In this document: piece by piece, positions 1 through 64,000 of the stretch | Numbering within the stretch: position 1 is the first letter of the stretch | How the letters are laid out: each line of letters starts with the position of its first letter | Source: Spirochaetia bacterium | GTDB taxonomy: Bacteria > Spirochaetota > Spirochaetia > SZUA-6 > Bin103 | Length of the DNA: 64,000 bases | Direction: 5' to 3' | Assembly: GCA_965243545.1 (NCBI GenBank) | Contig: OZ251573.1 | Coordinates: 2,246,093-2,310,092, forward strand | Position numbers and translations under genes: made by a program | The notes under the pieces: generated by a model | Told to the model about the DNA's origin: nothing | Databases searched by the model: none | The model's input: only the letters and a program-made list of their open reading frames with translations

Positions 1-526
1 GCGCAGCGTCGTTGCCGATCGCGATCAACCGACGCGGCGCCAGCAAGGCGATCAGCCGACCGAGCAACCGTATCCCGGCCTCACGCTCCCGCTTGTTGTG
101 AAATCGATTGCTAAACGGATTACCCGGCTCGTGTGGATGCAGCGGAAATACATTCCACAAGAATACTGTGTGTTCCTGGATTTCAGAAAGGACACGCCAA
201 ACGACAGTCGCCGTCCGTTCCGTATGAACGGCCCCTACCGTAGTTCGTCGAGCCGTAACTCCCCAACGGTTGGCATGGTCTCGAACGCGCACGTCGTCCG
301 TAAACGCAAGTCCCGTACGCCGGCCGCCGCGATAACCCAGATCGCGTCCCAGCCATATTGAATCGACCCCGTCCGCTGCCGCTACTTCCAGAATCCCGAG
401 TAATGTCTCGAACCGCATAATGGCCGCCCGGTCCCGATCGTGCAGTTCGCATTGATCGGAGTACGGATTGAATGAATTTGGAAAACGCAGGCTGCTCAGC
501 TCCTCTACAAACCGAGTGGGTGTCAT
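1..526 (-). CDS. uracil-DNA glycosylase superfamily protein (3' end runs off the window)
   Basis: Absent from the ORF track because the frame is open to position 1. My manual minus-strand translation from ATG (complement of 524-526) reads MTPTRFVEELSSLRFPNSFNPYSDQCELHDRDRAAIMRFETLL...GRDLGYRGGRRTGLAFTDD...FLWNVFPLHPHEPGNPFSNRFHNKRERE...LIAIGNDAA. This resembles the G-x-x-GYRG-x-R-TG-x-FT and WN-FP-HPH...SNR motifs of a bacterial UDG-like family. ATGA start/stop overlap with the upstream gene at 523-526. Confidence 0.5.
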   Translation of the reverse strand, partial: MTPTRFVEELSSLRFPNSFNPYSDQCELHDRDRAAIMRFETLLGILEVAAADGVDSIWLGRDLGYRGGRRTGLAFTDDVRVRDHANRWGVTARRTTVGAVHTERTATVVWRVLSEIQEHTVFLWNVFPLHPHEPGNPFSNRFHNKREREAGIRLLGRLIALLAPRRLIAIGNDAA

Positions 527-1695
527 ACCCATGCTTCCGTCAACGGCCTGAAACATATCGTCCTCCGACTACGGTCACCTACAATGACGCCCCCGTTGTT
601 CGCTCGAACCTTCCTGAAAACTTCATAACCCTGGAGAATAGCCTTCTCCCACAAGAATAGCGGGCATGCTTCGACTTCATATCCTCTCACAAACTGCTGT
701 ACCGTCTTGAGAAGGTCGAACGACAGCGCGTCCCGCGACTCAAAGTAGTCTAACCGTTTGGCGCAAGAGAATATCCAGGCCGTGAGCCCTTCCTCGACCA
801 CAATGGCCCTTCCGCCGTCCTGATCCTCGTCGACTTTGGGGTCGGTCTTGCGTTTACGCTTGATCAACGAGCGAAATGCCGGGGACCAGTGCAGGACCGC
901 TGCGTGCGCCAAATGAAACACGTCATGGAACCGGTAGCCGTCGCTGACCGCAATATTGTCGGTTAGCGGGTCTCCAATGAAGACTCCGTTCCACTGCAGG
1001 TACGTTTGCCCACTCGGTCGTTCGGTAACTTTGATCTCGAAGCGGTCAGGAAAACGCTCGTCCGCAGGGAACCGTTCGTCGAATATCGGCAACTCCGACG
1101 GGGCCGGTTCAAGAAAACGCCCGAAGACCTTGTGAAGGTTCCCGGCCGCAACCGCTCGCAAGTCGAGGTCGGCGGCCCGCAGGGCCACCATGTATCGAAT
1201 CCAGAAACCTCGTAGTAGACCGCCACCATGTGGATCTCGAGCGTCGATTCGGAGTAAGGCCGCGGCCGCTGCTCCCAAGTCCAGAAGCGCCGACGCCAAG
1301 TGCGAATCGCTGATCTCCGGGGCCACAAAAAACCCTTGATCTGAAGTCCGACGAATCGCGGAAATCGTCTGAACGGATTTATGTTCAACGACGGAATCAA
1401 TACAAACGCCCAAACGTCGGCACAAGGTTGTAAAGTACCAGATCACGTCGCCGAATTCTTCCTCAACGGCCTCGTTATACTCCGAACGTGAAGCCTTGTC
1501 ACGAACGCGTTTCTTGAACGCGGCAAGAATGCCTCCCACCTCACCGAACAGCCCCATGAGAACGAGAGTCAGGTCGGCCGGAAGTTGGTCGGTAGGCTCG
1601 ATCTTACGACTGTAGTCCGCGAGAACTGTCGACGGCGCCGTTGCCTCGATCTCGTCCGAATCATTCGCCAGACGAAAACCCGGACGGCGCACCAT
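523..1695 (-). CDS. MazG-like nucleotide pyrophosphohydrolase domain fused to an uncharacterised C-terminal domain
   Basis: ORF track 523..1710. The N-terminal LMGLFGEVGGILAAFKKRVRD...EEEFGDVIWYFTTLCRRLGV looks like the MazG/all-alpha NTP-PPase helix pair. The C-terminal ~230 aa carries the His-rich YRFHDVFHLAHAAVLHW. Preferred start is ATG at 1695 (MVRRPGF), giving a TAATG overlap with the stop of the upstream gene; the track start at 1710 is TTG. Confidence 0.6.
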   Translation of the reverse strand: MVRRPGFRLANDSDEIEATAPSTVLADYSRKIEPTDQLPADLTLVLMGLFGEVGGILAAFKKRVRDKASRSEYNEAVEEEFGDVIWYFTTLCRRLGVCIDSVVEHKSVQTISAIRRTSDQGFFVAPEISDSHLASALLDLGAAAAALLRIDARDPHGGGLLRGFWIRYMVALRAADLDLRAVAAGNLHKVFGRFLEPAPSELPIFDERFPADERFPDRFEIKVTERPSGQTYLQWNGVFIGDPLTDNIAVSDGYRFHDVFHLAHAAVLHWSPAFRSLIKRKRKTDPKVDEDQDGGRAIVVEEGLTAWIFSCAKRLDYFESRDALSFDLLKTVQQFVRGYEVEACPLFLWEKAILQGYEVFRKVRANNGGVIVGDRSRRTICFRPLTEAWV

Positions 1696-2303
1696 TATAG
1701 TTGTCCCCAATCCAATGGCTCACCAAGGAAGCCACGCTCGTCGAGAGACCTGAACCAATCGACGAACGCATCTACCATCGGTTCCGGAAAGAGGCATCTG
1801 TGCCCTGTCCCCGATTTGCAGAGGTCTTTGCCGTCCCAATTTCGGAAACAAGAGGGAATATAAGGACCGGTGCCTCCCCAGTAGGCGAAGGTAAATCCAA
1901 GAAGCACGCTGTCAGCCTTAGTGTCACGTCGTATATTCTGATGGTTTGGCAAACCGTCTTCTAGGCTGTGGTGAGAGTTGCTCTGGCGCCACTGATCATC
2001 CGGGCCGCTATGATAGATGTTGTCGCCGAACCGTTGCTTCATACTGCCACTAAGGTCGGGCTTCTTCAGTTGGAACCGAGAGTCATTCCAGTATTGGTTG
2101 AACGTTATTCTCTCCGCGACGTGCATGACATAGACAAGATTGCTCTGTCTTTTCTTGGTCTTGCTACCGGTACCGACAATCCAGTCTCCGGCTGTGGCTG
2201 ATCTGCGGATTTCGGGCTTGCAGGTTGCCAACGTGCATACCCCGAAAAACGGATTCGGAGCAAATCCGTAATCGCGCGCAACCACATAGGAATACAACCG
2301 CAT
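1695..2303 (-). CDS. Nmad2-like (nucleotide modification associated domain 2) protein
   Basis: The N-terminus MRLYSYVVARDYGFAPNPFFGVCTLATCKPEIRRSATAGDWIVGTGS matches my recollection of the Nmad2 family signature (YSYV..D.GFAPNPF.G.CTLA.CKP.IR...GDWI.G.GS). ATG start with GAGG 5 nt upstream. Confidence 0.5.
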   Translation of the reverse strand: MRLYSYVVARDYGFAPNPFFGVCTLATCKPEIRRSATAGDWIVGTGSKTKKRQSNLVYVMHVAERITFNQYWNDSRFQLKKPDLSGSMKQRFGDNIYHSGPDDQWRQSNSHHSLEDGLPNHQNIRRDTKADSVLLGFTFAYWGGTGPYIPSCFRNWDGKDLCKSGTGHRCLFPEPMVDAFVDWFRSLDERGFLGEPLDWGQL

Positions 2304-2312
2304 GCCTCAGTC

Positions 2313-2789
2313 CTAACGGCAGGTATGTCGGGGGATGGACTGCGACGGACGCGTCGTTCCGTCGTGGTTCTCCCACCCGTTGATCCGACCCTCAATGGCA
2401 TCGATGATACGGTTGCCTCTCCACCCGACCACCGCATCGGCGTACTTCTTCAAGGAATCTGGGATCTCGCCACCTTGTCCGCCGAATTCCCAGACACCAA
2501 CGATCCGTCTATCGTTCTTATGGGCGTATTCGATCTCCCAATCAACCCACTTGCTATCCTTCGTATCGGAGGAAATGTATACTATCAGGGTGCTCGACTG
2601 GCGAATGCGCGGTCCCAGTATCTCGGACTTGATATAGTGTTCGTCATGGGCTTTGTTCGGGTTGTCAGCGGTTATCGAGTAATCCCGCGAGGTCAACCCG
2701 TTGCTCTTGAGCAGGTCCTTGAGCTTCCGGAGCCCCTCGTCGTCTTCGTGAATATGGCTGATGAATACGTTCCTTGTGTTTTTGGCCAT
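2313..2789 (-). CDS. TIR-like domain protein (ThsB/DUF1863-like)
   Basis: NVFISHIHEDDEGLRKLKDLL ... STLIVYISSDTKDSKWVDWEIEYA is the typical bacterial TIR-like pattern (VFIS.h..D at the start, S.WV.WEI with a conserved Glu). Start chosen at ATG 2789 (MAKNTRN), 4 nt after the upstream stop; the track ORF extends to 2831. Confidence 0.7.
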   Translation of the reverse strand: MAKNTRNVFISHIHEDDEGLRKLKDLLKSNGLTSRDYSITADNPNKAHDEHYIKSEILGPRIRQSSTLIVYISSDTKDSKWVDWEIEYAHKNDRRIVGVWEFGGQGGEIPDSLKKYADAVVGWRGNRIIDAIEGRINGWENHDGTTRPSQSIPRHTCR

Positions 2790-2793
2790 CGGA

Positions 2794-3618
2794 TCAGGGG
2801 GCGCCGTCCCGAAGAGTATCCGTGCGACCAAGGCCTCTCAGTATCAGGCCAACAGCTTCGCGAATGTGGGGCGTGTCTGCGAGCTTGCGGTTTTCTTCAT
2901 AGGTGAGCCCATTGTTCAGGCTGTCAGCGCGATAGGTGCAAAACGCCTCGTGCCCATCCCACGCGCCGCGCGGCGTGTCGGAACGAGGCGGGACCACTTC
3001 CAAAATCTCCGCGATGTCGCGAGCGCATCCGCCGAAGCCGCCGACAATGTAGAGCGGCTTGCCGGCATGCAGGGTAAGGAGGGCTTCCTCGGCGATCCCG
3101 GGCATGCTCCCCATGTAGCCTTCTACCCTGCCTCCGAGCACGACCCTGGCCGACGTCTCCCTGAGCATCGTCCGGCGCATCGCGGTTAACGATGTCGCGA
3201 TCTCGTGGTGGTCTTCTACCGGAGTTCCAGGAAACCCGAGGTGCTCCATCTCGATGCCATCTTGCGCAAGACACTTTACTTCCGCCGAGTCTCCCAAGCG
3301 AGCCGAGAGATCGTGATACTCGTCAGGCGTGAGGGCTGCGCAGGCCGGCCAGGGAAGATAGTCGATGACCCCTCGCCGGCCTCGAGACCACGGGGTCCGG
3401 TCGTACCGGCTTACCAGTTCAAAGAGCTGCTCGGCGAATCCACCTCGACGGAGATCACCCCCATAGGCGAGACGGTATCCGAACGCCAAGAGATAGGTCG
3501 CCGTCGTCTCCATCGCCCGAGTCAGGTGGCGATCGGTCATTCCAAGTCGGGACAGATCGCCGCTTTCAGAAATGGAAATCGCTACAGTGGCTAACCACTC
3601 GCTATCTCGGTGCTTCAT
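2794..3618 (-). CDS. SLOG/LOG-like Rossmann-fold domain protein (putative nucleotide-ligand sensor)
   Basis: The Gly-rich pair LGGRVEGYMGSMPGIAEEAL ... GKPLYIVGGFGGCARDIAE resembles the GGxxGxMG and PGGxGTxxE loops of LOG/SLOG domains. ATG 3618 (MKHRDSE) forms a TAATG overlap with the upstream TIR gene stop; the track start at 3639 is GTG. Confidence 0.45.
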   Translation of the reverse strand: MKHRDSEWLATVAISISESGDLSRLGMTDRHLTRAMETTATYLLAFGYRLAYGGDLRRGGFAEQLFELVSRYDRTPWSRGRRGVIDYLPWPACAALTPDEYHDLSARLGDSAEVKCLAQDGIEMEHLGFPGTPVEDHHEIATSLTAMRRTMLRETSARVVLGGRVEGYMGSMPGIAEEALLTLHAGKPLYIVGGFGGCARDIAEILEVVPPRSDTPRGAWDGHEAFCTYRADSLNNGLTYEENRKLADTPHIREAVGLILRGLGRTDTLRDGAP

Positions 3619-4799
3619 TACGCTACCTCCGTCATCCACTGGCTCAGGGTGAGGAATTTGACACCAAGGCTGTCCAGCAACTTGAGTTCGCGTAGACTCA
3701 GCGGCGGGTCAGGATAGACGACCACTGAACCAGCAGGGAAGGACGCCCTGGTATTGACTGCTGTCAGCAACTCCGGCGCGCGCGCTACAAATCTTACGTG
3801 AGGATAAGTTTGGCTCAAGGCAGCAGTGCGGCACCGCCAGAGGAAGTCCTTGAATATCTCGTCAAGAAGGCGGCCAATGACCCGTTCGACGCTGTGGGGC
3901 GGTCGAGGACAGAGCCGGACCACCGGTACGTTGCCGAGGTAGGGAAACGATCGCTCGTCGACGCCTTCGATGCAGTCGGCAACTACTATCGGGCGGTCAC
4001 ACTCCTTCGCAACCAAGACCTCCCGTCCGCACCACTCCCGTGAAGAAAACGAGTCGCTATAAACCACCAGGATTGCGCTTCGCCGGACTTCCTCTTCCAG
4101 AACCCGATCGGGGGGAAACCCTGCGGGTATGGCTGCGACGTCGAGGAAAACAGATAGTTGAACGTCATTGTGTAGCCAATCTCGTATACGCCGTGCTACT
4201 CGTTCGCCGACGCCATCGTGTTTGGAGTGACTCAGAAACACCCGGACCTGCTCAAGCTGATCGGACAACTCGGAGTCTGCCGTCAGCGTCGTTCTCAACA
4301 AACGGCAAGTCGCGTAGGTGACCTCACGGACCAAGCGCTGTGCGCGGTCGTCCCGATCGCCGTCCCATTCGAACCACCGCAGCGCCTGAACGCCGAGCTC
4401 GGTTGCGACGGTGGGTCGTGGTGTCACTGCGACCGGAATCAAGAGTCTATGGAGTTGGTTGGCGGTGCCAGTGCGGCAGCGTTCCGCTTGCTCTCGAACA
4501 TAAGCCGACCACGCAGGGTCGCGCTGAATCTCGTCGCCGATGAGCGCGACGACCACGGCTGGCTCATCCCCGTCCAAAGAAACCGGTACGGGAACCGACG
4601 AGCCCGAAGGTGGGGACGACCACTCGAAGACGCTCACCCCCAACTCTTCGATCGAATAGCGCTCTCTGGTGAAGTGCTCGATGAGATGGCGTGCGGCGAC
4701 CTCCGAATCAGCGCACTGAGGGTGCCAGACTACGTGAAGGGTGACGTAGGGTTCTTCCCAAGACGGCGTATGAGCGGTCGGCGGTTTGGAGGCTGACAC
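3618..4799 (-). CDS. TIR domain protein with an extra N-terminal alpha/beta domain
   Basis: The C-terminal half VRVFLSHSKHDGVGERVARRIRDWL...ILVVYSDSFSSREWCGREVLVAKE is a canonical TIR, with S.WC..E carrying the catalytic-type Glu. The N-terminal ~190 aa (VTLHVVWHPQ...AVVVALIGDE) may be a second degenerate TIR-like fold. GTG start preceded by GAGGAA. Confidence 0.65.
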   Translation of the reverse strand: MSASKPPTAHTPSWEEPYVTLHVVWHPQCADSEVAARHLIEHFTRERYSIEELGVSVFEWSSPPSGSSVPVPVSLDGDEPAVVVALIGDEIQRDPAWSAYVREQAERCRTGTANQLHRLLIPVAVTPRPTVATELGVQALRWFEWDGDRDDRAQRLVREVTYATCRLLRTTLTADSELSDQLEQVRVFLSHSKHDGVGERVARRIRDWLHNDVQLSVFLDVAAIPAGFPPDRVLEEEVRRSAILVVYSDSFSSREWCGREVLVAKECDRPIVVADCIEGVDERSFPYLGNVPVVRLCPRPPHSVERVIGRLLDEIFKDFLWRCRTAALSQTYPHVRFVARAPELLTAVNTRASFPAGSVVVYPDPPLSLRELKLLDSLGVKFLTLSQWMTEVA

Positions 4800-4988
4800 T
4801 GTTCCTCAAACGTGAATGTACGCGCCGGACGCCAATGAATCAAGGGGCGGTCACCGTTCGGTCGTGGCTGCCGTCTCGCCGTCGGCTACGATGATCGCGT
4901 TGGGTCCAACCGTAACGACGGGCACGGCGGCGGTCGACGGTGAACGCCGGCGCCCCGTCGCGCGTGCGTCGACCGCCGCTCGCTACGC

Positions 4989-6092
4989 TCACGCAAAAGC
5001 CGGGCTTGGTGCTCGCAGGCAGACGAGTGGACTACGGGCGGGCGGCAGCGCGGTCTGCCCCGCGGCCTTCATCCGCGAGGCGGTGGTGGTGATGCGTGGC
5101 GCAGACGGAGATTGCCGGGTTCGGCAACGGCGCCCGCTGCCCCGGTCCACGTAGCTGCAGCAGCCCCCATCGCGCTCCCAGACCTGCCGTTTGACTGCGC
5201 CGGGATGGTACGGCCGCGTACCTGCGGCTACGACGGCGCGGCGTGGCGTTGCCAGGCGCATTCCGCCTTCGGCGCCGAAGTGGCGGATCGGGCGGCCGTT
5301 GCGGGCCGCTTCGCTTCCACGGCGCGGGCCGTGCTTGATGTCCGCCTTCACCTTCGCTGGCGAAGTCGTGACCCTTGCCGGCATGACGTCCGTTCGCGCC
5401 GGCGGCGCCGGTTCCTTCGGAGCCGAAGGTTGGTCGCTACGCCGGGCCGCTTCGCTGCCGTTGCGTCACGGTGCTCGGAGTTGCCCGGCGCTTTCGCCGG
5501 CGAAGCCGTGACGCCTGCCGGCACGGGAGGCCGATGCGCCGACTCAGCCGCGTCCGGCCCAGGCGCGTCCTTCGGCACCGAAGTTTCGTTGGCGCCGCGC
5601 GGCGGTCGCGCCGGGTCGTGGCGCTCGACCGCTTCCGTCACCGCGCGCGCCACGATCTGCCCACGTCATGCGCGGATTGACGTGCGACAGCAGCCCCTTG
5701 AGCTGCTCCAACCGAAGCCGGCATTCTTCGGTCGATCACTGCCTTTGAGCTCCCGCCCGCCTCGCGCCCAGTGGCCGTATCCGGTCGACGGGTACCGTCA
5801 GCTCCGGGTCCACGCCGGCCAGCAGGTTCTCTACCTGCCGCGTGCTCTTGCCGGCCGCCTCCCCCACCAGCGCCTGCCGCTCCGCCGCCTGCGCCGGTGA
5901 GCTACCTCGTGTGGCGGCGCGCCGGGGCCGGGCCGATCCGTTGGGCACCGCGGCCGACCGGGCGCCAGCCTGTCCGCCGCGCCCGCCGCCAAGACCATAA
6001 CGGTACCTGCTGATTGAAGACGGCCGAGACCGACCGGCCGGCACCGCAGTGGACGATGTAATGCGACGGTTGTATTCTCGGCGGCATGACAA
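4989..6092 (-). pseudogene. HNH endonuclease gene, decayed copy A (frameshifts plus deletion of the HNH core)
   Basis: Pieces lie in three minus-strand frames: ...AAGKSTRQVENLLAGVDPELTVPVDRIRPL (5736..6092), MARAVTEAVERHDPARPP (5348..5653), AVKRQVWERDGGCCSYVDRGSGRRC (4989..5384). Compared with copy B, about 62 bp encoding ...VVQMDHVLPFALGGS... are missing near 5120. Confidence 0.5.
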
Positions 6093-6757
6093 AGGAAAAG
6101 CATCCGCTTCTACTGGCCGTCGCCGCCGTCTCGCTCGCGGCAGCGCTGGCCGCCTGTGACCAGGCCCCGGCAGCCGGAGCGCCTAGCCCCGTTGCGCCCG
6201 CCGCGCCGGCAGCCGAGGAGCCCGGGCTGCGCACCGAGACGCTGATCGTCGCTATCGTCGCTGAAGATGCGAGTCCGGCCGGGAGTCTGGCCGTCACTCC
6301 AGCCGGCCGCGATGCCGCCACGCAGACCACCGTCACCCCCACCACCACGCTCACCTTCCCGTCCGACTTCGGAACGCCGGTCCGCCACACCGACGAAAGA
6401 GTCCATTTGCACTACGAGTACTCCGCCGCGCTGCCGCACGGCGGCATCACGCGTCGCGTCATCGAGCGTGGCGGCGTCACCCCGTGGACGAGCATCAACG
6501 GCGGCGTCAGCTGGCGCACCGGCGGATTCGAGCTTGGTGGCGGCCTGGCGACGCTCGGCTTCGAGTACCGAGCGGGCGACGCCGAGGATGGGCTCGACGC
6601 CGCCGGCTCGATCACCATTCATCTGTCGGCGTCCGGAGTGGGACCAATCAGTCAGGGCGCAGCACCGGCGCCGAAATACGCCGCCGCCCGAATCCGGGAC
6701 TACCTGCAGAGCAATTCGTTGCTGATTCGCTTCTTCATCGTCACCGACCAGGAGTAG
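6086..6757 (+). CDS. hypothetical lipoprotein
   Basis: MTKEKHPLLLAVAAVSLAAALAAC has a signal peptide plus a lipobox-like LAAC, followed by an Ala/Pro-rich linker. No recognisable catalytic motif. Confidence 0.5.
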   Translation: MTKEKHPLLLAVAAVSLAAALAACDQAPAAGAPSPVAPAAPAAEEPGLRTETLIVAIVAEDASPAGSLAVTPAGRDAATQTTVTPTTTLTFPSDFGTPVRHTDERVHLHYEYSAALPHGGITRRVIERGGVTPWTSINGGVSWRTGGFELGGGLATLGFEYRAGDAEDGLDAAGSITIHLSASGVGPISQGAAPAPKYAAARIRDYLQSNSLLIRFFIVTDQE

Positions 6758-6894
6758 CGGGCGCCGACGGCGGGCTGATGCACCGAGACGATAAAAGTCA
6801 CCGTGCCGCAGTTCACGGCGCGCAGGCCACAGGATCCAGACCAATAGGACGCCGCATTGACACTGCCGGATTTCTTCAATAGGTTTCATTTGAA

Positions 6895-8231
6895 GGCGCT
6901 TCAGGATTTCGTGTGGCCGAGGTAGTCACGGGAGACGCCTGCGGGGTAGAGGTCAAGGCCGCCGAGGTGAAAGTAGATGGCGTTGCGGAACCGTTCCCGA
7001 TTGCGGAATCCACGCGCCATGTACTTCAGCTTCTGCACGCCCCGCGTTGATCGACTCCGCCCGCGCGTTGCTCACCCCTGCACCATCGCCGTCACGATCC
7101 CGTCCAGATGCCGCTTGATCATCCGCGCTACCCGCTTGACCGGCTCCAGCCGACAGCGGATCGCCGACCGATACCACCCCAGCCATTCTTCGCGCGCCAC
7201 TCGCGCGAGCCACCCGTCCACTGCATCATCGCCCATTCCTTGTAGCCCCAGGCGCGGGCGGTCTGTAGCCCGCGGCGGGCGCCCATCGCCTCCAGTCGCT
7301 GCCGGCGCTCGTCATCCAGGTGTTCGGGGTTGGTCAGCCACAGATAGCGGGTGCCCTTCAGCCGATCATCACCGATACGCGATAGCTTGCGGTGCTCGGC
7401 TCGCCGCACCCGGTCAACGGCGTCGCCGAGATGCTTGGCGACGTGGAACTTGTCGAACGCGATCTTGGTGTGCGCGTCCGGCACGTACTCGCCGGTGACC
7501 CGGATGTACGGCTCCCACATGTCCATGGCGACCGTCTCCACATCAGCAAGTCGTTGCCGGTCAAACTGTTGGAAGAACTGCTCCAACGTCTCCTTGCTGC
7601 GCCCATCAGCCACGTGCACCACGTGTCCGTCCAGATCGTTGATCACCGTCACGTACTCATGGCGCTTCTGAAACGACGTCTCGTCCACGCCGATCCACCG
7701 CGGAAGATGCACCTCACGCCGCTGTTTGCCGCGCTGCACCGCGCGCTTCATCACGCCGTCGACCTCGTCCCAACTCAGCCGCATCTGCTGGGCCACCGCC
7801 GCAATCGGGGCGGCCCGCAGCCAGTCGATCACCACCGCCTCGCACAGCGCCGTCAGCCGCGCGCGGTCTTCGGCCCACGGCACCTCGATCTGCAAGACGC
7901 GATGCTGCGGACACCGCACCCGAGGGACCTTGGCGGCCAGAAACGTGCGGTACTGGCAGGTGTCCAGATGCCGCCAGCGGCGCTGCCGGGTGTCGTACTG
8001 GCGAGCGGCGTGCCCGCACTGCGGGCAGCGCACCTCCCCGCCGCCGTGCTCCACGTGCACGACCACCTCGCCCCGTCGAAGGTTCAGATCGACGTCCGCC
8101 ACTCGCCACGGCTCCTTGACGCCCAGAATCCTCGCGTACAGTTCCTTGTCACGCATGGCCCCAGCTTAGCCCTGGCGGGCACGCGCCGTCACCCCTCAGG
8201 TCGCCCGACCCACACGAAACCCGGAAGACCC
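6895..8231 (-). mobile_element. ISL3-family insertion sequence with terminal inverted repeats and 8-bp target site duplication
   Basis: The ends GGCGCTTCAGGATTTCGTGTGG (6895-6916) and the complement of CCACACGAAACCCGGAAGACCC (8210-8231) form an imperfect 22-bp IR. CATTTGAA is present at 6887-6894 and again at 8232-8239. Confidence 0.85.
6901..8156 (-). pseudogene. ISL3 family transposase, frameshifted near the C-terminus
   Basis: The 7128..8156 ORF (MRDKELYARILGVKEPWRV...CPQCGH...RWIGVDETSFQKRHEYVTVINDL...) is ISL3-like. The C-terminus continues in other frames: [12 protein letters not shown] (6953..7213 frame), then [45 protein letters not shown] by my manual translation. One shift lies in a G run near 7005. 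Confidence 0.85.
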
Positions 8232-8234
8232 CAT

Positions 8235-8675
8235 TTGAATAGCGTCAAACTCGGTCCCCGATGGGCATCTCTCGAAGTCTCGTTCGACGAGGCTGACAGG
8301 AATGCTGCTTGGGAGTTGTATATCGAGATGCTGACCCGAATCGTTACGCAACCTCTCTCAACGGAAAGTGGAGACGAAAAGGCAGCACTGGACAGTGTCT
8401 ATTCACTCTTCCCGACGACGCGTGACATTCTGCGCCGATACGGCCGGAAGACTATCCACTTCAGTAAGATAGCCATCCCGATACTGAACCAGGTGGTCCG
8501 ACCGTTTACTGCAAAGTGGCATAGAAGACGCCTGTCAGGATCGTTCAAGAAACCACGCGGCCGCAAGGAGTTCCGTGACGAACTCGCCACTCTGCGCCAG
8601 TCGTTGCGAAACTACAACCGGATGCTGGCGGAGATCGCCGACGTCGAAGACTTGACGGACTTGGAAACCCCGTAG
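8235..8675 (+). CDS. hypothetical helical protein, 5' end or promoter interrupted by the ISL3 insertion
   Basis: This is the in-frame tail of track ORF 7392..8675 (LNSVKLGPRWASLEVSFDEADRNAAWELYIEMLTRIVTQPL...). Removing the IS and one TSD copy joins it in frame to ...DAALTLPDFFNRFH upstream (6848-6894). It ends 9 nt before the TIR gene. Confidence 0.4.
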   Translation: MNSVKLGPRWASLEVSFDEADRNAAWELYIEMLTRIVTQPLSTESGDEKAALDSVYSLFPTTRDILRRYGRKTIHFSKIAIPILNQVVRPFTAKWHRRRLSGSFKKPRGRKEFRDELATLRQSLRNYNRMLAEIADVEDLTDLETP

Positions 8676-8684
8676 GAGGACGCC

Positions 8685-9239
8685 ATGTACGAAACCCCCA
8701 GACACAAAGTGTTTATCAGCTTCCATCATGAAGATCAGAGCTACAAAGACTCCTTCGCTGAGTTGATGGAAAACGACATCGTGGATCGATCGGTCGAGGA
8801 TGGAGACATCGACGACGACAACCTGGCCACTGAGACCATCCGCCAGAGAATTCGTGATGATTTCATTAGTGACGCAACCGTAACCGTTGTGCTCATTGGA
8901 CCTTGTACGTGGCAGCGAAAACACGTCGATTGGGAGATAGGGTCAAGCTTAAGAGCTACGAAACGCAATCCACGATGCGGCTTGCTCGGTATTCTTCTAC
9001 CGAATCATCCGGACTATATGCAAACGAGATGCTTTCTCAAGCGAATACCTCCTAGACTAGCGGATAATGTATCGGGGGGAGATCCATATGCGACTACCTG
9101 CAATTGGAGCTATAGTTCTTCCGATGTCCGCCGCTGGATACATAAGGCCTACGAGCGTAGGTCGGGAATGCCCCCTGACAACAACCGCCACCAGTTCAAG
9201 CGCAATAGGGGTGGCAGCTGCTCGGACGGTTGGGGTTGA
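8685..9239 (+). CDS. ThsB-like TIR domain protein (DUF1863-like)
   Basis: HKVFISFHHEDQSYKDSFAELM...TVTVVLIGPCTWQRKHVDWEIGSSL is the typical ThsB/MTH538-type TIR-like pattern. A strong AGGAGGA lies upstream of the ATG. Confidence 0.7.
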   Translation: MYETPRHKVFISFHHEDQSYKDSFAELMENDIVDRSVEDGDIDDDNLATETIRQRIRDDFISDATVTVVLIGPCTWQRKHVDWEIGSSLRATKRNPRCGLLGILLPNHPDYMQTRCFLKRIPPRLADNVSGGDPYATTCNWSYSSSDVRRWIHKAYERRSGMPPDNNRHQFKRNRGGSCSDGWG

Positions 9240-9240
9240 C

Positions 9241-10255
9241 TCAGCTTCGGCAAGGGGCCGGCTGATCGCAAGTGTGACGCTCCCCGTCGTGCCCATCCCG
9301 GAACCGTCTCACTCTCGCGGCGGGCCGGACCAGGCGACGCGGACGCGGCAGACGAATGCGGTCGGCCGTGCGCACGGGCGGCGGCCGATAGCGGCGGTTG
9401 TCGCTGGTCAGGGTCCAGACGCCGGGGCGGCCGCGCAGCCGCTTGACCACCAAGACGCGCCTGTCGATCGGTTCGGTCTTTTGGAATGGTCGAAGGCGGC
9501 CAAGCGCGCCGCACTCATCCAAAAGCCAGGCCTGCCGCTCGCAGGTAGACCGTGGACTACGGGCCGGCGCCAGCGCGGTCCGCCCAGTCGCCTTCGCCCG
9601 CGTGGCGGTGGCGGTGATGGGCGGCGCAGAGCAGACGGAGATTTCCGGGTCGGCGCTGCCGCCGAGCGCAAATGGAAGGACGTGATCCATCTGCACCACG
9701 TGCCGGGAGCCGCAACGGCGCCCGCTGTCCCGGTCCACGTAACTGCAGCAGCCCCATCGCGCTCCCAGACCTGCCGTTTGACGGCGGCCGGGATGGTACG
9801 GCGGCGTACCTGGGACTGCGACGGCGCGGCTTGGCCGTGCCGGGCACCCCCCGCCTTCGGCGCCGAAGTGGCGGATCGCGCGGCTGTTGCGGGCCGCTTC
9901 GCTTCCACGGCGCGGTCTTGCTCCGTGTCCGCCTTCACCTTCGCTGGCGAAGCCGTGACCCTTTGCCGGCACGGGCGGCCGTTGCGCCGACTCAGCCGCA
10001 TCCGGCCCGGTCGAGACCTTCGGCGCCGAAGCGCCGGTCGCTACGACGGGACGTTTCGCTGCCGTTGCGCGACTATGTTCGCAGTCTGCGTCCTTCGGCG
10101 CCGAAGTTTCGTTGGCGCCGCTCGAAGCGGCCCGGCCGCCGGTGCGCCGGCCGCGCGGCGGGCGGGCCGGATCGTGGCGCTCGACCGCTTCCTTCACCGC
10201 GCGCGCCACGATCTGCCCAACGTCATGTGCGGATCGACGTGCGACAGCAGCCCCA
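9241..10255 (-). pseudogene. HNH endonuclease gene, decayed copy B (5'-truncated, at least two frameshifts)
   Basis: The HNH core is split over three minus frames: IPAAVKRQVWERDG / CCSYVDRDSGRRCGSRHVVQMDHVLPFALGGSADP / GNLRLLCAAHHRH. The DNA aligns by eye with 4989-5690 of copy A. The 3' flank (about 9290-9480) reads VLVVKRLRGRPGVWTLTSDNRRYRP, possibly an S24-peptidase-like remnant (weak). Confidence 0.55.
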
Positions 10256-10370
10256 GGCTCCGAGCGGCGAGCTGGCGCCGAGCTTGACGGCGCGCTCGGC
10301 CGGCGTCCCGCGCCCCGGGCGGCCCGGCCTCGGCAAGCTCCTCCCGCACGCGCGCCGAACGCGAGTGACC
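10255..10370 (-). pseudogene. fragment homologous to the C-terminal region of the PglW-like gene
   Basis: 10259-10312 aligns by eye with 11899-11952 (about 50 of 54 nt identical). 10313-10365 aligns with about 12042-12110 of the 11124..15122 gene. The encoded VREELAEAGPPG compares with VREELAEVGPPPG. Confidence 0.4.
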
Positions 10371-10384
10371 GACCACACGGCGCC

Positions 10385-10416
10385 TTGACTCCCAGCGCGG
10401 TAAAACTTAGTTTTAC
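10385..10416 (+). promoter_or_regulatory. putative promoter with overlapping palindromic operator of the TA module
   Basis: TTGACT (10385-10390), a 17-nt spacer, then TAGTTT (10408-10413). A perfect inverted repeat GTAAAAC-N3-GTTTTAC (10400-10416) overlaps the -10. The ATG lies 4 nt after the palindrome. Confidence 0.3.
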
Positions 10417-10419
10417 GCG

Positions 10420-10647
10420 ATGACCAGAATGGTGCGGAAAATCGGCAACTCCCAGGGCATACTATTCGACGTTGCCCTGATGGACTTGGCCCGTCTCAAG
10501 GTGGGGGATCAGGTCGTGGTCACGGTTCACGAGGGCGGTTCGATCGTGCTCACGCCGGTGCGCCCCGTCATCGACGCCAAGCGGGCAGGCAACGTTGCCG
10601 AGCGCTTGATAAGGAAGAACCAGGATCTATTCCAGCGGCTTTCGTGA
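10420..10647 (+). CDS. AbrB/MazE/SpoVT-family antitoxin
   Basis: VRKIGNSQGILFDVALMDLARLKVGDQVVVTVHEGGSIVLTP is a swapped-hairpin AbrB-type motif. GTGA overlap with the downstream Doc gene. Confidence 0.75.
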   Translation: MTRMVRKIGNSQGILFDVALMDLARLKVGDQVVVTVHEGGSIVLTPVRPVIDAKRAGNVAERLIRKNQDLFQRLS

Positions 10648-11048
10648 CTGCGCCGCTGGCCCATCCAACCGTCTCCGCGGTGAAGGCAACTCACGCAGCG
10701 GTCCTTGCCGCTCATGGCGGGCGGGAAGGACTTCGCGCCGAAGCGCTATTGGAATCGGCGGTGGCGGCGCCCAAGGCGACGATGATGGGACAGCCGCTGA
10801 TACCGGACGCGATCGAAGTCGCCGCTGCGTATCTGTTCTACCTGTGCCAGAACCACCCCTTCGTGGATGGCAACAAACGAACGGCGTTGGCCACCTGCTT
10901 GGTCTTTCTCAGTGAGAACGGCTTGCTTGTAGACGACACGTTGGACGCGGACGCCTGGGAGCGCCTGACGTTGGACGTTGCGGCCGGCCGGTTGGACCGG
11001 GTTGAAACCGCAACGCGTCTGCGCGAACTCCTGCCTCAATCCGATTGA
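10644..11048 (+). CDS. doc: Doc (death-on-curing) Fic-fold toxin
   Basis: HPFVDGNKRTALA is the Doc-type variant of the Fic motif. Size 134 aa, with an antitoxin immediately upstream. Confidence 0.85.
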   Translation: MTAPLAHPTVSAVKATHAAVLAAHGGREGLRAEALLESAVAAPKATMMGQPLIPDAIEVAAAYLFYLCQNHPFVDGNKRTALATCLVFLSENGLLVDDTLDADAWERLTLDVAAGRLDRVETATRLRELLPQSD

Positions 11049-11123
11049 CGTTCACGGTGGCGGAGCGGATTGAACGACCTGTGCGCAGACCGGGGAAGTC
11101 GACGAGTTGCTCCCGTCGGCGGC

Positions 11124-14100
11124 TCAGGCAGTCCCTGCAGCGCGAGTGAGCCAGGCGGCGCCGGGGCGGGCCCAGGCGGACGCGACCACCACCGGCAGGG
11201 CTTGGCGGTCGATCACCGGCAGGCCGTCGGCCGAGCCGCCGGCGATGCACAGCACACGCGCCGCCGCCGCCGCGCCGCGCTGGCATTCGTCCTGCACGGC
11301 GGCGAGCAGGTCGAGCCGGCGGTAGCGCGCCAGCAGACCGGAACGGGTCAGCAGCAGCGGAGCTTCAGCGCCGGCGATCGCATCCTGCAAGCGGGCCGCC
11401 GCCCGCCCGACGAGCTGGTCGAGGCGGCGGTGATCGACGCTGCCCGAAGGCGCCGCGTCGGCGGCGAGCACCACGTTCCAGTCCGCGCCGAGCTCGGCGG
11501 CCAGCGCCCGCATGTGGCGGATCAGCTCGGCCTCCACGCGGAACGCCGCCAACGCGAAGCGGCCGGCCAGATAGCGCTCGACGTGCGCGAAGTAGCGCGC
11601 CGGCACCGACAGCGCCAGGAATCCCTGGGAGCCGATCGTGCGCCGCAGCCGGTCGTCCAGAGCGTCGGCGGCGTACGCCTCCTCCTCCCCGTCTCCGGCC
11701 GGTGAGGACGTGCTGCCGGTCGACCGAGTCGGATGCGGCGTCGGCGCGCGGTACGTCGCCCGCTCCCGGTCCCACACCAGCTTCAACCCGGCGGCATCCA
11801 GCAACGCGTCCAGCCGGGGGTGATCGGGCAGCGGCTCCGCTTCCGGGTAGCGGCCGGCCAGCCGCTCGCGGAGCTGCCGCGCGTTGAGCTCCTTGGGGCC
11901 GAGCAGCGAGCTGGCGCCGAGCTTGACCGCGCGCTCCGCCGGCATCCCGCGCGGGTACAGCTCGCCGCGCGAGGAGAGCGCCGCCCGCTCCGCCGCAAGC
12001 ACCGCCACCCGAAGGCGCCGGTCCGGGGCGAGCGGCGCCATGCCCGGCGGCGGCCCGACCTCGGCGAGCTCCTCCCGCACCCGCGCCGGCGAGGCGAGCG
12101 GGTCGGCGCCGGCGAGCCGGTCGGCGGCCTGACCGAGCCGCCGCACGTAGTCCGCTTGCGCTTCCGGCGCCGCGGTGAGCGCCGGGTCGAGCGCCGGCGT
12201 CGCCAGGATCAGGGAGGCCGCGCCATCGGGATGCGCCACGAACCGGCAACCCCGGCGCTTCCGTTCCGCCTCCAGCGCCGCGGCGGCGACCACGCCGGCC
12301 CGCCGCAAGCGCTCGCTGCCCGACGCCGCCGAACCGCGCGCCGCAGCCAGCGCCGCGGCCAGCTCCTCCCGGGTCATCACGCCGCCGTGCTGCTCCACCA
12401 GCGCCGCGACGGAATCCCGCAACGGCGTCATCCATTTCCCGCCGGCCGGCGTTCCGCGCCCCAGACGCGACGCCAGCAGGTCGATGCTCCAAGCCGCCGG
12501 GTCGGCCGCGGTCCCGTACTCCGCGTCCCCTCCGGTCGTGGTCGAAACCGCCCGCCCGCGCTCGGCAAGGTGCTCGGCCAGCCGTTCCGACAGCGCGCGA
12601 ATCCGTTTGACGATGCGCTGGCCGATGCCCTTGTTGCGGTACAGACGGATGCGCGGCAGCGCGATCAGCTCGGCGACCGTGTGCGCGCCGATCCGCTCCA
12701 GGGCGTTGAGCAGGCGCGGACTCACGCCGAGGTCGGCAAGCGAAGTCGCCTCCGTCACGCCGTCGAACTCCTCCGGCAGATCGCCGTTCTCATCGCCGGA
12801 AGCGGTCACGTCGATCGCCTCGAAACAGCGGAACCAGGCGCGGCGCATCTCCTCCGCGTTGTCGAAGCGGGCGCGATAATCGCGGGCCAGCGCGGTACGG
12901 AAGAACTCGGTCAGCGCCTCCCGCACCGACGGATCGAACGACTCGGCGTCCAGCGAGACCTCCTCGTCGAGCAGCGCCGGATCGCTCTGTCCGTCGCCCC
13001 AACCGGGGAGCTGCCCGGTCGCCATTTCGTGCAGGGTCATGGCCGCGCTGAAGCGTTCGGCGTAGGCGTCCCAGCGCGGCGGCGTGCGCAACGGCAGGAA
13101 CGGGTCACGGTACTGCGGCGTGCCGGCGCGGATGTTGTCGGCCGGCGTATCGGCCAGGGAGAAGTCGAACACCACCAGGCTCAGCGGCGAGCCGGAGACG
13201 CCGATGTTGTCGGGCTTGAGGTCGCGGTGCGACACGCCGTGCTCCTCCAGCCACTGCACCACGTCCATCAGCTGGTCGCCGAAGCGCTGCAGCAGGTCGA
13301 GCGACAGCCGGCCTTCCTCGCGGATGCGGTCGGCCAGGGTGTAGGACCCGCCTCTGCTTTCGGCGCCGGTGCGCGCGCCGGCCAACGCCATGAAGACCGC
13401 GGCGTGGCCCGACAGATCGACCTCGCGGTACGCCTGCACGATGTTGGCGTGGCGCAACGAGCGGAGCAGCCGGCCCTCGCGCCGCACGTGGTCGTTGCGG
13501 GCCGGGTCGAGCGCCACCTTGAGGACGCCGCCGCCGTCCTCCTCATGCTCGACTTGCAGCGCCAGCGCGGTCGCGCCCCTGCCGAGCCGCCGCTTTACCT
13601 GGAATCCGCCTTCCAACCGGTCGTCCGGGCGGGCGTCGAGGGGACGGGCGGGCTTCTCGCGCGGCTCCCGCGCGGCGGCAAGCTCCCGTTCCGCTTTATC
13701 GAGATAGCTGCGGAACTCGGCCGAATCCGGCCGCGCGGAGGCGTCGGGGTCGGTGACGCATGCGACCACCAGCTGCAGCGCCTCGGGCGCGCCGTCGACC
13801 TGATCGGAAAGCATCAGGCCGCGGCTGCCGGCCAGACGGTCATGCAGGGCGGCGACGGTAGGCGCCGGCGGCGCGCCGGCGAAGATCCGATAGGCGATGG
13901 CGCCGAGCGAGAAGATGTCGAGCTTCTGCGGATCGTAGCCGCCCAGTCTCGACTCCGGGGCCAGGTAGACGCCGTCCGCGTCGTCGCCGGCCGGATGGAG
14001 CGTGCTGGCGCCGTTCGCGCCGTGCGCTGCCGTCTGCCAGTCGAAGATCTTCGCCCGCGGCCGTTCCGCGTCCGGGTCCATCACCAGCACGCGCCGCGGA

Positions 14101-15122
14101 CTCAGCGCGCGGTGGTAGAGCCGGCGTTCGTGCGCGTACTGCACGGTCTCCGCCAACTGGCGCACCAGGCCGAGCCGGGTCTCCGGCGGCAAACCGGCGC
14201 CGCGGCGGTCCAGGAAGTGATCCAGCCGCTCCGCGGCCGGATCGTGCTCGAATACGATGGCCGGCCCCTGCTCCGCGACGGTGAGGAGCTCGGCGCGCAG
14301 GATGCCGTCGTGATTGACGCCGTCGAGCAGGCGGTACTCCCGCTCGGCGGCGGCGCGCCGTTCCGCGCGGCCGGCGGCGGACGGCGCCCCCGCCCACGGA
14401 TAGATGCGGACGCGGCGCTTGGACTCCGGCACCGCGACGTGCTGCGCCTCCCAGTCCTGCCACGCGTCGGTCTCCAGCAACAGGCGGCGCAGCACGTAGT
14501 CGGAGACCTGCCGCTGGCGTTGCGAGGGGCGGATGCCGGCCTGCTCCATGGCGCGCGCAATCGCCCGCGACAACGGCGGGTCGATACGCGGCGGCGGACG
14601 CCGGGGGTCGAACCCGGCCGCGCCGCGCAGCACGTCGACGATGGCCGGCTCCCCGGCGGCATGATTCTCCGACAGATACACCCCGGTCCGCGCCAGCCCC
14701 TCCAGCTGGCGCCGCGCCTGCGACAGAAAGACCAGCGGCTCCAGGAACGGCGCGCGCAGCCTGGCGAGCGCGGGCTGCGCCTTGAGCAGAGCGGCCAGCT
14801 TCTTCGCCTTGCGGTTGGCCAGCAGCAGCGGGCTGTCGGTCAGGAACGTCCGGCCCTCCACGGTTCGGCGCCACGTGCTCTGATCGCCGGAGACCACGCC
14901 CCGCCAGCTCTTGATCTCCACCAGGAAGACGTAGTGCAGCGACACCACCAGCAGATCGACTTCGTTGATGCTGCCGTCGTGGGCGATGAACTCGAAGTTC
15001 GACCACGCGCGGAACGGATCGGCGTCCGGAAACCGGGTCTTGAGGTAGTCGAGCGCCTCCCGCTCCCACGCGTATTCCGACGGGGTGATCTCGATCCAGC
15101 GGCGGCCGCTCGCCTTGCGCAT
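11124..15122 (-). CDS. PglW-like protein: NERD domain + pseudokinase + Ser/Thr kinase + helix-hairpin-helix + large C-terminal region
   Basis: NERD-like WEREALDYLK...EVDLLVVSLHYVFLVEIKSW. First kinase-like domain with a degenerate HRALSPRR. Second domain with VLKVALD, HRDLKPDNIGV, DFSLAD and GTPQYRDPF. HhH-like LADLGVSPRLLNALERIGAHTVAELIALP. Start chosen at ATG 15122 (MRKASGRRWIEI); the track ORF extends to 15218. Confidence 0.75.
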   Translation of the reverse strand: MRKASGRRWIEITPSEYAWEREALDYLKTRFPDADPFRAWSNFEFIAHDGSINEVDLLVVSLHYVFLVEIKSWRGVVSGDQSTWRRTVEGRTFLTDSPLLLANRKAKKLAALLKAQPALARLRAPFLEPLVFLSQARRQLEGLARTGVYLSENHAAGEPAIVDVLRGAAGFDPRRPPPRIDPPLSRAIARAMEQAGIRPSQRQRQVSDYVLRRLLLETDAWQDWEAQHVAVPESKRRVRIYPWAGAPSAAGRAERRAAAEREYRLLDGVNHDGILRAELLTVAEQGPAIVFEHDPAAERLDHFLDRRGAGLPPETRLGLVRQLAETVQYAHERRLYHRALSPRRVLVMDPDAERPRAKIFDWQTAAHGANGASTLHPAGDDADGVYLAPESRLGGYDPQKLDIFSLGAIAYRIFAGAPPAPTVAALHDRLAGSRGLMLSDQVDGAPEALQLVVACVTDPDASARPDSAEFRSYLDKAERELAAAREPREKPARPLDARPDDRLEGGFQVKRRLGRGATALALQVEHEEDGGGVLKVALDPARNDHVRREGRLLRSLRHANIVQAYREVDLSGHAAVFMALAGARTGAESRGGSYTLADRIREEGRLSLDLLQRFGDQLMDVVQWLEEHGVSHRDLKPDNIGVSGSPLSLVVFDFSLADTPADNIRAGTPQYRDPFLPLRTPPRWDAYAERFSAAMTLHEMATGQLPGWGDGQSDPALLDEEVSLDAESFDPSVREALTEFFRTALARDYRARFDNAEEMRRAWFRCFEAIDVTASGDENGDLPEEFDGVTEATSLADLGVSPRLLNALERIGAHTVAELIALPRIRLYRNKGIGQRIVKRIRALSERLAEHLAERGRAVSTTTGGDAEYGTAADPAAWSIDLLASRLGRGTPAGGKWMTPLRDSVAALVEQHGGVMTREELAAALAAARGSAASGSERLRRAGVVAAAALEAERKRRGCRFVAHPDGAASLILATPALDPALTAAPEAQADYVRRLGQAADRLAGADPLASPARVREELAEVGPPPGMAPLAPDRRLRVAVLAAERAALSSRGELYPRGMPAERAVKLGASSLLGPKELNARQLRERLAGRYPEAEPLPDHPRLDALLDAAGLKLVWDRERATYRAPTPHPTRSTGSTSSPAGDGEEEAYAADALDDRLRRTIGSQGFLALSVPARYFAHVERYLAGRFALAAFRVEAELIRHMRALAAELGADWNVVLAADAAPSGSVDHRRLDQLVGRAAARLQDAIAGAEAPLLLTRSGLLARYRRLDLLAAVQDECQRGAAAAARVLCIAGGSADGLPVIDRQALPVVVASAWARPGAAWLTRAAGTA

Positions 15123-15216
15123 CGGACGCCCCAGTATAGCCCGGACCGGCGCTCCCGGCCGGCGCGCCCGGCCGGCATGGTAGGCTGGCGGCCATGAGCG
15201 GAGCGGAACCGCGCGC

Positions 15217-16935
15217 ATGATCCAGTTCGACCACTTCTACACCTACCGGGAGATCGGCCAGGTGATGCGCGCGCTGGCCGACGCTCACCCCGCGCTCTGC
15301 CGGGCCGGCGCGATCGGCCGCACGGCCCAGGGCCGCGACATCCAGCTCCTGACGGTCACCGACTTCGACTCCGGCGAGCCGTCCGAGCGGCCCGCCTACC
15401 TGATCCACGGCGGCATCCACGCGCACGAGCCGGCCTCCGCGCACGGGCCGCTGTACACCGCCCATCGCCTGCTTGCCGACCACCGGCCCGGCGGGCTGCT
15501 GTCGCGCGTAGTCCTCTACCTGCTCCCTCGCCTCTGCCCGGACGCCTCCGAGTTCTGCGTGGCGACCACCGCCCGCATCCGCAGCCGCACCGACTTCGAC
15601 AACCGCGCCCCCAACACCATCTACGCCGCCGACCTCGACGGCGACGGCGCGATCCTGACGATCCGCCAGGAGCACCCGGACGGGGATTACGTCTGCGACC
15701 CGGAGGAGCCGCGGCTGCTGGTCGACCGGCGTCCCGCCTCGCCGGGGCCGTACTACCGGGTCTTCCCGGAAGGGCTGATCGAGGACTGGGACGGCTCCGA
15801 CGACATCCGCGTCGGCGGCCTGCACGCCTTCTATCCCGATGCGCCGGAACGGCACGCGGGGCGCAGCTTCGACTTCAACCGCAACTGGTCGCACGACTGG
15901 CGGCACGAAGGCGAACAGCAAGGGGCCGGCGACTACCCGTTCAGCGAACCGGAGATGCGGTCGCTGGCCGCGTTCATCAGCAAGCAGCCCAAGCTGTGCG
16001 GCATTCTGGGCTACCATTGCGGATCGGCGTCGATCATCCGGCCGCCCGCCTGGGGGCCGCGCGAGGACCTGGACGCCGGCGACGACGCGCTGCTCGAGGA
16101 GATCGCCCTGGAGGGGGCCGCGGCGATAGACAGCCCGGCGGTCGCCATGAGCGATCCGGACGGAACCGGCCGCCGCGGCGCCGGCAAGCGCGGCCACGCG
16201 CTCGGCTTTGCCTATCACCAGCTCGGCGTACCGGGTTTCGAGGTGGAGCTCGGCACCATCGTCAACGCCGCCGGCGTGTCGTCGCATGAGTGGCGGGAGC
16301 GGGCGCAGGACCCGGATCAGGTCGACGCCATCTACCGCCGGCTGCTCCGCTGGTGGGACGAAGGCGGGCGCCGGCGCGGGGTGTTCGAGCCGTGGCGGCC
16401 GTTCGACCACCCGCAGCTCGGCCCGGTCGAGCTTGGCGGTCTGCTGTTCACGGCGATCGACAATCCGCTGGTTGCGGCGCTGGAGCCGATGGTCGACGGC
16501 GCCTACCGCTTTACCCGTTCGTTCGCCGAGCGGCATCCGCAGGTGCGGGCCGAGTCGGTCGAGGCGGCCGGCGTGGGCGGCTGCGTCTACCGCATCCGCG
16601 CGCGCATAGCCAACCGCGGGCGGCTGCCGACCAACGTCACCAATCTGGGGCGCGGACTGCCGCGCCTGCAGCCGGTGCGGGCGAGCCTGCAGCCGGCCGG
16701 CGGGGTGGAGCTGCTCTCGGCGCGCGGACACCTCGACCTCGGCCACCTGCGCGCGCTCACCGGCAGCCGCATCGCGGAGTGGTTCGTGCGCGCCGCGGCG
16801 GTCCCGGCCGGGGCGGAGATCGCCGTGATCCGGGTGCTGGGCGGGACCGGCGGCGACACGCGCGTTCCGGTGCGGCGCCCGGACGCCGAAACGACCGAAA
16901 CGGGGGCCGGGACCATGACGGAGGCACGACCATGA
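15217..16935 (+). CDS. M14-family zinc carboxypeptidase-like protein
   Basis: The N-terminal FDHFYTYREI...GRDIQLLTV...YLIHGGIHAHEPAS contains the HxxE zinc motif of M14 peptidases. Confidence 0.65.
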   Translation: MIQFDHFYTYREIGQVMRALADAHPALCRAGAIGRTAQGRDIQLLTVTDFDSGEPSERPAYLIHGGIHAHEPASAHGPLYTAHRLLADHRPGGLLSRVVLYLLPRLCPDASEFCVATTARIRSRTDFDNRAPNTIYAADLDGDGAILTIRQEHPDGDYVCDPEEPRLLVDRRPASPGPYYRVFPEGLIEDWDGSDDIRVGGLHAFYPDAPERHAGRSFDFNRNWSHDWRHEGEQQGAGDYPFSEPEMRSLAAFISKQPKLCGILGYHCGSASIIRPPAWGPREDLDAGDDALLEEIALEGAAAIDSPAVAMSDPDGTGRRGAGKRGHALGFAYHQLGVPGFEVELGTIVNAAGVSSHEWRERAQDPDQVDAIYRRLLRWWDEGGRRRGVFEPWRPFDHPQLGPVELGGLLFTAIDNPLVAALEPMVDGAYRFTRSFAERHPQVRAESVEAAGVGGCVYRIRARIANRGRLPTNVTNLGRGLPRLQPVRASLQPAGGVELLSARGHLDLGHLRALTGSRIAEWFVRAAAVPAGAEIAVIRVLGGTGGDTRVPVRRPDAETTETGAGTMTEARP

Positions 16936-16948
16936 CTGGGCAGGGACC

Positions 16949-18178
16949 ATGAAGCCGGAACGGCTCGACCGGGAGCGCGACGTGACGTCGATCCGCCGCA
17001 CGTGGCGGGAGGTAGGCTGGATCGACGAGGACGAGCAGGAGCAGGCGCTCGACGTCATGCTCCGGCGCTTCGACGGCTGGGTGGCGCGCATCGACGGCGA
17101 CGCCGAGTGTTGCGTGCTCGCCTCCTCCGGCTCGATGCGCTACCGGGAAGAGGACCTGCGCTTCGGCGGCGTGATGGCGGTATCGACCAGCCGGGTCGCC
17201 CGCCGGCAGGGGTTGGCCGGCCGGGTCACGGCCGCGGCCCTGGCGGAGGCGGCCGGCAAGGGGATGGCGGTCGCCGGCCTGGGGATGTTCGAGCAGGGGT
17301 TCTACGACCGGCTCGGCTTTGGGAGCATGCCGTACGCCATCAACCTCAACTTCGACCCGGCCAAGCTGCGCGCGCCGGTCCGCTGCCGCCCGCCGCGCCG
17401 GCTGGGCGCCGACGAAGCCGCGCAGATGCACGCCAACCGCCGCGCGCGGATGCGCGGGCACGGCTCGGTCGTCTTTGACGATGCGGCGGTGACCGAGTCG
17501 GACGCGCGCATGGACAAGGCCGGCTTCGGGCTCGGCTATTTCGAGGACGGCCGGCTGACCCATCACCTCTACGGCCACGCCAAGGAGGAGAAGGGGCCGT
17601 GGTCGATCTGGTGGATGGCCTACCGGACCGGCGCCGAGCTGCAGGAGCTGCTGGCGCTGATCGCCGGCCTGTCGGATCAGTTCCACCAGGTGCGGATGAC
17701 GGAGCCCGTGCACGTGCAGCTGCAGGACCTGCTCGACGCGCCGCTACGCGGCCTGATGGCCACCCGGAGCGCCCGGCACGAGCAGCGCTTCGACGTCGAG
17801 TCGTGGCAGCAGGTCCGCATCCTGGACCTGCCGCGGTGCATCGCCGCTGCCCGGACGCCGCGGCCGGTCCGCTTCAACCTGACCCTGTCCGATCCGGTGG
17901 AGCGCTATCTGGCCGCAGACGAGGCGGCGGCCGGCGGCTGGTGCGGGATCGCCGGCGAGTACGCGGTCGAGCTGGCGGAGGCGTCACGGGCCGAGCGCGG
18001 CCACCGCGCCGGACTGCCGGAGCTGCGCGCGTCGGCCGGCGCGTTTTCGCGCCTGTGGGCCGGCGTGCGGCCGGCCACCTCGCTGGCGCTCACCGACGAC
18101 CTGACCGGGCCGGCGGAGCTGCTGACGGCCCTGGACCGGGCGGCCCCGCCGACGCCGCGGTTCGACTGGGGTTTCTGA
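16949..18178 (+). CDS. GNAT acetyltransferase, Eis-like three-domain architecture
   Basis: VMAVSTSRVARRQGLAGRV is an acetyl-CoA-binding R-x-x-G-x-A motif. The ~400 aa size and the C-terminal region are consistent with Eis/SCP2-type GNATs. Confidence 0.5.
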   Translation: MKPERLDRERDVTSIRRTWREVGWIDEDEQEQALDVMLRRFDGWVARIDGDAECCVLASSGSMRYREEDLRFGGVMAVSTSRVARRQGLAGRVTAAALAEAAGKGMAVAGLGMFEQGFYDRLGFGSMPYAINLNFDPAKLRAPVRCRPPRRLGADEAAQMHANRRARMRGHGSVVFDDAAVTESDARMDKAGFGLGYFEDGRLTHHLYGHAKEEKGPWSIWWMAYRTGAELQELLALIAGLSDQFHQVRMTEPVHVQLQDLLDAPLRGLMATRSARHEQRFDVESWQQVRILDLPRCIAAARTPRPVRFNLTLSDPVERYLAADEAAAGGWCGIAGEYAVELAEASRAERGHRAGLPELRASAGAFSRLWAGVRPATSLALTDDLTGPAELLTALDRAAPPTPRFDWGF

Positions 18179-18332
18179 CCTCCGGCCGGCATACTCGGTC
18201 ATGCCCGGACTCCCCGGCCGCTTGCGCAACGGTTCCCGGATCGGTACCATCGCGCAGGTTTTCTCGACCATCGTCCCCGCACGGACGAAACATCACAGGA
18301 GGCAGGTATGACCAAACATCGGCCAGGTATGG

Positions 18333-19016
18333 GTGTATACGCCGCCGCTCGACGAGTACCCGGCAGCCTTGACCGATCCTCGGTACATGGCCGACCTGAG
18401 CATTCATTACGGCGCGGACATCTTCCCGATATCGAGCCATCGGACCGGCATCACCACCAATGCGGAGCAGCCGGACCGGGCGTGGCGGGTGCTCGAAGCG
18501 TTCGCGTCCGATGAGCTGTGGGACATCATCGCCTGGGGCCGGGAAGGCAAGGAATACACGGTGGAGAGCGGCAACCGCATGGCGACCGACCGGCTCTATC
18601 TGCGCGACCTGGACGACGCCGATTCCCACTACTGGACGCTGCATCTGGGCGTCATCAGCGGCTTCTGGCCGACGCAGGTCAAGTACGCGGTGCAGGCCGC
18701 CCGCTACCCGGTGGAGTGGCGGCGAGCCTACGACAGCGCGCAGTGGCTGATGGACAAGGACCGGGAGGCCGGCCTCAACTACCTTTCGTTCATACCCACG
18801 GACCCGGAGGTGAGCAGGAAGGCCGGCGAGGTCAACCCGTTCATCAGCGCCGCCATCGCCAAGGCGATCTCCGGCCAGATCACCCTGGAGGAGTTCGATG
18901 ACGAGGTGGCGAAGTTCCAGCAGGAGTTCGGCTTCATCTACGATTACCAGACCCGGTACGTGCAGGAGCACCGGGACGACCTGCGCGCCAAGAACGTCAG
19001 GATGGTCGATTGGTAG
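18333..19016 (+). pseudogene. C-terminal fragment of an ABC transporter extracellular solute-binding protein
   Basis: The 227 aa ending ...AISGQITLEEFDDEVAKFQQEFG resemble the C-terminal half of LplA/family-1 sugar-binding lipoproteins. There is no signal peptide or N-terminal half upstream, although two cognate permease genes follow. Confidence 0.5.
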
Positions 19017-19109
19017 CGGTTGGTGAACCGGCCGGCCCGGAGGAGTAGCACCTAGACCGGGAGGGGCGCGCGCGCCCCTCCTCAACCGGCAGGAGAGGCA
19101 GCGAACGCG

Positions 19110-20048
19110 ATGGCGGAAGCGGCAACGGCGGCGGCGATCCTGCCGGCGTCACGGCGGAAGATCACGAAGCGGACGCTTTCGCTGTTCGCGCTGTTCCTGC
19201 CGGCGGCGGTCATACTGTTCCTGTTCAACTACGTGCCGATCTACGGCATCATCATCTCGTTCAAGGACTTCACGCCGTACCGCGGCATCCTGGGCAGCGC
19301 CTGGGCCGGGCTCGACCACTTCCGGTTCTTCCTTGCCGATCCGCGGTTCTGGAACGTGGTCAGGAACACCCTCTACGTCAGCCTGTTCGACATCCTGATC
19401 GGCTTTCCCGCTCCCATCGTCTTCGCGTTGCTGGCCAACGAGATCTCGAACAAGGCGTTCAAGCGGGCCAGCCAGACCGTATCGTACCTGCCGCACTTCG
19501 TCTCATGGGTGGTGGTGTACGGCATCATGTATCAGCTGCTCTCCCCGCTGCACGGCATGCTGAACAAGCTGATCGTGCTGTTCGGCGCCGATCCCGTGCA
19601 CTTCCTGGGGCGCGTCGACCTGTTTCGGCCGCTGGTGGTCACCCTGGAGGTGTGGAAGAACATGGGCTGGGGAGCGATCCTGTATTTCGCGGCCCTGACC
19701 AGCATCGACTCCGACCTGTACGAGGCGGCGTACATCGACGGCGCCAGCCGCCTGCGCATGGTCTTTTCCGTCACGCTTCCCGGGCTGCTGCCGGTGATCA
19801 GTTTGTTGTTGATCTTCCGCATCTCCCGCCTGTTCCTGGTCGAGTTCGAGCGCATCTTCGTCTTCGCCAACCCGCTCAACTACGAGGTCTCCGACGTGCT
19901 GGCCGTCTATATCTACCGGCTGGGGCTGGTGCAGCAGCAGTACGGCCTGACCGCGGCGATCGGCCTGGCGCAATCGGTCATCGCGTTCGCGTTGCTGTTC
20001 GCCGCGCACAAGGCGGCGCGCCGGCTCACCGGCGCCGGGCTCTGGTAA
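19110..20048 (+). CDS. sugar ABC transporter permease (LplB-like)
   Basis: Multiple TM segments and the EAA loop EAAYIDGASRLRMVFSVTLP. Confidence 0.8.
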   Translation: MAEAATAAAILPASRRKITKRTLSLFALFLPAAVILFLFNYVPIYGIIISFKDFTPYRGILGSAWAGLDHFRFFLADPRFWNVVRNTLYVSLFDILIGFPAPIVFALLANEISNKAFKRASQTVSYLPHFVSWVVVYGIMYQLLSPLHGMLNKLIVLFGADPVHFLGRVDLFRPLVVTLEVWKNMGWGAILYFAALTSIDSDLYEAAYIDGASRLRMVFSVTLPGLLPVISLLLIFRISRLFLVEFERIFVFANPLNYEVSDVLAVYIYRLGLVQQQYGLTAAIGLAQSVIAFALLFAAHKAARRLTGAGLW

Positions 20049-20059
20049 GGTCCGGTTCC

Positions 20060-20956
20060 ATGGTCGGCTCGCTCCGCTATCGATCCGTTTCGCGGCGCAT
20101 CTTCGAGGTGTTCCTCTACCTGGGGTTCATCCTGCTGTGTCTCTGCATCGTCCTGCCGTTCATGCACGTGGCGGCGGTCTCGTTGAGCAGCAAGAGCGCC
20201 ATCCTCAAGAATCAGGTGACCATCTTCCCGGTCGAACTCTACACCAGAGCGTATGACATCATCCTGACCAGCCGGCTGTTTCTGACCAGTCTGACGAACA
20301 CGGTCTTGCTGACCGTGATCAATACCCTGGTGGCCATACTGATCGCGGTGAGCGCCGCCTACGCGCTGGCCAACAAGCACTTCTTCGGCATGCGGGCGGC
20401 GCTGGTCTACACGTTGATCCCGTTGTACTTCTCCGGCGGTCTGATCCCCTTCTATCTGATCGTGAACTCCTACGGGCTCAACAACACCAGGCTGGCCCTC
20501 ATGCTCCCGTATCTGGTCGACCCGTTTCTGATCATCGTCTTTCGCAACGCCATCGTGCGGTTGCCGCAGGAGATCACGGAATCGGCGGAAGTCGACGGCG
20601 CGTCCGAGTTCACCATCCTGTTCCGCATCGTCTTCGCGCTCATCGCGCCGATGGTGGCCGCCTTTACCATCTTCACGGCGGTGTTCTACTGGAACATGTG
20701 GTTTCCGGTGCTGATCTTCATCCGCGACAAGTGGAAGTGGACGCTGCAGTACATGCTCCGTGACATCTACACCAATCCGTTGATCGGCGGCGGGCAGCTG
20801 GACGTCGGCAACGTGGTCGAGGACCTCGACAACATCCTGCCGCAGAATCTGATCAACGCCGCCATCGTCTGCACGGTCGTGCCGGTCGTCATCATCTATC
20901 CGTTCCTGCAGCGGTTCTTCATCCACGGCGTCATCGTGGGCGCCGTCAAGGGTTAG
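20060..20956 (+). CDS. carbohydrate ABC transporter permease (LplC-like)
   Basis: The real start is ATG 20060 (MVGSLRYRS) inside the over-extended track ORF 19505..20956. TM-rich, with the EAA loop ESAEVDGASEFTILFRIVF. Confidence 0.8.
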   Translation: MVGSLRYRSVSRRIFEVFLYLGFILLCLCIVLPFMHVAAVSLSSKSAILKNQVTIFPVELYTRAYDIILTSRLFLTSLTNTVLLTVINTLVAILIAVSAAYALANKHFFGMRAALVYTLIPLYFSGGLIPFYLIVNSYGLNNTRLALMLPYLVDPFLIIVFRNAIVRLPQEITESAEVDGASEFTILFRIVFALIAPMVAAFTIFTAVFYWNMWFPVLIFIRDKWKWTLQYMLRDIYTNPLIGGGQLDVGNVVEDLDNILPQNLINAAIVCTVVPVVIIYPFLQRFFIHGVIVGAVKG

Positions 20957-20969
20957 CCGGAGGTCGGGG

Positions 20970-23360
20970 TCAACCGGCTTTGGGCCGGAACCAAAGCAAC
21001 CGCCACGCGTACCGGTCGAGCGCGTCGCGCAACGGCGCAGGGTTTCGTTCGAAGGCGTCGACGATCGATACGCCGGACCGATCCAGACCCAGCAGCCGCC
21101 AGTCCACGCTGATGGCATACGGCGTCCGCGTGCGATTGAGGTTGGCGACCACGGCGAGCACGCCGTTCTGCGGATGCCGGTAGAGGCTCACGTAGATGCC
21201 GGCGGCGCCGGCGCGGACGTAGTCCCGATTCCGCCAGTACGGCAGCCACTCGGCCCCGCCGCGGTCGAAGTCGTCCATCAGCCGCCAGATGCGCGAGGCC
21301 AGGTCGAGCTCCGCCAGTCCGCTCCGATTGAGCGGCCGCACCGGCACGTCATGAATCAGGGTGATGGCCCACGCCTGCTCATAGGTGAATCCCTGACCGT
21401 AGCAGAGGAACTCTGCCGGCAGACCCCATTGGCGGCCCATGAACTCGGCGCGGAACGCGTCGAGCGGGAGCTCCTGCGCCGCGTCCTCGCTCCCCCGGAC
21501 GTCCTGGAACTGCTCTCCGTCCCAGTACGAGGTGCCGAAGCCGAGCGTCGGCATCACCATGCACGTCGAGTTGTGCACGTTGATCTGCCCGTCGGGCTTG
21601 CGTTTCATGACCGCGTTGTGGATGCGGCGCATGGCGCTACGGACGCCGAAGATGGGATACGACTTGGCGATCGAGCCGTCCGGCCGTACGCTGCCGCATC
21701 CATGCAGCGTGTTGATGCATCCGGCCGGGAATTCGGTGCCGTCCAGGTACACGCCGTCGATCCCGAATTCGTCCATGGCCCGAGCGATGGAGTCGGCGAC
21801 GAAGTCCTGCCACTCGCTGTTGAGGCAGACCACCCACGCCGACTGATCGGACTGCGGCCGCGTATGAAACACCGGGTAACCGTACCGGGGCATGGTGACG
21901 CAGCGATCGCCGAAGTCCCGCCACTCGGGCGCCGCGCCGGAGATGAGGAACCCGTAGTACAGCAGGATCTCCAGACCGCGTTCATGGCACGCCCGGACCA
22001 GGTCGCGCAGCAGCCGGCGGTCGACCGGAATGGTGTGTGACTCGACGTCGGTCCAGAACTCATGCAGCACCACGGTCCGTACGCCGGCGTCCGCGCACCG
22101 GTCCAGAAACCACGGCTCCAAGGTGAGGGGCGCGGTGAAGCCGGCGCCGGGCGGATCCGGTCCGATATGCAGGAAGCGCCGATCCCACGCGCCGTGCCGC
22201 GCCGCCTTGACCGGCGTAGCCTGCAGGCCGAAGGTGTACCGTAGGGGCTGGTAGCGCTCCGCGCGCCGGCCCGTCGCCGCCGCGTCCCTGACCGCGGCGT
22301 TTTCCAGTTCCGGGGCGGTGCTCCACGCCGCCGGACGTTGCGACTCCGGCGCCAACCGCAACGGCGAAGAGACCAGATGCAGGGTGAGCGCCACGGTATC
22401 ACCGTCGCGAACGATCTCCGTACCGGGCGCACCCGGCGCTACGTGCCGGTCCCGGTCGGACTCGGCGAACCAGGCGAGCCCGCGTTCTTCGTCGCCCAAC
22501 CAGACGTACGGCCGAAACCCCATCTTCACCGGATCGGCAGGCAACGCGCCGGCGTTGCGGGCGGTGCCCCATGCGCCCGGAAAGTGATACAGGTATGCGG
22601 CGTGCTCGGCGCGGATGCGGATGTCGATCGACAACGCATCCAGGTCGACGACGCCGGCCGGGGAGACTTCGACGTCGAAGCGGATCATGCCGTCGAATTC
22701 GATCTGCGCCCAAACGTGTACGCCGAGATTCGCCGCCGTCATTCGCTGTTCCAGCACCACCTCGCCGGCGCCGGCGGCTACCTGATCGATCCGCTCCGCG
22801 GTGAAACGGAGCGGCCCGGCGCCTGCGGCGCCCGCCAAACGCACCGGCGCAGCGAGCATCCGCCCTCCCGCCGCGGTCACCGATTCGAGCAGCGATCCCG
22901 GCGCGAACCGGTAGCTGCGGCCCCAACAGGAGACGGTGCGCCGCCCGCCGGCGTCCGCGGCGGTCTCAAGGGGTGTCCAGGACGCGGGCGCTTCCGCGTC
23001 GAGCCCGGCGCGGGAACGCCACCAGCCGGGTGCATGCGGCGGGGTGGCGCTCTGCAGGAGCTGCGTGGGACACTCGCGGCCCCACCGGTCCACGAACAGC
23101 GCCTGCAGCTCGCAGCTGCCGGCCGGGACGCGGTCCAGATCGAACACGACCTCGTCGTTCGAGGGGTCGCCAAGATCGTCGATGCGGGTCCGCAGAAACG
23201 ATTCGCGCCGCTGGCGGTGCCAGACCCACAGATCGACCGCAGCCCCGCCGGCGGCGAACGCGTCGCCGACCGGCGCCACGGTCACGAGCAGTTTCCCGCC
23301 ATCGAAGCGGGTGTGCGCGCGCAGGGTGATCGGGCGTGGGGAGTTCCGCGTAGCTTGCAT
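20970..23360 (-). CDS. large hypothetical protein, possibly glycoside-hydrolase-like
   Basis: A 796-aa ORF with non-degenerate, Trp/Tyr-rich composition (VVLHEFWTDVE, LEILLYYGF, YLDGTEFP) next to sugar permeases. The function is inferred only from context. Confidence 0.4.
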   Translation of the reverse strand: MQATRNSPRPITLRAHTRFDGGKLLVTVAPVGDAFAAGGAAVDLWVWHRQRRESFLRTRIDDLGDPSNDEVVFDLDRVPAGSCELQALFVDRWGRECPTQLLQSATPPHAPGWWRSRAGLDAEAPASWTPLETAADAGGRRTVSCWGRSYRFAPGSLLESVTAAGGRMLAAPVRLAGAAGAGPLRFTAERIDQVAAGAGEVVLEQRMTAANLGVHVWAQIEFDGMIRFDVEVSPAGVVDLDALSIDIRIRAEHAAYLYHFPGAWGTARNAGALPADPVKMGFRPYVWLGDEERGLAWFAESDRDRHVAPGAPGTEIVRDGDTVALTLHLVSSPLRLAPESQRPAAWSTAPELENAAVRDAAATGRRAERYQPLRYTFGLQATPVKAARHGAWDRRFLHIGPDPPGAGFTAPLTLEPWFLDRCADAGVRTVVLHEFWTDVESHTIPVDRRLLRDLVRACHERGLEILLYYGFLISGAAPEWRDFGDRCVTMPRYGYPVFHTRPQSDQSAWVVCLNSEWQDFVADSIARAMDEFGIDGVYLDGTEFPAGCINTLHGCGSVRPDGSIAKSYPIFGVRSAMRRIHNAVMKRKPDGQINVHNSTCMVMPTLGFGTSYWDGEQFQDVRGSEDAAQELPLDAFRAEFMGRQWGLPAEFLCYGQGFTYEQAWAITLIHDVPVRPLNRSGLAELDLASRIWRLMDDFDRGGAEWLPYWRNRDYVRAGAAGIYVSLYRHPQNGVLAVVANLNRTRTPYAISVDWRLLGLDRSGVSIVDAFERNPAPLRDALDRYAWRLLWFRPKAG

Positions 23361-23410
23361 GACGCCGCCGCTTTGGTATCAGATTGCCCGCGTAAGGGCA
23401 AGCTCATCAC

Positions 23411-23986
23411 GTGGCGTACTTCAAGAAGATCGTCGGCGAACGGTGTTACCTGTCGCCGATAGACCCGGACGACGCGCCCCTGACGGCGGCGTGGATCAAC
23501 GACCCGGAGGTGGCCGCCGGCGTCACCCTGGCGCGGAACATCATCAACGCCGCGCAGGAACGCGATACGCTGGTGTCGCTCGCCGCCCGGCCGTACCACT
23601 TCGCCATCGTCGCGCAGGACGGGGACGCGCTGCTCGGCATCTGCGGCATCGAGGACGTGAGCGCCATCGACCGCACCGGCGAGCTCGGCACCATGATCGG
23701 CGACAAGCGCTTCTGGGACCGCGGCTTCGGCGCCGAAGCCGTGCGGCTGCTGCTCCGCTTCGCGTTCCTGACGCTCAACCTCAACAACATCCGCCTTACC
23801 GTCCACGCGTTCAACGAGCGGGCGATCCGGTGCTACCGGAAGTGCGGCTTCAAGCGGTGCGGCTACTGGCCCGACTCCTGGTACCACGACGGCGCCCTGC
23901 ACGGCACCGTCACCATGTATCTGCTCCGCGCGGACTTCCGGGAGGCGCCACCCTCCCCCGCGCCGCCCGGCTCGACCGGAGAGTGA
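23411..23986 (+). CDS. GNAT family N-acetyltransferase (RimJ/RimL-like)
   Basis: IGDKRFWDRGFGAEAVRLLLRFAF contains the Q/R-x-x-G-x-G/A motif. Size 191 aa. Confidence 0.7.
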   Translation: MAYFKKIVGERCYLSPIDPDDAPLTAAWINDPEVAAGVTLARNIINAAQERDTLVSLAARPYHFAIVAQDGDALLGICGIEDVSAIDRTGELGTMIGDKRFWDRGFGAEAVRLLLRFAFLTLNLNNIRLTVHAFNERAIRCYRKCGFKRCGYWPDSWYHDGALHGTVTMYLLRADFREAPPSPAPPGSTGE

Positions 23987-23989
23987 GCG

Positions 23990-25075
23990 ATGGCAACTGA
24001 AACGCTGACCGCCGCCGTGATCGGCTGCGGCCGCCTGGGCCAGCATTACGCGACCGTCTATGCGGCGCGGCCCGACACCAGGTTGGTGGCGATCGCCGAC
24101 GCCAACCCGGAGCGGCGGCGCGTCGTGGGGGAGCGCTTCGGCGTATCCCGCGTGTTCGCCGATGCGCGCGCGCTGTTCGCCGACGTCACGCCGGACGTCG
24201 CCGCCGTGGTGCTGCCGGTGCGCTACGTCAAGGATGCGGTGCTGGCCGCGGCCGCCGGCGGCGTGCGCGGGGTCTCCACCGACAAGCCGATCGCCGCCAC
24301 GCTGGCCGACGCCGACGCGATGGTGGATGCCTGCCGGGACGCCGGCGTGGTGTTCGCCGGCGGCAACCTGCAGCGCGCCCGCTCCGACGTGCAGGAGGCG
24401 GCGCGCTGGGTCCGGGCCGGCGAGTTCGGGCCGATCACCGGCGCGGCCGTCCACCGCTGGGGCACCGGCGAGATCTCAGGCGGCGGATGCCAGCACGTGT
24501 GCGTGCTGCGCCTGCTGACCGGTACCGAGGTCGCCGAGGTGACTGCCTGGGGCAAGCCGGAGCACAAGCTGGCCGACGACGAAGACGACGGCGGGCTGAT
24601 CGTCAACGGCCGCTTCACGATGAGCGACGGCATGGCGGTGCCGGTGTTCGGCGAAGCCACGCCGCACACCGGGGTCGATCTGTTGACCGAACGGGCGCTG
24701 ATCCGCTGGGAGTGGGACAGAACCGACGTCTACTGCGGGCAGGACGCCGCCGGCCGCCGCCTGCCGCTGGATCGACCGTTCACCCCGGTCGAGTATCCGG
24801 CGTACTCCTACCTGGGAACCTCCATCGCCTCCTTCCTGGATGCCGTCCGCACCGGCAGCCGGCCGTGGATCTCCGGGCACGACCTGCGGCAGGCGCTGGA
24901 AATGGCGATCGCCGCCAAGCGCTCCGCCGCCGCCGGCGCCGTGCCGATCACGTTGCCGCTGGCCGACCGCACCCTGACGTTGCGCCCGCGCCCCTACCGA
25001 TGGCTCGGCGGCGACGCCACCGGACGCGAGCAGAGCGCCGCCGAAGCCGCCGCGCCGTGGGCCGGCTATGAATGA
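23990..25075 (+). CDS. Gfo/Idh/MocA family oxidoreductase
   Basis: The N-terminal Rossmann motif AAVIGCGRLGQHY and the typical ~360 aa length. Confidence 0.75.
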   Translation: MATETLTAAVIGCGRLGQHYATVYAARPDTRLVAIADANPERRRVVGERFGVSRVFADARALFADVTPDVAAVVLPVRYVKDAVLAAAAGGVRGVSTDKPIAATLADADAMVDACRDAGVVFAGGNLQRARSDVQEAARWVRAGEFGPITGAAVHRWGTGEISGGGCQHVCVLRLLTGTEVAEVTAWGKPEHKLADDEDDGGLIVNGRFTMSDGMAVPVFGEATPHTGVDLLTERALIRWEWDRTDVYCGQDAAGRRLPLDRPFTPVEYPAYSYLGTSIASFLDAVRTGSRPWISGHDLRQALEMAIAAKRSAAAGAVPITLPLADRTLTLRPRPYRWLGGDATGREQSAAEAAAPWAGYE

Positions 25076-26082
25076 TCGCTCCGGCCGTCGCCGGCGCGGA
25101 AGTCGACCGCCACCTTGAGGGCGCCGTCGGCGCGCGTGCGGGCCAGGGCGTAGGCGTCGGCGGTGCGGGACGGCGGCAGCCGGTGCGAGATCAGGCCGTC
25201 GACGTCGACGTCGCCGCGCACGATCAGGTTGAGCGCCTGCTGGTACAGCGCGTTGGGGTTGCCGTCCGCGACGGAGGAGGCGCGCAGGAGCGGGCGCTTG
25301 CGGTACCACGTCTTGTAGCGGAACTCGAAGGAGTCGACCCGCGGCACGCCGAACAACAGCACCGTGCCGTTCGGCCGGACCAGCTCCATCGCCAGGTTGA
25401 TCGAATCCGGCTCCCCGGCGGCGTCGATGACGATCTGCGGCTCCACTCCGCCGGCCGCCTCCGCCACCGCCGCCGGCGCTCCGCCGCCGGCCGGGTCTAT
25501 GGTGCGGTCGGCGCCGAAGCGCAAGCCGGCGGCGCGGCGCGCCTCGGTGAGATCGATGCCGATCACGGTGCGCGCGCCCATGCGGCGCAGCATGGCGTCG
25601 AACAGCAGACCGATGCCGCCCTGACCGATCACGGCGACCGTGGCGTCAGCCACGTCGCGCAGCTTGTTGCAGCCCGAAATCACCGTGCCGAGCGGTTGCG
25701 CGACCGCCAAACGCTCGGCCGGCAGGTCCTTGCGCACCCGCACCAGACCGTCGAAGGAGATGGCGAAGCGCTCGGCCATGCCGTGGTGCGGCGACGGCGC
25801 GGCCAGCACGCGCTCGCCCGGCTCGAACGGAAAGACCGTCCTGCCCTCGTACTCGACCGCCTCGACCACGCCGACCACCTCATGGCCGCTGTGGCCGGGG
25901 GCGAGCGGATAGGCGCCGGCCGGCTGGTCATAGACGGCGCGCAGATCGCTGCCGCAGATCGAAATCAGCTCCGGCCGGACGATGGCGTGGCCGGGCGTGA
26001 GCTCCGGCTCCGGGAAGCTCTCGAACTTCACCGTCCCCGGGGACGTGACGTGGGCCGCCTGCATCATCGATGCCTCCATCAT
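25066..26082 (-). CDS. zinc-dependent alcohol/polyol dehydrogenase (MDR family)
   Basis: ICGSDL, GHSGHEVVGVV (GHE zinc motif) and VIGQGGIGL (NAD-binding GxGxxG). Confidence 0.75.
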   Translation of the reverse strand: MMEASMMQAAHVTSPGTVKFESFPEPELTPGHAIVRPELISICGSDLRAVYDQPAGAYPLAPGHSGHEVVGVVEAVEYEGRTVFPFEPGERVLAAPSPHHGMAERFAISFDGLVRVRKDLPAERLAVAQPLGTVISGCNKLRDVADATVAVIGQGGIGLLFDAMLRRMGARTVIGIDLTEARRAAGLRFGADRTIDPAGGGAPAAVAEAAGGVEPQIVIDAAGEPDSINLAMELVRPNGTVLLFGVPRVDSFEFRYKTWYRKRPLLRASSVADGNPNALYQQALNLIVRGDVDVDGLISHRLPPSRTADAYALARTRADGALKVAVDFRAGDGRSDHS

Positions 26083-26151
26083 GGACTCCTCTGTTCCTGA
26101 GTATGCCGGTGGTTCATGCGTTCACGCGCCGACCGGAAGACCCGCGCGGCC

Positions 26152-27612
26152 TCACCAGCCGCCTCCTGCGCCGGCGATCTCCAAGCCGCCGCTGAGCAGG
26201 TCGAGCTGCGCGTCGCCGTAGCGTTGCGCCTCTGCCGTGAGCAAGTCGAAGTAGCGGCGCCGCGCCCGGTCGTAACGCGGGTCGCCGGAGTCGTAGAACC
26301 GGTTGCGGAGCTCGCCCGGGTCGGCGCGCAGGTCGTACAGCTCGCATCGGTCGGTGAGATTCCACACCAGCTTCCAATCCCCGTCGGTCACCATCCGCGA
26401 CGAATAGTGACCGTACCAGTCGCCGTGATATTGCGCGAAATGGACCGGACGTGGCCACGCCGCGCGCCCGTGCGCGAAGTCGACCAGCGATTCGCCGTGC
26501 AGCGGCCCCGACCCGAAGGTGGAGACCGGCCGCCCGGCGATCAGATGCGCGGCGGTCGCAGCGACGTCGGTCAGATTGACCGGCTCCCGCTCGGCGCGGC
26601 GGGGCGCGGCGCCGGGGACGCGCAGCAGCATCGGCACGCGGTATATCTCGTCGTACATGTAGGCGCCCTTGCTGGAAAAGCCGTGCGATCCGGCCATGTC
26701 ACCGTGGTCGGCGGTGAAGACGATGGCCGTCCGCTCGTACAGTCCCAGCTCCCGCAACCGGGCGATCACCCGCCCCGCCAGATGGTCGATCAGCTCGACG
26801 TAGGAGAAGTTGCAGGCGAGCGCGCGGCGCAGCTCATCGTCGGTCCGCCGGCGGCCGGCGCCCCCCGGCCGCGCCTCCAGTGCGGCGAGTTTGCGCTGAT
26901 AGATCGGCTTGCCGGCGAAGTCGTCGAAGCGGTTGGGCCACAGCGGCACGTCGTCCGGGTCGTAGCGCAGCCCGAACTCCTCCGGCACCAGCCACGGGCC
27001 GTGCGGGCCGGGAAAGGCGCAGAACAGCAGGAACGGGCGGTCCGGGTCGCGGCTGCCCAGGAAGTCGCACGCGTAGCGGGCGGCGACGGCGTCCGGAAAC
27101 TCCTCGACCGGCGCGTCCACGGTGCCGGCGTGGCCCGGCTCGACGGTCCGCGCCATCGGCCAGTAGTCGGCCGACGGGTGCCACTGCGTGTCGGTCAGGA
27201 ACGGCGGCTCCGGCCCCTCCTGCGTGCCCGGCCGTTGCGTCCGCTCGAACGCGCCGGCAAACAGGTCCTGGGCCGGCCCGACGTGCCACTTGCCGAAGTA
27301 CGCGGTCTGGCAATCGGTCCGGGCGGCGGCCCAGTCCTGGATGGCGCGCACCGCCGGCGGCAGATGCCGGCAGTAGGAGTACTCTGGGGTCGTGTTGTTG
27401 AAGACGTGATGGCCGTGCGGGTAGAGACCGGTGAGCAGGCTGGCGCGCGCCGGCGAGCAGATCGCCACCGGCGTGTAGCCGCGGTCGAAGACGACCGACT
27501 CGGCCGCCAGCGCGTCGAGGTGGGGCGTGCGCACCAGCCGGTTGCCGTAGCAGCCGAGCAGGTCGCGGCGGAGCTGGTCGCAGAACATCACCAGCACGTT
27601 GGTCGCGCTCAT
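26152..27612 (-). CDS. sulfatase (formylglycine-dependent)
   Basis: VAICSPARASLLTGLYPHGH contains the C-x-P-x-R sulfatase signature. TADHGD lies downstream. Confidence 0.85.
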   Translation of the reverse strand: MSATNVLVMFCDQLRRDLLGCYGNRLVRTPHLDALAAESVVFDRGYTPVAICSPARASLLTGLYPHGHHVFNNTTPEYSYCRHLPPAVRAIQDWAAARTDCQTAYFGKWHVGPAQDLFAGAFERTQRPGTQEGPEPPFLTDTQWHPSADYWPMARTVEPGHAGTVDAPVEEFPDAVAARYACDFLGSRDPDRPFLLFCAFPGPHGPWLVPEEFGLRYDPDDVPLWPNRFDDFAGKPIYQRKLAALEARPGGAGRRRTDDELRRALACNFSYVELIDHLAGRVIARLRELGLYERTAIVFTADHGDMAGSHGFSSKGAYMYDEIYRVPMLLRVPGAAPRRAEREPVNLTDVAATAAHLIAGRPVSTFGSGPLHGESLVDFAHGRAAWPRPVHFAQYHGDWYGHYSSRMVTDGDWKLVWNLTDRCELYDLRADPGELRNRFYDSGDPRYDRARRRYFDLLTAEAQRYGDAQLDLLSGGLEIAGAGGGW

Positions 27613-27719
27613 GGGCCGTCCGGATCATAACGTCTTCACGCTTGGCGGCGCCGGCCGGCTTGACGGACGCTGACGGACGCGCCGCCGGAGGGGTAGCCTG
27701 AGCGCCGGAAGGGAGAGGC

Positions 27720-28460
27720 ATGGCAGGAGATCACGACGGCAGAGTCGCGCTGGTGACCGGCGCGGCGCAGGGCATGGGGGCGGCGTGCGCGCGGCGGCTG
27801 GCGGCCGGCGGCGCCGCGGTGGTGCTGTTCGACCGGCAGGAGGAGCCGGTGCGGCGGCTCGCCGCCGAGCTCGGCGGGCTGCCGTGCGCGGGCGACGTGA
27901 CCCGCGCCGCCGACGTCGAGCGGGCGGTCGCCGCCGCGGTCGAACGCCATGAGCGGCTCGACATCCTGGTCAACGCCGCCGGCATCATGCTGCGCACGCG
28001 CTTCTTCGATCTGGACGAGGAGGAGTTCGACCGCGTGGTGGCGGTCAGCCTCAAGGGGTCGTTCCTGACCAGCAGGGCGGCGGCGGAACCGATGCGCCGC
28101 ACCGGCTACGGCCGCATCGTCCACTTCTCCTCCACCGCCGGCCGCACCGTGAGCACCCTGGGCGGCTGCCACTACACCGCCGCCAAGCACGCCGTGCTGG
28201 GGCTGACGCGCGCGCTGGCCAAGGAGCTGGCGCCGCACGGCATTACCGTCAACGCGGTCTGCCCCGGGCTCATCGACACGGAGATGGTGCGCGGTACCGT
28301 GACCCCGGAACGGATCGCCGAGTACCGGGCGAAGTTCCCGGTCTCACGGCTCGGCAGCCCGCAGGAGGTCGCCGAGACGGTCGCCTTCCTCACCGGCCCG
28401 CACGCCGGCTATATCACCGGCGCCCCGATCGACATCAACGGCGGCGACTTCATGGGCTGA
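27720..28460 (+). CDS. SDR family oxidoreductase (FabG-like)
   Basis: VTGAAQGMGAA (TGxxxGxG) and YTAAKHAV (YxxxK). Confidence 0.85.
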   Translation: MAGDHDGRVALVTGAAQGMGAACARRLAAGGAAVVLFDRQEEPVRRLAAELGGLPCAGDVTRAADVERAVAAAVERHERLDILVNAAGIMLRTRFFDLDEEEFDRVVAVSLKGSFLTSRAAAEPMRRTGYGRIVHFSSTAGRTVSTLGGCHYTAAKHAVLGLTRALAKELAPHGITVNAVCPGLIDTEMVRGTVTPERIAEYRAKFPVSRLGSPQEVAETVAFLTGPHAGYITGAPIDINGGDFMG

Positions 28461-28474
28461 GCCGGCGCGCGCGG

Positions 28475-29335
28475 GTGGCGTATACTGGCGCCATGTTGAG
28501 CGATTCCGACGTTCGAGCGTTCCACCGCCAGGGCTTCGTCCTGGGCGGCCGCGTGCTGACCGATGCGGCGGTGGACGAGCTGCGCGGCGAGATGGAACGG
28601 GTCCTGACCGCCACCGATTTCCCCGACGGCCGCCGCCCGGTGCGGTGCGTCGACCTGTCCGAGAGCGAAGGCCGGCCGGTGTGGCAGATCGTCAACATCT
28701 GGCAGGCGAGCGAGGCGTTCGCCCGGCTCACGCGCAACCCGGAGATCGTCACCGCGGTGGCGCGCCTCACCGGCGCCGCGGAGCTGCGCATCTGGCACGA
28801 CCAGGTGCAGTACAAGCCGAAGGACGTCGGCGGCACCATCTCCTGGCATCAGGATTCGCCGGCGTGGCCGGTGCTCACACCGCCGGTGCAGGTGTCGGCG
28901 TGGGTGGCGCTGGACGACGTGGACCGCGGCAACGGCTGTCTGTGGATGGTCGAAGGCTCGCACCGGTGGGGGACCGCCCGCGATCTGCTGCGGGAGATGC
29001 GCCACGACTCGACGCTGCCGGAACAGTACGCCGGCCACCCGATCCGGCAGGCGCCGCGCCCCGTGCCCAAGGGACACGTCCACTTCCATCACGGCCTGAC
29101 GTGGCACGCCTCGTTCCCCAACCGGTCCGGCCGGCAGCGGCGCGCCATCGCCGTCCATTACATGCCGGAGACCACGCGCTACGTCGCCGCCAACGACCAC
29201 GTGATGAAGCCGTACATCACCGTCGCCGACGGGGCGCCGATGGCCGGCCCGGTATTCCCGCGGGTCTACCCGGTCGGCGCCGCCGAACCGGACGCCGCGG
29301 CGGCCGAACCCGCCCTGGCCGGGAGCGCCGTATGA
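28475..29335 (+). CDS. phytanoyl-CoA dioxygenase (PhyH) family Fe(II)/2OG oxygenase
   Basis: FHRQGFVLGGRVL at the N-terminus and ISWHQDSPAW (HxD). A distal His lies in GLTWHAS. Confidence 0.65.
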   Translation: MAYTGAMLSDSDVRAFHRQGFVLGGRVLTDAAVDELRGEMERVLTATDFPDGRRPVRCVDLSESEGRPVWQIVNIWQASEAFARLTRNPEIVTAVARLTGAAELRIWHDQVQYKPKDVGGTISWHQDSPAWPVLTPPVQVSAWVALDDVDRGNGCLWMVEGSHRWGTARDLLREMRHDSTLPEQYAGHPIRQAPRPVPKGHVHFHHGLTWHASFPNRSGRQRRAIAVHYMPETTRYVAANDHVMKPYITVADGAPMAGPVFPRVYPVGAAEPDAAAAEPALAGSAV

Positions 29336-30894
29336 AGCGGCGCATGAACGGCGGCCAGGCGCTGGTCCGATCACTCGCCGCGCAGGGGGTGGCGGTCACC
29401 TTTGGCGTGCCGGGCGCGGGCCAGTACGAGGCGGTCGACGCCTTCTTCGACACCGGCGGCATCCGCTACGTCTCCTGCCGCAACGAGCAACCGACCACGC
29501 ACATGGCCGACGGCTACGCGCGCGCCGTCAACCGGCCCGCCGCCGCGCTGGTGGTGCCGGGCGCGGGCCTGTTCAACGCCTCCGGGGGCGTGTCGACCGC
29601 GCTCCGCTCCTCCTCCCCCATCATCGTGATCAGCGGCGCGCCCGAGGACCGGATCAAGGGCGCGGCCGGCGGCCACTGGCTTGCGCCGGTCACCAAGTGG
29701 GCCGCGCGCGCGTCCACTCCCGGCGAGGTGGCGGCCAAAGTGCCGGAGGCGGTGCGCGCGGCGTGCTCCGGCCGCCCGCGGCCGGTCTACCTGGAGGTGC
29801 CGGCCACGGTGCTGGCGCAGGAGGAAGATGTGGAGATCGCCCCGGCGGTCACGATCGAGCCGCCAGCCGGCGACCCGGCCGCCCTGGAGCGCGCCGCCGC
29901 CCTGCTGTCCGGTGCCGAGCGCCCGTTGATCCTGGCCGGAACCGGCGTCCACCGCTCCGGCGCCGCGGCGGCGCTTGCCAAGCTGGCCGAGCTGCTGCCG
30001 GCGGCGGTGGTGACGACGACCGCCGGCAAAGGCGCCATCTCCGACCGCAGCCCGTTGGCGCTGGGGCAGGCGCTGGCCGCCTACGCGCCGCTGGTGGAGT
30101 TCGCGCAGTCGCGCGACGTGGTGCTCGCCGTCGGCGCCCAGGCCGGGCCGGCGGCACTGCCGGGCGTCGATCCGTCGCGCGTGATCCGCATCGACGTGGA
30201 CCCCGGCGCGCTGGCCGGCGATCAGGCGGTCGCCATCGAAGCGGACGCCCGCCGCGCTCTGGAGACGCTGGCCGAGCTGGTGCGTCCCGGGCGGGCCGAG
30301 GACCCGGCTGCGGCCATCGCGGCGCTCAACGCCGTCCGCTACGGAGACACCGAGCAGCTGCAGCCGCAGCGCTCCTACGTCGAGGCGTTGCGCGCGGCTA
30401 TCCCGGATGACGGCGTGCACTCCTACGGCATGAACCAGATGGGCTACTACAGCCGCAACTATTACCGGGTGTACGCGCCCGATACGTATTTCGATCCGCG
30501 CGGCAACCTGGGCGCCGCGCTGCCGATCGCCATCGGCGCCAAGGTCGCCCGCCCGGACACGCCGGTGGTCGCCTGCTGCGGCGACGGCGGCGTCATGTAC
30601 CACGTCCAGGAGCTGGCTACCGCGGTGCTGCACGGCATCGCCGTGACCGTGGTGGTCTTCAACGACGACGCGTACGGCAACGTCAAGCGCTCGCAGCAGG
30701 AGGACTTCGGCGGCCGGCTGGTCGGCGTCGACCTGCGCAACCCGGACTTCGTCCGGTTGAGCGAATCGTTCGGCGTGCGCGGGGCGCGGGCGCGCGACGC
30801 GGCGGCGCTCCGCCGGGAACTGGAGCGCGCGTTCGCGGGCAGCGAGCCGGTGCTGATAGAGGTCCCGGTCGGTCAGATGGAGCGGGTCTATTGA
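29332..30894 (+). CDS. thiamine pyrophosphate-dependent enzyme (acetolactate synthase-like)
   Basis: The start ATG 29332 (MKRRMNGGQALV) forms an ATGA overlap with the PhyH stop; the track ORF 28645.. is over-extended. TPP motif CCGDGGVMYHVQELATAV...VVVFNDDAYGN. Confidence 0.8.
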   Translation: MKRRMNGGQALVRSLAAQGVAVTFGVPGAGQYEAVDAFFDTGGIRYVSCRNEQPTTHMADGYARAVNRPAAALVVPGAGLFNASGGVSTALRSSSPIIVISGAPEDRIKGAAGGHWLAPVTKWAARASTPGEVAAKVPEAVRAACSGRPRPVYLEVPATVLAQEEDVEIAPAVTIEPPAGDPAALERAAALLSGAERPLILAGTGVHRSGAAAALAKLAELLPAAVVTTTAGKGAISDRSPLALGQALAAYAPLVEFAQSRDVVLAVGAQAGPAALPGVDPSRVIRIDVDPGALAGDQAVAIEADARRALETLAELVRPGRAEDPAAAIAALNAVRYGDTEQLQPQRSYVEALRAAIPDDGVHSYGMNQMGYYSRNYYRVYAPDTYFDPRGNLGAALPIAIGAKVARPDTPVVACCGDGGVMYHVQELATAVLHGIAVTVVVFNDDAYGNVKRSQQEDFGGRLVGVDLRNPDFVRLSESFGVRGARARDAAALRRELERAFAGSEPVLIEVPVGQMERVY

Positions 30895-32036
30895 ACCGCC
30901 CGGCCACCTACGCGGACCTGGGCGTGCGGCCGTTCATCAACTGCCGCGGCACCGGCACGGCCAGCGGCGGAAGCCTGATGCCGGAGCCGGTATTGGAGGC
31001 GATGCGGCAGGCGGCCGGCAGCTTCGTGGCGCTGGAGACGCTGCAGGAGCGGGTCGGCGAGCGGCTGGCGCGCCGCATCGGCGTGGAGGCGGCGTTGGTC
31101 ACCTGCGGCGCGGCCAGCGGCGTGCAGCAGGCGGCGGCCGCCTGCCTGACCGGCGCGGACGCAGAGCGGGTGCAGCGGCTGCCGTTCACCACCGGGTGGC
31201 GCAACCGGTTCGTGATCCCGCAGGTCGACGCGCACGACTACCTGTTTCAGGTGATCGCCGCGGTCGGCGGCGTGCTGGTCAAGGTCGGCGGCAGGGAGTC
31301 GTGCCCCACCGCCGCGATCGAGGCGGCCCTCGACGACGACACGGCGGCGGTCGTGCATTACCTGGGAAAACAGACGCTGGCGCAGCTCGCCGAGGTGGTG
31401 GCGGTCGCCGCACCGCGCGGCATCCCGGTCATCGTCGACGCGGCGGCGCAGCTGCCGCCCCGCTCCAACCTCACCGAACCGGCGCGCCTGGGCGCGGGTC
31501 TGGTGGTGTTTTCCGGCGGCAAAGGCTTGCGCGGGCCGCAGTCGAGCGGCTTGGTGGTCGGCAAGGAGGAGCTGATCCGCGCCGCGCGCATGAACGGATC
31601 GCCGGCCAGCTCGGTCGGCCGCGGCATGAAGGTCGGCAAGGAGGAGCTGATGGGCCTGCTGGCCGCGGTGGAGCTGTTCCTGGAAGGGAGCGATGAGGAG
31701 GACTACCGCCGCTGGCGCGCCGACTCGGAGCTGATCGCGGACGCGCTGGCCGGCGTTGATGGCGTGAACGCTACGGTCGACGACGGCGACGAGCTCTTCT
31801 TCCCCGGCGGCGTGCCGCGCGTCCGCATCGAGCTCGCCGGCGCCCGCACGGCCGATGCCTGCGCCGCCCCGCTCCGCGACGGCGACCCCAGCATCAACAT
31901 GGGAACCTGGGAGCGCGGCATGTTCGTCGACCCCATGACCCTGCAACCCGGCGAAGCCCCCCAGGTCGCCCGCCGCCTCCGAGAGGTGCTGACGGTGATG
32001 TATACTGCCCTGCCTAAAGGACCATCCGATGGCTGA
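30891..32036 (+). CDS. SelA-like / DgaE-like PLP-dependent enzyme
   Basis: VVFSGGKGLRGPQSSGLVVGKEELI resembles the FSGDKLLGGPQ PLP-lysine region of the SelA family. Confidence 0.5.
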   Translation: MNRPATYADLGVRPFINCRGTGTASGGSLMPEPVLEAMRQAAGSFVALETLQERVGERLARRIGVEAALVTCGAASGVQQAAAACLTGADAERVQRLPFTTGWRNRFVIPQVDAHDYLFQVIAAVGGVLVKVGGRESCPTAAIEAALDDDTAAVVHYLGKQTLAQLAEVVAVAAPRGIPVIVDAAAQLPPRSNLTEPARLGAGLVVFSGGKGLRGPQSSGLVVGKEELIRAARMNGSPASSVGRGMKVGKEELMGLLAAVELFLEGSDEEDYRRWRADSELIADALAGVDGVNATVDDGDELFFPGGVPRVRIELAGARTADACAAPLRDGDPSINMGTWERGMFVDPMTLQPGEAPQVARRLREVLTVMYTALPKGPSDG

Positions 32037-35000
32037 CACCGAAAACTCCCACCAGCTGCGCAACGGCCTCCCCCATTGCATCTCCCGCGATCAACAGGGC
32101 TTCGACCGCCTGAAACGCATACTCGGGCTCAGTCGCGACACATGCAGAAATCTCCTGGACATCGCCCGAAAAAACGTAACATCTTTTCCCAAGGCAAAGT
32201 TGAGTCGCCGCTTGAGCGCCAGTGAACGCGATCGGCTATTACTGCTTGAGCTCTACCAAGACAAGACTCGCCGATATAAATACTGGGCACACATCTTCTC
32301 TCTGTTTGAGTCGGGCAAAGACAAGGAGATTGCCCGGAAGCCTCCCTCGCTCGAGCATCGTCTCCTCACCCACCATCTCAACGACTTCTCTACTGAGAAA
32401 CGCGACTCATTGCAAAGTCTCGATGTTTTTTCTTGCTGGCCCGACCTTGCGCAGCATCTGACCGACACCGTTCCCTGGGCCGACTTCTCCGCACATGCAT
32501 GGGCCGCCACTCTAAAACGTTTGTCGGTTGATACCTGGGACGCTCTTGATCCCGACCAACGCGCCGAAGTTTCGATGACCGTCTTTTCCATCGCGACCAT
32601 CGTCGATGACGACCGCATACTGCGTTCCGCCATCAGCGCCATACCCGACCTCGCGGCCGAATACGACGACATACTACAAACACCGCCGGTTTCCGACGAC
32701 GTTACCGAAACCGGTGCGGCACCGGAAGACGATTCGGAAATCGCAAATATTGTAGAGATAGAAGAGGAAATCGAGAATAACGAAAGCAACGAACACGACG
32801 TCCTCGATAGGTGGACCGCCCTCTGCGAGTCGCTGGGATCGTTAGCCAACGACGCCAAGGGTCCACCCCTCATCGTCGACACCTTGCCCCAAATACGCGC
32901 CGTCGTCGATGAGTTGTCAAAGATCGCCCAACACGCCAAAGAACGGACCGCAGCCGCTGCTTTCGACCACCTGATTTCCCAAGTGCATGCCTATCTTGAC
33001 GATTCTTCTCCGCAAGGTTTTTCCTGGATCGGGAACACCCAGCGCACGAACCTGAACGCCGCATGGGAAGCCGAACGGCCATCGCTATCCATGAAGCAAA
33101 TTGGTGAAGAATTTATCCGACTGGAAGAAAGTGTTCCGACCGCTCTCAAGCACATCGACGACGTGACGGCCAACCTATCGACTGCCCAAGCGAAGCTCGA
33201 CGCCTTCCCAACCGCACCCCCTGACTTCGCATCCTACGAACATTGGGCAAGCTCCAGTGTCACATTGAGCGAGGCCGTTACCGGGTTGCGGACTGACCTA
33301 TATCGGGCGTTCCTTGATCTGCTTTCTCAGCTGTCACCTTTCGGTAGACCGTTCTCCCCGAATGCTCCTCAACACTCGCCTCCCGACCACGACACCCCAT
33401 CGTCGCCACCGGCCTCCGCACCAGAAGGCGATCAGCCGTCGACCACCACCGAGTCAGCCCCCAGCGAACCCCACGAGCACGACCTTGACCCCCCAGACGC
33501 CGGGTCCGACGAAAAGCCCGAACCGACCGCCATTCCCGCCCCTAATGAGTCTTCCTCCCAATTGGCTGCGAATGAAGTACGCCCGGTTGAATCTACTGAA
33601 GCACCACTGACCCGTCGCGCCGCTGATACCGACCCAGCGGCAACGAAACACCCGCAATCCGATGACACCGACGGCGTCGCCGCTACACCCACTAGGCGAC
33701 CCACACCAGCGCCAGACGCTGAGAAGCCGCCCATAGAGTCTGGGTCTCCCCCCGAAGCACCGCCAGCCCGCCTGATTGCAGACGCGCTAAGCGAATCTCC
33801 CCCTCGGCTTGCTTACGCCGCCCAGGTCAGCGCTCTGAGTGAGCGCCTTGCTTTTTCGACGGATGCTCCTTTAGCCGTTCTCCTCAAAGCCGCCGCGCTT
33901 GCTGACTATCTCACTTCGCCGGATGGTACAATAGCGTACGCTCTGAGTGGCCTCCTTGAAGGTTTTTCGTTGTCCGATTCCGTCGAAGATAAGGACGACT
34001 TGGTTCGTGACCAGTACAATATGCTTGCGCTCGCCGCGGCTTTACGGCCGACGTTGCTTTTGCCAGGGCCCGCTGCACTGAGTATCCTTTCATCGCTTTC
34101 CCCTAGCGAGCGATTGCAGGCGGTGTTTCGGTTTGCTAACGCCGTCGTAACGAGCCGTGCTGAGCTGCCGGGAGTTCGCGTCGACTCCACTATGTTGAGG
34201 GCAGCCCGTTCCGATGCTGCCTGGCGACAGGAACGCGATGGCCTTCGCGACGAACTTGCCGACTGGCGTCAGCGTGCGTCGAGGATGACCTTGATATATG
34301 CGCCCGCGACTGCGGTGTGGAAGCAGTGGCTTAGCTCGGAGGGAATCATCGGAAGATTAGTCGCATCAATCGCCTCGAATACTGAGGACGACGTATCCAT
34401 CAAGGAATCACTTAGCGAATTACATACCCAAAGAGACTTCAATAAGCATGTCAAGGTAACCGACCGTAATCTCATTGGTCGTCAACGGGGCCCGGACATC
34501 GAAGCTCGCGCACTAAAACAACTCTACGAACACGCGCAGATTGCCGTAGACCTTGGTCGCCGGCACCTGAGTCTCCGCGCATCACAGCCAGCGAACCGAG
34601 CCCCCGAGACCATCGTCGCGCTCACGAGACTTCTAGATCGGGTCCAGCGGCTCGGTTCACTCGCCGCCGACGAGCTCCATACAATCTCCAATAACAGAGG
34701 GCCGACGCTTTTGGTCGCCGCCGCGAGCACCGCCGCATATGCAATTGATCGATTTCGTACCTTCCTACAGGCAGCGTCCGACCAAGAGCCTGATCCACAA
34801 GACATTCTCGCATCGGCGCTGTTCCCCTATCCAACGATCCCGATCGGCGCGGACGGCCTATCTGCCTGTGATGACCAGAGTGCGCTCGACACGTTAATTA
34901 CGTCCGAGCCGCTCGATTTGGATTTCGCAGCGATGAAGCGATTGGAGTCCGGTGATTTCCGAACTACACGGCAGATGCTCCGATGGATTGAGTCAAACGA

Positions 35001-38000
35001 TCTGGATCACTCAGACAACATTCGCCGTGTATTGACACAGGAGTTACAGCGACGCCGACGGGACTTGCGCCACGATATTGATGATACCAGAGCAAGGATC
35101 ACCACAGCGTTTTCGCGCGAACACATTCAGGACGCCCAGAGAACCACGTACGAAGCCCAGCTTGTTGAAATGGAGCGACGCGCCGAACAGCCCGAATTTC
35201 TCGACTACGAGGCTGAATACGCTGTCCTTCGTAAAATCACTCACGACATCGACACGGCGCTCGATCAGCTAAGGACGAAAGCTCATTCCCATCTTAGGCG
35301 CTCAGGAATCGAGCCGGATAGTTCGCGCTATGCTGGGATTGTAGACGCCATCAAGCGCGGCGATATCATCACTGCTAACGAGGTGATCGGACGACCGGAA
35401 GCCATCAACTTCTTGGTCGATACGGCGCCACCAAATCCATTTGTTGATTTCTATCCCTCACGATCTGAGGCTATCAGGAAGGAAATAGAAGATCGGCCGG
35501 CCCCCCAGGTGATCCGTGAGGTAACAACCTCTGACGTGTTTGGAGGCATGGAGCTCACTTCTGTGTCTCGCGAGCAACGAGAATCAGCTGGACGCATGCT
35601 GACAGCATGGTACGCGCTAAGGCGTGCTGGCCGTTTATCCGATTCAGCAAAGGGTCACATTGAGACACTACTCTCCGAGATTAGATTCGTCGTACGCCAG
35701 ATACGCCTTACGTCTCGGAGTCACCGCGATCTTGCCGAGGCGTTCGTCGAGACCGACCCGTTGGACACTAGGGAGCAGTGTCCGATTCCTGAGTTCGGCT
35801 CGTCCGTCAGCGGAAGGTACCGGATCGTATTCCTGTGGAGAAGCCCAACGGCGGAGGATATCCTTCAGCACGCAAACAGCGGGGACCGTCGGCAAGCAAC
35901 GATTGTATTGTATTTCGCCGCGCTAGACGCTTCACGTCGAGCCGTGCTTGCTCGCCTCACTCGCGAACGCTCCCGCAGCCTGCTTATAGTCGATGACGTG
36001 TTGATTCTGTACCTGTGCGGCGCTGTTGGGTCCCGAATGCCAGTTCTGTTTGGCTGTTCACTACCCTTTACCTACGTCCAGCCGTACGTCACGAGCGCCG
36101 GTCTGGTGCCTCCTGAGATGTTCTACGGCCGTGAGCGGGAAATCGAAGAAATTGCGGCTCCGAATGAGTCTTGCTTTATCTATGGAGGCAGGCAACTGGG
36201 CAAGACCGCGCTTCTCCGTCAAGTTGAAAAAAAATACCACCGACCCGCTAATGATACCTACGCGATTTGGATCGATTTGAAGCGTGATGGTGTGGGCTAT
36301 GATCGGGTCTACGAGCACGGGGTACGAGGTGTCTGGAGCACCATCTGGCGCGCGCTAAACGCCGCAATGGAAATGCCGGACGACGTTATGGACCCTAATC
36401 CTAACACACCTAACATCCGAAGGCGTATTGACGATTTCGTCAATTTTCTTGAAGGCTATTTTAGGCGAGAATCAGGACGGAGGCTCCTTCTGCTGCTAGA
36501 CGAGGCCGACAAATTTCTAGAAGTAGACGCTCGACAAGTACAGGGCCGACCAGGTACCGAGTATCGGGAGTCGGCCCAGTTGAAAGGGCTCATGGATGCC
36601 ACTGAGCGCTCGATCAAAGTTGTCTTCGCCGGCCTCCATAACGTGTTGCGGACAGCCGAGTCCTCGAATCATCCACTCGGTCACTTCGGCACACCGATCC
36701 AAATTCGTCCGCTTTGGCGCGACGCTCGTGCACTGATCCTCGAACCACTCACAGCTGCCGGTTATCGGCTCGACGAGAATCTTGTAGTCCGGGTTCTCGC
36801 CCGAACCAACTACTATCCGCACCTCATACAGCTCTACGGCTCGGACCTCGTTAAATCGATGGCTAATAGAGTAGTTGACGCACCTCCGTTTCCGATTCCG
36901 GAGTCGCTCGTTGACGACACCTATCTGAAGGATACGAATCTCCGCCAAGAGTTTCGTCAGAGGTTTCGTCTGACTTTGCAGCTCGATCCTCGCTACGAGG
37001 TGATCGCCTACACGGTGGCCTATGAATGCAATGAGCGACATTCCGCCCTTTCCGACGGGCTCGATTTCCGGCAGATAGACGAAAAGGCCCGGTCCTGTTG
37101 GCCCGAGGGCTTCGACGACTTCGAGCCGGGTACCGACCGCTTTCGGTCCCTTCTCGATGAAATGGACGGCCTTGGAGTGCTGCGTAAGGTTGACGACCAT
37201 CGATATACGTTGCGCAACCCTAACGTGTTGATGCTTATGGGTTCATCGGAAGAGATTTTGGAGACTCTTCTTAGACCTCGTAACTTGCCGCAGGAGACTG
37301 ATCCTGCTACGTTCAGGGCTCACGATCCTAGTGGCGGAGATTCTTCTCCGTCTCGTAACCCACTTACGTACCAGCAGGAGGGATCGCTTCGCGCGATGAA
37401 GAACGGTGTCTCAATAGTCTGTGGCTTACCGGCGTCCGGTTACGACGACGTTCCTCGCTTCCTAAGCCGTTCGGGATTTGTTGTTCAACTATTCGACGAG
37501 AAAGAATTTCGCGACCCGTTGGGCGTGGGATCGCTGACTCGCCGCCAGTTCGGTGATACGCTTGTGAGTCACTATGATGGACGATCCGAGGGTACGACCA
37601 TTTACGTAGTCTCCAGCGCCGTTCCGTGGGATAAGGAGTGGGTAGGTGAGTCGTTGGAACGCGTTCACAATCTCAACGTTCGGGGGCGCAGAGACAAGAA
37701 CGTCCGTGTGCTGTTTATGGCGAACGCTACGCGTCTCTTGAACCTCTACTCGGCACGCGAAGGACTCGACGATCTCAGTTTTCAGGGACGGCTTGAATGG
37801 GTTCCACTGCGTCCGTGGCGGGCGGGTTTTCTGCTACAATGGATGAACGATTTAGGTATTCCTGACGCGACCGAGAAGTGCCCGAAGATCATTCATCATA
37901 CGGGCGGATGGTGGGCGTTACTCCAGCGCTTTTACCATCTGGTGATGAAAGAGGGGGACTTCGATGTCGGGCTTGAACGTCTCGACAGCTGGTTAGTGGA

Positions 38001-38262
38001 TTCAAGTAATCGTCCGTTGATCGATGAGCAATTCGGCCTTGATTGCATTGGATCTCGGAGGGAAGTGTTACGCGATCTTACAGAATATGGTGCTGCTGAT
38101 TTCACGGAGCTCCGGACGTTCGCTGAGGACCGGGGCGTGGGAGCTGATAATCTTAGGAACATATTGAGGTGGGCCGAACTACTTCACATAGTGCGCCGAG
38201 CCGGCGCTAAATGGGAGATTGACAGTGTGGTGGGTCGGCTACTCACTGGATCTGTTCTCTGA
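32029..38262 (+). CDS. giant (2077 aa) P-loop NTPase (AAA/STAND-like) of unknown function
   Basis: A single uninterrupted ORF in an AT-richer block. Walker A is FYGREREIEEI...IYGGRQLGKTALL. Walker B is RRLLLLLDEADKFL, followed by VVFAGLHNV and a winged-helix-like GLGVLRKVDDHRYTLRNP. Also present are a long unannotated N-terminal half, a P/E/D/S-rich disordered segment, and a C-terminal ~500 aa extension. Confidence 0.6.
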   Translation: MADTENSHQLRNGLPHCISRDQQGFDRLKRILGLSRDTCRNLLDIARKNVTSFPKAKLSRRLSASERDRLLLLELYQDKTRRYKYWAHIFSLFESGKDKEIARKPPSLEHRLLTHHLNDFSTEKRDSLQSLDVFSCWPDLAQHLTDTVPWADFSAHAWAATLKRLSVDTWDALDPDQRAEVSMTVFSIATIVDDDRILRSAISAIPDLAAEYDDILQTPPVSDDVTETGAAPEDDSEIANIVEIEEEIENNESNEHDVLDRWTALCESLGSLANDAKGPPLIVDTLPQIRAVVDELSKIAQHAKERTAAAAFDHLISQVHAYLDDSSPQGFSWIGNTQRTNLNAAWEAERPSLSMKQIGEEFIRLEESVPTALKHIDDVTANLSTAQAKLDAFPTAPPDFASYEHWASSSVTLSEAVTGLRTDLYRAFLDLLSQLSPFGRPFSPNAPQHSPPDHDTPSSPPASAPEGDQPSTTTESAPSEPHEHDLDPPDAGSDEKPEPTAIPAPNESSSQLAANEVRPVESTEAPLTRRAADTDPAATKHPQSDDTDGVAATPTRRPTPAPDAEKPPIESGSPPEAPPARLIADALSESPPRLAYAAQVSALSERLAFSTDAPLAVLLKAAALADYLTSPDGTIAYALSGLLEGFSLSDSVEDKDDLVRDQYNMLALAAALRPTLLLPGPAALSILSSLSPSERLQAVFRFANAVVTSRAELPGVRVDSTMLRAARSDAAWRQERDGLRDELADWRQRASRMTLIYAPATAVWKQWLSSEGIIGRLVASIASNTEDDVSIKESLSELHTQRDFNKHVKVTDRNLIGRQRGPDIEARALKQLYEHAQIAVDLGRRHLSLRASQPANRAPETIVALTRLLDRVQRLGSLAADELHTISNNRGPTLLVAAASTAAYAIDRFRTFLQAASDQEPDPQDILASALFPYPTIPIGADGLSACDDQSALDTLITSEPLDLDFAAMKRLESGDFRTTRQMLRWIESNDLDHSDNIRRVLTQELQRRRRDLRHDIDDTRARITTAFSREHIQDAQRTTYEAQLVEMERRAEQPEFLDYEAEYAVLRKITHDIDTALDQLRTKAHSHLRRSGIEPDSSRYAGIVDAIKRGDIITANEVIGRPEAINFLVDTAPPNPFVDFYPSRSEAIRKEIEDRPAPQVIREVTTSDVFGGMELTSVSREQRESAGRMLTAWYALRRAGRLSDSAKGHIETLLSEIRFVVRQIRLTSRSHRDLAEAFVETDPLDTREQCPIPEFGSSVSGRYRIVFLWRSPTAEDILQHANSGDRRQATIVLYFAALDASRRAVLARLTRERSRSLLIVDDVLILYLCGAVGSRMPVLFGCSLPFTYVQPYVTSAGLVPPEMFYGREREIEEIAAPNESCFIYGGRQLGKTALLRQVEKKYHRPANDTYAIWIDLKRDGVGYDRVYEHGVRGVWSTIWRALNAAMEMPDDVMDPNPNTPNIRRRIDDFVNFLEGYFRRESGRRLLLLLDEADKFLEVDARQVQGRPGTEYRESAQLKGLMDATERSIKVVFAGLHNVLRTAESSNHPLGHFGTPIQIRPLWRDARALILEPLTAAGYRLDENLVVRVLARTNYYPHLIQLYGSDLVKSMANRVVDAPPFPIPESLVDDTYLKDTNLRQEFRQRFRLTLQLDPRYEVIAYTVAYECNERHSALSDGLDFRQIDEKARSCWPEGFDDFEPGTDRFRSLLDEMDGLGVLRKVDDHRYTLRNPNVLMLMGSSEEILETLLRPRNLPQETDPATFRAHDPSGGDSSPSRNPLTYQQEGSLRAMKNGVSIVCGLPASGYDDVPRFLSRSGFVVQLFDEKEFRDPLGVGSLTRRQFGDTLVSHYDGRSEGTTIYVVSSAVPWDKEWVGESLERVHNLNVRGRRDKNVRVLFMANATRLLNLYSAREGLDDLSFQGRLEWVPLRPWRAGFLLQWMNDLGIPDATEKCPKIIHHTGGWWALLQRFYHLVMKEGDFDVGLERLDSWLVDSSNRPLIDEQFGLDCIGSRREVLRDLTEYGAADFTELRTFAEDRGVGADNLRNILRWAELLHIVRRAGAKWEIDSVVGRLLTGSVL

Positions 38263-38268
38263 TCCGGC

Positions 38269-39369
38269 GTGAAAATCTGGACCTTGCCGGGTCCTGCGTC
38301 TTTTGTCGAAGGCATCGAGAATGCGATTCGGGATGGATCGAACGTCGTAATCCGGTTTCCCTGCCCAGTGCCTCCCGGGCTGGAGACAGAGTTGCGAGAG
38401 CGCTTGTATCCGGTATGTAGTGCGTGGACCTCCATCGACGCCTCAGCGGCGTCTGACCCATTGGTGTTCCTGCGCGAGCGCGTGTGTCCTGATGTCGCCA
38501 CACATAGGGTTCGGGGTATGGCGGAGTTAGCGGATACCGTTGCGTTTCAGGGGCGGCTTCTTTGGATAGAAAAGATTCGCCGGTGCAACTGGGCCCAGTG
38601 GGCTGTCGCTCTAGCGGCCTATGCCGATGCATGTCGTAGCGTGGACCTACTGAGTCGTACCCTGTTCATCGTCGTTCTGTCTGGCGCAACAGTTGAAGAA
38701 GGTGTCCCTGAAGAGGTCGCTCTCGTACGTCGGGACTTTCGCAATGTGGTAGATACGCTGGACCTATTCGTATTTGCGTTATTTCGGCTTTCGGGAAGGA
38801 TTGAGCATCTTGAACATCGCTCACTGGTGGCACACACGGTGTCGCAGGTGGCTCAGTGGGATTGTCTGCTTGCAGAACGGCTTCTGATCGAGCCGCTAGA
38901 GGCATTGAGCCCGGATTCGGCGCTTAGGGACTACGCGCGCCGCCGAGGGTGGACTCCGGCTACGTTTCGATGCTGGGAGAACGGGACAGTGGATGGTCCG
39001 GCGAATCGGCCCATCGTGCACTCTGCGCTCCTGACGGTCTCGAACGATTCGGCCTCGGTGAGTCAGAGAATATGGGCGGGTCAATCGGCGGTCCTGCTAC
39101 CGGTTGTCGAAGAACGGAGGATCGCCATTATACCTCGTTGTAGGCGCTATTTGAGACTACCTATTCGGACTCAAACAGGCGAATGTGTTTACGATCCCCG
39201 CGAGATGGAGATCGGTTCATTGGCGTGGCATCTCGACCGTACGAACGCTCCACGGGAGTTGAAGCAGCAAGCATGGTTTCTGAGTCGTATCCGTAACAAG
39301 CTAGCGCATATGGAGACCCTTCCACCCGAAGACGCTTTGAACCCTATGTTGCTACCAGAAGACGAATGA
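38269..39369 (+). CDS. hypothetical protein with C-terminal HEPN-like Rx4H motif
   Basis: GTG start 6 nt after the giant gene stop, with the same AT-richer composition. The C-terminus LKQQAWFLSRIRNKLAHMETL contains R-N-K-L-A-H, the R[NH]xxxH form of the HEPN RNase motif. There is no other recognisable motif. Confidence 0.45.
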   Translation: MKIWTLPGPASFVEGIENAIRDGSNVVIRFPCPVPPGLETELRERLYPVCSAWTSIDASAASDPLVFLRERVCPDVATHRVRGMAELADTVAFQGRLLWIEKIRRCNWAQWAVALAAYADACRSVDLLSRTLFIVVLSGATVEEGVPEEVALVRRDFRNVVDTLDLFVFALFRLSGRIEHLEHRSLVAHTVSQVAQWDCLLAERLLIEPLEALSPDSALRDYARRRGWTPATFRCWENGTVDGPANRPIVHSALLTVSNDSASVSQRIWAGQSAVLLPVVEERRIAIIPRCRRYLRLPIRTQTGECVYDPREMEIGSLAWHLDRTNAPRELKQQAWFLSRIRNKLAHMETLPPEDALNPMLLPEDE

Positions 39370-39381
39370 CCGTTCGAGGGC

Positions 39382-39455
39382 GGCGCTTCAGGATTTCGTG
39401 TGGCCGAGGTAGTCACGGGAGACGCCTGCGGGGTAGAGGTCAAGGCCGCCGAAGT
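39382..39455 (-). mobile_element. 74-bp remnant of the ISL3 element end (terminal IR plus last transposase codons)
   Basis: 39382-39455 matches 6895-6968 with a single mismatch seen by eye and encodes ...[20 protein letters not shown]. The similarity stops abruptly at 39456. Confidence 0.8.
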
Positions 39456-39885
39456 CCGGAGGTGTGGAAGTATGTGGTGTAGGGCAAGGTCGAGCGGTGC
39501 TCCGAGCATGACAGGCCCGCAGTTGCTTGTTCCGCCTTGGCGCCGCGCGGTGATTGCGCGTTTGTGCTGCTCGGAGAGACACATCACCGCGAGCTCTGCC
39601 CGACTGCTTGCCGGCGCGGCTTCGGCTGCTGCGCGGCTGCTTGGTGGCGCGGCTGCCCGGAACGCTGCGGGGGCTGGAACGGCCGTCGAGTCTGAGAAGG
39701 CCGTCGACGGGACGCGCACCGGTTGAGCGGCGCATACATACGGCGCAACCGCATCCCGACTGCGGGCGGGCACTGACCGCGCCACCAGCCGGGACGGCCC
39801 GCGGTAGACAATCCGGCCGGACGCCCGTACCATGACGCGAACGCGCTCCAAACCTGGGAGCAGATCGAAACACGGGGGGACTGTC

Positions 39886-40890
39886 ATGGCGCGGAGCGAC
39901 CTCCTCGTTTCGCTGGTGAAGGCCGGATCAAGCGGTGACGCAACGCGCGCCCGCTCCGTCACGGAAGCGATCATCGCTGAGGAACGTGCAAAACGTCACA
40001 ACGTGCTCGCTGAACGCCTGACGGAGGCGATGCGCATGAATGGCGCCGGGCCCGCGACGGCGAAATTCGCAGGGCACGGCCAGCGGCACCGGGAGTTTCT
40101 TCTTGAGTTGACCCCACGCCGTCGGATTGAGGACCTGATCCTCTCCGATCTGGCGCGGCGGGCGTGCGGCGAGTTGATCGAGGAGCAGCACCGGGCCGCG
40201 TTGCTGCGGGCGCATTCGCTTGAACCGCGGCACCGTGTCCCGCTGGTGGGACCTCCCGGCAACGGCAAGACGTCCCTGGCCGAGGCCATCGCGGAGGCGC
40301 TGGCGGTGCCGTTCTTCGTGGTGCGCTACGAAGCGATGATCGGCAGCTTCCTCGGCGAAACCGCCACCCGCCTGAAGCGAGTCTTCGACTACGCCCGAAC
40401 AACCCCGTGCGTACTGTTCTTCGACGAGTTCGACGCGGTAGGCAAGGAGCGTGGCGACGTTCACGAGACCGGCGAGATCAAACGGGTAGTTACGTCGTTG
40501 CTGATGCAGGTGGACGATCTGCCAAGCTACACCGTGGTCGTGGCGGCCACCAACCACGCCGAGCTGCTCGACCGGGCTGCGTGGCGCCGGTTCCAGGTGC
40601 GCCTTTTGCTCAACCCCCCGACGCGGCGAGATCTGACCGCCTATCTTGCGCGGTTCGCCGCCACTCTCGATGAACCGCTCGGCCGGACGCCCGACACGAT
40701 CGCCAAGACGCTTGGCGCGATCAGCTACGCGGAGGCTGAGGAGTTCTGTCGCGACGTGCGGCGCCGCAACACCCTCGCTCTAGGCGAGCAGCCGCTCGAG
40801 ACCATCGTTGCGGACCGATTGAAACTCTGGGCCGAGCGGTCGCGGGCATCCGTACGCGAGGAGAAAGCGGATGGCGGCGCAACATCGTAG
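39886..40890 (+). CDS. classic-clade AAA+ ATPase
   Basis: Walker A LVGPPGNGKTSLA. Walker B VLFFDEFDAVG. Sensor-1 VVAATNH. Arg-finger region DRAAWRRF. ATG 39886 is preceded by GGGGGGA. Confidence 0.8.
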   Translation: MARSDLLVSLVKAGSSGDATRARSVTEAIIAEERAKRHNVLAERLTEAMRMNGAGPATAKFAGHGQRHREFLLELTPRRRIEDLILSDLARRACGELIEEQHRAALLRAHSLEPRHRVPLVGPPGNGKTSLAEAIAEALAVPFFVVRYEAMIGSFLGETATRLKRVFDYARTTPCVLFFDEFDAVGKERGDVHETGEIKRVVTSLLMQVDDLPSYTVVVAATNHAELLDRAAWRRFQVRLLLNPPTRRDLTAYLARFAATLDEPLGRTPDTIAKTLGAISYAEAEEFCRDVRRRNTLALGEQPLETIVADRLKLWAERSRASVREEKADGGATS

Positions 40891-40900
40891 GAGCGCGGAG

Positions 40901-41191
40901 ATGGCGCCGCTTACCTATCTTGACACCGATGAGCAGGAGCTCATCGAGAGCATCGAGCAGGCGCCTCATCTCGGCGGGCGGCTCGATCCGGTGGAGGAAA
41001 GCAGGTTCCGGGAGCTGCTCAAGGGCGCCGCGCGCAGGAGACCCAAGGACACGGAGATCACCATGCGGATTTCTGCCGATGATCTGTTGGCCATCAAGGC
41101 GCTTGCCCGCCGGCTCGGCGTCGAGTATCAGCCGCTGATCGCGGAGGTGGTACACCAATATGCGCGGGGTCTGCTCAAGCGTTCCGGCTGA
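40901..41191 (+). CDS. CopG/BrnA-like ribbon-helix-helix antitoxin-family protein
   Basis: TEITMRISADDLLAIKALARRLGVEYQPLIAEVVHQYARGLL matches the K..i.iRl...dl..lK..A...G.pYQ.Li pattern. It is a paralogue of 43603..43911. Start chosen at ATG 40901. Confidence 0.55.
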   Translation: MAPLTYLDTDEQELIESIEQAPHLGGRLDPVEESRFRELLKGAARRRPKDTEITMRISADDLLAIKALARRLGVEYQPLIAEVVHQYARGLLKRSG

Positions 41192-41209
41192 CTGCGCGTC
41201 CCGCGTAGC

Positions 41210-42097
41210 TCAGCCTACCGGGAGCGTGCGTCCGGTATGGGCGCGGCCGATACGTGCGGTCTGTTCGCGGCCGCCGGAGATGATGCGCGCGCCCCGGTCG
41301 ATCTGCGCCGCCACCGTGTCGGGCGTCGCCCCGTCCAGGAAGGTCACGCCGTTGGCGGCGCAGGCGGCGCGCACCCGCTCGTTGGCCGCCACGACGCGCG
41401 GATCATGCCGGTCCGGGAGGCGGGTTACGCCGTAGGACACGTGCAGGTCGCCGGGGCCGCATTCGGCAAAGCCGATGCCGGGCACCGCCAGCATCTGTTC
41501 GATGTGCGCCACCCCGCGCACCGACTCCACCTTGATGCCGAGCAGCAGCTCGCCGTCCGGGTTGAGCGGCCAGGGGTCGCACGCGGCGATGTACTCGGAG
41601 ATGTCCAGACCCCAGATAGCGGCAGCCGACGGCTCGGAACCGACGCCGCGCGTGCCGCGTTCCAGTCCCCGGTCGACGCCGATCATGTTGCACGGGTACC
41701 GGCACGACTCGACGAACGCCCGCACGGCGTCCGGGGTCTCGGCTTGGCACAGCAGCACGCCGTGCGCCCCACGCCCCAGAATCTGGCGAAACTGCCAAGC
41801 GTTGTAGCGGACGATAGCTTCGCTCGCGCCTTCCACGGGCGCTTCGACGATCACGGCCGGCGTGCGGTGGCCGCCGTGGGTGGGACCGCCCGCGACCAAG
41901 CCCTCCAGATAGCGGTCCAGCCCGGCCATGTCGAAGGCGCCATGCTCCATGCCGACGTTGACATAGTCGGCCCAGGTGTAGGCGTCCCGCACTCCCTGTT
42001 CGCGGGTCAGGACGGCGCCGGTATGGCCGCCGGCGTAATAGACCGGCTGGCCGGCCGCCAGCAACTCGATCGCGCGGTTGACCCTCCTGGCTCCCAT
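41210..42097 (-). CDS. HpcH/HpaI-family aldolase-like protein
   Basis: The length and overall pattern (VNVGMEHGAFD, LLGIKVESVRGV, FAECGPGDL) resemble class II pyruvate aldolases of the HpcH family. Confidence 0.55.
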   Translation of the reverse strand: MGARRVNRAIELLAAGQPVYYAGGHTGAVLTREQGVRDAYTWADYVNVGMEHGAFDMAGLDRYLEGLVAGGPTHGGHRTPAVIVEAPVEGASEAIVRYNAWQFRQILGRGAHGVLLCQAETPDAVRAFVESCRYPCNMIGVDRGLERGTRGVGSEPSAAAIWGLDISEYIAACDPWPLNPDGELLLGIKVESVRGVAHIEQMLAVPGIGFAECGPGDLHVSYGVTRLPDRHDPRVVAANERVRAACAANGVTFLDGATPDTVAAQIDRGARIISGGREQTARIGRAHTGRTLPVG

Positions 42098-42135
42098 TCG
42101 TGCTCTCCTCGCGTCGCACCGGGCGTTGGCGCGGC

Positions 42136-42408
42136 TCAGGCCGACTCCGTCGTGTCCATTCGCTTGGTGAGATTGGCGAGATGATCCCGGCGCTTGCGCG
42201 CCAGAATGACCGCGCGGGCTACGTCGAACTCCGGACCGAGTTCGTCATAGGCAGCCCGGTATTCCGGATCGATGCTCCACTTCTCGTGAAGACTTTCTAC
42301 GCTGCTTCCGCCTTCTCGCTTGCCGTGTGGAGTCAAGTCCGTTTCCAATGTCCGGCCCGCACGCATCATAGCACCCCTTGTTGCGACCAGGCAACCCGTC
42401 CCTGCCAC
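42136..42408 (-). pseudogene. 3'-truncated XRE/HigA-like HTH antitoxin remnant
   Basis: EKWSIDPEYRAAYDELGPEFDVARAVILARKRRDHLANLTKRMDTTESA* follows the common W..DPE...Y..L.PEF......I.ARK..GLTQ.ELA.RMGT.QSA pattern but stops before the recognition-helix end. There is no partner toxin. Confidence 0.35.
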
Positions 42409-42499
42409 GAGGATGCAAACACGTGAATGACGCCCGGTTTCTGCGCCGATTCACGCCTTCTTGACGTGATCGCGTGAATGCGGCACCGTCTGACGGCGT

Positions 42500-43375
42500 A
42501 TGGCGACGCCGCAGCCGGTCAGAGCGCGCATCCGGGACCTGCGGCGGGAGTACGAGGCGTTGCGCGGCGGCAAGGAGTCGCTGCTGACCATGATCGACGA
42601 CGCGGAGATACCGGAGGGCGTGTACAACTCGAACGCCATCGAGAACTCGACCCTCACGCTCGACGAAACCGAACGTATCCTGCTGCAGCAGACGCTGTCC
42701 CGCAACGTCACCGTGCGGGAGGTCTTCGAGGCCCGGAATCTGGCGCGGGTGGTCGAGTACAGCCGCGCCAAGGCGGCCGCCGGCGAGCTGACGCGAGACC
42801 TGATCGTCCTGTTGCACCGGATGCTGATCGGCGGCATCGACGACGACATCGCCGGCCGGTTCCGCCGCACCGGAGAATACGTGCGCGTCGGCGCTCACGT
42901 CGCCCCGGCGCCCGAGCGGGTGGAGCCGATGATGGCTGCCGCGCTACGGGACTACGCCAGCGACCTCGACGCCTACTTCCTGGACCGGATCGCCCTGTTC
43001 CACCTGCGTTTCGAGACCATCCATCCGTTCTGCGACGGCAACGGCCGCATGGGCCGCGTCATCGTCAACTTCCATCTCTCCCGGATCGGGCTGCCGCCGA
43101 TCATCATCCGCGACAAGGAGAAAGACCGCTACTACCAGGCGTTCCGGGACTACCTGGACCGAAGCCGCAGCCAGACGATGGAACGCATCCTGGCGCTGGC
43201 GCTGCTGGAGTCGATGCACAAGCGCCTCGCTTACCTCAGGGGAGACTCCGTCGTCAGGTTGTCGGAGTACATCCGGCGGCGCGGCCTGTCGGCGCCGAGC
43301 GTGACCAACGCCGCGCGGCGCCAGACCATCCCGGCGTTCCGGGAGAAGGGGGTGTGGAAGATTGGCGATGAGTGA
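42500..43375 (+). CDS. Fic family protein (AMPylase-type)
   Basis: Canonical Fic motif HPFCDGNGRMGR. An N-terminal SNAIENSTLTLDET helix region is present. Confidence 0.85.
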   Translation: MATPQPVRARIRDLRREYEALRGGKESLLTMIDDAEIPEGVYNSNAIENSTLTLDETERILLQQTLSRNVTVREVFEARNLARVVEYSRAKAAAGELTRDLIVLLHRMLIGGIDDDIAGRFRRTGEYVRVGAHVAPAPERVEPMMAAALRDYASDLDAYFLDRIALFHLRFETIHPFCDGNGRMGRVIVNFHLSRIGLPPIIIRDKEKDRYYQAFRDYLDRSRSQTMERILALALLESMHKRLAYLRGDSVVRLSEYIRRRGLSAPSVTNAARRQTIPAFREKGVWKIGDE

Positions 43376-43602
43376 CGACCCGGTTGCTACGACTCTGGAC
43401 GGATCGAAGGCGCCGCGGCCGAGCGGGGGCGGACCTGCACGCCCGTCGCCACCGGCGTGCTGGGGCTGCCACCGGCCGAGGGCGTCCTGCAGCTGCGCCG
43501 CCGACAGCATCGCCACACGCAAGTCGCCGGTCCGGCCCGCCTGGCCTGTTGCCATAGAGCACACACCGCCACTATGATGGGCCGTGCGCCTGTTCGAGTG
43601 GA

Positions 43603-43911
43603 ATGACGAGAGAAGGACGCATGGCTGGGATCGGAATGACGCTGACCGAAGATGAGCAGGACATACTCGATTCAGTCGAACGAGGCGAGTGGAAGACTAT
43701 TCCCGATTTCGAGCAGGAAGCCGAGCGCTACCGCTTGGCCGCCCAAGCCACGCTACAGAAAAACAAGCGCGTCAACATTAGGATGTCGGAGCGCGACCTG
43801 AACCGGTTTCGGAAGGCAGCCCTACGCCAGGGGCTGCCGTATCAGACCCTCATTTCCAGCGTCCTGCACAAGTACATCAACGGGCGCATGGTCGACAAAG
43901 AAGCCACCTGA
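43603..43911 (+). CDS. CopG/BrnA-like ribbon-helix-helix antitoxin-family protein
   Basis: KNKRVNIRMSERDLNRFRKAALRQGLPYQTLISSVLHKYINGRM. It is a paralogue of 40901..41191. The real start is possibly the internal ATG at 43621 or 43636. Confidence 0.55.
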   Translation: MTREGRMAGIGMTLTEDEQDILDSVERGEWKTIPDFEQEAERYRLAAQATLQKNKRVNIRMSERDLNRFRKAALRQGLPYQTLISSVLHKYINGRMVDKEAT

Positions 43912-43918
43912 GTCGCTG

Positions 43919-46900
43919 ATGCCACCAGAGACAAAGCGCCGCGAGCTCGATAAATCCGTGGGCTCGATGACGTATCCGGCGGTGCGGAAGAACATTCCGC
44001 CGGCGGGGCTGGCGGCGCAGGGGGAGGTGCGCGAGAAGAGGGCGGGCGGTATGAGTACAATCCGCATCTGCCGCCGGCTTTGCGGTCGGCGCCGGACGCG
44101 GCGGCGGCGGACCGGCTGCCGGCGTTGCTGGAGACCGCCCGGCACCGGGCGCTCACGGAGGATGAAGCCGCGGCGCTGGCGGAGGCGTTGCGGCGGCATG
44201 AGCCGTGGCTGGAGTGGACGGGCAAGCGCGAGCGGCCGTGGTTCGAGGTCGATCCGGTGGCGCTGCACATGCACGAGCGGGTCTCCACGCAGGCGATCCT
44301 GCGGGTGCTCGCGCGCGGCGACGTGCAGCGCGATCTGTTCGCCGATCCGCAGCTCGATTACGCGCGGGCGGTGCAGTTCTACCGCCACGACATCGACTGG
44401 ACCAACCGCATGATCCTGGGCGACTCGCTGCAGGTGATGGCCAGCCTGGCCCACCGCGAGGACCTTGCCGGCAAGGTGCAGATGATCTACGTGGACCCGC
44501 CCTACGGGATCAAGTTCGCCTCCAACTTTCAGCCGCAGCTCGGCCAGCGCGACGTCAAGGACCGGCAGCAGGACCTGACCCGCGAGCCGGAGATGGTCAA
44601 GGCGTACCGCGACACCTGGACGCTCGGGGTCCACTCCTACCTCGCCTATCTGCGCGACCGACTGACGATGGCGCGCGAGCTGCTCAGCGACACCGGCAGC
44701 ATCTTTGTGCAGATCAGCGACGAGAATCTGCACCGCGTCCGTTTGCTCATGGACGAGGTGTTCGGCGTCAGCAAATTCGTGGTGACCATCAAGTTCTCCA
44801 AGAACGTCGGGGCTGGGCGGCCGGTTTCTGGACGAGACGTTCGATCATCTCATCTGGTTCGCCAGGGACATCGAACGGATCAGGTTTCGCCGGCCGTTTA
44901 TGGAGCGCGTCAGCGGTGAATCGGGGGCGACGCAGTACCGTTATTCGATGCGGCCCGACGGCTGGTTCAGCGAGTCCGACGACGAATCGGAAGGAAGGCG
45001 GTTTGCGCATGACAACCTTACGTCGCAGACGGGTAACGAGTCGACCGTGTTTCCGTTCGAGATCGACGGCTGGCCGATTTCCGCGCCGCGCAAGGGCGGC
45101 TGGAAATCCAACGCCGAAGGCATCCAGCGGCTGAAGCAGGCGCACCGCATCATTCGGGTCGGCAACACGCCGCGCTACGTACGGTACTTCGACGACGCGC
45201 CGAGCTTCCCGGTCGGATCTGGCTGGACGGACACCGGTATCAGCGGCTTCGGCGCGGAGAAAGAGTACGTCGTCCAAACCCATCCGCTGGTCGTGCAGCG
45301 CTGCATGTTGATGACGACCGATCCGGGCGACCTGGTGCTTGATCCGACCTGCGGGAGCGGCACCACGGCGTTCGTGGCCGAGCAGTGGGGGCGGCGGTGG
45401 ATCACGATCGACACCAGCCGGGTGGCGCTGACGCTGGCCAAGCATAGGCTGTTGACCGCCCGCTTCGACTACTACCGGCTGCGCGCACTGAGCGCCGAGG
45501 ACGTGGCGCGCAACCCGAACGGAACGTGGATCGAAGGAGCGGACGGCAACGGCGGGCCGAACGGCGAGCGGCTCACCCTCGACTGCCGCACCGTCCCGCA
45601 TATCACGCTCAAGAGCATCGCCCGCAACACCGCGCTCGATCCGATCTTCGCCCGCCACGAACCGATACTGGCCACGGCGCTCGCGGCGCTGAACCGGCAA
45701 CTCGTCACCATCACCCCGGAACAGAAACAAAAACTCGTTGAAAAGCTGATCGCCAAGCACCGCCGCGACGGCTCCAACGCCGTCACCAACGCGGACGTGC
45801 GGCGCTGGCTGCTGCCGGACACCTCGCCTGATCTGATCGTTCCGGTCGGCGCGCGCCGGCCGCTCAAGGCGGTCACCGCCCGGCAGGCCGCCAAGTACCG
45901 CGACCAGATTCCCGCCGGCGAATGGCGCGAGTGGGAGGCGCCGTTCGACGCCGACCCGGATTGGCCGCAGCCGCTGCAGGAAGCGCTGGCCGCCTACCGC
46001 GCCGCGTGGCGGGCGAAGATGGATGAGGTCAACGCCTGCATCGCCGCCAACGCCGAGACCGAGGAGCTGGTCGACAAGCCGGCCATCGTCAAGAACACCG
46101 TCCGCGTCGCCGGGCCGTTCACGATGGAAGGGGTGATCGCGCTCGAAGAAGGGCCGGGCACGCCGATCGGCGGCGCGCCGGAGGAGTTGGATAACTTCGG
46201 CGCCGAAGACGGGGCCGCCGCGGTCGCCAACGCCGAGGCGCACCTCGACAAGATGATCCGCCTGCTCAAGGCCAGCGGCGTGCAGTTTCCCGCCAACAAG
46301 AAGCAGCGCTTCGAGCGGCTCGACCCGGTCACCGGCGCCGCCCTGATCCACGCCGAAGGCGAGTGGCGCAACGGCGCCGGGGACGCGCGCCGGGTGGCCG
46401 TCAGCATCGGCCCGGAGGCCGGCAACGTGACGGCGTGGCAGGTCGAGGAGGTGGTGCGCGACGCCAACCGCGCCGGCTACGACGACGTGGTGTTCGCCGG
46501 CTTCGGCTTCGACGCCGCGGCGCAGGCCGCCATCGAACACTCCGCGCACCGCAACCTGCGCCTGCACATGGCGTTGATCAGCCCGGACGCGGCCCTCGAC
46601 GACCTGCTCAAGACGCAGCCCGGCAGCCAGATATTCACCGTATTCTCGGCCCCGCGCGTGGCCGGCCCCACCCGCCGGGAGGACGGCGACTACGTGGTCG
46701 AGGTGGAGGGGATGGACGTGTACGATCCGGTATCCAACACGCTCGCGCCCACCGACGCGGCGGGCATCGCCGCCTGGTTCCTGGACACCGACTACGACGG
46801 GCGCACCTTCTGCATCTGCCAGGCGTTCTTCCCCGACAAGAGCAAGTGGAGCCGGCTGGCGCGGGCGCTCGGCCGCACCGGGTTGGTGGAGGAGGCGGCG

Positions 46901-47047
46901 TTCGACGACCTGAGCGGCCTGCGCAGCCTGCCGTTCGCGCCACCGCCGGACCGCCGCCTGGGCGAGCCGTGGCGCATCGCCGTCAAGGTGATCGACCCAC
47001 GCGGCAACGAGGGCCTGCGCGTCCTCACCGTGGAGGAGCCGGCATGA
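43919..47047 (+). pseudogene. mod: Type III-like N6-adenine DNA methyltransferase (Mod), tandem copy 1, two frameshifts
   Basis: The reading frame is split over track ORFs 43919.., 44080..44919 and 44900..47047. Motifs are IYVDPPYGIKF (DPPY) and LDPTCGSGTTAFVA (AdoMet). Relative to copy 2 there is a 1-nt deletion near 44046 (GGGCGG-GCGG) and a 1-nt insertion near 44805 (AAGAACG vs AAGACG). Confidence 0.8.
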
Positions 47048-47074
47048 TCGACCGCATCGTCATCAAGAACTTCA
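43943..47074 (+). repeat. tandem ~3.1-kb repeat unit, copy 1 (mod plus first 31 nt of the ATPase gene)
   Basis: Collinear with 48874-51955 (offset 4930-4932). Its last kb is also collinear with copy 3. Antisense track ORFs 45175..45441 and 50105..50371 translate identically. Confidence 0.9.
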
Positions 47075-47136
47075 CGATACCGCGGGGTGCATCGACAACT
47101 TGCAGCCGAAGTGATACATTGCGCCAGGAGGACGAC

Positions 47137-47964
47137 ATGGCAATCACCGTCGAAGACTTCCACGATCTTGTGCAACTGCTTGAAGATCGCCCGCAATGGC
47201 GGGCCGAGATGCGCCGCCTGGTGATGGGCGAGGAATACTTGGCAGTGCCGGAGCAGATCGCCGACCTACAGCGCCAAACTGCCGACCTACAGCGCCAAAC
47301 TGCCGACCTACAGCGCCAAACTGCCGAGCTACGGCGCCAAACTGCCGAGCTACAGCGCCAAACTGCCGAGCTACAGCGCCAAACCGCCGAGCTACGGCGC
47401 GAGACCGCGGAATTGGGCCACAAATTGGAGCAGCTGCGGCTCGACATGGAACGCCGCTTTGGCCACGTCCAGGTGCAGCTCGATCAACTAACGACCGATG
47501 TGGGGCAACTTAAGACCGACGTCGGGCAGCTCAAGGGAGAGAACCTGGAGCGCCGCTACCGGGAGAGGGCTCACGCCTATTTCGGCCGGCTGATCAGCAA
47601 GGGCCGCGTCGTCGGGTCGGAGCAACTGTCCGACCTTCTGGAGGAGGCCGTCCACGGGGGAGTTTTGACGCAGCGCGACCGGGACGAAGTGGGGTGGGCC
47701 GATCTGGTCATGCGCGGCAGGTGGATTGCCGACGGGAGGCAGGTCATGGTGCTCGCGGAGATCTCCTCACTGGTCGACCTTAACGACGTCCGGCGGGCCG
47801 TAGGCCGGGCGGCGCTGCTAGCCACGCTCGGCACACCCGTCGTGCCCGTAGTAGCGGGGGAGTCTGTGACCGAGCGCGCCGCCGACATGGCGCGGAGCCA
47901 CAACGTATGGCAGATGCTCAACGGCCGCATCATCGAACCACCCAACGCCCCGACCATTTCCTGA
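47137..47964 (+). CDS. coiled-coil protein with heptad repeats and a C-terminal PD-(D/E)XK-like domain (uncharacterised family)
   Basis: ATG 47137 is preceded by AGGAGG. ADLQRQT/AELQRQT heptads are followed by ...WADLVMRGRW...VMVLAEISSLVDLNDVRRAVGRAALL. It is a paralogue of 60346..60966. It is also in frame with the ATPase-gene stub starting at 47044. Confidence 0.5.
   Translation: MAITVEDFHDLVQLLEDRPQWRAEMRRLVMGEEYLAVPEQIADLQRQTADLQRQTADLQRQTAELRRQTAELQRQTAELQRQTAELRRETAELGHKLEQLRLDMERRFGHVQVQLDQLTTDVGQLKTDVGQLKGENLERRYRERAHAYFGRLISKGRVVGSEQLSDLLEEAVHGGVLTQRDRDEVGWADLVMRGRWIADGRQVMVLAEISSLVDLNDVRRAVGRAALLATLGTPVVPVVAGESVTERAADMARSHNVWQMLNGRIIEPPNAPTIS
47260..47406 (+). repeat. seven tandem 21-bp units inside the CDS (heptad repeat A-D/E-L-Q/R-R-Q/E-T)
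   Basis: GCCGACCTACAGCGCCAAACT occurs three times, followed by four GCCGAGCTAC(A/G)GCGC(C/G)A(A/G)AC(T/C) variants. Unit boundaries are at 47260, 47281, 47302, 47323, 47344, 47365 and 47386. Confidence 0.9.
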
Positions 47965-48059
47965 CCGATCGTCGTGCCACGGCGGGGGGCGTTGACCGCG
48001 AGCGGCAACGTGCTGAAAACGGATGGCAGCCATGGCCGAATGCGGGAGGTAGTAACCAA

Positions 48060-48476
48060 ATGAAGGTTTTCGTCAGCTGGTCTGGAGAGCGCAGCAGGAA
48101 GATCGGTGAGCAGTTGCGAGAATGGCTCCCCACTGTCATTCAATCCATCGATCCCTACTTTACTCCTGAAGACACAGAAAAGGGAACGCGATGGCTTTCC
48201 GAAATATCTCAAGAACTGTCCGCTTCCGAGGTTGGGATATTTTGTGTCACACAAGACAACATAGACAGTAGTTGGCTTCTCTTCGAAGCCGGTGTCTTAT
48301 CCAACAAGCTAGATAAATTCTGCGTCTGCCCGATACTATTTGCGGTGAACGCTGTCGATTTGGCTGCCCCGATGAGACAATTTCAGGCCACCGAGTTCAC
48401 GAGAGAAGACTTCAAAAGACTAGTCGAGGTCATAAATGGACGTATATCAAATGGACATGGAAAGACCGGCGTCTGA
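48060..48476 (+). CDS. short stand-alone TIR-like domain protein
   Basis: MKVFVSWSGERSRKIGEQLREWL...VGIFCVTQDNIDSSWLLFEAGVLS is a bacterial TIR-like pattern with a conserved Glu in FEAG. GGGAGG lies upstream of ATG 48060. The segment is AT-rich. Confidence 0.65.
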   Translation: MKVFVSWSGERSRKIGEQLREWLPTVIQSIDPYFTPEDTEKGTRWLSEISQELSASEVGIFCVTQDNIDSSWLLFEAGVLSNKLDKFCVCPILFAVNAVDLAAPMRQFQATEFTREDFKRLVEVINGRISNGHGKTGV

Positions 48477-48825
48477 TCAACCGAAACGGGCAGATAGAGA
48501 GCTCTTGGAAGAGATACACCAAGCGACGAGCTTCATGCTCGGCACGCGTACCGTTTTACCGTCGCCGTTGGTAGCGTCGATAGTTGAACGATTCATCGAT
48601 CTCCATGACGATCAAGCTATGAGTAAGGGAGGCTATCAAGAAGTTCTTGACAGCCTGCGAACTATGCGAGCGGACATTGTTCAGATAATTCATATAATTC
48701 ATTATGGAGAAGTAACAGGTCGCATGCGTCCGTTAATGAAGAGGTTTGAGCGTCTGTCGTATCAGGTTAGACCCGTGCTATCCAAGCAGTCGCCAGAAGA
48801 ATCCGAAGATGATATACCATTCTAA
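48436..48825 (+). CDS. small hypothetical protein downstream of the TIR gene
   Basis: 129-aa ORF overlapping the TIR gene 3' end, with alternative starts at 48451 and 48457. It has the same AT-rich composition and no recognisable motif. Confidence 0.35.
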   Translation: MDVYQMDMERPASDQPKRADRELLEEIHQATSFMLGTRTVLPSPLVASIVERFIDLHDDQAMSKGGYQEVLDSLRTMRADIVQIIHIIHYGEVTGRMRPLMKRFERLSYQVRPVLSKQSPEESEDDIPF

Positions 48826-48852
48826 ATGCTCGTTTAGGAGACTTGTTCGGGA

Positions 48853-51800
48853 ATGACACGAAGAAAACACATTGAGCTCGATAATTCCGTGGGGTCGATG
48901 ACGTATCCGGCGGTGCGGAAGAACATTCCGCCGGCGGGGCTGGCGGCGCAGGGGGAGGTGCGCGAGAAGAGGGCGGTGCGGTATGAGTACAATCCGCATC
49001 TGCCGCCGGCGTTGCGGTCGGCGCCGGACGCGGCGGCGGTGGACCGGCTGCCGGCGTTGCTGGAGGCCGCCCGGCACCGGGCGCTCACCGAGGATGAGGC
49101 AGCGGCGCTGGCGGAGGCGTTGCGGCGGCATGAGCCGTGGCTGGAGTGGACGGGCAAGCGCGAGCGGCCGTGGTTCAAGTCGATCCGGTGGCGCTGCACA
49201 TGCACGAGCGGGTCTCCACGCAGGCGATCCTGCGCGTGCTCGCGCGCGGCGACGTGCAGCGCGATCTGTTCGCCGATCCGCAACTTGATTACGCGCGGGC
49301 GGTGCAGTTCTACCGCCACGACATCGACTGGACCAACCGCATGATCCTGGGCGACTCGCTGCAGGTGATGGCCAGCCTGGCGCACCGCGAGGACTTGGCC
49401 GGCAAGGTGCAGATGATCTACCTGGACCCGCCCTACGGGATCAAGTTTGCCTCCAACTTCCAGCCGCAGCTCGGCCAACGCGACGTCAAGGACCGGCAGC
49501 AGGACCTGACCCGCGAGCCGGAGATGGTCAAGGCGTACCGCGACACCTGGACGCTCGGCGTCCACTCCTACCTCGCCTATTTGCGCGACCGATTGACGAT
49601 GGCCCGCGAGCTGCTCAGCGACACCGGCAGCATCTTCGTGCAGATCAGCGACGAGAATCTGCACCGCGTCCGCTTGCTCATGGACGAAGTGTTCGGCGTC
49701 AGCAACTTCGTGGTGACCATCAAGTTCTCCAAGACGTCGGGGCTGGGCGGCCGGTTTCTGGACGAGACGTTCGATCATCTCATCTGGTTCGCCAGGGACA
49801 TCGAACGGATCAGGTTTCGCCGGCCGTTTATGGAGCGCGTCAGCGGTGAATCGGGGGCGACGCAGTACCGTTATTCGATGCGGCCCGACGGCTGGTTCAG
49901 CGAGTCCGACGACGAATCGGAAGGAAGGCGGTTTGCGCATGACAACCTTACGTCGCAGACGGGTAACGAGTCGACCGTGTTTCCGTTCGAGATCGACGGC
50001 TGGCCGATTTCCGCGCCGCGCAAGGGCGGCTGGAAATCCAACGCCGAAGGCATCGAGCGGCTGAAGCAGGCGCACCGCATCATTCGGGTCGGCAACACGC
50101 CGCGCTACGTGCGGTACTTCGACGACGCGCCGAGCTTCCCGGTCGGATCTGGCTGGACGGACACCGGTATCAGCGGCTTCGGCGCGGAGAAAGAGTACGT
50201 CGTCCAGACCCATCCGCTGGTCGTGCAGCGCTGCATGTTGATGACGACCGATCCGGGCGACCTGGTGCTCGATCCGACCTGCGGGAGCGGCACCACGGCG
50301 TTCGTGGCCGAGCAGTGGGGGCGGCGGTGGATCACGATCGACACCAGCCGGGTGGCGCTGACGCTGGCCAAGCATCGGCTGTTGACCGCGCGCTTCGACT
50401 ACTACCGGTTGCGCGCACTGAGCGCCGAGGACGTGGCGCGCAACCCGAACGGAACCTGGATCGAAGGAACCGACGGCAACGGCGGCCCGAACGGCAAGCG
50501 GCTCACTCTCGACTGCCGCACCGTGCCGCATATCACGCTCAAGAGCATCGCCCGCAACACCGCGCTCGATCCGATCTTCGCCCGCCACGAACCGATACTG
50601 GCCGCGGCGCTCGCCGCGCTGAACCGCCACCTCGTCACCATCACCCCGGAACAGAAACAAAAACTCGTCGAAAAACTGATCGCCAAGCACCGCCGCGACG
50701 GCGCCAACGCCGTCACCAGCGCGGACGTGCGGCGCTGGCTGCTGCCGGACACGCCGCCCGACCTGATCGTTCCCGTCGGCGCGCGCCGGCCGCTCAAGGC
50801 GGTCACCGCCCGGCAGGCCGCCAAGTACCGCGACCAGATTCCCGCCGGCGAATGGCGCGAATGGGAAGCGCCGTTCGACGCCGACCCGGACTGGCCGCAG
50901 CCGCTCCGCGAAGCGCTGGCCGCCTACCGCGCCGCGTGGCGGGCGAAGATGGATGAGGTCAACGCCTGCATCGCCGCCAACGCCGAGACCGAGGAGCTGG
51001 TCGACAAGCCGGCCATCGTCAAGGGCACGGTCCGCGTCGCCGGGCCGTTCACGATGGAAGGGGTGATCGCGCTCGAAGAGGGGCCGGACACGCCGATCGG
51101 CGGCGCGCCGGAGGAGTTGGATAACTTCGGCGCCGAAGACGGGGCCGCCGCGGTCGCCAACGCCGAGGCGCACCTGGACAAGATGATCCGCCTGCTCAAG
51201 GCGAGCGGCGTACAGTTTCCGGCCAACAAGAAGCAGCGCTTCGAGCGGCTCGACCCGGTCACCGGCGCGGCCCTGATCCACGCCGAGGGCGAGTGGCGCA
51301 ACGGCGCCGGGGACGCGCGCCGGGTGGCCGTCAGCATCGGCCCGGAGGCCGGCAACGTGACCGCGTGGCAGGTCGAGGAGGTGGTGCGCGACGCCAACCG
51401 CGCCGGCTACGACGACGTCGTGTTCGCCGGCTTCGGCTTCGACGCCGCGGCGCAGGCCGCCATCGAACATTCCGCGCACCGCAACCTGCGCCTGCACATG
51501 GCGTTGATCAGCCCGGACGCGGCGCTCGACGACCTGCTCAAGACGCAGCCCGGCAGCCAGATATTCACCGTGTTCTCGGCCCCGCGCGTGGCCGGCCCCA
51601 CCCGCCGGGAGGAGGGCGATTACGTGGTCGAGGTGGAGGGGATGGACGTCTACGATCCGGTAACCAACACGCTCGCGCCCACCGACGCGGCGGGCATCGC
51701 CGCCTGGTTCCTGGATACCGACTACGACGGGCGCACGTTCTGCATCTGCCAGGCGTTCTTCCCCGACAAGAGCAAGTGGAGCCGGCTGGCGCGGGCGCTC

Positions 51801-51983
51801 GGGCGCACCGGGCTGGTGGAAGAGGCGGCGTTCGACGACCTGAGCGGCCTGCGCAGCCTGCCGTTCGCGCCGCCGCCCGACCGCCGGCGGGGCGAGCCGT
51901 GGGGCATCGCCGTCAAGGTGATCGACCCGCGCGGCAACGAGGGCCTGCGCGTCCTGGCCGCGGAGGATGGCACGGGCAGTTGA
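48853..51983 (+). pseudogene. mod: Type III-like DNA methyltransferase (Mod), tandem copy 2, one frameshift
   Basis: Split between track ORFs 48853..49344 and 49137..51983. TTCAAGTCGAT near 49172 replaces TTCGAGGTCGAT of copies 1 and 3 (a 1-nt loss). DPPY and DPTCGSGTT motifs are present. The C-terminal tail is unique (LAAEDGTGS*). Confidence 0.8.
48874..51955 (+). repeat. tandem ~3.1-kb repeat unit, copy 2
   Basis: Collinear with copy 1 throughout. Collinear with copy 3 outside the central variable segment. Antisense ORFs 50924..51397 and 54839..55312 translate identically. Confidence 0.9.
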
Positions 51984-52122
51984 CGAGCCACCGCGCGGCC
52001 ATTACGTTGACGTACCGTGCTACACATCTCAGTCGCCGTATCAAGACCATGGAGCAAAGAGTCGATAGAGGACGGCAATCCAGTAGCCTGAATCGGACCG
52101 GTTCGACACGGAGGGAGGACGA

Positions 52123-52704
52123 GTGATGGAACATGCGGTGGTCGCTCTGACGACAACGGTCGGGGTGACATTTCTGTTCGTGATCTATTTCCTGTGGCGC
52201 CGACTGCGTCTGGACATATTCCGAGATCATCTGTTTCGTCTGCGGGAAAGGTGGTTCGATCTTGCTCTCGATCCCGATTCGACGCTACAGTTCGATAACC
52301 CGCTGTATCGATCCGTCGAGCAGTCGTTGTGCGGTATGCTACAATTTGCCCACCGGGTGTCGTTCTCATTCGTAGTACTGGTAAGGATCGGAGAGCGCAT
52401 CCAGAATATCGAGACAGACGTAGAGCCCATTGAGCGGATCGCGAAAAACGTCAAGCGGATACCTGATGAATACACCCGCACGAGAGCCGTTGAAATATGG
52501 ACCGGTATTCCCGTGGCGATACTCAAACACATGATGTTCACGTCACTGGTATTCCTTTTGTTGACCTCTATCCAGTTTGTATTGTTGTTGTTACGCGAAC
52601 GACCTACACGGGCGGCAAAGGAGGGGCTTGTTAAGCAGAACGAGCCGGTACTCGAGAAGATAGAGACAACCGCATATCGGAATCTCGCGTCTGAACCGGT
52701 TTAG
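52123..52704 (+). CDS. hypothetical 2-TM membrane protein
   Basis: Hydrophobic helices VVALTTTVGVTFLFVIYFLW and MMFTSLVFLLLTSIQFVLLLL flank a ~130-aa soluble region. GGAGGGAGG lies upstream; ATG 52126 is an alternative to GTG 52123. The segment is AT-rich. Confidence 0.5.
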   Translation: MMEHAVVALTTTVGVTFLFVIYFLWRRLRLDIFRDHLFRLRERWFDLALDPDSTLQFDNPLYRSVEQSLCGMLQFAHRVSFSFVVLVRIGERIQNIETDVEPIERIAKNVKRIPDEYTRTRAVEIWTGIPVAILKHMMFTSLVFLLLTSIQFVLLLLRERPTRAAKEGLVKQNEPVLEKIETTAYRNLASEPV

Positions 52705-52730
52705 CGTGACCGGAAGACCGGAGAATCGGG

Positions 52731-55700
52731 ATGTCGCGTAGAGACGCCGCGGCGACCGGCGGCCGCGCGGCGGACGGCGTCGCGTCGATTACGTATCCGG
52801 CGGTGCGGAAGAACATTCCGCCGGCGGGGCTGGCGGCGCAGGGGGAGGTGCGCGAGAAGAGGGCGGTGCGGTATGAGTACAATCCGCATCTGCCGCCGGC
52901 GTTGCGGTCGGCGCCGGACGCGGCGGCGGCGGACCGGCTTCCGGCGTTGCTGGAGGCCGCCCGGCACCGGGCGCTCACCGAGGATGAGGCCGCGGCGCTG
53001 GCGGAGGCGTTGCGGCGGCATGAGCCGTGGCTGGAGTGGACGGGCAAGCGCGAGCGGCCGTGGTTCGAGGTCGATCCGGTGGCGTTGCACATGCACGAGC
53101 GGGTCTCCACGCAGGCGATCTTGCGCGTGCTCGCGCGACAGGACGTGCAGCGCGATCTGTTCGCCGATCCGCAGCTCGATTACGCGCGTGCGGTGCAGTT
53201 CTACCGCCACGACATCGACTGGACCAACCGCATGATCCTGGGCGACTCGCTGCAGGTGATGGCCAGCCTGGCCCACCGCGAGGACCTTGCCGGCAAGGTG
53301 CAGATGATCTACGTGGACCCGCCCTACGGGATCAAGTTCGCCTCCAACTTTCAGCCGCAGCTCGGCCAGCGCGACGTCAAGGACCGGCAGCAGGACCTGA
53401 CCCGCGAGCCGGAGATGGTCAAGGCGTACCGCGACACCTGGACGCTCGGCGTCCACTCCTACCTCGCCTATTTGCGCGACCGATTGACGATGGCGCGCGA
53501 GCTGCTCAGCGACACCGGCAGCATCTTCGTGCAGATCAATGACAGGAATCTTCATCTTGTCCGCTCTGTTATGGATGAAGTGTTCGGAGCAGATAACTTC
53601 ATCACCATCGTAGCCTTCAAGAAGACAAGCGGATTGGGCACTTTTGGCGTCTCAAGCGTGCTGGATTTTCTGATTTGGTATGGCAAGGACCGGAACCAGA
53701 CAAAGAAAAGGGAGCTACTCGACGACAAGAATCTCAGCACCTCGGGACGATTCTACGATCATGTGCTGTTCCCAAACGGAGAGTTGAGGCGGTACTCGGC
53801 GTCTGAGATAGAGAATATAGAAGAGAGACAGGGAGCGCTATTGCAGGGGAGCGTTCTTTACTCTGAGGGTGCTACCGAGACAGGAAGATTCGAGCTTCCA
53901 GTGGGGTCATCCAAATATCGCCCACCTGCCAATGCACACTGGAAGACAGATCAGGATGGGATGAATCGTCTACTGGCTGCCGAGCGCATCTTTATGAAAG
54001 GAAACACGCCCCGTTACGTTCGGTTTCTCGACGACTATCGGAGCTTCCCGTTCACCAACGCCTGGACGGACACCGGATTCGGAGGGTTCGTCGGCGATCA
54101 ATCAAAGAGCTACGTGGTTCAGACCTCGTCACAGGTTGTCGAACGATGCATGGTGATGACGACCGACCCTGGCGACTTGGTGCTTGATCCGACCTGCGGG
54201 AGCGGCACCACGGCGTTCGTGGCCGAGCAGTGGGGGCGGCGGTGGATCACGATCGACACCAGCCGGGTGGCGCTGACGCTGGCCAAGCATCGGCTATTGA
54301 CCGCCCGCTTCGACTACTACCGGTTGCGCGCACTGAGCGCCGAGGACGTGGCGCGCAACCCGAACGGAACCTGGATCGAAGGAACCGACGGCAACGGCGG
54401 CCCGAACGGCAAGCGGCTCACTCTCGACTGCCGCACCGTGCCGCATATCACGCTCAAGAGCATCGCCCGCAACACCGCGCTCGATCCGATCTTCGCCCGC
54501 CACGAACCGATACTGGCCGCGGCGCTCGCCGCGCTGAACCGCCACCTCGTCACCATCACCCCGGAACAGAAACAAAAACTCGTCGAAAAACTGATCGCCA
54601 AGCACCGCCGCGACGGCGCCAACGCCGTCACCAGCGCGGACGTGCGGCGCTGGCTGCTGCCGGACACCTCGCCTGATCTGATCGTTCCGGTCGGCGCGCG
54701 CCGGCCGCTCAAGGCGGTCACCGCCCGGCAGGCCGCCAAGTACCGCGACCAGATTCCCGCCGGCGAATGGCGCGAGTGGGAGGCGCCGTTCGACGCCGAC
54801 CCGGACTGGCCGCAGCCGCTCCGCGAAGCGCTGGCCGCCTACCGCGCCGCGTGGCGGGCGAAGATGGATGAGGTCAACGCCTGCATCGCCGCCAACGCCG
54901 AGACCGAGGAGCTGGTCGACAAGCCGGCCATCGTCAAGGGCACGGTCCGCGTCGCCGGGCCGTTCACGATGGAAGGGGTGATCGCGCTCGAAGAGGGGCC
55001 GGACACGCCGATCGGCGGCGCGCCGGAGGAGTTGGATAACTTCGGCGCCGAAGACGGGGCCGCCGCGGTCGCCAACGCCGAGGCGCACCTGGACAAGATG
55101 ATCCGCCTGCTCAAGGCGAGCGGCGTACAGTTTCCGGCCAACAAGAAGCAGCGCTTCGAGCGGCTCGACCCGGTCACCGGCGCGGCCCTGATCCACGCCG
55201 AGGGCGAGTGGCGCAACGGCGCCGGGGACGCGCGCCGGGTGGCCGTCAGCATCGGCCCGGAGGCCGGCAACGTGACCGCGTGGCAGGTCGAGGAGGTGGT
55301 GCGCGACGCCAACCGCGCCGGCTACGACGACGTCGTGTTCGCCGGCTTCGGCTTCGACGCCGCGGCGCAGGCCGCCATCGAACATTCCGCGCACCGCAAC
55401 CTGCGCCTGCACATGGCGTTGATCAGCCCGGACGCGGCGCTCGACGACCTGCTCAAGACGCAGCCCGGCAGCCAGATATTCACCGTGTTCTCGGCCCCGC
55501 GCGTGGCCGGCCCCACCCGCCGGGAGGAGGGCGATTACGTGGTCGAGGTGGAGGGGATGGACGTCTACGATCCGGTAACCAACACGCTCGCGCCCACCGA
55601 CGCGGCGGGCATCGCCGCCTGGTTCCTGGATACCGACTACGACGGGCGCACGTTCTGCATCTGCCAGGCGTTCTTCCCCGACAAGAGCAAGTGGAGCCGG

Positions 55701-55892
55701 CTGGCGCGGGCGCTCGGCCGCACCGGGCTGGTGGAGGAGGCGGCGTTCGACGACCTGAGCGGCCTGCGCAGCCTGCCGTTCGCGCCGCCGCCCGATCGCC
55801 GCCGGGGCGAACCGTGGCGCATCGCCGTCAAGGTGATCGACCCGCGCGGCAACGAGGGCCTGCGCGTCCTCACCGTGGAGGCGCCGGCATGA
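52731..55892 (+). CDS. mod: Type III-like N6-adenine DNA methyltransferase (Mod), tandem copy 3, intact, alternative central recognition segment
   Basis: Uninterrupted 1053-aa ORF with IYVDPPYGIKF and LDPTCGSGTTAFVA. The central ~630 nt (about 53538-54165) is divergent and AT-richer than in copies 1 and 2. Confidence 0.85.
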   Translation: MSRRDAAATGGRAADGVASITYPAVRKNIPPAGLAAQGEVREKRAVRYEYNPHLPPALRSAPDAAAADRLPALLEAARHRALTEDEAAALAEALRRHEPWLEWTGKRERPWFEVDPVALHMHERVSTQAILRVLARQDVQRDLFADPQLDYARAVQFYRHDIDWTNRMILGDSLQVMASLAHREDLAGKVQMIYVDPPYGIKFASNFQPQLGQRDVKDRQQDLTREPEMVKAYRDTWTLGVHSYLAYLRDRLTMARELLSDTGSIFVQINDRNLHLVRSVMDEVFGADNFITIVAFKKTSGLGTFGVSSVLDFLIWYGKDRNQTKKRELLDDKNLSTSGRFYDHVLFPNGELRRYSASEIENIEERQGALLQGSVLYSEGATETGRFELPVGSSKYRPPANAHWKTDQDGMNRLLAAERIFMKGNTPRYVRFLDDYRSFPFTNAWTDTGFGGFVGDQSKSYVVQTSSQVVERCMVMTTDPGDLVLDPTCGSGTTAFVAEQWGRRWITIDTSRVALTLAKHRLLTARFDYYRLRALSAEDVARNPNGTWIEGTDGNGGPNGKRLTLDCRTVPHITLKSIARNTALDPIFARHEPILAAALAALNRHLVTITPEQKQKLVEKLIAKHRRDGANAVTSADVRRWLLPDTSPDLIVPVGARRPLKAVTARQAAKYRDQIPAGEWREWEAPFDADPDWPQPLREALAAYRAAWRAKMDEVNACIAANAETEELVDKPAIVKGTVRVAGPFTMEGVIALEEGPDTPIGGAPEELDNFGAEDGAAAVANAEAHLDKMIRLLKASGVQFPANKKQRFERLDPVTGAALIHAEGEWRNGAGDARRVAVSIGPEAGNVTAWQVEEVVRDANRAGYDDVVFAGFGFDAAAQAAIEHSAHRNLRLHMALISPDAALDDLLKTQPGSQIFTVFSAPRVAGPTRREEGDYVVEVEGMDVYDPVTNTLAPTDAAGIAAWFLDTDYDGRTFCICQAFFPDKSKWSRLARALGRTGLVEEAAFDDLSGLRSLPFAPPPDRRRGEPWRIAVKVIDPRGNEGLRVLTVEAPA

Positions 55893-55919
55893 TCGACCGC
55901 ATCGTCATCAAGAACTTCA
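52785..55919 (+). repeat. tandem ~3.1-kb repeat unit, copy 3
   Basis: Near-identical to copy 2 on both sides of 53538-54165. The right end runs 31 nt into the ATPase gene, exactly as in copy 1. Confidence 0.9.
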
Positions 55920-57085
55920 AGAGCTTCCGCAACGTCGATCTCAAGTTGGGCCGTATGAACCTGTTTATCGGCACCAACGCCAGCGGCAAGTCCAACTTCC
56001 TCGAAGCGCTCCGCGTCCTGCAAGGAATCGGCAACGGCTTCACCATCGGCGAGATTCTCGACGGTAAACCCAAGAGCGCCATCACCCAGGCGTGGCCCGG
56101 TATCCGAGGAGGAAGCCGCTACGCCCTCTTCACCGGCGCCGAAGACGGTGACGAAGTGACGATCGAGATTTCTGGAACGCTGCCCGGGATCCCTGAGCGG
56201 AACTGGGAGTATCGTATCTCGTTCGCGCCGGCGCAAGCGGAACTGAGGGAGGAGGTATTTTCCGTAGGGTCCGAGTGGTACATGTACTTGGGTAGCTCCA
56301 AGTCAATATCGTGGTGCGGCGCGCGCGACGACAGGACGATGGAAGCACTGCTACGTTCACCGGCCGTCGTACCGTTTCTTGCGACGCAACGTCCATTTCG
56401 GGAGTGCCGCCATCTCAACGAGCGCATATTCGCGGTGCGGCGCATGCTGGCGAACACGCAGCGCGTCGACGTGTCACGTCGGATGCTGGAGGGGTATTCG
56501 GAAGCCCCGCAGGTAATAAGCCTCGGTGAACGTGGGGAAGACTTTGCGGGACTGGTTCGGGAGATCTGCAAGGACAAGAAGAAAAAGGATGCGTATCTGT
56601 CGTGGCTCCAGGAGCTTCTACCGGAGCAAGTGAGCGGCGTTGGAACGCTGAGCGGCGCCGTCGGCGATTGCTTGTTCATGCTGCGCGAAAACAGCGGTGA
56701 GTTTGCCGCACCGGCGCTCAGCGAAGGTACGCTGCGCTTTGCGGCGATGGCGGCCACGTTCTTTCAACCCGAGTCGCCCAACGCTATGATCATCGAGGAG
56801 ATAGAAAGCAGCATTCACCCAAGTGGCCTGCGCGTTCTGGTAGAGTTGGTGATGAAACTGGCCGAATCGGACGATACTCAAGTCTTCGCAACTACCTACT
56901 CTCCGACAGTGCTGGAGTGGCTGGACCACTACGATAACGGAAAGACCTTTTTCTGCCACCGTCACGAGGAGACCGGCGAATCGACGATCCGACCGCTAAC
57001 TGAGGTCCCGCACTTCAACGAGGTCGTGCAGAATTCCCGGATCGGCGATTTGCTCGTTGAAGGCTGGCTGGAAATGGCTCTATGA
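55889..57085 (+). CDS. AAA/ABC-type (RecF/SMC-like) ATPase between mod and res
   Basis: MIDRIVIKNFKSFRNVDLKLGRMNLFIGTNASGKSNFLEAL (Walker A). LSEGTLRF (signature-like). AMIIEEIESSIHP (Walker B). ATGA overlap with the mod stop. Confidence 0.7.
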   Translation: MIDRIVIKNFKSFRNVDLKLGRMNLFIGTNASGKSNFLEALRVLQGIGNGFTIGEILDGKPKSAITQAWPGIRGGSRYALFTGAEDGDEVTIEISGTLPGIPERNWEYRISFAPAQAELREEVFSVGSEWYMYLGSSKSISWCGARDDRTMEALLRSPAVVPFLATQRPFRECRHLNERIFAVRRMLANTQRVDVSRRMLEGYSEAPQVISLGERGEDFAGLVREICKDKKKKDAYLSWLQELLPEQVSGVGTLSGAVGDCLFMLRENSGEFAAPALSEGTLRFAAMAATFFQPESPNAMIIEEIESSIHPSGLRVLVELVMKLAESDDTQVFATTYSPTVLEWLDHYDNGKTFFCHRHEETGESTIRPLTEVPHFNEVVQNSRIGDLLVEGWLEMAL

Positions 57086-57131
57086 GCGCTTGCGACCGGA
57101 TCGCGGCGCACTTGGGGGAGGCATAGGGGCG

Positions 57132-60100
57132 ATGGCCGAGGCGCAGGTTCCGCTGCAACCGGTGGAGGAGCCGATCATCTGCTCTCCGTACGGGGAGCCC
57201 GGGGCGTATTGGTTGTACGACACCGGCACCGGGCTGCCGTCGAAGATCGAGGGGCGGCGCGAGGCCGGCTACTGGTACAAGACGGAGCGGGCCGGGAGCG
57301 CGCAGCGCGGGCTGTTTGCGGAGGAGGAACGGGACGACCTGCCGCTGGTGAACGTGCTGCGCGGCGACGTGCGCCGCTGGCGGGAGGCGGGCTGGCCGGG
57401 CTCGTCGCCGACCACCAAGAAGCTGCTGCGCCACTGGTGGCGGGAGGACCGCTTGCGCCGCCTGTTCTTCTGCCAACTCGAAGCGGTGGAGACCGTCATC
57501 TACCTGCGCGAGATGCTGGCGCAGGGCCGCACGCCGCGCCGGAAACCGGGGCTTTCGCTAGCCGAGTTCGAGATGCTTGGCCAAGGCGTCAATCCGCGCC
57601 CCCAGGAGTGGGTGGCGAAGGTGGCGCAGCCGCCGCGGCTGGCCGACGCTCCCCACGGCAACGGCGGCAACGGTAGCGGCGCCGGCGCGCGGGCGCTCCC
57701 GATCCCCCGCTACGCCTGCAAGATGGCGACCGGCAGCGGCAAGACCGTGGTCATGGCCATGCTGATCGCCTGGACCTTCTGCAACCGCGGCGCCAACCCC
57801 GGCGACGCCCGCTTTCCGCGCCGCGTGCTGGTGGTCTGCCCCAACCTCACCATCAAGGAACGGCTGCAGGTGCTGCGCCCCGCCTCCGCCGGCAACTACT
57901 TTGAGGAGTTCGACCTGGTGCCGTCGCCGCTGCGCCCGGAGCTCGCCAAGGGCAAGGTGATGGTCACCAACTGGCACCGCCTCAGCCCCGACTCCGAGGA
58001 GATCCGCGTCGGCGCGGTGACGGTGGGCCGGATCGGTGAGGAGACCCCGGAGGCGTTCGCCCGCAACCGCCTGGGCGACCTGTACGACGGCGCGCCGCTG
58101 CTGGTGCTCAACGACGAGGGCCATCACGCCTACCGGCCGGCCCCGGCCGCCGAAGACCTGCCCCCGGCGGCGCGGGCGGAGCGCGAGGCGGCCACGGTGT
58201 GGGTGGACGGCCTGGACCGGATCAACGCCGCCTGCGGCATCGACGTCTGCATCGACCTGTCGGCCACGCCGTTCTACCTGGCCGGCAGCGGCTATCCCGA
58301 AGGGTCGCCGTTCCCTTGGATCGTGAGCGACTTCAGCCTGGTGGACGCCATCGAGTGCGGCATCACCAAGATTCCGCGCCTGCCCGCCGCCGACAACACC
58401 GGGCGGCCCGATCCCAAGTATTTCCGCCTGTGGGAGCACGTGGCCCGCGACCTGAAGCCGGGCGAACGGCTGAGCCGGGGGCGGCCGAAGCCGGAGGCGG
58501 TCTACCGCAGGGCCGAGGACGCGCTGCTGACGCTGGCCGGCGAGTGGAAGGAGCGGTTCGAGCAGGTGCGGGCGTCCGCTCCCGGCCAGGACCGCACCCC
58601 GCCGATGATGATCGTGGTGTGCGACAACACCGCCATCGCCACCCACTTCCACCGCATGATCGCCGGCGAGGAGGCGGACGCGGGCGAGCAGGCCGGCGGC
58701 GGCGAAGGCGCGGGCGGCGGGCTGCAGGCGGACGGCGGCGCCGGCCTCAAGGGCTTCCCCGAGCTGTGGAACGCCGGCGGCCGGGAGGTCACGCTGCGCA
58801 TCGACTCCAAGCTGCTCGAAGCGGCCGAAAGCGGCGATCCCAACGCCACCCGGAAGGAGGCCGCCGAGGCGTTGCGCCGCGTCGTTTCCACCATCGGCCG
58901 GCCGGGCGAACCGGGGGCGCGCATCCGCTGCGTGATCAGCGTGAACATGCTGAGCGAGGGATGGGACGCCAACAACGTGACCCACATCCTGGGGCTGCGC
59001 GCGTTCCACAGTCAGTTGCTGTGCGAGCAGGTGGTGGGCCGCGGCCTGCGCCGCATGGACTACACGCCGGACCCGGAGACCGGCCTGCTCACCGCCGAGT
59101 ACGTCGACGTCTTCGGCGTGCCGTTCTCGCTGATCCCGTTCAAGGGGCGCCAGCCGGGCGCCGAGCCGCCGCCCGACGAGCGGCCCAAGCACGAGGTGAC
59201 GGCGCTCCCGGAGCGGCGGGAGATGGAGATTCGCTTCCCGGTGGTGGAGGGCTACGTCCTTCCCCTGAAGCGGAACCGGGTCGTCTGCGACGTGGCCGCA
59301 GTGGAACCGCTGGCGCTCGATCCGGCCAGCGTGCCGGTCGACACCTTCGTCCAGCCGCAGGTGAGCTACAAGGTCGGCGCGCCCGGCCACTTCGGCGGCT
59401 TCGGGTTCCAGAGCGTCGACCGGCAGGGGTACTACGCCGCCCACCATCCACAGACCATCGCCTTCGAGATCGCCCGCGACGTGGTGCGCCAGCTCACCGA
59501 AGCGGCGGAGGCAATCGGCGCCGCCGCCGGCACTGGCAATGGTGATGGGGGCGACCGTGATGGCGATGGCGGGAGTGACGACGGGCACGCCGCGAATGGC
59601 GCGAACGCCGCGAACGGCGCGAATGCTCTGAACGCCCGGCGCGTGGCGCGCCACGCCCTGTTTCCGCAGGTGCTGCGGATCGTGCAGGCGTACGTCCGCG
59701 AGCGGGTGGACCTGCGCGGCTGCCATCCGTGCGAGATCGGCCTGCAGACCTACGCCGAGCGCATCGCCGAGCGGTTGGCGGCGGCGATCCGGCCCGACGA
59801 CGCGCAGGGCGAGCGGGCGCCGCTACCGCGCCTCAACCGCTACGAGCCGACCGGCAGCACCGCGCGCGTCCGCTTCAAGACCGTGCGCCCGGTGCAGGCC
59901 GCGCAGGCCAGCCACCTCAACTACGTGGCGTGCGACACCGGCAGTTGGGAGCAGGCGGCGGCGTTCCAACTCGAACGGCTGGCGGCGGCGGACCGGGGCG
60001 TCGTGGAGTGCTACGCGCGCAACGACCACCTCGACTTCACCATTCCCTACCAGCACCAGGGAGAAGCGCGCGCCTACGAGCCCGACTTCATCGTACGGCT

Positions 60101-60392
60101 GCGCGGCGGCGTGCAGGTGGTCGTGGAGATCAAGGGCCAGTCCCGCGACGAGACCGACGCCAAGCACGAAGCGGCCAAGCGCTGGGTGCGCGCCGTCAAC
60201 CACTGGGGCGAGCTCGGCGCGTGGCGCTTCCTGGTGTGCCGCGACCCGCAGACGCTCGGCCCGATGCTGGAGGCATTGCTCGACCATCAAGCTCGCCACG
60301 TTCGCGGATTGACCGGCGGCGACCGAGTGAGCAATGCTGAAGTCGATGTCCACGACCACGACCGTCGAAGGCTTGGTTCGAGCAATGGATGA
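57132..60392 (+). CDS. res: Type III restriction Res-like helicase-nuclease
   Basis: Helicase motif I KMATGSGKTVVMA. Motif II LVLNDEGHHAY. SEGWDANNV. C-terminal PD-(D/E)XK YEPDFIVRL...VVVEIKG. Start chosen at ATG 57132 (MAEAQVPLQPVEEPI); the track start at 57057 is a TTG inside the ATPase gene. Confidence 0.85.
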   Translation: MAEAQVPLQPVEEPIICSPYGEPGAYWLYDTGTGLPSKIEGRREAGYWYKTERAGSAQRGLFAEEERDDLPLVNVLRGDVRRWREAGWPGSSPTTKKLLRHWWREDRLRRLFFCQLEAVETVIYLREMLAQGRTPRRKPGLSLAEFEMLGQGVNPRPQEWVAKVAQPPRLADAPHGNGGNGSGAGARALPIPRYACKMATGSGKTVVMAMLIAWTFCNRGANPGDARFPRRVLVVCPNLTIKERLQVLRPASAGNYFEEFDLVPSPLRPELAKGKVMVTNWHRLSPDSEEIRVGAVTVGRIGEETPEAFARNRLGDLYDGAPLLVLNDEGHHAYRPAPAAEDLPPAARAEREAATVWVDGLDRINAACGIDVCIDLSATPFYLAGSGYPEGSPFPWIVSDFSLVDAIECGITKIPRLPAADNTGRPDPKYFRLWEHVARDLKPGERLSRGRPKPEAVYRRAEDALLTLAGEWKERFEQVRASAPGQDRTPPMMIVVCDNTAIATHFHRMIAGEEADAGEQAGGGEGAGGGLQADGGAGLKGFPELWNAGGREVTLRIDSKLLEAAESGDPNATRKEAAEALRRVVSTIGRPGEPGARIRCVISVNMLSEGWDANNVTHILGLRAFHSQLLCEQVVGRGLRRMDYTPDPETGLLTAEYVDVFGVPFSLIPFKGRQPGAEPPPDERPKHEVTALPERREMEIRFPVVEGYVLPLKRNRVVCDVAAVEPLALDPASVPVDTFVQPQVSYKVGAPGHFGGFGFQSVDRQGYYAAHHPQTIAFEIARDVVRQLTEAAEAIGAAAGTGNGDGGDRDGDGGSDDGHAANGANAANGANALNARRVARHALFPQVLRIVQAYVRERVDLRGCHPCEIGLQTYAERIAERLAAAIRPDDAQGERAPLPRLNRYEPTGSTARVRFKTVRPVQAAQASHLNYVACDTGSWEQAAAFQLERLAAADRGVVECYARNDHLDFTIPYQHQGEARAYEPDFIVRLRGGVQVVVEIKGQSRDETDAKHEAAKRWVRAVNHWGELGAWRFLVCRDPQTLGPMLEALLDHQARHVRGLTGGDRVSNAEVDVHDHDRRRLGSSNG

Positions 60393-60966
60393 GAATCCCG
60401 AGTTGCTTGAGGCGATGCGCGCCCGCCTGCTGACCCGCGAGCTGCTGGAGATGCCGGCGACGTTGGCCGAGTTCATGGCGGTCACGAAGCGCCAGTTTGA
60501 AGCGATCGACCGACGCTTGCAGCGGATCGGGGATGACCTGACCCCGATCAAGGCCGCGCACGCCAGACACGCCGCCATGGCGGAAGCGGACCTGATCGCC
60601 GTCGAGAGCGGACTCCAGTACGTCCGCGTCGTGCCCTACGAAGAAAAGAAAGAACTTGCACGGAAAGGCGATACCGCCGGCATCCCGACCGATGAACTGC
60701 GCAGCTTCCGGCGGGCCGACCTGATCGTGGAAGCGAAAGACCGCGCCGGGCAACGCTGTTTCCTCGCCGCCGAAGTGTCGTACACGGTCGACGACCGGGA
60801 CACGACGCGGGCGCTCCGCAACGCGGCTCTGCTGACTCGGTTCACCGGCCGGCCCGCCTACGCCGCCGTAGTTGGGTTGCGCTACGACCGGCGCATTCGC
60901 CACTGCATCGGAACCGGCGAGGTGGCTTGGTATCAACTCGACGCGTGCTCGCTGGAAGTCGACTGA
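60346..60966 (+). CDS. paralogue of the 47137..47964 protein (helical N-terminus + PD-(D/E)XK-like C-terminus)
   Basis: TTTVEGLVRAMDENPELLEAMRARLLTRELLEMP aligns with AITVEDFHDLVQLLEDRPQWRAEMRRLVMGEEYLAVP. RADLIVEAKD...FLAAEVSYTVDDRDTTRALRNAALL aligns with WADLVMRGRW...VLAEISSLVDLNDVRRAVGRAALL. Confidence 0.5.
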   Translation: MSTTTTVEGLVRAMDENPELLEAMRARLLTRELLEMPATLAEFMAVTKRQFEAIDRRLQRIGDDLTPIKAAHARHAAMAEADLIAVESGLQYVRVVPYEEKKELARKGDTAGIPTDELRSFRRADLIVEAKDRAGQRCFLAAEVSYTVDDRDTTRALRNAALLTRFTGRPAYAAVVGLRYDRRIRHCIGTGEVAWYQLDACSLEVD

Positions 60967-60976
60967 AGCTCCCCGG

Positions 60977-63871
60977 TCAGCCCTCCTCGGGGAGCAGGAC
61001 CAGGTGCACGTAACGGTCCATGTCCAGGTAGCGGCGCGCCGCCTCGGCGACGTCCTCCGGGGTGATCGAGTCGAGGCGTTGCTCGAAGCCGCCGATCGCG
61101 GCGAACGGCTCATCGCGCTCCACGACGGCGCGGATCTGGTCGAGCCAGAACCGGTTGGAAGTCCGTTGCTCCTGGCGGGCGGAGCGCTGCAGCTCCTTGG
61201 CCTTGTCCAGATAACTCTGCTCGCCGCCGGCGCGCAGCCACTCCACTTCGGCAAACACGGCTTCGGTCAGCTCCTCGGCGCGCGCCGGGTCGCTCTCGAA
61301 GAAGGCGAACACGTGGTACTCGGGGTCGGGCAGCGCCTGGGAGTTGCCGAACGCGCCGTAGTTGTAAGCGCCGCCGAGCCCCTCCCGGATCGATTCGCGC
61401 AGGCGCATCTCCAGCATCTGGCCCAGCAGCGTCAGCGTCAGCGCTTCCGTCCTGCTCCACTCCATGTCGCCCGCGAACGCCACGTAGGTCGTGCTGACCT
61501 GCTCCACGCCCCGGCGCACCGTCTCTTCCACGATGCCGGGCGGCGGGTCGATGCCGACGTCCCGCCACTGCTCCTGACGTCCCGCAGACGGGAGCGCCCC
61601 CAGGTAGGCCGCGCTCAACGCCCGCAGTTCCTGCGGATCGAACGCGCCGGTGAAGATGAAGGTGAAGTCGCCGAAGTCGGCGAAGCGGTCTTCGTACACC
61701 GCCCGCGAGCGCTCCAGGTCGAGCTCCGCCACCACCTCCGTGGTGATCGGCCGCGCGCGGAAGTGCTCCTGCGCCAGGACGCTCTGTATCCGGTCCCGGA
61801 ACACGATCTGCGGCGACGCGTCGCGGTTCTCGACCTGGCTCCGCAACCGCGACCGGAACGACTCGAAATAGGTGGGATCGAAGCGCGGATCGGTCGCGTA
61901 CAAGGTGACGAGCTGAAACAGGGTCTCCAGGTCGCGCGGTGAAGCGCTGCCCTGCATGCCTTCGAACAGCTCGCCGATGGAGGCGGAGACGTACACCTCC
62001 TTGCCGGCCAGCAGCTTTTCCAACGTGACCTGGTCGTGCACGCCGGCGCCGCTGCCGGCGGCGATCGACGCCGCGCTGAACGCGGGGATGTAGTCCGCGT
62101 CGGCCACCAGCGAGTCGCCGCCGGGGCTGGTGGCGGCCATCAGCACCTCGTCGTTGCGGAAGTCGGTCTGCTTGGCGATCACGGTGACGCCGTTGGACAG
62201 CGTCCACTCCGTCGCGTCGATCTCTTCCAGGCGCCGTTCGGCGGTGACCGCGCCCGGCGCCGGCATGCCGGCCAACAGCGGCGCGTCGCCGATCCGGTCC
62301 ACGTAGGGTTCGACGCCGCGGTTGACGGCGGCGGCAAGCTGGCCGAGCAGCGCCGCGCCCAACGATGCGTTCGCCGCTTCCGGGTCGTTCGGGTCGGCGC
62401 CCGCAGCCGCGGCAGCGGCGGCGGCGATCCCCTCCGGGCCTGACGCCAGCAGCACCACGTTGCCCGGCTCCGCCCACAAGTCGGCCACCGCGTCGACCTC
62501 CGCCAAGCTGATGTCCGGCAGCAACCGCCGGTGCAGCTCGACCTCGCGCTCCAGGCCGGGCGTCATGGCGTCCGTCAGGAAATGGCGCAGGTACTCACCG
62601 GCCAGCCGCGCGGACGGCTGCTGGTCGCGTTCCTGATACGCGCTCTCCGCCCCCCGCATCAGGTTGGCCTTGGCCCGCGCCAGCTCGGTGGCGGTGAATC
62701 CGTGCAGCTGCGACCGGCGCAGCTCCTCCAGCACGGCGTCCAGCCCGCGCGCGATACCGTCCTGGCTCACCCAGGCTCTGGCGACCAGGGTCGCCGTGGC
62801 GCCGGCCAGATGGCCGCGCCCGGCGTTGGCGCCGGCGTACGGCGGATCGGCCACCTGCATGCGTTCGAACAGCCGGGCGTTGATCATCTCCCCGTACAGC
62901 GCGTCGACCAGCAGGCGCCGATAGGCGGCGGCGTCCCGTCCCGTGTCCGCCGGCATCTTGCGGTACAGGCTCAGCGAGGCAGTGCTGGCTTCCGGGTCGG
63001 TGACCACGCTGATGCGCGGCTCCCCGTGGTCGGGTATCGCGTAGCGGGGCTGCTCGGCCGGGGTTGCGGAGCGCCGCGCCCGCGCGTACTCCACCGTCCC
63101 CTGCGGCGGCGGCGCGAAGCGCCGGCGGATCGTGTCCTCGATCCGGTCGGCGTCGAAGTCGCCCACCGCGATCACCGCCATCAGCTCCGGCCGGTACCAC
63201 GTGTCGGCGAATTCGCGCAGCTGGTCCGCGGTGGCGCCGGAAATCACCTCGGGCACGCCGATCGGCAGCCGGACCGAGTAGCGGGAGTCACCGAACAGCG
63301 TCGGCAGCTGCCGGTACAGCATGCGGGTGTCGGCGCCGCGCCCGGAGCGCCACTCCTCCATGATCACGCCCCGCTCCTGCACCACCTCCTCGGGCTCGAA
63401 GGCCATGGCGTAGGCCCATTCGCTCAGGATCTGAATGGCGGTGTCGAGCACCGCCGGGTTCTCGGTCGGGATCTCCAGCCGGTAGACGGTTTCGTCGAAG
63501 CTGGTGTAGGCGTTGAGGTCGGGTCCGAACCCGCTGCCGATCGACTCCAGGTAGCCGACGATCTCCTGCTTGGCGAAGCGTTCGGTGCCGTTGAACGCCA
63601 TGTGCTCCACGAAGTGCGCCAGCCCGCTCTGCGACTCCTCCTCCATGGCCGATCCGGCCTTCACCGCCAGGCGGAGCTGCGCCCGGTCCGGCGGCTCGGC
63701 GTTGCTCCGCACGTAGTAGACCAAGCCGTTGCTCAGAGTGCCCCGCCGGACCTCCGGGTCGAACGGCAGCGCTTCGCCATCCTGGCCAAACGCCGCGGGG
63801 GCGGCCGCGGCCAGCGCGGCGGCCGCGAAGAGAGCGCGCCGGAGCGCGTATCGCAGGTTCACGTTCATCAT
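60977..63871 (-). CDS. secreted M16-family (pitrilysin/insulinase-like) zinc peptidase, tandem-domain type
   Basis: Signal peptide MMNVNLRYALRRALFAAAALAAAAPAAFG. HxxEH motif GLAHFVEHMAFNGT. At 964 aa it is consistent with a fused double M16 unit. Confidence 0.85.
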   Translation of the reverse strand: MMNVNLRYALRRALFAAAALAAAAPAAFGQDGEALPFDPEVRRGTLSNGLVYYVRSNAEPPDRAQLRLAVKAGSAMEEESQSGLAHFVEHMAFNGTERFAKQEIVGYLESIGSGFGPDLNAYTSFDETVYRLEIPTENPAVLDTAIQILSEWAYAMAFEPEEVVQERGVIMEEWRSGRGADTRMLYRQLPTLFGDSRYSVRLPIGVPEVISGATADQLREFADTWYRPELMAVIAVGDFDADRIEDTIRRRFAPPPQGTVEYARARRSATPAEQPRYAIPDHGEPRISVVTDPEASTASLSLYRKMPADTGRDAAAYRRLLVDALYGEMINARLFERMQVADPPYAGANAGRGHLAGATATLVARAWVSQDGIARGLDAVLEELRRSQLHGFTATELARAKANLMRGAESAYQERDQQPSARLAGEYLRHFLTDAMTPGLEREVELHRRLLPDISLAEVDAVADLWAEPGNVVLLASGPEGIAAAAAAAAGADPNDPEAANASLGAALLGQLAAAVNRGVEPYVDRIGDAPLLAGMPAPGAVTAERRLEEIDATEWTLSNGVTVIAKQTDFRNDEVLMAATSPGGDSLVADADYIPAFSAASIAAGSGAGVHDQVTLEKLLAGKEVYVSASIGELFEGMQGSASPRDLETLFQLVTLYATDPRFDPTYFESFRSRLRSQVENRDASPQIVFRDRIQSVLAQEHFRARPITTEVVAELDLERSRAVYEDRFADFGDFTFIFTGAFDPQELRALSAAYLGALPSAGRQEQWRDVGIDPPPGIVEETVRRGVEQVSTTYVAFAGDMEWSRTEALTLTLLGQMLEMRLRESIREGLGGAYNYGAFGNSQALPDPEYHVFAFFESDPARAEELTEAVFAEVEWLRAGGEQSYLDKAKELQRSARQEQRTSNRFWLDQIRAVVERDEPFAAIGGFEQRLDSITPEDVAEAARRYLDMDRYVHLVLLPEEG

Positions 63872-64000
63872 TGCCTTGCGGCGGAATATAACGGGCGGAT
63901 GTGGTACGGTCCAACCTGAGCGCGGGCCGCGCCCCCGGGCGCAGTGCGATCCGTCCGCGTCACCGTTACGGGAGGAATTTCGTTTGGATGTAAGGCGGAG

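Follow-up and report, generated by a model that had tools for sequence, protein, structure and literature searches.

A candidate composite Thoeris-like locus in a Spirochaetia bacterium joins TIR and SLOG proteins to enzymes predicted to act on nucleotides and bases

Type IX Thoeris, which consists of a ThsB protein and an effector described as 'TIR and SLOG', protects B. subtilis from infection by phages (10.64898/2025.12.03.692087). The ThsB of this system makes 3'cADPR, which on its own fails to trigger the effector (10.64898/2025.12.03.692087). Effectors that degrade dNTPs, MazG variants included, are coupled to a PUA-like m6-dAMP sensor (10.64898/2026.01.15.699771), and Brig1, a glycosylase of the UDG superfamily, serves as an effector against viruses (PMC11078745). 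UDG-like proteins and HMUDK-type kinases belong, where studied, to families that act on DNA (PMC5889632, PMC8989533, PMC11078745).

The window, by which we mean the whole 64,000-nucleotide stretch of DNA that was analysed, begins with a block of six minus-strand genes at positions 1–4799 (Table 1). The genes are tightly packed, and the coupling junctions, read on the minus strand, all match those of the first-pass annotation. The start of G2 overlaps the stop of G1 in a TAATG at 3620–3616, a second TAATG joins G4 and G5 at 1697–1693, and G5 and G6 share an ATGA at 526–523. The TGA of G2 is separated from the ATG of G3 by 4 nt, and the TAG of G3 from the ATG of G4 by 9 nt. The operon probably extends past position 1 and thus comprises more than six genes; in the three nearest relatives a thymidylate-kinase-like gene comes after G6. 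The abrupt composition step near position 4800 is real: the GC content is 57.8% in the block, as opposed to 68.6% at 4800–8240 and 67.2% at 9241–64000. Low GC also marks the system in related genomes (51–59%, with flanks of 59–71%). The segment at 4989–5384 had been read as a decayed HNH element; VWERDGGCCSY is present in it, but no Pfam family matches it even at E ≤ 1.

Table 1 Genes of the six-gene block and of the nearby ThsB region, in window coordinates
Feature	Positions	Strand	Length	Remarks
G1	3618–4799	-	393 aa	GTG start, GAGGAA immediately 5'
G2	2794–3618	-	274 aa	
G3	2313–2789	-	158 aa	
G4	1695–2303	-	202 aa	
G5	523–1695	-	390 aa	
G6	1–526	-	175 of ~236 aa inside the window	rest past the window edge
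X ORF	8244–8675	+	~143 aa	precedes the c2 ThsB gene
Second ThsB-type TIR gene ('c2' type)	8685–9239	+	184 aa	Pfam ThsB_TIR 4.9e-19

The family and fold assignments proposed at first sight are borne out for all six proteins by Pfam or profile matches, namely TIR_2 (G1), SLOG cluster2 (G2), ThsB_TIR (G3), Nmad2 (G4), MazG with MazG_C (G5) and UDG-like (G6), and catalytic-type residues across the set are invariant or nearly so. The TIR_2 domain of G1 (residues 187–300, Pfam 2.6e-11) gives profile matches to the TIR domains of plant AtTIR, of Roq1 and of SARM1. It is preceded by an N-terminal domain of about 180 residues with no family given and an invariant VxWHP, and a C-terminal extension is also present. 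The motifs SREWCGRE of G1 and WVDWEIE of G3 occur as previously noted, and the glutamates, catalytic-type Glu260 of G1 (within WCxxE) and Glu85 of G3, are each kept in 102 of 102 homologous segments.

G2 is a stand-alone SLOG protein (Pfam LD_cluster2, 2e-65) with 983 homologues found, and the 24 that were aligned all share the motifs YGGDLR, MPGIAEE and GGFGGCxRD without variation. The best PDB match of its AF2 model (pLDDT 87.6) is the SLOG domain of BcThsA with 3'cADPR (7uxs, E = 5.6e-5, TM 0.66–0.69), and further top matches are full-length ThsA and then LOG proteins, TRPM channels and DprA. We propose that G2 is the receptor of a nucleotide signal made by a TIR protein, although the LOG-like PGxxEE-type motif that it retains (MPGIAEE) could instead point to an enzyme. 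The idea of an orphan SLOG sensor lacking an effector had to be abandoned, because G2 is obligately paired with the TIR protein G1. The G1 gene is directly upstream of the SLOG2 (G2) gene in 76 of 81 related loci, and the two are fused (TIR_2+LD_cluster2, about 685 residues) in at least 80 protein clusters, in locus L086 and on plasmids of Priestia and Gloeothece. Therefore, the pair resembles a 'TIR and SLOG' effector divided between two proteins, with G1 proposed as its NADase half. This effector is probably of the type IX Thoeris kind (10.64898/2025.12.03.692087), the pair being likened by description to the published effector ThsJ. A small ThsB-type TIR gene is present in the locus for 72 of the 76 intact G1–G2 pairs, and in 18 of those 72 loci G3 is the only one.

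G3 consists of a TIR domain alone (Pfam ThsB_TIR, 2.8e-22) and matches the PADLOC ThsB model PDLC00418 over its full length (2.4e-58). Its closest signalling ThsBs are those of Thoeris types VIII (Y. enterocolitica, 36.5% identical, E = 8e-21), IV and IX, and we propose G3 as the signal producer. Its gene lies immediately upstream of the Nmad2 gene in all 64 loci with room for it. The earlier picture of two TIRs flanking a SLOG protein conflated two kinds, the 393-residue SLOG partner G1 and the ThsB-type G3 locked to Nmad2. G4 itself is highly conserved and assigned to Pfam Nmad2 at 3e-67; 2562 homologues were found, and those listed and aligned are about 60% identical to G4. The motifs GFAPNPF, CTLATCKP, FGDNIY and DSHHS show little or no variation across 25 aligned homologues. 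Foldseek matches of the AF2 model (pLDDT 85) are weak (E ≥ 0.1 against the PDB, 0.018 against BFVD), and ASCH, EVE, YTH or McrB-N domains make up most of the top ~36 PDB matches. The modelled fold is probably PUA-like (ASCH/EVE/YTH-type), and we propose G4 as a binder or processor of a base or nucleotide, perhaps a modified one.

G5 joins an all-alpha NTP pyrophosphohydrolase domain of the MazG type (residues ~25–110, with EEEFGD) to a MazG_C domain (residues 201–384, Pfam 5.5e-79), in which YRFHDVFH and DGGRA..EEG are invariant. The N-terminal domain is under the Pfam cut-off and gives profile matches to iMazG (2q5z, 3e-6) and the dCTP pyrophosphatase DCTPP1 (2.7e-4). Residues E79, E80 and D83 are kept in at least 60 of 61 segments, and H257, D258 and H261 in 69 of 69. 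A G5 gene was found in 15 of the 17 Nmad2 loci with 5 kb on both sides. G6 scores above the gathering score of Pfam UDG (9.4e-06; 2.1e-06 for a full-length homologue in locus L007), and its profile match to the family-4 UDG 4zbx is weak (0.029). Motif A is unusual (WxGRDLGYRGGRRTG), motif B reads VRHPSYGG in the family alignment, and D62 and H130 are kept in 44 of 44 segments. The UDG-like protein and a 5-hmdU-kinase-like (HMUDK-type) protein are mutually exclusive, with 17 loci each and both in none.

Comparison of the loci separates the operon into block A (G1 and G2) and block B (G3, G4, G5 and either the UDG-like or the 5-hmdU-kinase-like protein). Block A is within reach in 14 of 17 (82%) Nmad2-anchored loci with at least 5 kb on both sides, where its proteins are only 25–40% identical to those of the window. 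About 75% of A-anchored loci are without block B, and block B is without block A in ~18% (about 3 of 17) of the well-flanked loci, some of which adjoin a patatin-like protein. All six genes occur together in 25 loci, and the window's own gene order is found in only 4 of these. The expected co-conservation of the genes extends across phyla, but their order is not fixed: two internally rigid blocks are shuffled into at least four arrangements. The defence-related setting is supported by the genomic context. In about 14 loci the system is inserted between hsdS and hsdR of a type I restriction-modification (R-M) system; it is also seen as Tn7-like cargo, and a copy on a Cupriavidus plasmid adjoins SIR2, TIR and CapV-like genes. 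Thymidylate-kinase-like, dCTP-deaminase-like and radical-SAM genes are optional neighbours.

Further into the window, the region 8241–9240, whose GC content of 53% resembles that of the operon, carries the c2 ThsB gene and the X ORF. The c2 gene is 60–69% identical to the SLOG2-adjacent ThsB gene or fused ThsB domain in loci L032, L021, L022 and L028, and a c2-type ThsB is the customary third gene of G1–SLOG2 systems elsewhere. The accessory TIR c2 is closest to type VI ThsB (39% identical for the L045 representative, E = 3e-28), and another accessory TIR, c27, to type IX ThsB (46% identical, 6e-30). The c2 gene is absent from the nearest six-gene relatives, which makes its link to the operon uncertain; it probably belongs to the same island and lies outside the operon itself. 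The X ORF has no match in Pfam or PADLOC, and its 5' end was probably clipped by the adjoining ISL3 element. In L022 a homologue (69% identical) immediately precedes c2, and others precede G3 in L108, L136, L158 and L168; the X domain also forms the N-terminus of an 865-residue patatin-like protein near module B.

PADLOC called only ThsB proteins in the window, and the ThsB models alone match among the PADLOC v2 and NCBIfam system models. Type III Thoeris differs clearly, with scores of 19 bits for the NCBIfam ThcA model (cut-off 110) and 24 bits for ThcB4 (cut-off 220). To call the system undescribed is justified in that no catalogued system has this combination, but is too strong because the Pfam families LD_cluster2, Nmad2, MazG_C and HMUDK_hel reflect earlier computational definition. 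The Thoeris-like logic suggested by the first-pass annotation is upheld by the G2 model, which is nearest to the ThsA SLOG domain, and by G3 as a ThsB-type TIR. With moderate confidence, we interpret the block as a composite Thoeris-like system against phages, made of two co-travelling modules.

The same blocks may be two independent defence systems that lie side by side and share no signal, their adjacency reflecting island clustering or synergy, which we regard as possible but rather unlikely. G1, G2 and a ThsB would then be Thoeris-like, and a separate ThsB–Nmad2–MazG–UDG/kinase system would have effectors of its own, either a neighbouring patatin or enzymes that hydrolyse dNTPs or excise bases. 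Because A mostly occurs without B, and then with its own ThsB (c2), and B at times occurs without A, beside X-domain patatin-like proteins, the two could be separate and merely synergise; the shuffling of internally ordered blocks fits this as well. However, A accompanies most well-flanked Nmad2 loci despite the divergence of its proteins, in 18 loci the G1–G2 pair has no small ThsB-type TIR other than G3, and the boundary between A and B is a 4-nt gap within a single operon in the window and its relatives.

Two further readings both appear improbable. The kinase, the MazG pyrophosphatase, the UDG-like base-handling enzyme and Nmad2 could form a pathway of nucleotide or DNA modification or sanitation, serving self-DNA modification or salvage, with TIR and SLOG as N-glycosidase-type enzymes. 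The Pfam names 'nucleotide modification associated domain' and '5-hmdU DNA kinase' imply such a role, the optional thymidylate-kinase-like, dCTP-deaminase-like and radical-SAM neighbours fit it, and cleaving or handling N-glycosidic bonds is common to TIR, SLOG and UDG proteins (PMC9503650). Nevertheless, Nmad2 was not found among 50,697 GenBank phage records, the home of hypermodification pathways, and the set contains no conserved hydroxymethylase, transferase or other base-modifying enzyme, which also disfavours the modification cassette guarded by TIR proteins that had been put forward as an alternative. A cognate restriction partner is absent, the distribution is patchy, low in GC and island-like, in R-M operons, Tn7 cargo and plasmids, and G3, c2 and c27 cluster with ThsBs whose signalling has been validated by experiment. 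Alternatively, module B might tailor or clear the signal of module A: an ADPR-type precursor made by G3 would be converted by MazG, Nmad2 and the UDG-like protein or kinase to the SLOG2 ligand, or be degraded by them to prevent self-activation. The inactivity of the type IX effector with 3'cADPR suggests another or additional molecule, MazG enzymes presumably split pyrophosphate bonds like that in ADPR derivatives, and B is tightly tied to A. Yet most A systems are conserved with a plain ThsB and without B, the PDB entries nearest to the MazG domain of G5 are house-cleaning enzymes for (d)NTPs, and UDG-like proteins and HMUDK-type kinases act on DNA where studied (PMC5889632, PMC8989533, PMC11078745).

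Based on the composite-system reading, a mechanism can be proposed, for which we infer the defence phenotype, the identity of the signal, the division of the TIR proteins into signalling and killing ones, and the substrates of G4, G5 and G6. In module A, the SLOG protein G2 would bind a small nucleotide signal from a ThsB-type TIR and switch on the TIR domain of G1, which would most likely cleave NAD+ and halt the growth of the infected cell. Module B, comprising G3–G6 and probably the thymidylate-kinase-like gene past the window edge, would supply the ThsB-type G3 locked to the PUA-like Nmad2, together with the MazG-type (d)NTP pyrophosphohydrolase G5 and the UDG-superfamily protein G6. Its enzymes may read or process nucleotides or bases that arise during infection, possibly modified pyrimidines, and may serve as a gate on signal production by G3, as a second effector arm, or as both. 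The second arm would hydrolyse dNTPs or excise bases from phage DNA. Hydrolysis of the nucleotide pool or removal of bases is a possible output, with the predicted NAD+ cleavage by G1 no less likely. The locus teams three TIR proteins and a putative SLOG sensor with predicted nucleotide and base enzymes, a combination that is absent from catalogued defence systems and widely conserved in bacteria.

The first 4799 nucleotides of the window contain six tightly packed minus-strand genes, G1 to G6, which encode a TIR protein, a SLOG protein, a ThsB-type TIR protein, an Nmad2 protein, a MazG–MazG_C protein, and a UDG-like protein. The first-pass annotation had proposed these families, and all six were upheld by Pfam matches above the gathering threshold. 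G1 contains a TIR_2 domain at residues 187-278 (44.5 bits, cut-off 28), and no Pfam family was assigned to its N-terminal ~180 residues. G2 belongs to the SLOG family LD_cluster2, referred to here as SLOG2 (2e-65, 221.4 bits, cut-off 25.3). G3 belongs to ThsB_TIR (2.8e-22, 79.4 bits, cut-off 21.2) and is matched over its full length by the PADLOC ThsB model PDLC00418 (2.4e-58), and G4 belongs to Nmad2 (3e-67, 226.5 bits, cut-off 26.1). The MazG_C domain of G5 (5.5e-79, 264.6 bits, cut-off 29.7) is located C-terminal to a MazG-type domain, which scores below threshold with Pfam MazG (14.4 bits, cut-off 22) and MazG-like (17.3 bits, cut-off 27) and whose family profile matches iMazG (2q5z, 3e-6) and dCTP pyrophosphatase 1, DCTPP1 (2.7e-4). 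G6 is barely above the cut-off of Pfam UDG (26.2 bits against 24.3), and the best PDB profile match of its family, the family-4 UDG 4zbx, is weak. Sequence-profile searches of the PDB returned no relative of SLOG2, only spurious macro-domain matches at 0.01, and none of MazG_C or of the N-terminal domain of G1.

The close coupling of the genes was confirmed on the minus strand, where the successive junctions from G1 to G6 are TAATG (3620-3616), gaps of 4 and 9 nucleotides, TAATG (1697-1693), and ATGA (526-523). The block is indeed AT-rich, with a GC content of 57.8% compared to 68.6% at positions 4800-8240 and 67.2% in the rest of the window, and the low-GC signature of the system is also present in related genomes. 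No promoter or terminator above shuffled expectation was found in a scan of positions 1-5600. A Pfam search with the adjacent segment that had been read as a decayed HNH element gave no match, even at E ≤ 1. The residues expected to be catalytic in G1, G3, G5, and G6 are under strong constraint in the tblastn-detected homologous segments. Glu260 of G1 (motif WCxxE) and Glu85 of G3 are each kept in 102 of 102 segments, E79, E80, and D83 of G5 in at least 60 of 61, H257, D258, and H261 of G5 in 69 of 69, and D62 and H130 of G6 in 44 of 44.

Genes and other features of the window discussed in the text
Feature	Positions	Strand	Description
G1 (TIR)	3618-4799	minus	393 aa; GTG start with GAGGAA 5' of the start
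G2 (SLOG2)	2794-3618	minus	274 aa
G3 (ThsB-type TIR)	2313-2789	minus	158 aa
G4 (Nmad2)	1695-2303	minus	202 aa
G5 (MazG–MazG_C)	523-1695	minus	390 aa
G6 (UDG-like)	1-526	minus	runs off the window edge; 175 of ~236 aa present
Claimed decayed HNH element	4989-5384	minus	motif VWERDGGCCSY
ORF with lipoprotein-type signal peptide	6086-6757	plus	signal peptide …LAACDQ
ISL3 transposase	7128-8156	minus	DDE_Tnp_ISL3, 1.6e-45
X ORF	8244-8675	plus	~143 aa; just upstream of the c2-type ThsB gene
c2-type ThsB gene	8685-9239	plus	Pfam ThsB_TIR, 4.9e-19
NERD/double-kinase gene	11124-15218	minus	NERD and two protein-kinase domains, 1364 aa; flanks the system in locus L005 too

The neighbourhoods of SLOG2 were analysed in 80 genome loci by tblastn and ORF clustering, followed by Pfam searches with the cluster representatives. 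G2 has 983 homologues, counted as protein clusters, and in 76 of 81 loci the gene immediately upstream of SLOG2 is of the G1 type. A single TIR_2+LD_cluster2 polypeptide of about 685 residues occurs both in locus L086 and across at least 80 protein clusters, and the fusion is also carried by a Gloeothece plasmid and a Priestia megaterium plasmid. The Priestia fusion is adjoined by a gene for a c2-type ThsB and aligns with the entire G1, its N-terminal domain included, at 4e-44. Because of the adjacency of the two genes and the existence of fused homologues, G1 and G2, which together we call module A, are on sequence grounds a split TIR–SLOG protein. The SLOG protein had been described as stand-alone, not fused to SIR2, Macro, or TM effectors; it does have a putative effector partner, the TIR gene G1, with which it is paired here and fused elsewhere.

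Module A is accompanied by small accessory TIR proteins. One of them is c2, a ThsB_TIR protein of ~199 residues. In 52 loci its gene closely precedes G1 or closely follows SLOG2, to which it is sometimes fused (L021, L022, L028, L032, and P0102), and two further small TIR types, c27 and c36, also occur at SLOG2-anchored loci. At least one small ThsB-type TIR is present in 72 of the 76 intact G1-G2 loci, counted as those flanked by 1.5 kb or more on each side, and G3 is the sole such TIR in 18. The surroundings are those of defence genes, namely restriction-modification islands, Tn7-like cargo, and plasmid defence islands. In approximately 14 loci, the trio of G1, G2, and ThsB interrupts a type I restriction-modification system between hsdM-hsdS and hsdR, and it forms Tn7-like cargo in an Alcaligenes locus.

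The remaining genes form module B, which was studied by anchoring on Nmad2 in four genome places and 80 metagenome loci. G4 has 2562 homologues (protein clusters), and those listed and aligned are about 60% identical to it. G3 is located directly upstream of G4 in all 64 loci with room for it, and G5 is present in 15 of the 17 Nmad2 loci flanked by 5 kb or more on each side. The final gene of the module encodes either a UDG-like protein or a kinase that has the helical domain of 5-hmdU DNA kinases (HMUDK_hel, PF18723, 2e-108). Of the loci that are 8 kb or longer, 17 encode the UDG-like protein and 17 the HMUDK-type kinase; none encodes both, and three encode neither. Genes for thymidylate-kinase-like, dCTP-deaminase-like, radical-SAM, and 865-residue patatin-like proteins are optional neighbours. 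Module A is found in 14 of these 17 well-flanked Nmad2 loci, and in 21 of 26 when the flank limit is lowered to 3 kb. The G1 and G2 proteins of these Nmad2-anchored loci are only 25-40% identical to those of the window; therefore, the linkage of the two modules is old and broad. Twenty-five sampled loci contain all six genes. The arrangement G3-G4-G5-G6-G1-G2 is present in eight of them, the G1-G2-G3-G4-G5-G6 arrangement of the window in four (three Spirochaetia MAGs and one proteobacterial MAG), a divergent arrangement of G2/G1 against G3-G6 in four, and other arrangements in nine. A fixed gene order is thus rejected in favour of a modular unit with at least four arrangements.

Nmad2 is present on 19 plasmids and has no match in 50,697 GenBank phage records, which rejects an origin of the block as a phage gene set or a phage hypermodification cassette. 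Thirteen IMG/VR contigs bear the same cellular-type blocks. On the Cupriavidus plasmid pRK1-2, the module B genes are located among SIR2, TIR, and CapV-like genes. PGAP names the proteins "TIR domain-containing", "hypothetical", "NTP pyrophosphohydrolase family", and "uracil-DNA glycosylase". Two further plasmids were also observed. A variant of module B on a Parabacteroides distasonis plasmid (L184, 7514-12156) combines ThsB and Nmad2 with an HMUDK-type kinase, a radical SAM/SPASM protein, and a 521-residue protein, and the MazG, UDG-like, and TIR–SLOG genes are all absent nearby. The 22.6-kb Gloeothece plasmid pP742404 (L183, NC_011732.1) encodes patatin-like, HMUDK-type kinase, MazG, ThsB, and Nmad2 proteins, with the fused TIR–SLOG2 gene just across the origin of the record, and represents a compact natural construct.

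The predicted structure of G2 (pLDDT 87.6) is most similar in the PDB to the SLOG domain of ThsA with bound 3'cADPR (7uxs, E=5.6e-5, TM 0.66-0.69 on the target), followed in order by full-length ThsA structures, LOG-type proteins, TRPM channels, and DprA. The model supports a nucleotide-binding, Thoeris-type sensor fold for G2, whose invariant motifs MPGIAEE and GGFGGC would also be compatible with catalysis. The model of G4 (pLDDT 85.4) has weak PDB matches only (E=0.1-3, TM 0.35-0.49). The top ~36 of them are mostly PUA-like domains that read modified bases, namely ASCH, EVE/THYN1 with 5mC DNA, YTH, and the McrB N-terminal domain, and EVE and ASCH proteins are also among the matches in the viral library BFVD, where the best match reached 0.018. 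The PUA-like fold of Nmad2 is a lead rather than a result.

The window is syntenic with the Spirochaetia MAG OZ251575 (locus L005), in which the six-gene block is 74-80% identical and the NERD/double-kinase gene, which may itself be a defence gene, has 86% DNA identity. A repeat of about 85 nucleotides is common to positions 11128-11232 of the window and 8358-8444 and 8616-8695 of L005. In the three nearest relatives, a thymidylate-kinase-like gene directly follows the UDG-like gene (L005 13712-14356, L006 13778-14389, and L007 13791-14411); therefore, the operon of the window probably extends past position 1, and the system has more genes than the six originally listed. The thymidylate-kinase-like gene of L005 is followed by an MmeI-type methyltransferase gene and a gene for a TIR plus ORC/CDC6-like protein.

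The window contains a second ThsB gene, of the c2 type, whose product is 60-69% identical to ThsB proteins adjoining SLOG2 in other phyla. The ORF upstream of it, X, has no family match in Pfam or PADLOC. Homologues of X elsewhere precede c2 or G3 and also constitute the N-terminal domain of the 865-residue patatin-like protein. X and c2 lie in a low-GC patch of approximately 1 kb (8241-9240, 53% GC); between this patch and the operon is high-GC DNA carrying the ISL3 transposase gene. The X ORF seems to have been clipped at the boundary of the insertion sequence, with about ten N-terminal codons gone. The closest relatives with the six-gene block lack X and c2, so the pair may be what is left of another, simpler system. 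Between the two low-GC patches, the high-GC stretch also contains the ORF with a lipoprotein-type signal peptide, for which no family match was found.

In Thoeris systems, a ThsB TIR protein synthesises a signal derived from ADPR, and an effector senses this signal. The required ThsB-type TIR with a catalytic glutamate is provided by G3 (ThsB_TIR, Glu85). Thoeris types I-XI have been catalogued (10.64898/2025.12.03.692087, December 2025 preprint, Yirmiya et al.), and among them type IX combines ThsB with the effector ThsJ, annotated "TIR and SLOG". The type IX system of B. cereus VD021 protects B. subtilis; its ThsB produces 3'cADPR, and the effector is not triggered by 3'cADPR alone (10.64898/2025.12.03.692087). 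The arrangement of module A is of this kind: the TAATG-coupled G1 and G2, which have fused homologues, place a TIR+SLOG effector beside ThsB genes, small ThsB TIRs flank the effector uniting the two domains, and on a Bacillaceae plasmid the fused protein of ~685 residues lies next to ThsB. Module A differs from type IX in that the effector is encoded by two genes and G1 has the additional N-terminal domain of ~180 residues. Furthermore, the block adds at least four enzymes (Nmad2, MazG–MazG_C, UDG-like, and Tmk-like) to what has been described for type IX, and neither Nmad2 nor MazG is mentioned in the preprint or the supplements consulted (10.64898/2025.12.03.692087). By its gene content, module A is a type IX architecture in split form, and it likely belongs to the ThsJ family, with which it was compared by architecture. 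In BLAST comparisons with the TIR domains in Table S1 of that preprint, G3 was closest to the validated type VIII ThsB (36.5% identity, 8e-21), c2 to the type VI ThsB (39%, 3e-28), and c27 to the type IX ThsB of P. macerans (46%, 6e-30), and G1 had no significant similarity to any TIR of the table, including TIR4 of type III.

Several TIRs (ThcB1-4) and a stand-alone SLOG protein, ThcA, reportedly make up type III Thoeris of P. aeruginosa (van den Berg et al. 2024). The block resembles this type in having several TIRs and a separate SLOG protein with no fused enzymatic effector, and the length and TIR position of ThcB4 are similar to those of G1. However, the SLOG and TIR families differ from those of G2 and G1, and membership is excluded by the NCBIfam scores (G2 19.4 bits against the ThcA cut-off of 110; G1 24.1 against the ThcB4 cut-off of 220); type III is not known to include a nucleotide-enzyme module. 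The effector of type I Thoeris, ThsA, is a SIR2–SLOG protein activated by 3'cADPR. The logic of a ThsB-type TIR and a SLOG sensor is shared with type I, and the ThsA SLOG domain is the nearest structure to the G2 model. However, SIR2 is absent from the block, PADLOC ThsA models have no match in it, and the SLOG domain of G2 is LD_cluster2 and not STALD (E=0.025, 14.5 bits, cut-off 24); the presumed killing domain is predicted to be the TIR from the neighbouring gene. The proposal that the cluster matches no named system stood up in a PADLOC v2 check, in which only ThsB models matched, and none did for G2, G4, G5, or G6.

Parallels to the enzymes of module B exist in systems that handle nucleotides and bases. 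PUA–Calcineurin-CE–HAD systems and the rare PUA–MazG–HAD systems sense m6-dAMP and deplete dNTPs, and PUA-like domains reading modified nucleotides are elsewhere teamed with TIR effectors (10.64898/2026.01.15.699771). The block shares with them a candidate PUA-like reader, given the resemblance of the Nmad2 model to ASCH, EVE, and YTH domains, and a putative NTP-degrading enzyme of the MazG type. It differs in that Nmad2 is a separate family with weak fold evidence, no HAD or calcineurin-like partner is present in the block, and its set of enzymes is tied to TIR–SLOG signalling parts. Brig1, an antiviral DNA glycosylase of the UDG superfamily, is found in defence islands near ThsA-like genes and acts alone, and the structure most closely related to it is that of the S. 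tokodaii family-4 UDG (4ZBY; PMC11078745). G6 is of the same superfamily, and the S. tokodaii family-4 UDG is also the best, albeit weak, PDB match of its family; unlike Brig1, G6 is always within the ThsB–Nmad2–MazG block and can be replaced by a kinase. Phage pathways of thymidine hypermodification use a 5-hmdU DNA kinase (PMC5889632, PMC8989533). An HMUDK_hel protein takes the place of G6 in half of the related loci (2e-108), and MazG-, dCTP-deaminase-, and thymidylate-kinase-like genes occur there much as they do in phage nucleotide toolkits. However, the block is cellular rather than phage-borne, and hydroxymethylase and transferases are absent. The window itself has no HMUDK, hydroxymethylase, or transferase gene and instead encodes the UDG-like G6, which does not correspond to a phage-type cassette.

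LD_cluster2, Nmad2, MazG_C, and HMUDK_hel reportedly go back to comparative genomics papers of the Aravind laboratory from 2013 and 2015. As the names of the families show, they were delineated computationally earlier, and the names imply that their occurrence in TIR and nucleotide-modification contexts had already been seen. A literature search, with the original family-definition papers outside its scope, found no paper that names Nmad2, PF18163, PF18753, or PF18722 in this context and no experiment or named defence system for the combination of TIR, SLOG, and MazG.

Based on the families, folds, conservation, and linkage described here, an outline of a Thoeris-like mechanism can be proposed, which we consider somewhat probable; every step beyond those observations is one that we infer. 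Upon infection, the ThsB-type TIR, G3 in the window and c2 in simpler relatives, would make a nucleotide signal. Binding of the signal by SLOG2 would activate the TIR domain of G1, which would cleave NAD+ and lead to abortive infection. The enzymes locked to G3, G4 to G6, would act on nucleotides or bases, so that module B may be a gate on G3 at the input, a second effector arm that hydrolyses dNTPs or excises bases, or both. In the relatives studied so far, UDG-like and hmU-kinase-like proteins have uracil or hydroxymethyl-uracil in DNA as their target. The MazG domain of G5 resembles house-cleaning enzymes for (modified) dNTPs. The alternation of UDG-like protein and kinase, together with the dNTPase-like MazG and the apparently PUA-like Nmad2, suggests that the targets read or attacked by module B are modified pyrimidine nucleotides or DNA.

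The same loci can be read in other ways. Modules A and B might be two independent systems that are merely neighbours, as the existence of trios without module B and the variable arrangement of the genes would allow; the frequent linkage of the modules between distant homologues speaks for a common function, and we consider their independence unlikely. The enzymes of module B could alternatively belong to a modification or salvage pathway, to which their likeness to phage nucleotide toolkits would be suited; set against the absence of hydroxymethylase and transferases and the defence surroundings, this is an improbable explanation. Equally doubtful is a pathway that tailors or clears the signal, which would agree with the tight linkage of module B to module A and less readily with the DNA-acting families at the end of the module. 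The block is best filed under Thoeris-type TIR signalling, as an uncharacterised form that carries a conserved module of nucleotide enzymes. The core idea of the first-pass annotation was largely right in its families and defence logic, and has to be amended as to the fixed operon, the SLOG protein without an effector, and the limit of six genes.

Within the Thoeris-like outline, we tentatively put forward a more specific possibility, to which we give limited credence: module B could be a new input stage of TIR immunity, in which Nmad2, MazG, and the UDG-like protein or kinase sense or make a modified nucleotide or base that is present only during infection and thereby license ThsB. Hydroxymethyl-pyrimidine nucleotides or phage DNA containing them are candidate cues. 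The signal of the licensed ThsB would fire interchangeable effectors, either TIR–SLOG or the patatin with the X domain. If this were true, it would be a Thoeris system sensing nucleic-acid chemistry rather than a phage protein, and it could explain why 3'cADPR alone fails to trigger the type IX effector.

TIR signalling is common to bacterial, plant, and animal immunity, and the list of Thoeris types is still growing. The ensemble joins a TIR–SLOG effector to at least four conserved enzymes acting on nucleotides or DNA and is found in many phyla (983 SLOG2 and 2562 Nmad2 protein clusters), and PADLOC sees only its ThsB genes. The strict alternation of the UDG-like protein and the 5-hmdU-type kinase provides a sharp, testable clue to the substrate. 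The system may yield a new messenger of TIR or nucleotide origin and show how cells sense modified phage nucleotides. It may also assign functions to Nmad2, MazG_C, and the G1 N-terminal domain, all three of them orphan families.

Follow-up and report, generated by a model that had tools for sequence, protein, structure and literature searches.

Genomic site and insert

The window that we analysed, 64,000 nucleotides from a Spirochaetia bacterium, holds directly behind a SelA-like ORF (30891–32036; Pfam SelA, E 7e-7) two intact, co-directional genes 6 nt apart, just as a sequence-only reading had reported: gene A, whose ATG overlaps the stop of this upstream metabolic gene by 8 nt, and gene B. 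Both lie in an insert.

31994–42140, no strand assigned: insert relative to the empty site, absent there in sibling 'Spirochaetia' MAGs (blastn synteny)
32029–38262, + strand: gene A, ORF of 2077 aa, ATG start; predicted fusion of an X protein with an ORC/Cdc6-type AAA+ ATPase
38269–39369, + strand: gene B, ORF of 366 aa, GTG start; predicted pseudo-AAA+ fold in the N-terminal part and HEPN-like domain at the C-terminus

The A–B block has a GC content of 0.56 versus 0.73 for the host, with values of 0.72–0.75 upstream and 0.53–0.61 inside 32000–39500, and the GC at third codon positions is 0.92 in the SelA-like gene, 0.59 in A, and 0.58 in B. The abrupt drop near 31990 and the recovery after 39381 that had been read from the letters were borne out by the composition plot proposed at that time, where the best change points fall at 32001 and 39428 (400-nt windows), and the left edge is confirmed independently by sibling-genome synteny, which ends at window position 31993 (L062, L068, L065, and L094), 2–3 codons short of the SelA-like gene's native stop. 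Positions 25090–31993 align with L062 and L068 at 88–89% identity, and homology returns from 42141 (blastn). The intervening insert of 10.1 kb contains the A–B module and a second, higher-GC cargo unit; because it reaches 42140 and carries a CDC48-like AAA ATPase gene (39832–40890) and further content besides, the AT-rich two-gene block is one cargo unit only, and the description of an island of just two genes, ending at 39381, has to be given up.

The ISL3 remnant whose terminal inverted repeat had been placed 12 nt from the right edge is likewise unsupported: no inverted-repeat partner was found there, the minus-strand ORF crossing the claimed repeat (39388–39870) had no Pfam match, the region showed no similarity to any PLSDB plasmid, and a search of 596 Gb of genomes returned one 26-nt match, at chance level. 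The scan for transposase homology at this site covered that one long minus-strand ORF.

Architecture of gene A

32029–34788, + strand: X-like N-terminal region (aa 1–920), homologous to separate proteins of 653–659 aa (L058, L061)
33349–33798, + strand: low-complexity Pro/Ser/Glu-rich linker (aa 441–590) within the X-like region
34789–35691, + strand: helical, coiled-coil-like connector (aa 921–1221), matching the start of stand-alone ATPases
35692–36018, + strand: small conserved alpha/beta domain ahead of the ATPase (aa 1222–1330), from AF2 secondary structure and invariant columns
36118–36888, + strand: active AAA+ domain (aa 1364–1620), from sub-cut-off Pfam matches, Foldseek, and invariant Walker residues
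36184–36207, + strand: Walker A, GGRQLGKT, in the AAA+ domain
36487–36504, + strand: Walker B, LLLLDE, in the AAA+ domain
36889–37278, + strand: lid and winged helix (aa 1621–1750), containing VLRKVDDHRYTLRNP (AF2)
37315–37818, + strand: second alpha/beta domain (aa 1763–1930), AAA/Rossmann-like, without Walker A (AF2)
37819–38259, + strand: helical C-terminus ending in a winged-helix-like hairpin (aa 1931–2077; AF2)

All the motifs earlier quoted for A are present in its translation, namely FYGREREIEEI, GGRQLGKTALL, LLLLLDEADKFL, VVFAGLHNV, and VLRKVDDHRYTLRNP, and the NTPase stands; the picture of a single giant protein with an unexplained N-terminus does not, since sequence homology indicates that A is a fusion of proteins that other lineages encode as separate genes. 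These split forms comprise a protein of ~650 aa (1224 aa in one case) and an ATPase of 840–1390 aa; in L058 and L061 the X protein is encoded upstream of the ATPase (E 1e-16 and 2e-10), and in Xanthomonas the ATPase P0190 (1137 aa) aligns over its whole length with A aa 920–2077. Homologues over the full length of A share 29–52% identity, the N-terminal part being poorly conserved and the linker at aa 441–590 the least conserved stretch of all. The X-like region (aa 1–920) showed no recognisable domain and no Pfam or PDB match, and the connector has weak coiled-coil-type Pfam matches only, with a helical C-terminal end in the AF2 model, which covers that end alone (model residues 1–60, A aa 1160–1219). 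In the small alpha/beta domain, G1257, S1258, G1262, and D1322 are invariant; the order of its predicted strands and helices, judged by eye rather than by fold comparison, may recall a restriction endonuclease, and no conserved catalytic D...(D/E)xK was found in it.

The AAA+ domain of A matches Pfam AAA_16, ATPase_2, and AAA_22, all below cut-off (ATPase_2 on A and its homologues, E 1e-4 to 1e-5; 22.9 bits versus a gathering cut-off of 33.2), its best Foldseek matches are Orc1/Cdc6 (2qby), PAB2304 (2qen), and SSO1545 (2fna), and its Walker A and B residues are invariant in 72 of 72 ATPase-core sequences. In the segment model (pLDDT 89.4; AF2), the winged helix appears as a helix followed by a beta-hairpin (model residues 544–578), with 62% identity in close homologues, and 650–700 columns align to tandem-AAA+ proteins such as Drg1, ClpC, NSF, and p97 (Foldseek). 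The core of A is a Walker-intact AAA+ of the ORC/Cdc6/ATPase_2 type with a winged helix and a second, degenerate AAA-like domain; of the former label, "central AAA/STAND-type NTPase", the AAA+ part held, with ORC/Cdc6 and archaeal ATPase_2 as the nearest relatives.

Architecture of gene B

38269–39003, + strand: clamp-loader/ORC-like AAA+ fold (aa 1–245), from Foldseek against PDB and BFVD
39004–39366, + strand: C-terminal helical domain (aa 246–366), from invariant columns and Rx4H
39292–39309, + strand: RNKLAH, residues 342–347, with invariant R342-N343-x-L345-x-H347

The Foldseek comparison suggested beforehand assigned folds from AF2 models to both proteins, A to Orc1/Cdc6/ATPase_2 and B (pLDDT 93.4) to clamp-loader subunits of T4 and E. 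coli, RFC, ORC, and RuvB, besides MuB and, weakly, Avs3. The P-loop of B is lost, with FPCPVPPGLE in its place and P35 and G37 alone conserved, and only 1 of 200 B relatives has a Walker A. On its model, B is mainly a clamp-loader-like pseudo-ATPase. All of B aligns to clamp-loader subunits in Foldseek; in these subunits the C-terminal collar is helical as well, which counts against a HEPN assignment.

RNKLAH was found near the C-terminus of B as claimed, and 192 of 200 relatives (96%) carry Rx4H within the final quarter of their length, the most distant branches included, with the canonical RNxxxH form in 84%. Sub-threshold Pfam matches at aa ~333–357 point to HEPN_Swt1 in 16 of 24 members (spanning ~25 residues, 12–19 bits versus a cut-off of 27.5) and to DUF4145 in 2 of 24. 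The naming of B as a HEPN-type protein is therefore upheld for the motif and not at the domain level, where the likeness is weak and most of B is occupied by the pseudo-AAA+ fold; its putative HEPN character lies in Rx4H and these short matches.

Pairing, distribution and genomic setting

A search with the B profile alone returned 56 loci, and in ~50 of these B is preceded on its own strand by an A homologue that ends at most ~20 nt away; the co-occurrence that had been posited is thereby sustained, as is the conservation of the motifs, the Walker residues of A and the R and H of B being invariant or nearly so. The only families recurring at the 56 loci are A (50 loci) and B (47 loci), with no third conserved gene, while two ATPase homologues (L060 and L143) have no adjacent B gene. 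B is better conserved than A, with 52–95% identity versus 29–52%; a word-indexed search gave 86 homologues of B, and its family counts 2519 cluster representatives (50%-identity clusters, E<=1e-3). The hosts span many phyla and include Acidobacteriota, Binatia, Gammaproteobacteria, Terriglobia, Latescibacterota, Spirochaetia-labelled MAGs, Bradyrhizobium, Gemmataceae, Micromonospora, Xanthomonas, and Chloroflexota. In most loci the GC of the module is 5–16 points under that of its flanks, the window module matches L001 at 86% nucleotide identity across 5.6 kb between unrelated flanks, and at one chromosomal site sibling genomes differ in the presence or absence of A–B, all of which supports the pair as foreign, horizontally acquired DNA.

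Among loci, X and the ATPase occur as one protein or as two, with the junction or break at differing points, and in a sister clade a pPIWI-RE Argonaute-like module (Pfam E 1e-25 to 1e-29) stands in place of the N-terminus of A, fused to the same ATPase core, together with a B-like partner that has gained an AAA_33 domain and kept Rx4H. This modularity is typical of conflict systems.

The genomic setting points to defence. At the same hotspot, L094 carries a Bil system matching PDB 8tyz (E 2.5e-103 for BilD, 6.8e-49 for BilB) and L063 and L064 carry divergent A–B alleles. Beyond the module, the window holds genes for an AAA_21/AAA_15 ATPase and a ResIII helicase together with three DNA methylases. 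The Xanthomonas pair adjoins Bub-like E1/E2/JAB genes, BrxR, and an integrase, L142 adjoins an integrase and HicB, and L144 adjoins transposases and an NB-ARC protein. The expected enrichment near known defence genes is thus seen at individual loci and at the hotspot; over the 131 flanking ORFs (the nearest two on each side, at loci with both module ends placed), it is modest, as scored without a background comparison, because the neighbours are mostly housekeeping (hydrolases, solute-binding proteins, and TPR proteins) and each of the at least ~8 different PADLOC systems among the matches listed was matched by 1–2 ORFs.

That the pair matches no named system was also corroborated: neither A, B, nor eight short-form ATPases gave anything significant in PADLOC v2, NCBIfam (2026), or Pfam, where A and B had no match above the curated cut-offs, PDB sequence searches recognised neither, and we found no paper describing the pair. 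This silence of the databases is consistent with novelty and lends it no positive support.

Proposed function and alternatives

We read the AT-rich block as most likely an unnamed candidate anti-phage or anti-mobile-element system that moves horizontally, with two genes here and three in other lineages, and we consider it fairly probable that A–B is an undescribed abortive-infection system in which an NTPase controls an RNase. The notion of a giant NTPase sensor with a small putative RNase thus survives in its foreign origin, pairing, motifs, and setting, with the domain make-up of both proteins revised. What has been demonstrated is gene pairing, mobility, hotspot location, folds, and motif conservation; that A and B bind each other, that B acts as an RNase, what triggers the system, and which phenotype results, we infer as follows. 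A and B would assemble via AAA+-to-AAA+ contacts, like active and inactive clamp-loader and ORC subunits, and the fast-evolving N-terminal part of A, the part replaced by the guide-binding pPIWI-RE module in the sister clade, would detect a cue from the invader. An ATP-dependent rearrangement or oligomerisation could then join the HEPN domains of B into an active RNase, whose cleavage of RNA would arrest the infected cell.

The folds themselves suggest another reading, namely a DNA-directed, ORC/clamp-loader-like machine that, for example, excludes or restricts foreign replicons, with A binding DNA by its winged helices, B as a structural pseudo-ATPase, and the R, N, and H residues serving assembly or nucleic-acid binding instead of RNA cleavage. 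The best folds of A are indeed DNA-binding Orc1/Cdc6 initiators and those of B clamp-loader, ORC, RuvB, and MuB proteins, the AF2 model of A has two predicted winged-helix elements, and B resembles HEPN at the motif level only; we nevertheless regard this machine as rather unlikely, given the retention of RNxxxH in most B relatives and of Rx4H in nearly all, the most distant branches included, the position of the motif, ~80% of the way along a helical domain of ~120 aa as in HEPN_Swt1 and DUF4145, and the lack of any DNase domain in A or B in Pfam and PDB searches.

MuB among the fold matches of B also bears on a selfish role, in which A–B would be a cassette for addiction or competition, or would serve to maintain a mobile element (toxin–antitoxin-like, or as a TnsC/MuB/IstB-type AAA+ regulator), and not to defend the host. 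AAA_22, a family that includes TniB/TnsC-like proteins, is the commonest sub-threshold Pfam match on the ATPase (15 of 17 full-length A homologues), and the module moves between genomes, occupies an integration hotspot, and has integrases or transposases near some loci. Yet A and B alone recur, with no transposase, integrase, or replication gene conserved beside them, at most loci the pair lies among housekeeping genes and outside any mobile-element backbone, and both the pPIWI-RE fusion and the Bil system found in its place at the hotspot suggest cargo for defence, which makes a selfish cassette quite improbable. A host housekeeping or stress-response RNA-processing complex would suit the many loci amid metabolic genes, and HEPN domains do occur in housekeeping RNA-processing proteins (PMC3710099); the patchy distribution, with presence and absence among siblings at a single site, the foreign composition of the pair, and the rapid divergence of A leave it hardly credible.

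Comparison with known systems

The candidate NTPase-controlled RNase system resembles several known ones in part. BrxC/PglY and the DUF499 ATPases of BREX and the BREX-related Hma/"BR" systems also have an ORC/Cdc6-STAND-type AAA+ with downstream winged helices as their organising NTPase, and Type-1 BR systems attach a Swt1/Abi2-clade HEPN to an AAA+ ATPase, as in the HEPN-DUF499 fusion of the Ava_2192 type (PMC3710099, PMC12839542). In contrast, A–B has no conserved methyltransferase, helicase, or PglZ beside it, the HEPN-like domain is C-terminal on the separate pseudo-AAA+ protein B instead of N-terminal on the ATPase, and A has no DUF499/BrxC match (Pfam none; NCBIfam BrxC E 0.4, in the coiled-coil stretch). 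With Avs and bacterial NLR-like STAND proteins, the module shares the logic of a large NTPase, a variable sensor region, a nuclease effector, and horizontal acquisition, besides the weak Avs3 match of B and a weak nSTAND1 match of the relative P0217; it differs in that the NTPase of A is nearest to ORC/Cdc6 and ATPase_2 and not to a STAND clade, its variable region is N-terminal and sometimes a separate protein, and the putative effector is supplied in trans, as part of the pseudo-ATPase B, and the PADLOC Avs/NLR models match neither A nor B.

By general background and the published classification of HEPN families (PMC3710099), the anticodon nucleases PrrC and RloC resemble B in placing an NTPase-fold domain N-terminal to a HEPN-type RNase domain, which in their case is silent until infection. 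They are single, R-M-guarded proteins with an active ABC-type ATPase, whereas the AAA+ fold of B is inactive and its partner is a giant AAA+ protein; PADLOC showed no sequence match of PrrC/RloC to A or B. As for pPIWI-RE systems, the full module (pPIWI_RE_X, MID, and RNaseH-like PIWI) opens the giant protein in L041–L045 and P0013, while the window's own A is without it, and two neighbouring ORFs in the 131-ORF survey match the PADLOC PprDinG model. The published contexts are a stand-alone gene or a REase-DinG-pPIWI-RE triad, with no mention of a fusion to an A-type ATPase core with a B-like partner (Burroughs et al. 2013, PMC3702460).

Clamp loaders (gamma complex, RFC, and T4 gp44/62) and ORC combine, in one hetero-oligomer, AAA+ subunits that bind ATP with degenerate ones, and have a helical domain at the C-terminus; B finds its best fold matches here, and A some of its own, a resemblance of fold only at 9–14% sequence identity, with no clamp or replication context for A–B and with Rx4H in B where the collar would be. 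Finally, the archaeal ATPase_2 proteins PAB2304 and SSO1545 (PF01637) give the highest target-normalised TM-scores, 0.58–0.60, for the ATPase and winged-helix part of A, and they are stand-alone proteins of ~350 aa, whereas here this domain is embedded in the 2077 residues of A.

Pairing and Spread of the Two-Gene Module

The two ORFs at the centre of this work, a giant AAA+ ATPase gene (A) and its downstream partner (B), were recovered by ORF calling at exactly the positions proposed in the sequence-only reading, which took them for a candidate defence pair, and all the motifs quoted there were found in their translations.

Genes of the pair in the window
32029-38262, + strand: gene A, ORF of 2077 aa
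38269-39369, + strand: gene B, ORF of 366 aa with a GTG start

Both ORFs are co-directional and only 6 nt apart, and the ATG of A overlaps by 8 nt the stop of the upstream SelA-like PLP enzyme gene (Pfam SelA), 5' of which lie a TPP enzyme gene and a short-chain dehydrogenase gene. The abrupt loss of GC described from the sequence is real, from 0.72-0.75 to 0.53-0.61 between ~32000 and ~39430, and it extends to third codon positions, with a GC3 of 0.92 for the SelA-like gene vs. 0.59 for A and 0.58 for B; on this base composition, the A-B block is considered foreign. Lower GC was also seen at window positions 1-5000, 8001-9000, and 19001-21000 (0.56-0.64 vs. ~0.72), and these low-GC stretches suggest that the region may hold further acquired segments. 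A tRNA integration site was considered, and no tRNA genes were found in the window.

The B profile retrieved 56 genomic loci, and in ~50 of these 56 the strand that encodes B also carries a homologue of A whose end lies no more than ~20 nt before B, so the co-occurrence that had been proposed as a check on the pair was found in other genomes. When the ORFs of these loci were clustered all against all, only two recurrent families emerged, A (50 loci) and B (47 loci). The hosts of the pair include Acidobacteriota, Binatia, Gammaproteobacteria, Terriglobia, Latescibacterota, Bradyrhizobium, Gemmataceae, and Micromonospora/Dactylosporangium, among others; the GC of the module lies below that of its flanks in most loci, and one copy (L001) keeps 86% DNA identity over 5.6 kb between unrelated flanks. 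Run exhaustively as an HMM search, the B profile gave 2519 cluster representatives at E ≤ 1e-3, none of which carries a name, and 715 of them reach E ≤ 1e-30, nearly all being 355-395 aa long and aligned over their full length. By itself, the B family numbers at least 2500 clusters at 50% identity, and many phyla of soil, marine, and plant-associated bacteria contribute to it. Two loci, L060 (Microcoleus) and L143, contain ATPase-core homologues without an adjoining B gene, that of L060 being preceded by a PLD-SNF2 helicase gene and then by 1.8 kb without a called gene, and these may be decayed or alternative configurations.

An Integration Hotspot at the 3' End of the SelA-like Gene

Several MAGs that bear the label "Spirochaetia bacterium" share the SelA-like gene at 85-91% identity, which places the host as a high-GC member of that group. 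Nucleotide synteny with four of the sibling loci (L062, L068, L065, and L094) reaches window position 31993, 2-3 codons before the native stop of the SelA-like gene, and restarts at 42141, within an opposite-strand XRE/HTH-like gene; therefore, 10.1 kb (31994-42140) are missing from the empty site.

The insert and its right border
Insert, first part: the AT-rich A-B block
Insert, second part, 39832-40890: CDC48/FtsH-type AAA ATPase gene (Pfam AAA, E 6e-29)
Insert, second part, 41210-42097, - strand: HpcH/HpaI-aldolase-like ORF
Right border, 42141-42313, - strand: 3' part of the XRE/HTH-type gene

The second part as a whole (39381-42140) has a GC of ~0.67, contains small ORFs as well, and is equally absent from the empty site. 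Judged by alignment with the intact gene of L062 (10230-10405), the XRE/HTH-type gene appears to have been cut by the insertion.

In one group of high-GC "Spirochaetia" MAGs, the SelA-like gene has an integration hotspot at its 3' end. The site is empty in L062 and L068, and it holds divergent A-B alleles in L063 and L064 (2035 aa for A, with 368/365 aa for B), which show 82% DNA identity over the first ~600 nt of A and only ~64-66% past that point. In L094, the cargo is a ubiquitin-like defence system of the Bil type, in which BilD and BilB match PDB 8tyz at E 2.5e-103 and E 6.8e-49, respectively, and in L065, it is a 3.7-kb segment. L066 (10429-16599) and L067 (10396-17201, frameshifted) carry a 2056-aa ORF with a GC of 0.56, followed in L067 by a 333-aa methyltransferase-like ORF; the 2056-aa ORF of L066 shows no relationship to A, lacks a P-loop motif, and gave no match in a PDB sequence search, and it may be another uncharacterised defence gene. 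A 3' piece of the SelA-like gene, from 155 nt to 1.8 kb, is duplicated around the cargo in L064, L065, L066, and L094, and no second copy of this 3' end was found in the window. Neither did the island ends yield convincing direct or inverted repeats, att sites, or target-site duplications. With Bil, A-B, or the 2056-aa ORF in the siblings, this locus illustrates cleanly what a chromosomal defence hotspot looks like, and it can be mined for further systems.

The sequence-only reading had placed an ISL3 remnant with a terminal inverted repeat at the right edge of the pair, and this proposal found no support in Pfam, plasmid, or inverted-repeat evidence. The one long minus-strand ORF scanned across the putative remnant (39388-39870) matches no Pfam family; the region shows no similarity to any plasmid; and a 20-mer from the putative inverted repeat has a single further occurrence in the genome collection, within an intergenic region that is unrelated. 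The ISL3 remnant was rejected as unsupported. Just past the stop of B lies the string GGCGGC..CTTCAGGATTTCGTGTGGCC (26-27 nt, window 39381-39410), with one near-identical copy in the genome collection (L146, ~995-1025, intergenic in a Dehalococcoidia MAG), a match that may be due to chance.

Gene A as an ORC/Cdc6-Type ATPase

With a profile built on residues 1160-1960 of A, 498 proteins were recovered; the majority are 800-1400 aa long and have no annotation more specific than "AAA family ATPase". A 1137-aa protein of Xanthomonas campestris (P0190) aligns end to end with residues 920-2077 of A and is followed by a 362-aa B homologue with 30% identity that keeps the RNKLAH motif. In four further loci, L058 (Caldilinea), L061, L142, and L145, an ATPase gene of 1250-1386 aa is overlapped or abutted upstream by a gene of 653-696 aa, and the two proteins of L144 are 1224 and 840 aa long; homology to the N-terminal part of A was detected for the upstream proteins of L058 (E 1e-16) and L061 (E 2e-10), and the summed lengths of the split proteins fall within 1909-2064 aa in every case. 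From these split versions, it follows that A is a fusion protein and that the system consists of either X + ATPase + B or (X::ATPase) + B, with X corresponding to the N-terminal region of A. Family libraries gave no recognisable domain in the first 920 residues of A, where a Pro/Ser/Glu-rich linker is the least conserved part.

The C-terminal portion (residues 1160-2077) was modelled with AlphaFold2 from 72 homologues, reaching a pLDDT of 89.4.

Domains predicted in the AlphaFold2 model of A, in order
aa 1222-1330: small alpha/beta domain with invariant G1257, S1258, G1262, and D1322
AAA+ domain in which the residues of Walker A and Walker B are invariant
Lid and winged helix (a helix and a hairpin behind the lid)
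Second alpha/beta domain, without a P-loop
Helical C-terminus ending in a further winged-helix-like hairpin

The small alpha/beta domain shows no nuclease-type catalytic pattern. The core has the Walker motifs of the ORC/Cdc6-ATPase_2 AAA+ assemblage (GxxxxGK[ST] and hhhhDE), namely GGRQLGKT and LLLLDE, with G1386, G1387, G1391, K1392, D1491, and E1492 invariant, as well as its fold, an AAA+ base with a helical lid and a winged helix that superposes on Orc1/Cdc6 in Foldseek. The best matches comprise Orc1/Cdc6 (2qby_A at E 1.7e-6, plus 1w5t, 1fnn, and 2v1u) and the archaeal ATPase_2 proteins PAB2304 (2qen, TMt 0.60) and SSO1545 (2fna, TMt 0.58), and long alignments to tandem-AAA+ proteins agree with an AAA-like second domain. 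At the level of Pfam, the core stays below the gathering thresholds of AAA_16 (25.3 of 32.6 bits), ATPase_2 (22.9 of 33.2), and AAA_22 (17.3 of 27), the last of which is exceeded by the Bradyrhizobium giant (31.5 vs. 27). A STAND affiliation, which would call for a NOD architecture (NTPase, helical domain, and winged helix) with a C-terminal repeat sensor, was examined as well: no repeat sensor was found in A, no STAND structure appears among the 50 Foldseek matches listed for its core, and such structures (Roq1 and Avs3) turn up only among the weaker matches of B, besides a weak nSTAND1 match in one relative. Searching the PDB with profiles from the alignments of A and B gave nothing but designed helical bundles and ferritin, all at E > 0.005, and we took these as noise.

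Gene B as a Pseudo-ATPase with a Putative HEPN Domain

In both the PDB and BFVD, the model of B (pLDDT 93.4) finds its matches among clamp-loader, RFC, ORC, and RuvB subunits, with Foldseek probabilities of 0.99-1.00 against the clamp-loader, RFC, and ORC subunits. Its P-loop is gone, with GxxxxGK[ST] present in only 1 of 200 relatives, and the N-terminal part is thus a clamp-loader-type pseudo-ATPase, in which the AAA+ fold is kept and the Walker A lysine/threonine are lost.

The NTPase and HEPN-like motifs had been expected to be conserved if the pair is genuine, and this proved correct, with invariant Walker residues in A and, among 200 relatives of B, 192 that have an Rx4H within the final quarter of their sequence, 168 of these 192 in the form RNxxxH. 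In 24 aligned sequences, R342, N343, and H347 are invariant, as is L345, and the motif is retained in the partners from Xanthomonas, Micromonospora, and Bradyrhizobium, the most distant ones included. The earlier assignment of B to the HEPN proteins stands as regards this motif, which conforms to the Rx4-6H of the superfamily, its position, and its helical context (residues 246-366, ~120 residues, are helical in the model), and it does not stand as a domain-level match, since the curated HEPN models stay below threshold (HEPN_Swt1 at 12-19 bits vs. 27.5, DUF4145 at 16.5 vs. 23.1). These sub-threshold matches, HEPN_Swt1 in 16 of 24 members and DUF4145 in 2, cover ~25 residues around the motif, that of HEPN_Swt1 spanning only profile positions 69-103 of 115, and the whole-protein Foldseek search is dominated by clamp-loader alignments. 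The HEPN domain of B is therefore a putative one.

Known Defence Systems and Genomic Neighbourhood

No significant PADLOC match to a known system was obtained for either protein; more generally, Pfam, PADLOC, and NCBIfam gave nothing above threshold for A, B, and eight short-form ATPases. The best matches were PDC-S01 in PADLOC v2.0 (E 0.02 over 36 residues) and DS41_1 (E 0.07) and DS8 (E 0.13) in NCBIfam, over the P-loop only, and B had no match in PADLOC v2.0 or among the NCBIfam anti-phage models. Downstream of the pair, the window contains a run of restriction-modification or defence-like genes (44900-60392).

Restriction-modification/defence-like genes downstream of the pair
44900-47047: N6_N4 DNA methylase
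49137-51983: N6_N4 DNA methylase
52731-55892: N6_N4 DNA methylase
55208-57085: AAA_21/AAA_15 ABC-type ATPase
57057-60392: ResIII helicase

Seven tandem 21-nt copies of GCCGACCTACAGCGCCAAACT were noticed at 47239-47432, and because they lie inside an ORF (46363-47964), they encode a heptad-type peptide repeat; a weak coiled-coil-type Pfam match was obtained for this ORF.

A defence setting is suggested by the hotspot shared with the Bil system, by these R-M-like genes, and by the Bub/BrxR neighbourhood of the Xanthomonas pair. Among the MAG loci, the defence-neighbourhood signal is weak, the 131 immediate neighbours of the module being mostly housekeeping genes; two of the surveyed neighbours match the PprDinG model of PADLOC.

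A Variant Fused to a pPIWI-RE Module

In four Bradyrhizobium loci and one Gemmataceae locus (L041-L045), and in a metagenomic protein (P0013), the giant protein reaches 3035-3231 aa, starts with a complete pPIWI-RE module (pPIWI_RE_X, MID, and RNaseH/PIWI, E down to 1.6e-29), and ends with the same ATPase core as A. The partner is B-like, retains the Rx4H as either RDYLAH or RNQVAH, and carries an additional AAA_33 P-loop domain. PIWI module and core are separated by ~1200 residues without similarity to the X region of the window, and the pPIWI_RE_X, MID, and RNaseH(PIWI) modules are absent from the A of the window, being seen only in L041-L045 and P0013. A 275-aa Bradyrhizobium ORF upstream of the giant gene (L041:52-876) had no PDB sequence match. 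Such a swap of sensors, with added effectors, around a constant NTPase is typical of biological-conflict systems. The fusion with a B-like partner is not mentioned in the original pPIWI-RE paper (PMC3702460), and it would assign an effector pathway to a poorly understood branch of the Argonautes.

Proposed Mechanism and Comparison with Known Systems

We favour an NTPase-gated abortive-infection model, in which we infer the complex, the RNase activity, the trigger, and the phenotype from the pairing, mobility, folds, motifs, and context of the two genes. A and B would assemble as an AAA+ hetero-oligomer, the variable N-terminal or X part would sense the invader, and an ATP-driven rearrangement would switch on the putative HEPN RNase of B. 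If the pair protects against phages, a widespread defence family will be added to the catalogue.

A broader reading, which we put forward only tentatively and regard as rather unlikely, is that the ATPase core and B form a general, unrecognised "output chassis" of immunity, a clamp-loader/ORC-like hetero-oligomer with interchangeable sensors. The active AAA+ protein would then load or license the pseudo-AAA+ subunit bearing the HEPN RNase, the sensor being X in our case and a guide-dependent, Argonaute-like pPIWI-RE module in Bradyrhizobium and Gemmataceae; if true, both the resulting class of Argonaute-linked abortive infection and the way in which its HEPN nuclease is switched on would be new.

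Returning to the favoured abortive-infection model, the closest described systems include the BrxC/DUF499 ATPases, with their HEPN-DUF499 fusions (PMC3710099 and PMC12839542), the Avs/NLR-like STAND proteins, PrrC/RloC, and other Orc/Cdc6-based conflict systems (PMC10853773), and none of these has the gene content of A-B or a sequence match to it. Neither did a non-exhaustive search of the literature, which took in PMC3702460, PMC3710099, PMC12839542, PMC10853773, and 10.64898/2026.01.04.697583, reveal a description of the pair. The predicted logic, an NTPase plus a HEPN effector, is familiar; what is unusual is a widespread, undescribed family with a candidate effector borne by a pseudo-ATPase, that is, a putative effector RNase riding on an inactive clamp-loader-like subunit that would be controlled by an ORC/Cdc6-type ATPase, an architecture not described before.

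Follow-up and report, generated by a model that had tools for sequence, protein, structure and literature searches.

A tandem array of three Type III-like mod genes in a Spirochaetia bacterium as a probable stack of alternative alleles of a variable restriction-modification locus

Three tandem copies of a Type III-like mod gene followed by a single res gene are found within a 64-kb window (the whole stretch of 64,000 nucleotides analysed here) of a Spirochaetia bacterium. According to our analysis, this array probably consists of alternative alleles that circulate in the population and have been stacked within a variable Type III-like restriction-modification locus. In Type III systems a Mod2Res complex acts on an asymmetric site, which is hemimethylated, and ATP-dependent cleavage requires two inversely oriented sites.

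Results

The mod copies, termed c1, c2 and c3 in the following, are direct repeats of ~3.1 kb located at 43943-47074, 48874-51967 and 52764-55919, as delimited by self-BLAST and MAFFT. The three-copy array put forward in the original prediction is thus real, with the correction that c2 ends at 51967 and not at 51955. The genes of the array and its surroundings are as follows.

42500-43375: Fic gene, upstream of the CopG gene (Pfam Fic 1.4e-19)
43603-43911, + strand: CopG/BrnA-antitoxin-like gene, 102 aa (Pfam CopG_antitoxin 1.9e-6)
43919-47047, + strand: mod copy 1 (c1), TRD-A, two frameshifts (alignment, GC3 frame plot)
47044-47074, + strand: remnant of the AAA_21 ATPase gene, first 31 nt, at the 3' edge of c1 (aligns to 55889-55919)
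47137-47964, + strand: cargo 1a, coiled-coil protein, 275 aa (Pfam/NCBIfam: weak coiled-coil-type matches only)
48060-48476, + strand: cargo 1b, TIR-domain protein, GC 0.48 (Pfam TIR_2 5.5e-8; PADLOC TIR-TM 2.8e-55)
48436-48825, + strand: cargo 1c, 129-aa ORF, GC 0.47 (ORF call)
48853-51983, + strand: mod copy 2 (c2), TRD-A, one frameshift (alignment, GC3 frame plot)
52123-52704, + strand: cargo 2 (TM193), predicted membrane protein, 193 aa, GC 0.52
52731-55892, + strand: mod copy 3 (c3), intact, 1,053 aa, TRD-B (Pfam N6_N4_Mtase, PF01555, 8.3e-28; PADLOC MTase_III 1.5e-162)
55889-57085, + strand: AAA_21/AAA_15 ATPase, 398 aa, between mod and res (Pfam AAA_21 3.2e-25; PADLOC PDC-M07A 3.5e-50)
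57057-60392, + strand: Res, 1,111 aa (NCBIfam NF046055; Pfam ResIII; PADLOC REase_III)

Hereby, c1 (43943-47037) and c2 (48874-51967) are 96.9% identical over 3,096 nt, and c3 shares 95-96% identity with both in the 5' ~800 nt and 94.7-96.4% in the 3' ~1.9 kb. Repeat identity of such length and level cannot have arisen by chance. The homology between c1 and c3 extends to 47074 and 55919, respectively, i.e. 31 nt into the ATPase gene starting at 55889, in agreement with the claim that c1 keeps the first 31 nt of that gene. No further mod fragments are present elsewhere within the 64-kb window. With three mods, two types of target-recognition domain and one res, the locus is a multi-mod, single-res cluster.

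The copies had been described as near-identical over most of their length, which holds for the 5' and 3' parts. Mapping of the identity breakpoints by aligning the copies delimits a divergent central block of ~500 nt (c3 ~53590-54100 versus c1 ~44770-45260), in which c3 is only ~40% identical to c1 and c2 on the nucleotide level. This block falls between the DPPY motif (residue 196 of c3) and the DPTCGSG motif (residue 486), with the variable part spanning residues ~286-456, and represents the target-recognition domain (TRD). On the amino acid level the TRD of c3 is ~34% identical to that of c1 and c2, whereas the remaining protein (backbone) is 96-98% identical. Two TRD types are present in the array, TRD-A in c1 and c2 (99% aa identical) and TRD-B in c3, the latter with a low GC content of 0.53. 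In c3 the DPPY motif precedes the AdoMet-binding FxGxG motif with the TRD in between, which, together with the Pfam PF01555 match, corresponds to a beta-class N6A/N4C methyltransferase; the PDB matches of c3 are the Mod subunits 6k0w and 4zcf (EcoP15I).

Profile searches support the identities that had been assigned to the mod (Type III-like), ATPase and res genes. The Res protein shows an N-terminal SF2 helicase (motifs GSGKT at 226, DEGH at 353 and SAT at 402) and a C-terminal PD-(D/E)XK-like nuclease motif at residues ~1010-1026 (D1010...E1024-x-K1026), with mod and then res on the + strand, as is characteristic of Type III Res. It scores 900.3 bits against NF046055 ("BPTD_3080 family restriction endonuclease"), above the curated equivalog cut-off of 800, and is hence a member of this family. 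The start of the ATPase gene overlaps the stop codon of c3 (ATGA), and most loci of the BPTD_3080-type family are without this ATPase. Every mod copy starts at a separate ATG with ~10-20 distinct N-terminal codons and lies closely behind the preceding gene: the CopG gene ends 7 nt before the start codon of c1, cargo 1c 27 nt before that of c2 and TM193 26 nt before that of c3. As regards the cargo, cargo 1a contains a 21-nt tandem repeat (6.7 units, 47260-47400) encoding heptads. The PADLOC TIR-TM match of cargo 1b is restricted to the TIR part of the model, and an upstream ATG at 47907 represents an alternative start of this gene. For cargo 1c no Pfam, PADLOC or NCBIfam match was found. More distant TM193 homologues are located in different islands, where mobile elements and toxin-antitoxin genes abound. 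A scan for promoters and terminators was uninformative: 4 promoter-like sites were returned versus 1.8 expected, and the single + strand terminator-like site falls just within the 5' end of TM193, leaving none between the copies. The window contains neither tRNA genes nor Rfam matches, hence no tRNA-linked integration site was found.

Related strains carry alleles that correspond to the individual copies. In L169, the locus is arranged as mod[TRD-B]-ATPase-Res and is 98.6% identical on the nucleotide level to window positions 52778-60284 (~7.5 kb); across the TRD it matches c3 at 100% identity, and the two ATPases do not differ in amino acid sequence (100% identical). In L170 and L171 there is only one mod, which carries TRD-A and, as in c1, an ATPase-linked 3' end; these loci correspond to L002 minus TM193 and one mod. 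L002 itself is arranged as modA[TRD-A]-TM193-modB[TRD-C]-ATPase-Res with both mods intact, and is 97.85% identical to window positions 48888-53591. Here, modA (9938-13105) represents an intact orthologue of c2, identical to it over the 5' 700 aligned columns apart from the indel described below, and TM193, located between the two intact mods, is 100% aa identical. L163 (mod-TM193-Res-...-M16 peptidase) is syntenic with the window and carries TM193 between mod and Res. In L162, the CopG gene of the window recurs (98% aa) and is followed by a deleted mod remnant of the c1/c2 type, TM193 and a mod, in this order, while cargo 1 is absent. Given that the three copies match three alleles circulating separately in relatives, the array is best read as an allele stack.

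This correspondence could, however, also be mimicked by a chimeric merge of strains, since each copy resembles a different strain allele and one related sample indeed holds several coexisting strains with differing alleles of the mod locus. Nevertheless, it is extremely improbable that the triplication was created by the assembly, be it through repeat expansion or through the joining of coexisting strains in one contig. Divergence between the copies amounts to 3-5%, and each is bordered by unique junctions at either end. The independent 113x assembly L002 shows the same c2-TM193-c3 junctions, and the CopG-mod and mod-TM193-mod junctions are present in L162, which stems from a different sample and, to judge from its scaffold-style contig name, was presumably assembled by another method.

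The allele stack also bears on the proposed origin of the array by duplication of a mod-ATPase(-res) unit followed by deletion. The retained 31-nt ATPase start and the mod[TRD-A]-ATPase alleles of L170 and L171 support the view that c1 descends from a mod that was once followed by the ATPase gene, and this part of the proposal stands. A simple tandem duplication, however, is too simple an account of copies that match three separate alleles. Unequal crossing-over between sister copies was likewise rejected as origin of the array, as it would duplicate the same cargo, yet cargo 1 and cargo 2 are unrelated. The accompanying suggestion that recombination between the repeats excises the cargo is consistent with L170/L171 and L162, but either may instead show the ancestral state; single-mod alleles may be ancestral or may have arisen by deletion.

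The three single-nucleotide indels predicted near 44046, 44805 and 49172 were confirmed. In c1 a T is missing at 44045/46 and an extra A is found at 44803/04, and in c2 a G is missing at 49176/77. The reading frame switches exactly at these three positions in c1 and c2 and nowhere in c3 (GC3 frame plot), which leaves c3, directly coupled to ATPase and res, as the sole intact mod, as had been predicted. No indel is shared between copies or with any of the 8 other homologous sequences aligned. The sequence contexts are GG[T]GC, TC[G]AA and AAG[A]AC, none within a homopolymer of at least 3 or a repeat tract. Private substitutions are mostly synonymous in both frameshifted copies (50 synonymous versus 23 non-synonymous in c1; 21 versus 8 in c2), without a single stop codon. 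From an internal GTG at 49137, c2 could encode a 948-aa product with the entire methylase domain, and thus possibly an N-terminally truncated methylase.

The upstream copies were either inactivated recently or carry mis-called indels. In the latter case the frameshifts would be sequencing or assembly errors, and the locus a working multi-Mod, single-Res system with TRD-A twice and TRD-B once, similar to L002. The intact c2 orthologue in L002 and the mainly synonymous substitutions in c1 and c2 fit this explanation, as does the nature of the lesions, each of which is a single-base indel within a near-identical repeat, a setting prone to read mis-mapping and polishing errors. We nonetheless consider it unlikely. 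The indels all fall outside homopolymers of at least 3, and the upstream copy in L162 has truly decayed by large deletions. Moreover, no frame break was noticed in other long ORFs of the window (including those of 2,077, 1,364, 1,111 and 964 aa), by inspection and not by a systematic test, so that a generally error-prone assembly is unlikely.

As had been proposed, the mod copies evidently exchange sequence by gene conversion. This conclusion is drawn from the blocky arrangement of the 150 variable sites outside the TRD, which show 45 pattern switches (0 of 10,000 permutations had as few), and from a run of 935 nt that is identical between c2 and c3. In the 5' region, orthologues are closest to each other (c2-L2A 99.9%, c3-L2B 98.9%), whereas in alignment columns 2200-3000 the paralogues are closest, with c2 and c3 100% identical and L2A-L2B at 97.9%, versus 96.5% across genomes. 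Over-polishing could in principle account for the 100% identical c2/c3 tract.

Gene conversion of this kind could be taken as a sign that c1 and c2 are maintained silent cassettes, from which the recognition segment is moved into c3 as in pilin antigenic variation or hsdS shufflons. The conversion tracts link all three copies, c1 with c3 included, sequence of 95-100% identity borders the TRD on either side, and mosaic alleles exist in the population, such as L169 with L2A-like flanks and TRD-B. Several observations, however, make such a reservoir, the second reading offered in the original prediction, very unlikely. Both broken copies hold the same TRD, so that only one alternative is stored, i.e. 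a reservoir without diversity. The c2 orthologue is intact in L002 and hence evidently not silent by design, every copy has its own start closely behind a preceding gene, and the private substitutions are mostly synonymous. The tandem-mod arrangement is also rare, with 1 further case among 160 family loci. Phase variation by simple-sequence repeats ("phasevarion") was rejected: Tandem Repeats Finder detects no such tract in any mod copy, and the indels lie outside repeat tracts. A recombinase- or invertase-driven shufflon of the hsdS type was rejected as well: all copies are direct repeats on one strand, inverted repeats were not noticed, and scanning of the ORFs surrounding the array revealed no recombinase domain. 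A single transposase, an ISL3 element, is found at 7128-8156, 36 kb from the array.

Across the family, Res is paired with a Mod of ~1,050 aa in 142 of the 160 loci fetched, each with flanks of 10 kb. In ~37% of these 142 mod-res loci, 0.5-6.5 kb separate mod and res, and the inserts found across the family include AAA_21, AAA_14-DUF4143, RhuM, NYN, Zeta toxin, DUF6602 and Fic. This suggests that in this widespread family the mod-res or mod-mod gap is repeatedly occupied by accessory defence genes, with a defence role that is inferred from domains only. Two intact tandem mods were found in only one independent assembly (L002) among the 160 loci surveyed. The only other two-mod locus, L060, was rejected as a probable fold-back assembly artefact: it is a near-perfect palindrome to the centre, with arms of 2,532 nt that are 100% identical and then decay. 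A scan of metagenome contigs with the c3 product returned no relative above 68% and is informative for the family-wide architecture only. Exact-sequence searches with the c3 product, TM193 and the c2 ORF matched no record.

Discussion

The allele stack suggests the following course of events. Incoming alleles would have recombined into the resident locus via the shared mod and res backbone, adding to rather than replacing it, and the genes downstream of each mod (coiled-coil, TIR, 129-aa and TM193) would have been trapped between the copies as cargo. A Mod dimer is expected to read and methylate its motif via the TRD, while Res would join Mod and cut unmethylated DNA, and each intact mod may add one specificity to the single Res. 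Since restriction at a motif vanishes together with its methylation, loss of a mod would be harmless, so the upstream TRD-A copies could have been knocked out recently by single-base frameshifts. The system in this genome would now work with TRD-B only. Homologous recombination between the copies may remove cargo, fuse copies, correct frameshifts or transfer TRDs. Such exchange would be of the ordinary RecA-type and not a programmed switch.

A more far-reaching proposal sees portable homology arms in the near-identical mod (and res) backbones. By homologous recombination these would capture any incoming allele of the family beside the resident one and thereby stack TRDs and defence genes, and subsequent exchange among the copies, by recombination or gene conversion, would remove cargo, correct frameshifts or return a stored TRD to the single Res. 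We regard this as speculative and rather improbable. If it were true, the locus would be a self-organising capture site for defence genes and a slow specificity switch that needs no dedicated recombinase.

Several known systems resemble the array. In Mycoplasma, tandem mod paralogues with different recognition domains share one res, individual mods are switched off by frameshifts, and loci with one res and three mods are already known (bioRxiv 10.64898/2026.05.01.722158; 10.64898/2026.04.01.715767). The likeness comprises several tandem mods per single res, a res-nearest mod that overlaps or abuts res, and frameshifted mods. The Mycoplasma Mods, however, are ~70% identical and are switched by (AG)n repeats, whereas here the backbones are 96-98% identical, evidently as a result of gene conversion, without any repeat tract. 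Furthermore, the indels here lie at unique sites, one TRD is common to two copies, unrelated defence-type genes are found between the copies, and the Mod of ~1,050 aa has a long C-terminal extension.

In Helicobacter pylori, homologous recombination via conserved flanks carries TRDs from one Type III mod gene to another, and the histories of TRD and backbone are in conflict (Furuta and Kobayashi 2012, PMC3467074). The mosaic formed by L169, c3 and L2A shows the same pattern of TRD movement. In H. pylori, however, the exchanging mods reside at separate chromosomal loci with their own res each, whereas the array is tandem, with one res and whole alleles stacked. In Haemophilus influenzae and Neisseria, a hypervariable central mod region is combined with a conserved res, and the TRD is exchanged among strains (PMC1557822), which resembles the occurrence of TRD-A, TRD-B and TRD-C in closely related strains here. 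Unlike the present locus, those systems have one mod per locus, turned ON or OFF by repeat tracts, and no tandem stacking of alleles. Type I loci with duplicated hsdS genes, in which recombination switches specificity (PMC7394358), likewise contain extra, partly silent specificity genes with homologous flanks beside the expressed one. They differ in having inverted repeats, often a dedicated recombinase and shuffled half-TRDs, in contrast to the direct repeats, the lack of a recombinase in the region scanned and the same TRD in both broken copies found here.

Measured against these systems, the array represents an uncommon mode of variation for a defence locus, though one with precedents, and neither a new mechanism nor a new kind of system. 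The strain comparison shows diversification of restriction-modification in an uncultured, high-GC environmental bacterium, in which whole alleles with differing TRDs and embedded defence genes appear to be stacked, homogenised, broken and deleted by ordinary homologous recombination, and it extends the multi-mod, single-res architecture beyond Mycoplasma.

Results

Three direct copies of a Type III-like mod gene

The original prediction of a triplicated mod gene was borne out by repeat search, self-BLAST and MAFFT alignment, which place three ~3.1-kb direct repeats (c1, c2 and c3) in the following arrangement:

Genes of the mod array, all on the + strand
43943-47074, +, mod copy c1
between c1 and c2, +, cargo: coiled-coil protein, TIR-domain protein, 129-aa ORF
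48874-51967, +, mod copy c2
between c2 and c3, +, TM193, a predicted membrane protein of 193 aa
52764-55919, +, mod copy c3
52731-55892, +, c3 mod gene, 1,053 aa, beta-class N6/N4 DNA methyltransferase
between c3 mod and Res, +, AAA_21/AAA_15 ATPase, 398 aa
57057-60392, +, Res, 1,111 aa, SF2 helicase (GSGKT, DEGH, SAT) whose C-terminus bears a PD-(D/E)XK-like motif

Hereby, c1 and c2 are 96.9% identical across 3,096 nt. Copy c3 is 95-96% identical to both over the 5' ~800 nt and 94.7-96.4% over the 3' ~1.9 kb, while identity falls to just ~40% in the MAFFT alignment across a ~500-nt block in the middle (c3 ~53590-54100). Each copy starts from an ATG of its own and has about 10-20 unique N-terminal codons, and homology among the copies begins at the start of the conserved protein (...S-x-TYPAVRKNIPPAGL). 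The c3 product matches PF01555 (8.3e-28) and PADLOC MTase_III (1.5e-162), and among solved structures it is closest to two Mod subunits of Type III systems, 6k0w and 4zcf (EcoP15I). Its DPPY (residue 196) and DPTCGSG (residue 486) motifs flank the divergent block (residues ~286-456). The target-recognition domain (TRD) of Type III Mods sits in just this interval. We refer to the block as TRD-A in c1 and c2 and as TRD-B in c3. Res scores 900 bits with the NCBIfam equivalog model NF046055 ('BPTD_3080 family restriction endonuclease'), above the model's cut-off of 800.

All genes from Fic (42500) through Res (60392) lie on the + strand with short gaps, and a terminator scan found no terminator-like sites between the mod copies. 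GC content is 0.47-0.59 in the TIR gene, the 129-aa ORF, TM193, TRD-B and the ATPase, and 0.69-0.71 in the mod backbone and in Res. Within the cargo, the coiled-coil gene contains a 21-nt tandem repeat (47260-47400; 6.7 copies, 95% matches) encoding QRQTAEL-type heptads, and a weaker 21-nt repeat lies nearby (47485-47535); a change in repeat copy number would preserve the frame and alter coiled-coil length. The TIR ORF, which together with the 129-aa ORF occupies 48060-48825, aligns with positions 1-129 only of the 293-position PADLOC TIR-TM model and then ends. The 129-aa ORF overlaps it by 41 nt in a different frame and has no domain matches; the pair could represent a single gene that a frameshift has interrupted, or a TIR protein whose partner differs.

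The frameshifts and their age

The three predicted 1-nt indels are present: c1 lacks a T at 44045/46 and carries an additional A at 44803/04, and c2 lacks a G at 49176/77. In the GC3 frame plot the coding frame shifts at these three sites and is unchanged along c3. Likewise confirmed was the retention in c1 of 31 nt of the ATPase gene, c1/c3 homology extending that far. Substitutions private to c1 comprise 50 synonymous and 23 non-synonymous changes (third codon positions, 50/73), those private to c2 21 and 8, and no stop codon has arisen in either copy. Mostly synonymous change without stops indicates that c1 and c2 were functional genes up to a very recent point, or took over their sequence from functional copies.

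The near-identity of the repeats raises the alternative that the frameshifts are consensus errors specific to such repeats, which we consider unlikely. Each indel is confined to one copy and is missing from eight other aligned sequences, and none of the three lies in a homopolymer of at least 3 nt or a repeat tract. Moreover, inspection, though not a systematic test, revealed no frame break in the window's other long ORFs, which argues against a generally error-prone assembly.

Alleles in related strains

L002/L161 (OZ251575.1, 113x), a homologous locus in another assembly, is 97.85% identical to window 48888-53591 and has the order modA[TRD-A], TM193, modB[TRD-C], ATPase gene, 176-aa gene, Res. 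Both its mods are intact (modA, 1,055 aa; modB, 1,052 aa), and its TM193 is 100% identical to that of the window at the amino acid level. A single-mod strain co-existing in the same sample (L169) is 98.6% identical to window 52778-60284, with TRD-B matching c3 at 100%, the ATPase at 100% aa and Res at 99%. Two further loci from this sample (L170, L171) each have a single mod, composed of a modA-type 5' end, TRD-A and an ATPase-joined 3' end, which is exactly the structure of c1. L163 shares synteny with the window on the downstream side (M16 peptidase, 97% nt), and its genes run from a c2-type mod 3' end through TM193 to Res. The order in L162 is a 110-nt mod 5' remnant, CopG (98% aa to the window CopG), a second mod remnant (c1-type 5' junction, 388 internal nt, c2-type 3' end), then TM193 (99% aa), and last a mod crossing the contig end. 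Thus, the three window copies match three alleles circulating separately in close relatives, and mod copies and cargo appear to be gained and lost among strains.

TRD type is incongruent with backbone: TRD-B is 77% identical (aa) to the TRD of the homologous locus L001, and TRD-C is 61-67% identical to gammaproteobacterial TRDs, the backbones of which are ~71% identical.

Upstream of mod in L001, L002, L162 and L169-L171 we observed a conserved HATPase_c_3 (MORC-like) protein of ~800 aa, followed either by a 390-aa methyltransferase with an AbiJ_NTD4 or DUF3800 protein, or by an AAA_21 ATPase with a 197-aa protein. This region appears to be another variable slot of the same island.

Gene conversion among the copies

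At 150 variable non-TRD sites among c1, c2 and c3, the three possible site patterns are clustered in blocks, with 45 switches (as few in 0 of 10,000 permutations) and a longest run of 26 c2=c3 sites. Uninterrupted identity reaches 935 nt for c2/c3, 260 for c1/c3 and 171 for c1/c2. The 5' part is orthologous between the window and L002 (c2-modA 99.9%, c3-modB 98.9%). In alignment columns 2200-3000, by comparison, same-genome paralogues are closest (c2=c3 100%; modA-modB 97.9% vs 96.5-96.6% across genomes). The mod genes thus show concerted evolution, in which all three window copies take part.

Architecture in the family

Relatives of the long Mod are widespread, with 490 confirmed stretches in species-representative genomes and >589 stretches in metagenomes. 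Among 160 fetched mod-family loci, 142 have both mod and res; the two abut in 82 of these and are separated by 0.5-6.5 kb in ~53. Sampled inserts encode AAA_21 ATPases, AAA_14-DUF4143, RhuM, NYN, Zeta toxin, DUF6602 and Fic. Such frequent inserts identify the site downstream of mod as a recurrent accessory-gene slot, of which the window ATPase is one occupant. Tandem mods were found only in L002, setting aside L060, a mod-res locus of a Nitrospiraceae MAG (3368-16105). L060 was rejected as a second two-mod case since it is palindromic right up to its centre. Over 2.5 kb its two arms are perfect complements (100%), the match decaying toward the centre, with fragmented ORFs; a fold-back chimera formed in long-read assembly is the most likely explanation, and not a genuine inverted duplication.

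Elsewhere in the window

Further genes of the window
523-1710, -, MazG_C-domain protein
1695-2303, -, Nmad2 nucleotide-modification-associated protein
3618-4799, -, TIR-domain protein, 393 aa
7128-8156, -, ISL3 transposase
11124-15218, -, NERD/kinase fusion, 1,364 aa
32029-38262, +, 2,077-aa ORF in a low-GC (0.55-0.58) segment
38269-39369, +, 366-aa ORF downstream of it, no matches
40871-41191, CopG/BrnA-antitoxin-like gene after an AAA ATPase (39832-40890)
43603-43911, +, CopG/BrnA-antitoxin-like gene after the Fic gene (42500-43375)

The sole domain match of the 2,077-aa ORF is a weak AAA_16/ATPase_2 (STAND-like) hit at residues 1365-1499, with no NCBIfam match; lying beside the restriction-modification island, it looks like a large uncharacterised NTPase and is possibly a defence gene. 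The CopG/BrnA-like genes, 2.4 kb apart without detectable DNA-level similarity, may be antitoxin or regulator parts of separate island modules. A second low-GC defence-type cluster lies at 523-4799. The 1,364-aa protein is an unusual fusion, in which a nuclease-related NERD domain at the N-terminus is combined with two protein-kinase domains and a segment resembling the RNA polymerase alpha-CTD.

Discussion

The array is best read as a hypervariable defence locus in which alleles have become stacked. Hereby, a Type III-like system would have taken in further alleles by recombination within shared backbones, leaving the genes downstream of each mod trapped between copies; gene conversion homogenises the backbones, and both upstream TRD-A copies would have been inactivated just recently. 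Their loss may be tolerated because Type III restriction at a motif needs the same Mod that protects it, as established for EcoP15I-type enzymes. The same dependence has been discussed for phase-variable mods (bioRxiv 10.64898/2026.05.01.722158).

Of the two readings proposed originally, decaying duplicates largely holds, except that simple duplication is not upheld as the origin. From the second, a silent-cassette reservoir feeding the expressed copy, sequence exchange between copies is retained. A maintained silent-cassette system is unsupported because c1 and c2 hold one and the same TRD, L002 has an intact orthologue of c2, no recombinase was found among the ORFs scanned around the array and no simple-sequence repeat tract in any mod copy, and few loci of the family are built in this way.

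One-res, three-mod clusters occur in Mycoplasma bovis PG45 and M. pulmonis, where the Mods are ~70% identical and switched via (AG)n tracts (bioRxiv 10.64898/2026.05.01.722158; 10.64898/2026.04.01.715767). In H. pylori, TRDs move between mod genes via recombination in conserved flanks (PMC3467074), and in H. influenzae the central mod region is hypervariable and res conserved (PMC1557822). The present locus unites features of all three in a different Mod/Res family, and adds to them near-identical backbones, defence-type cargo between the copies and co-existing structural alleles.
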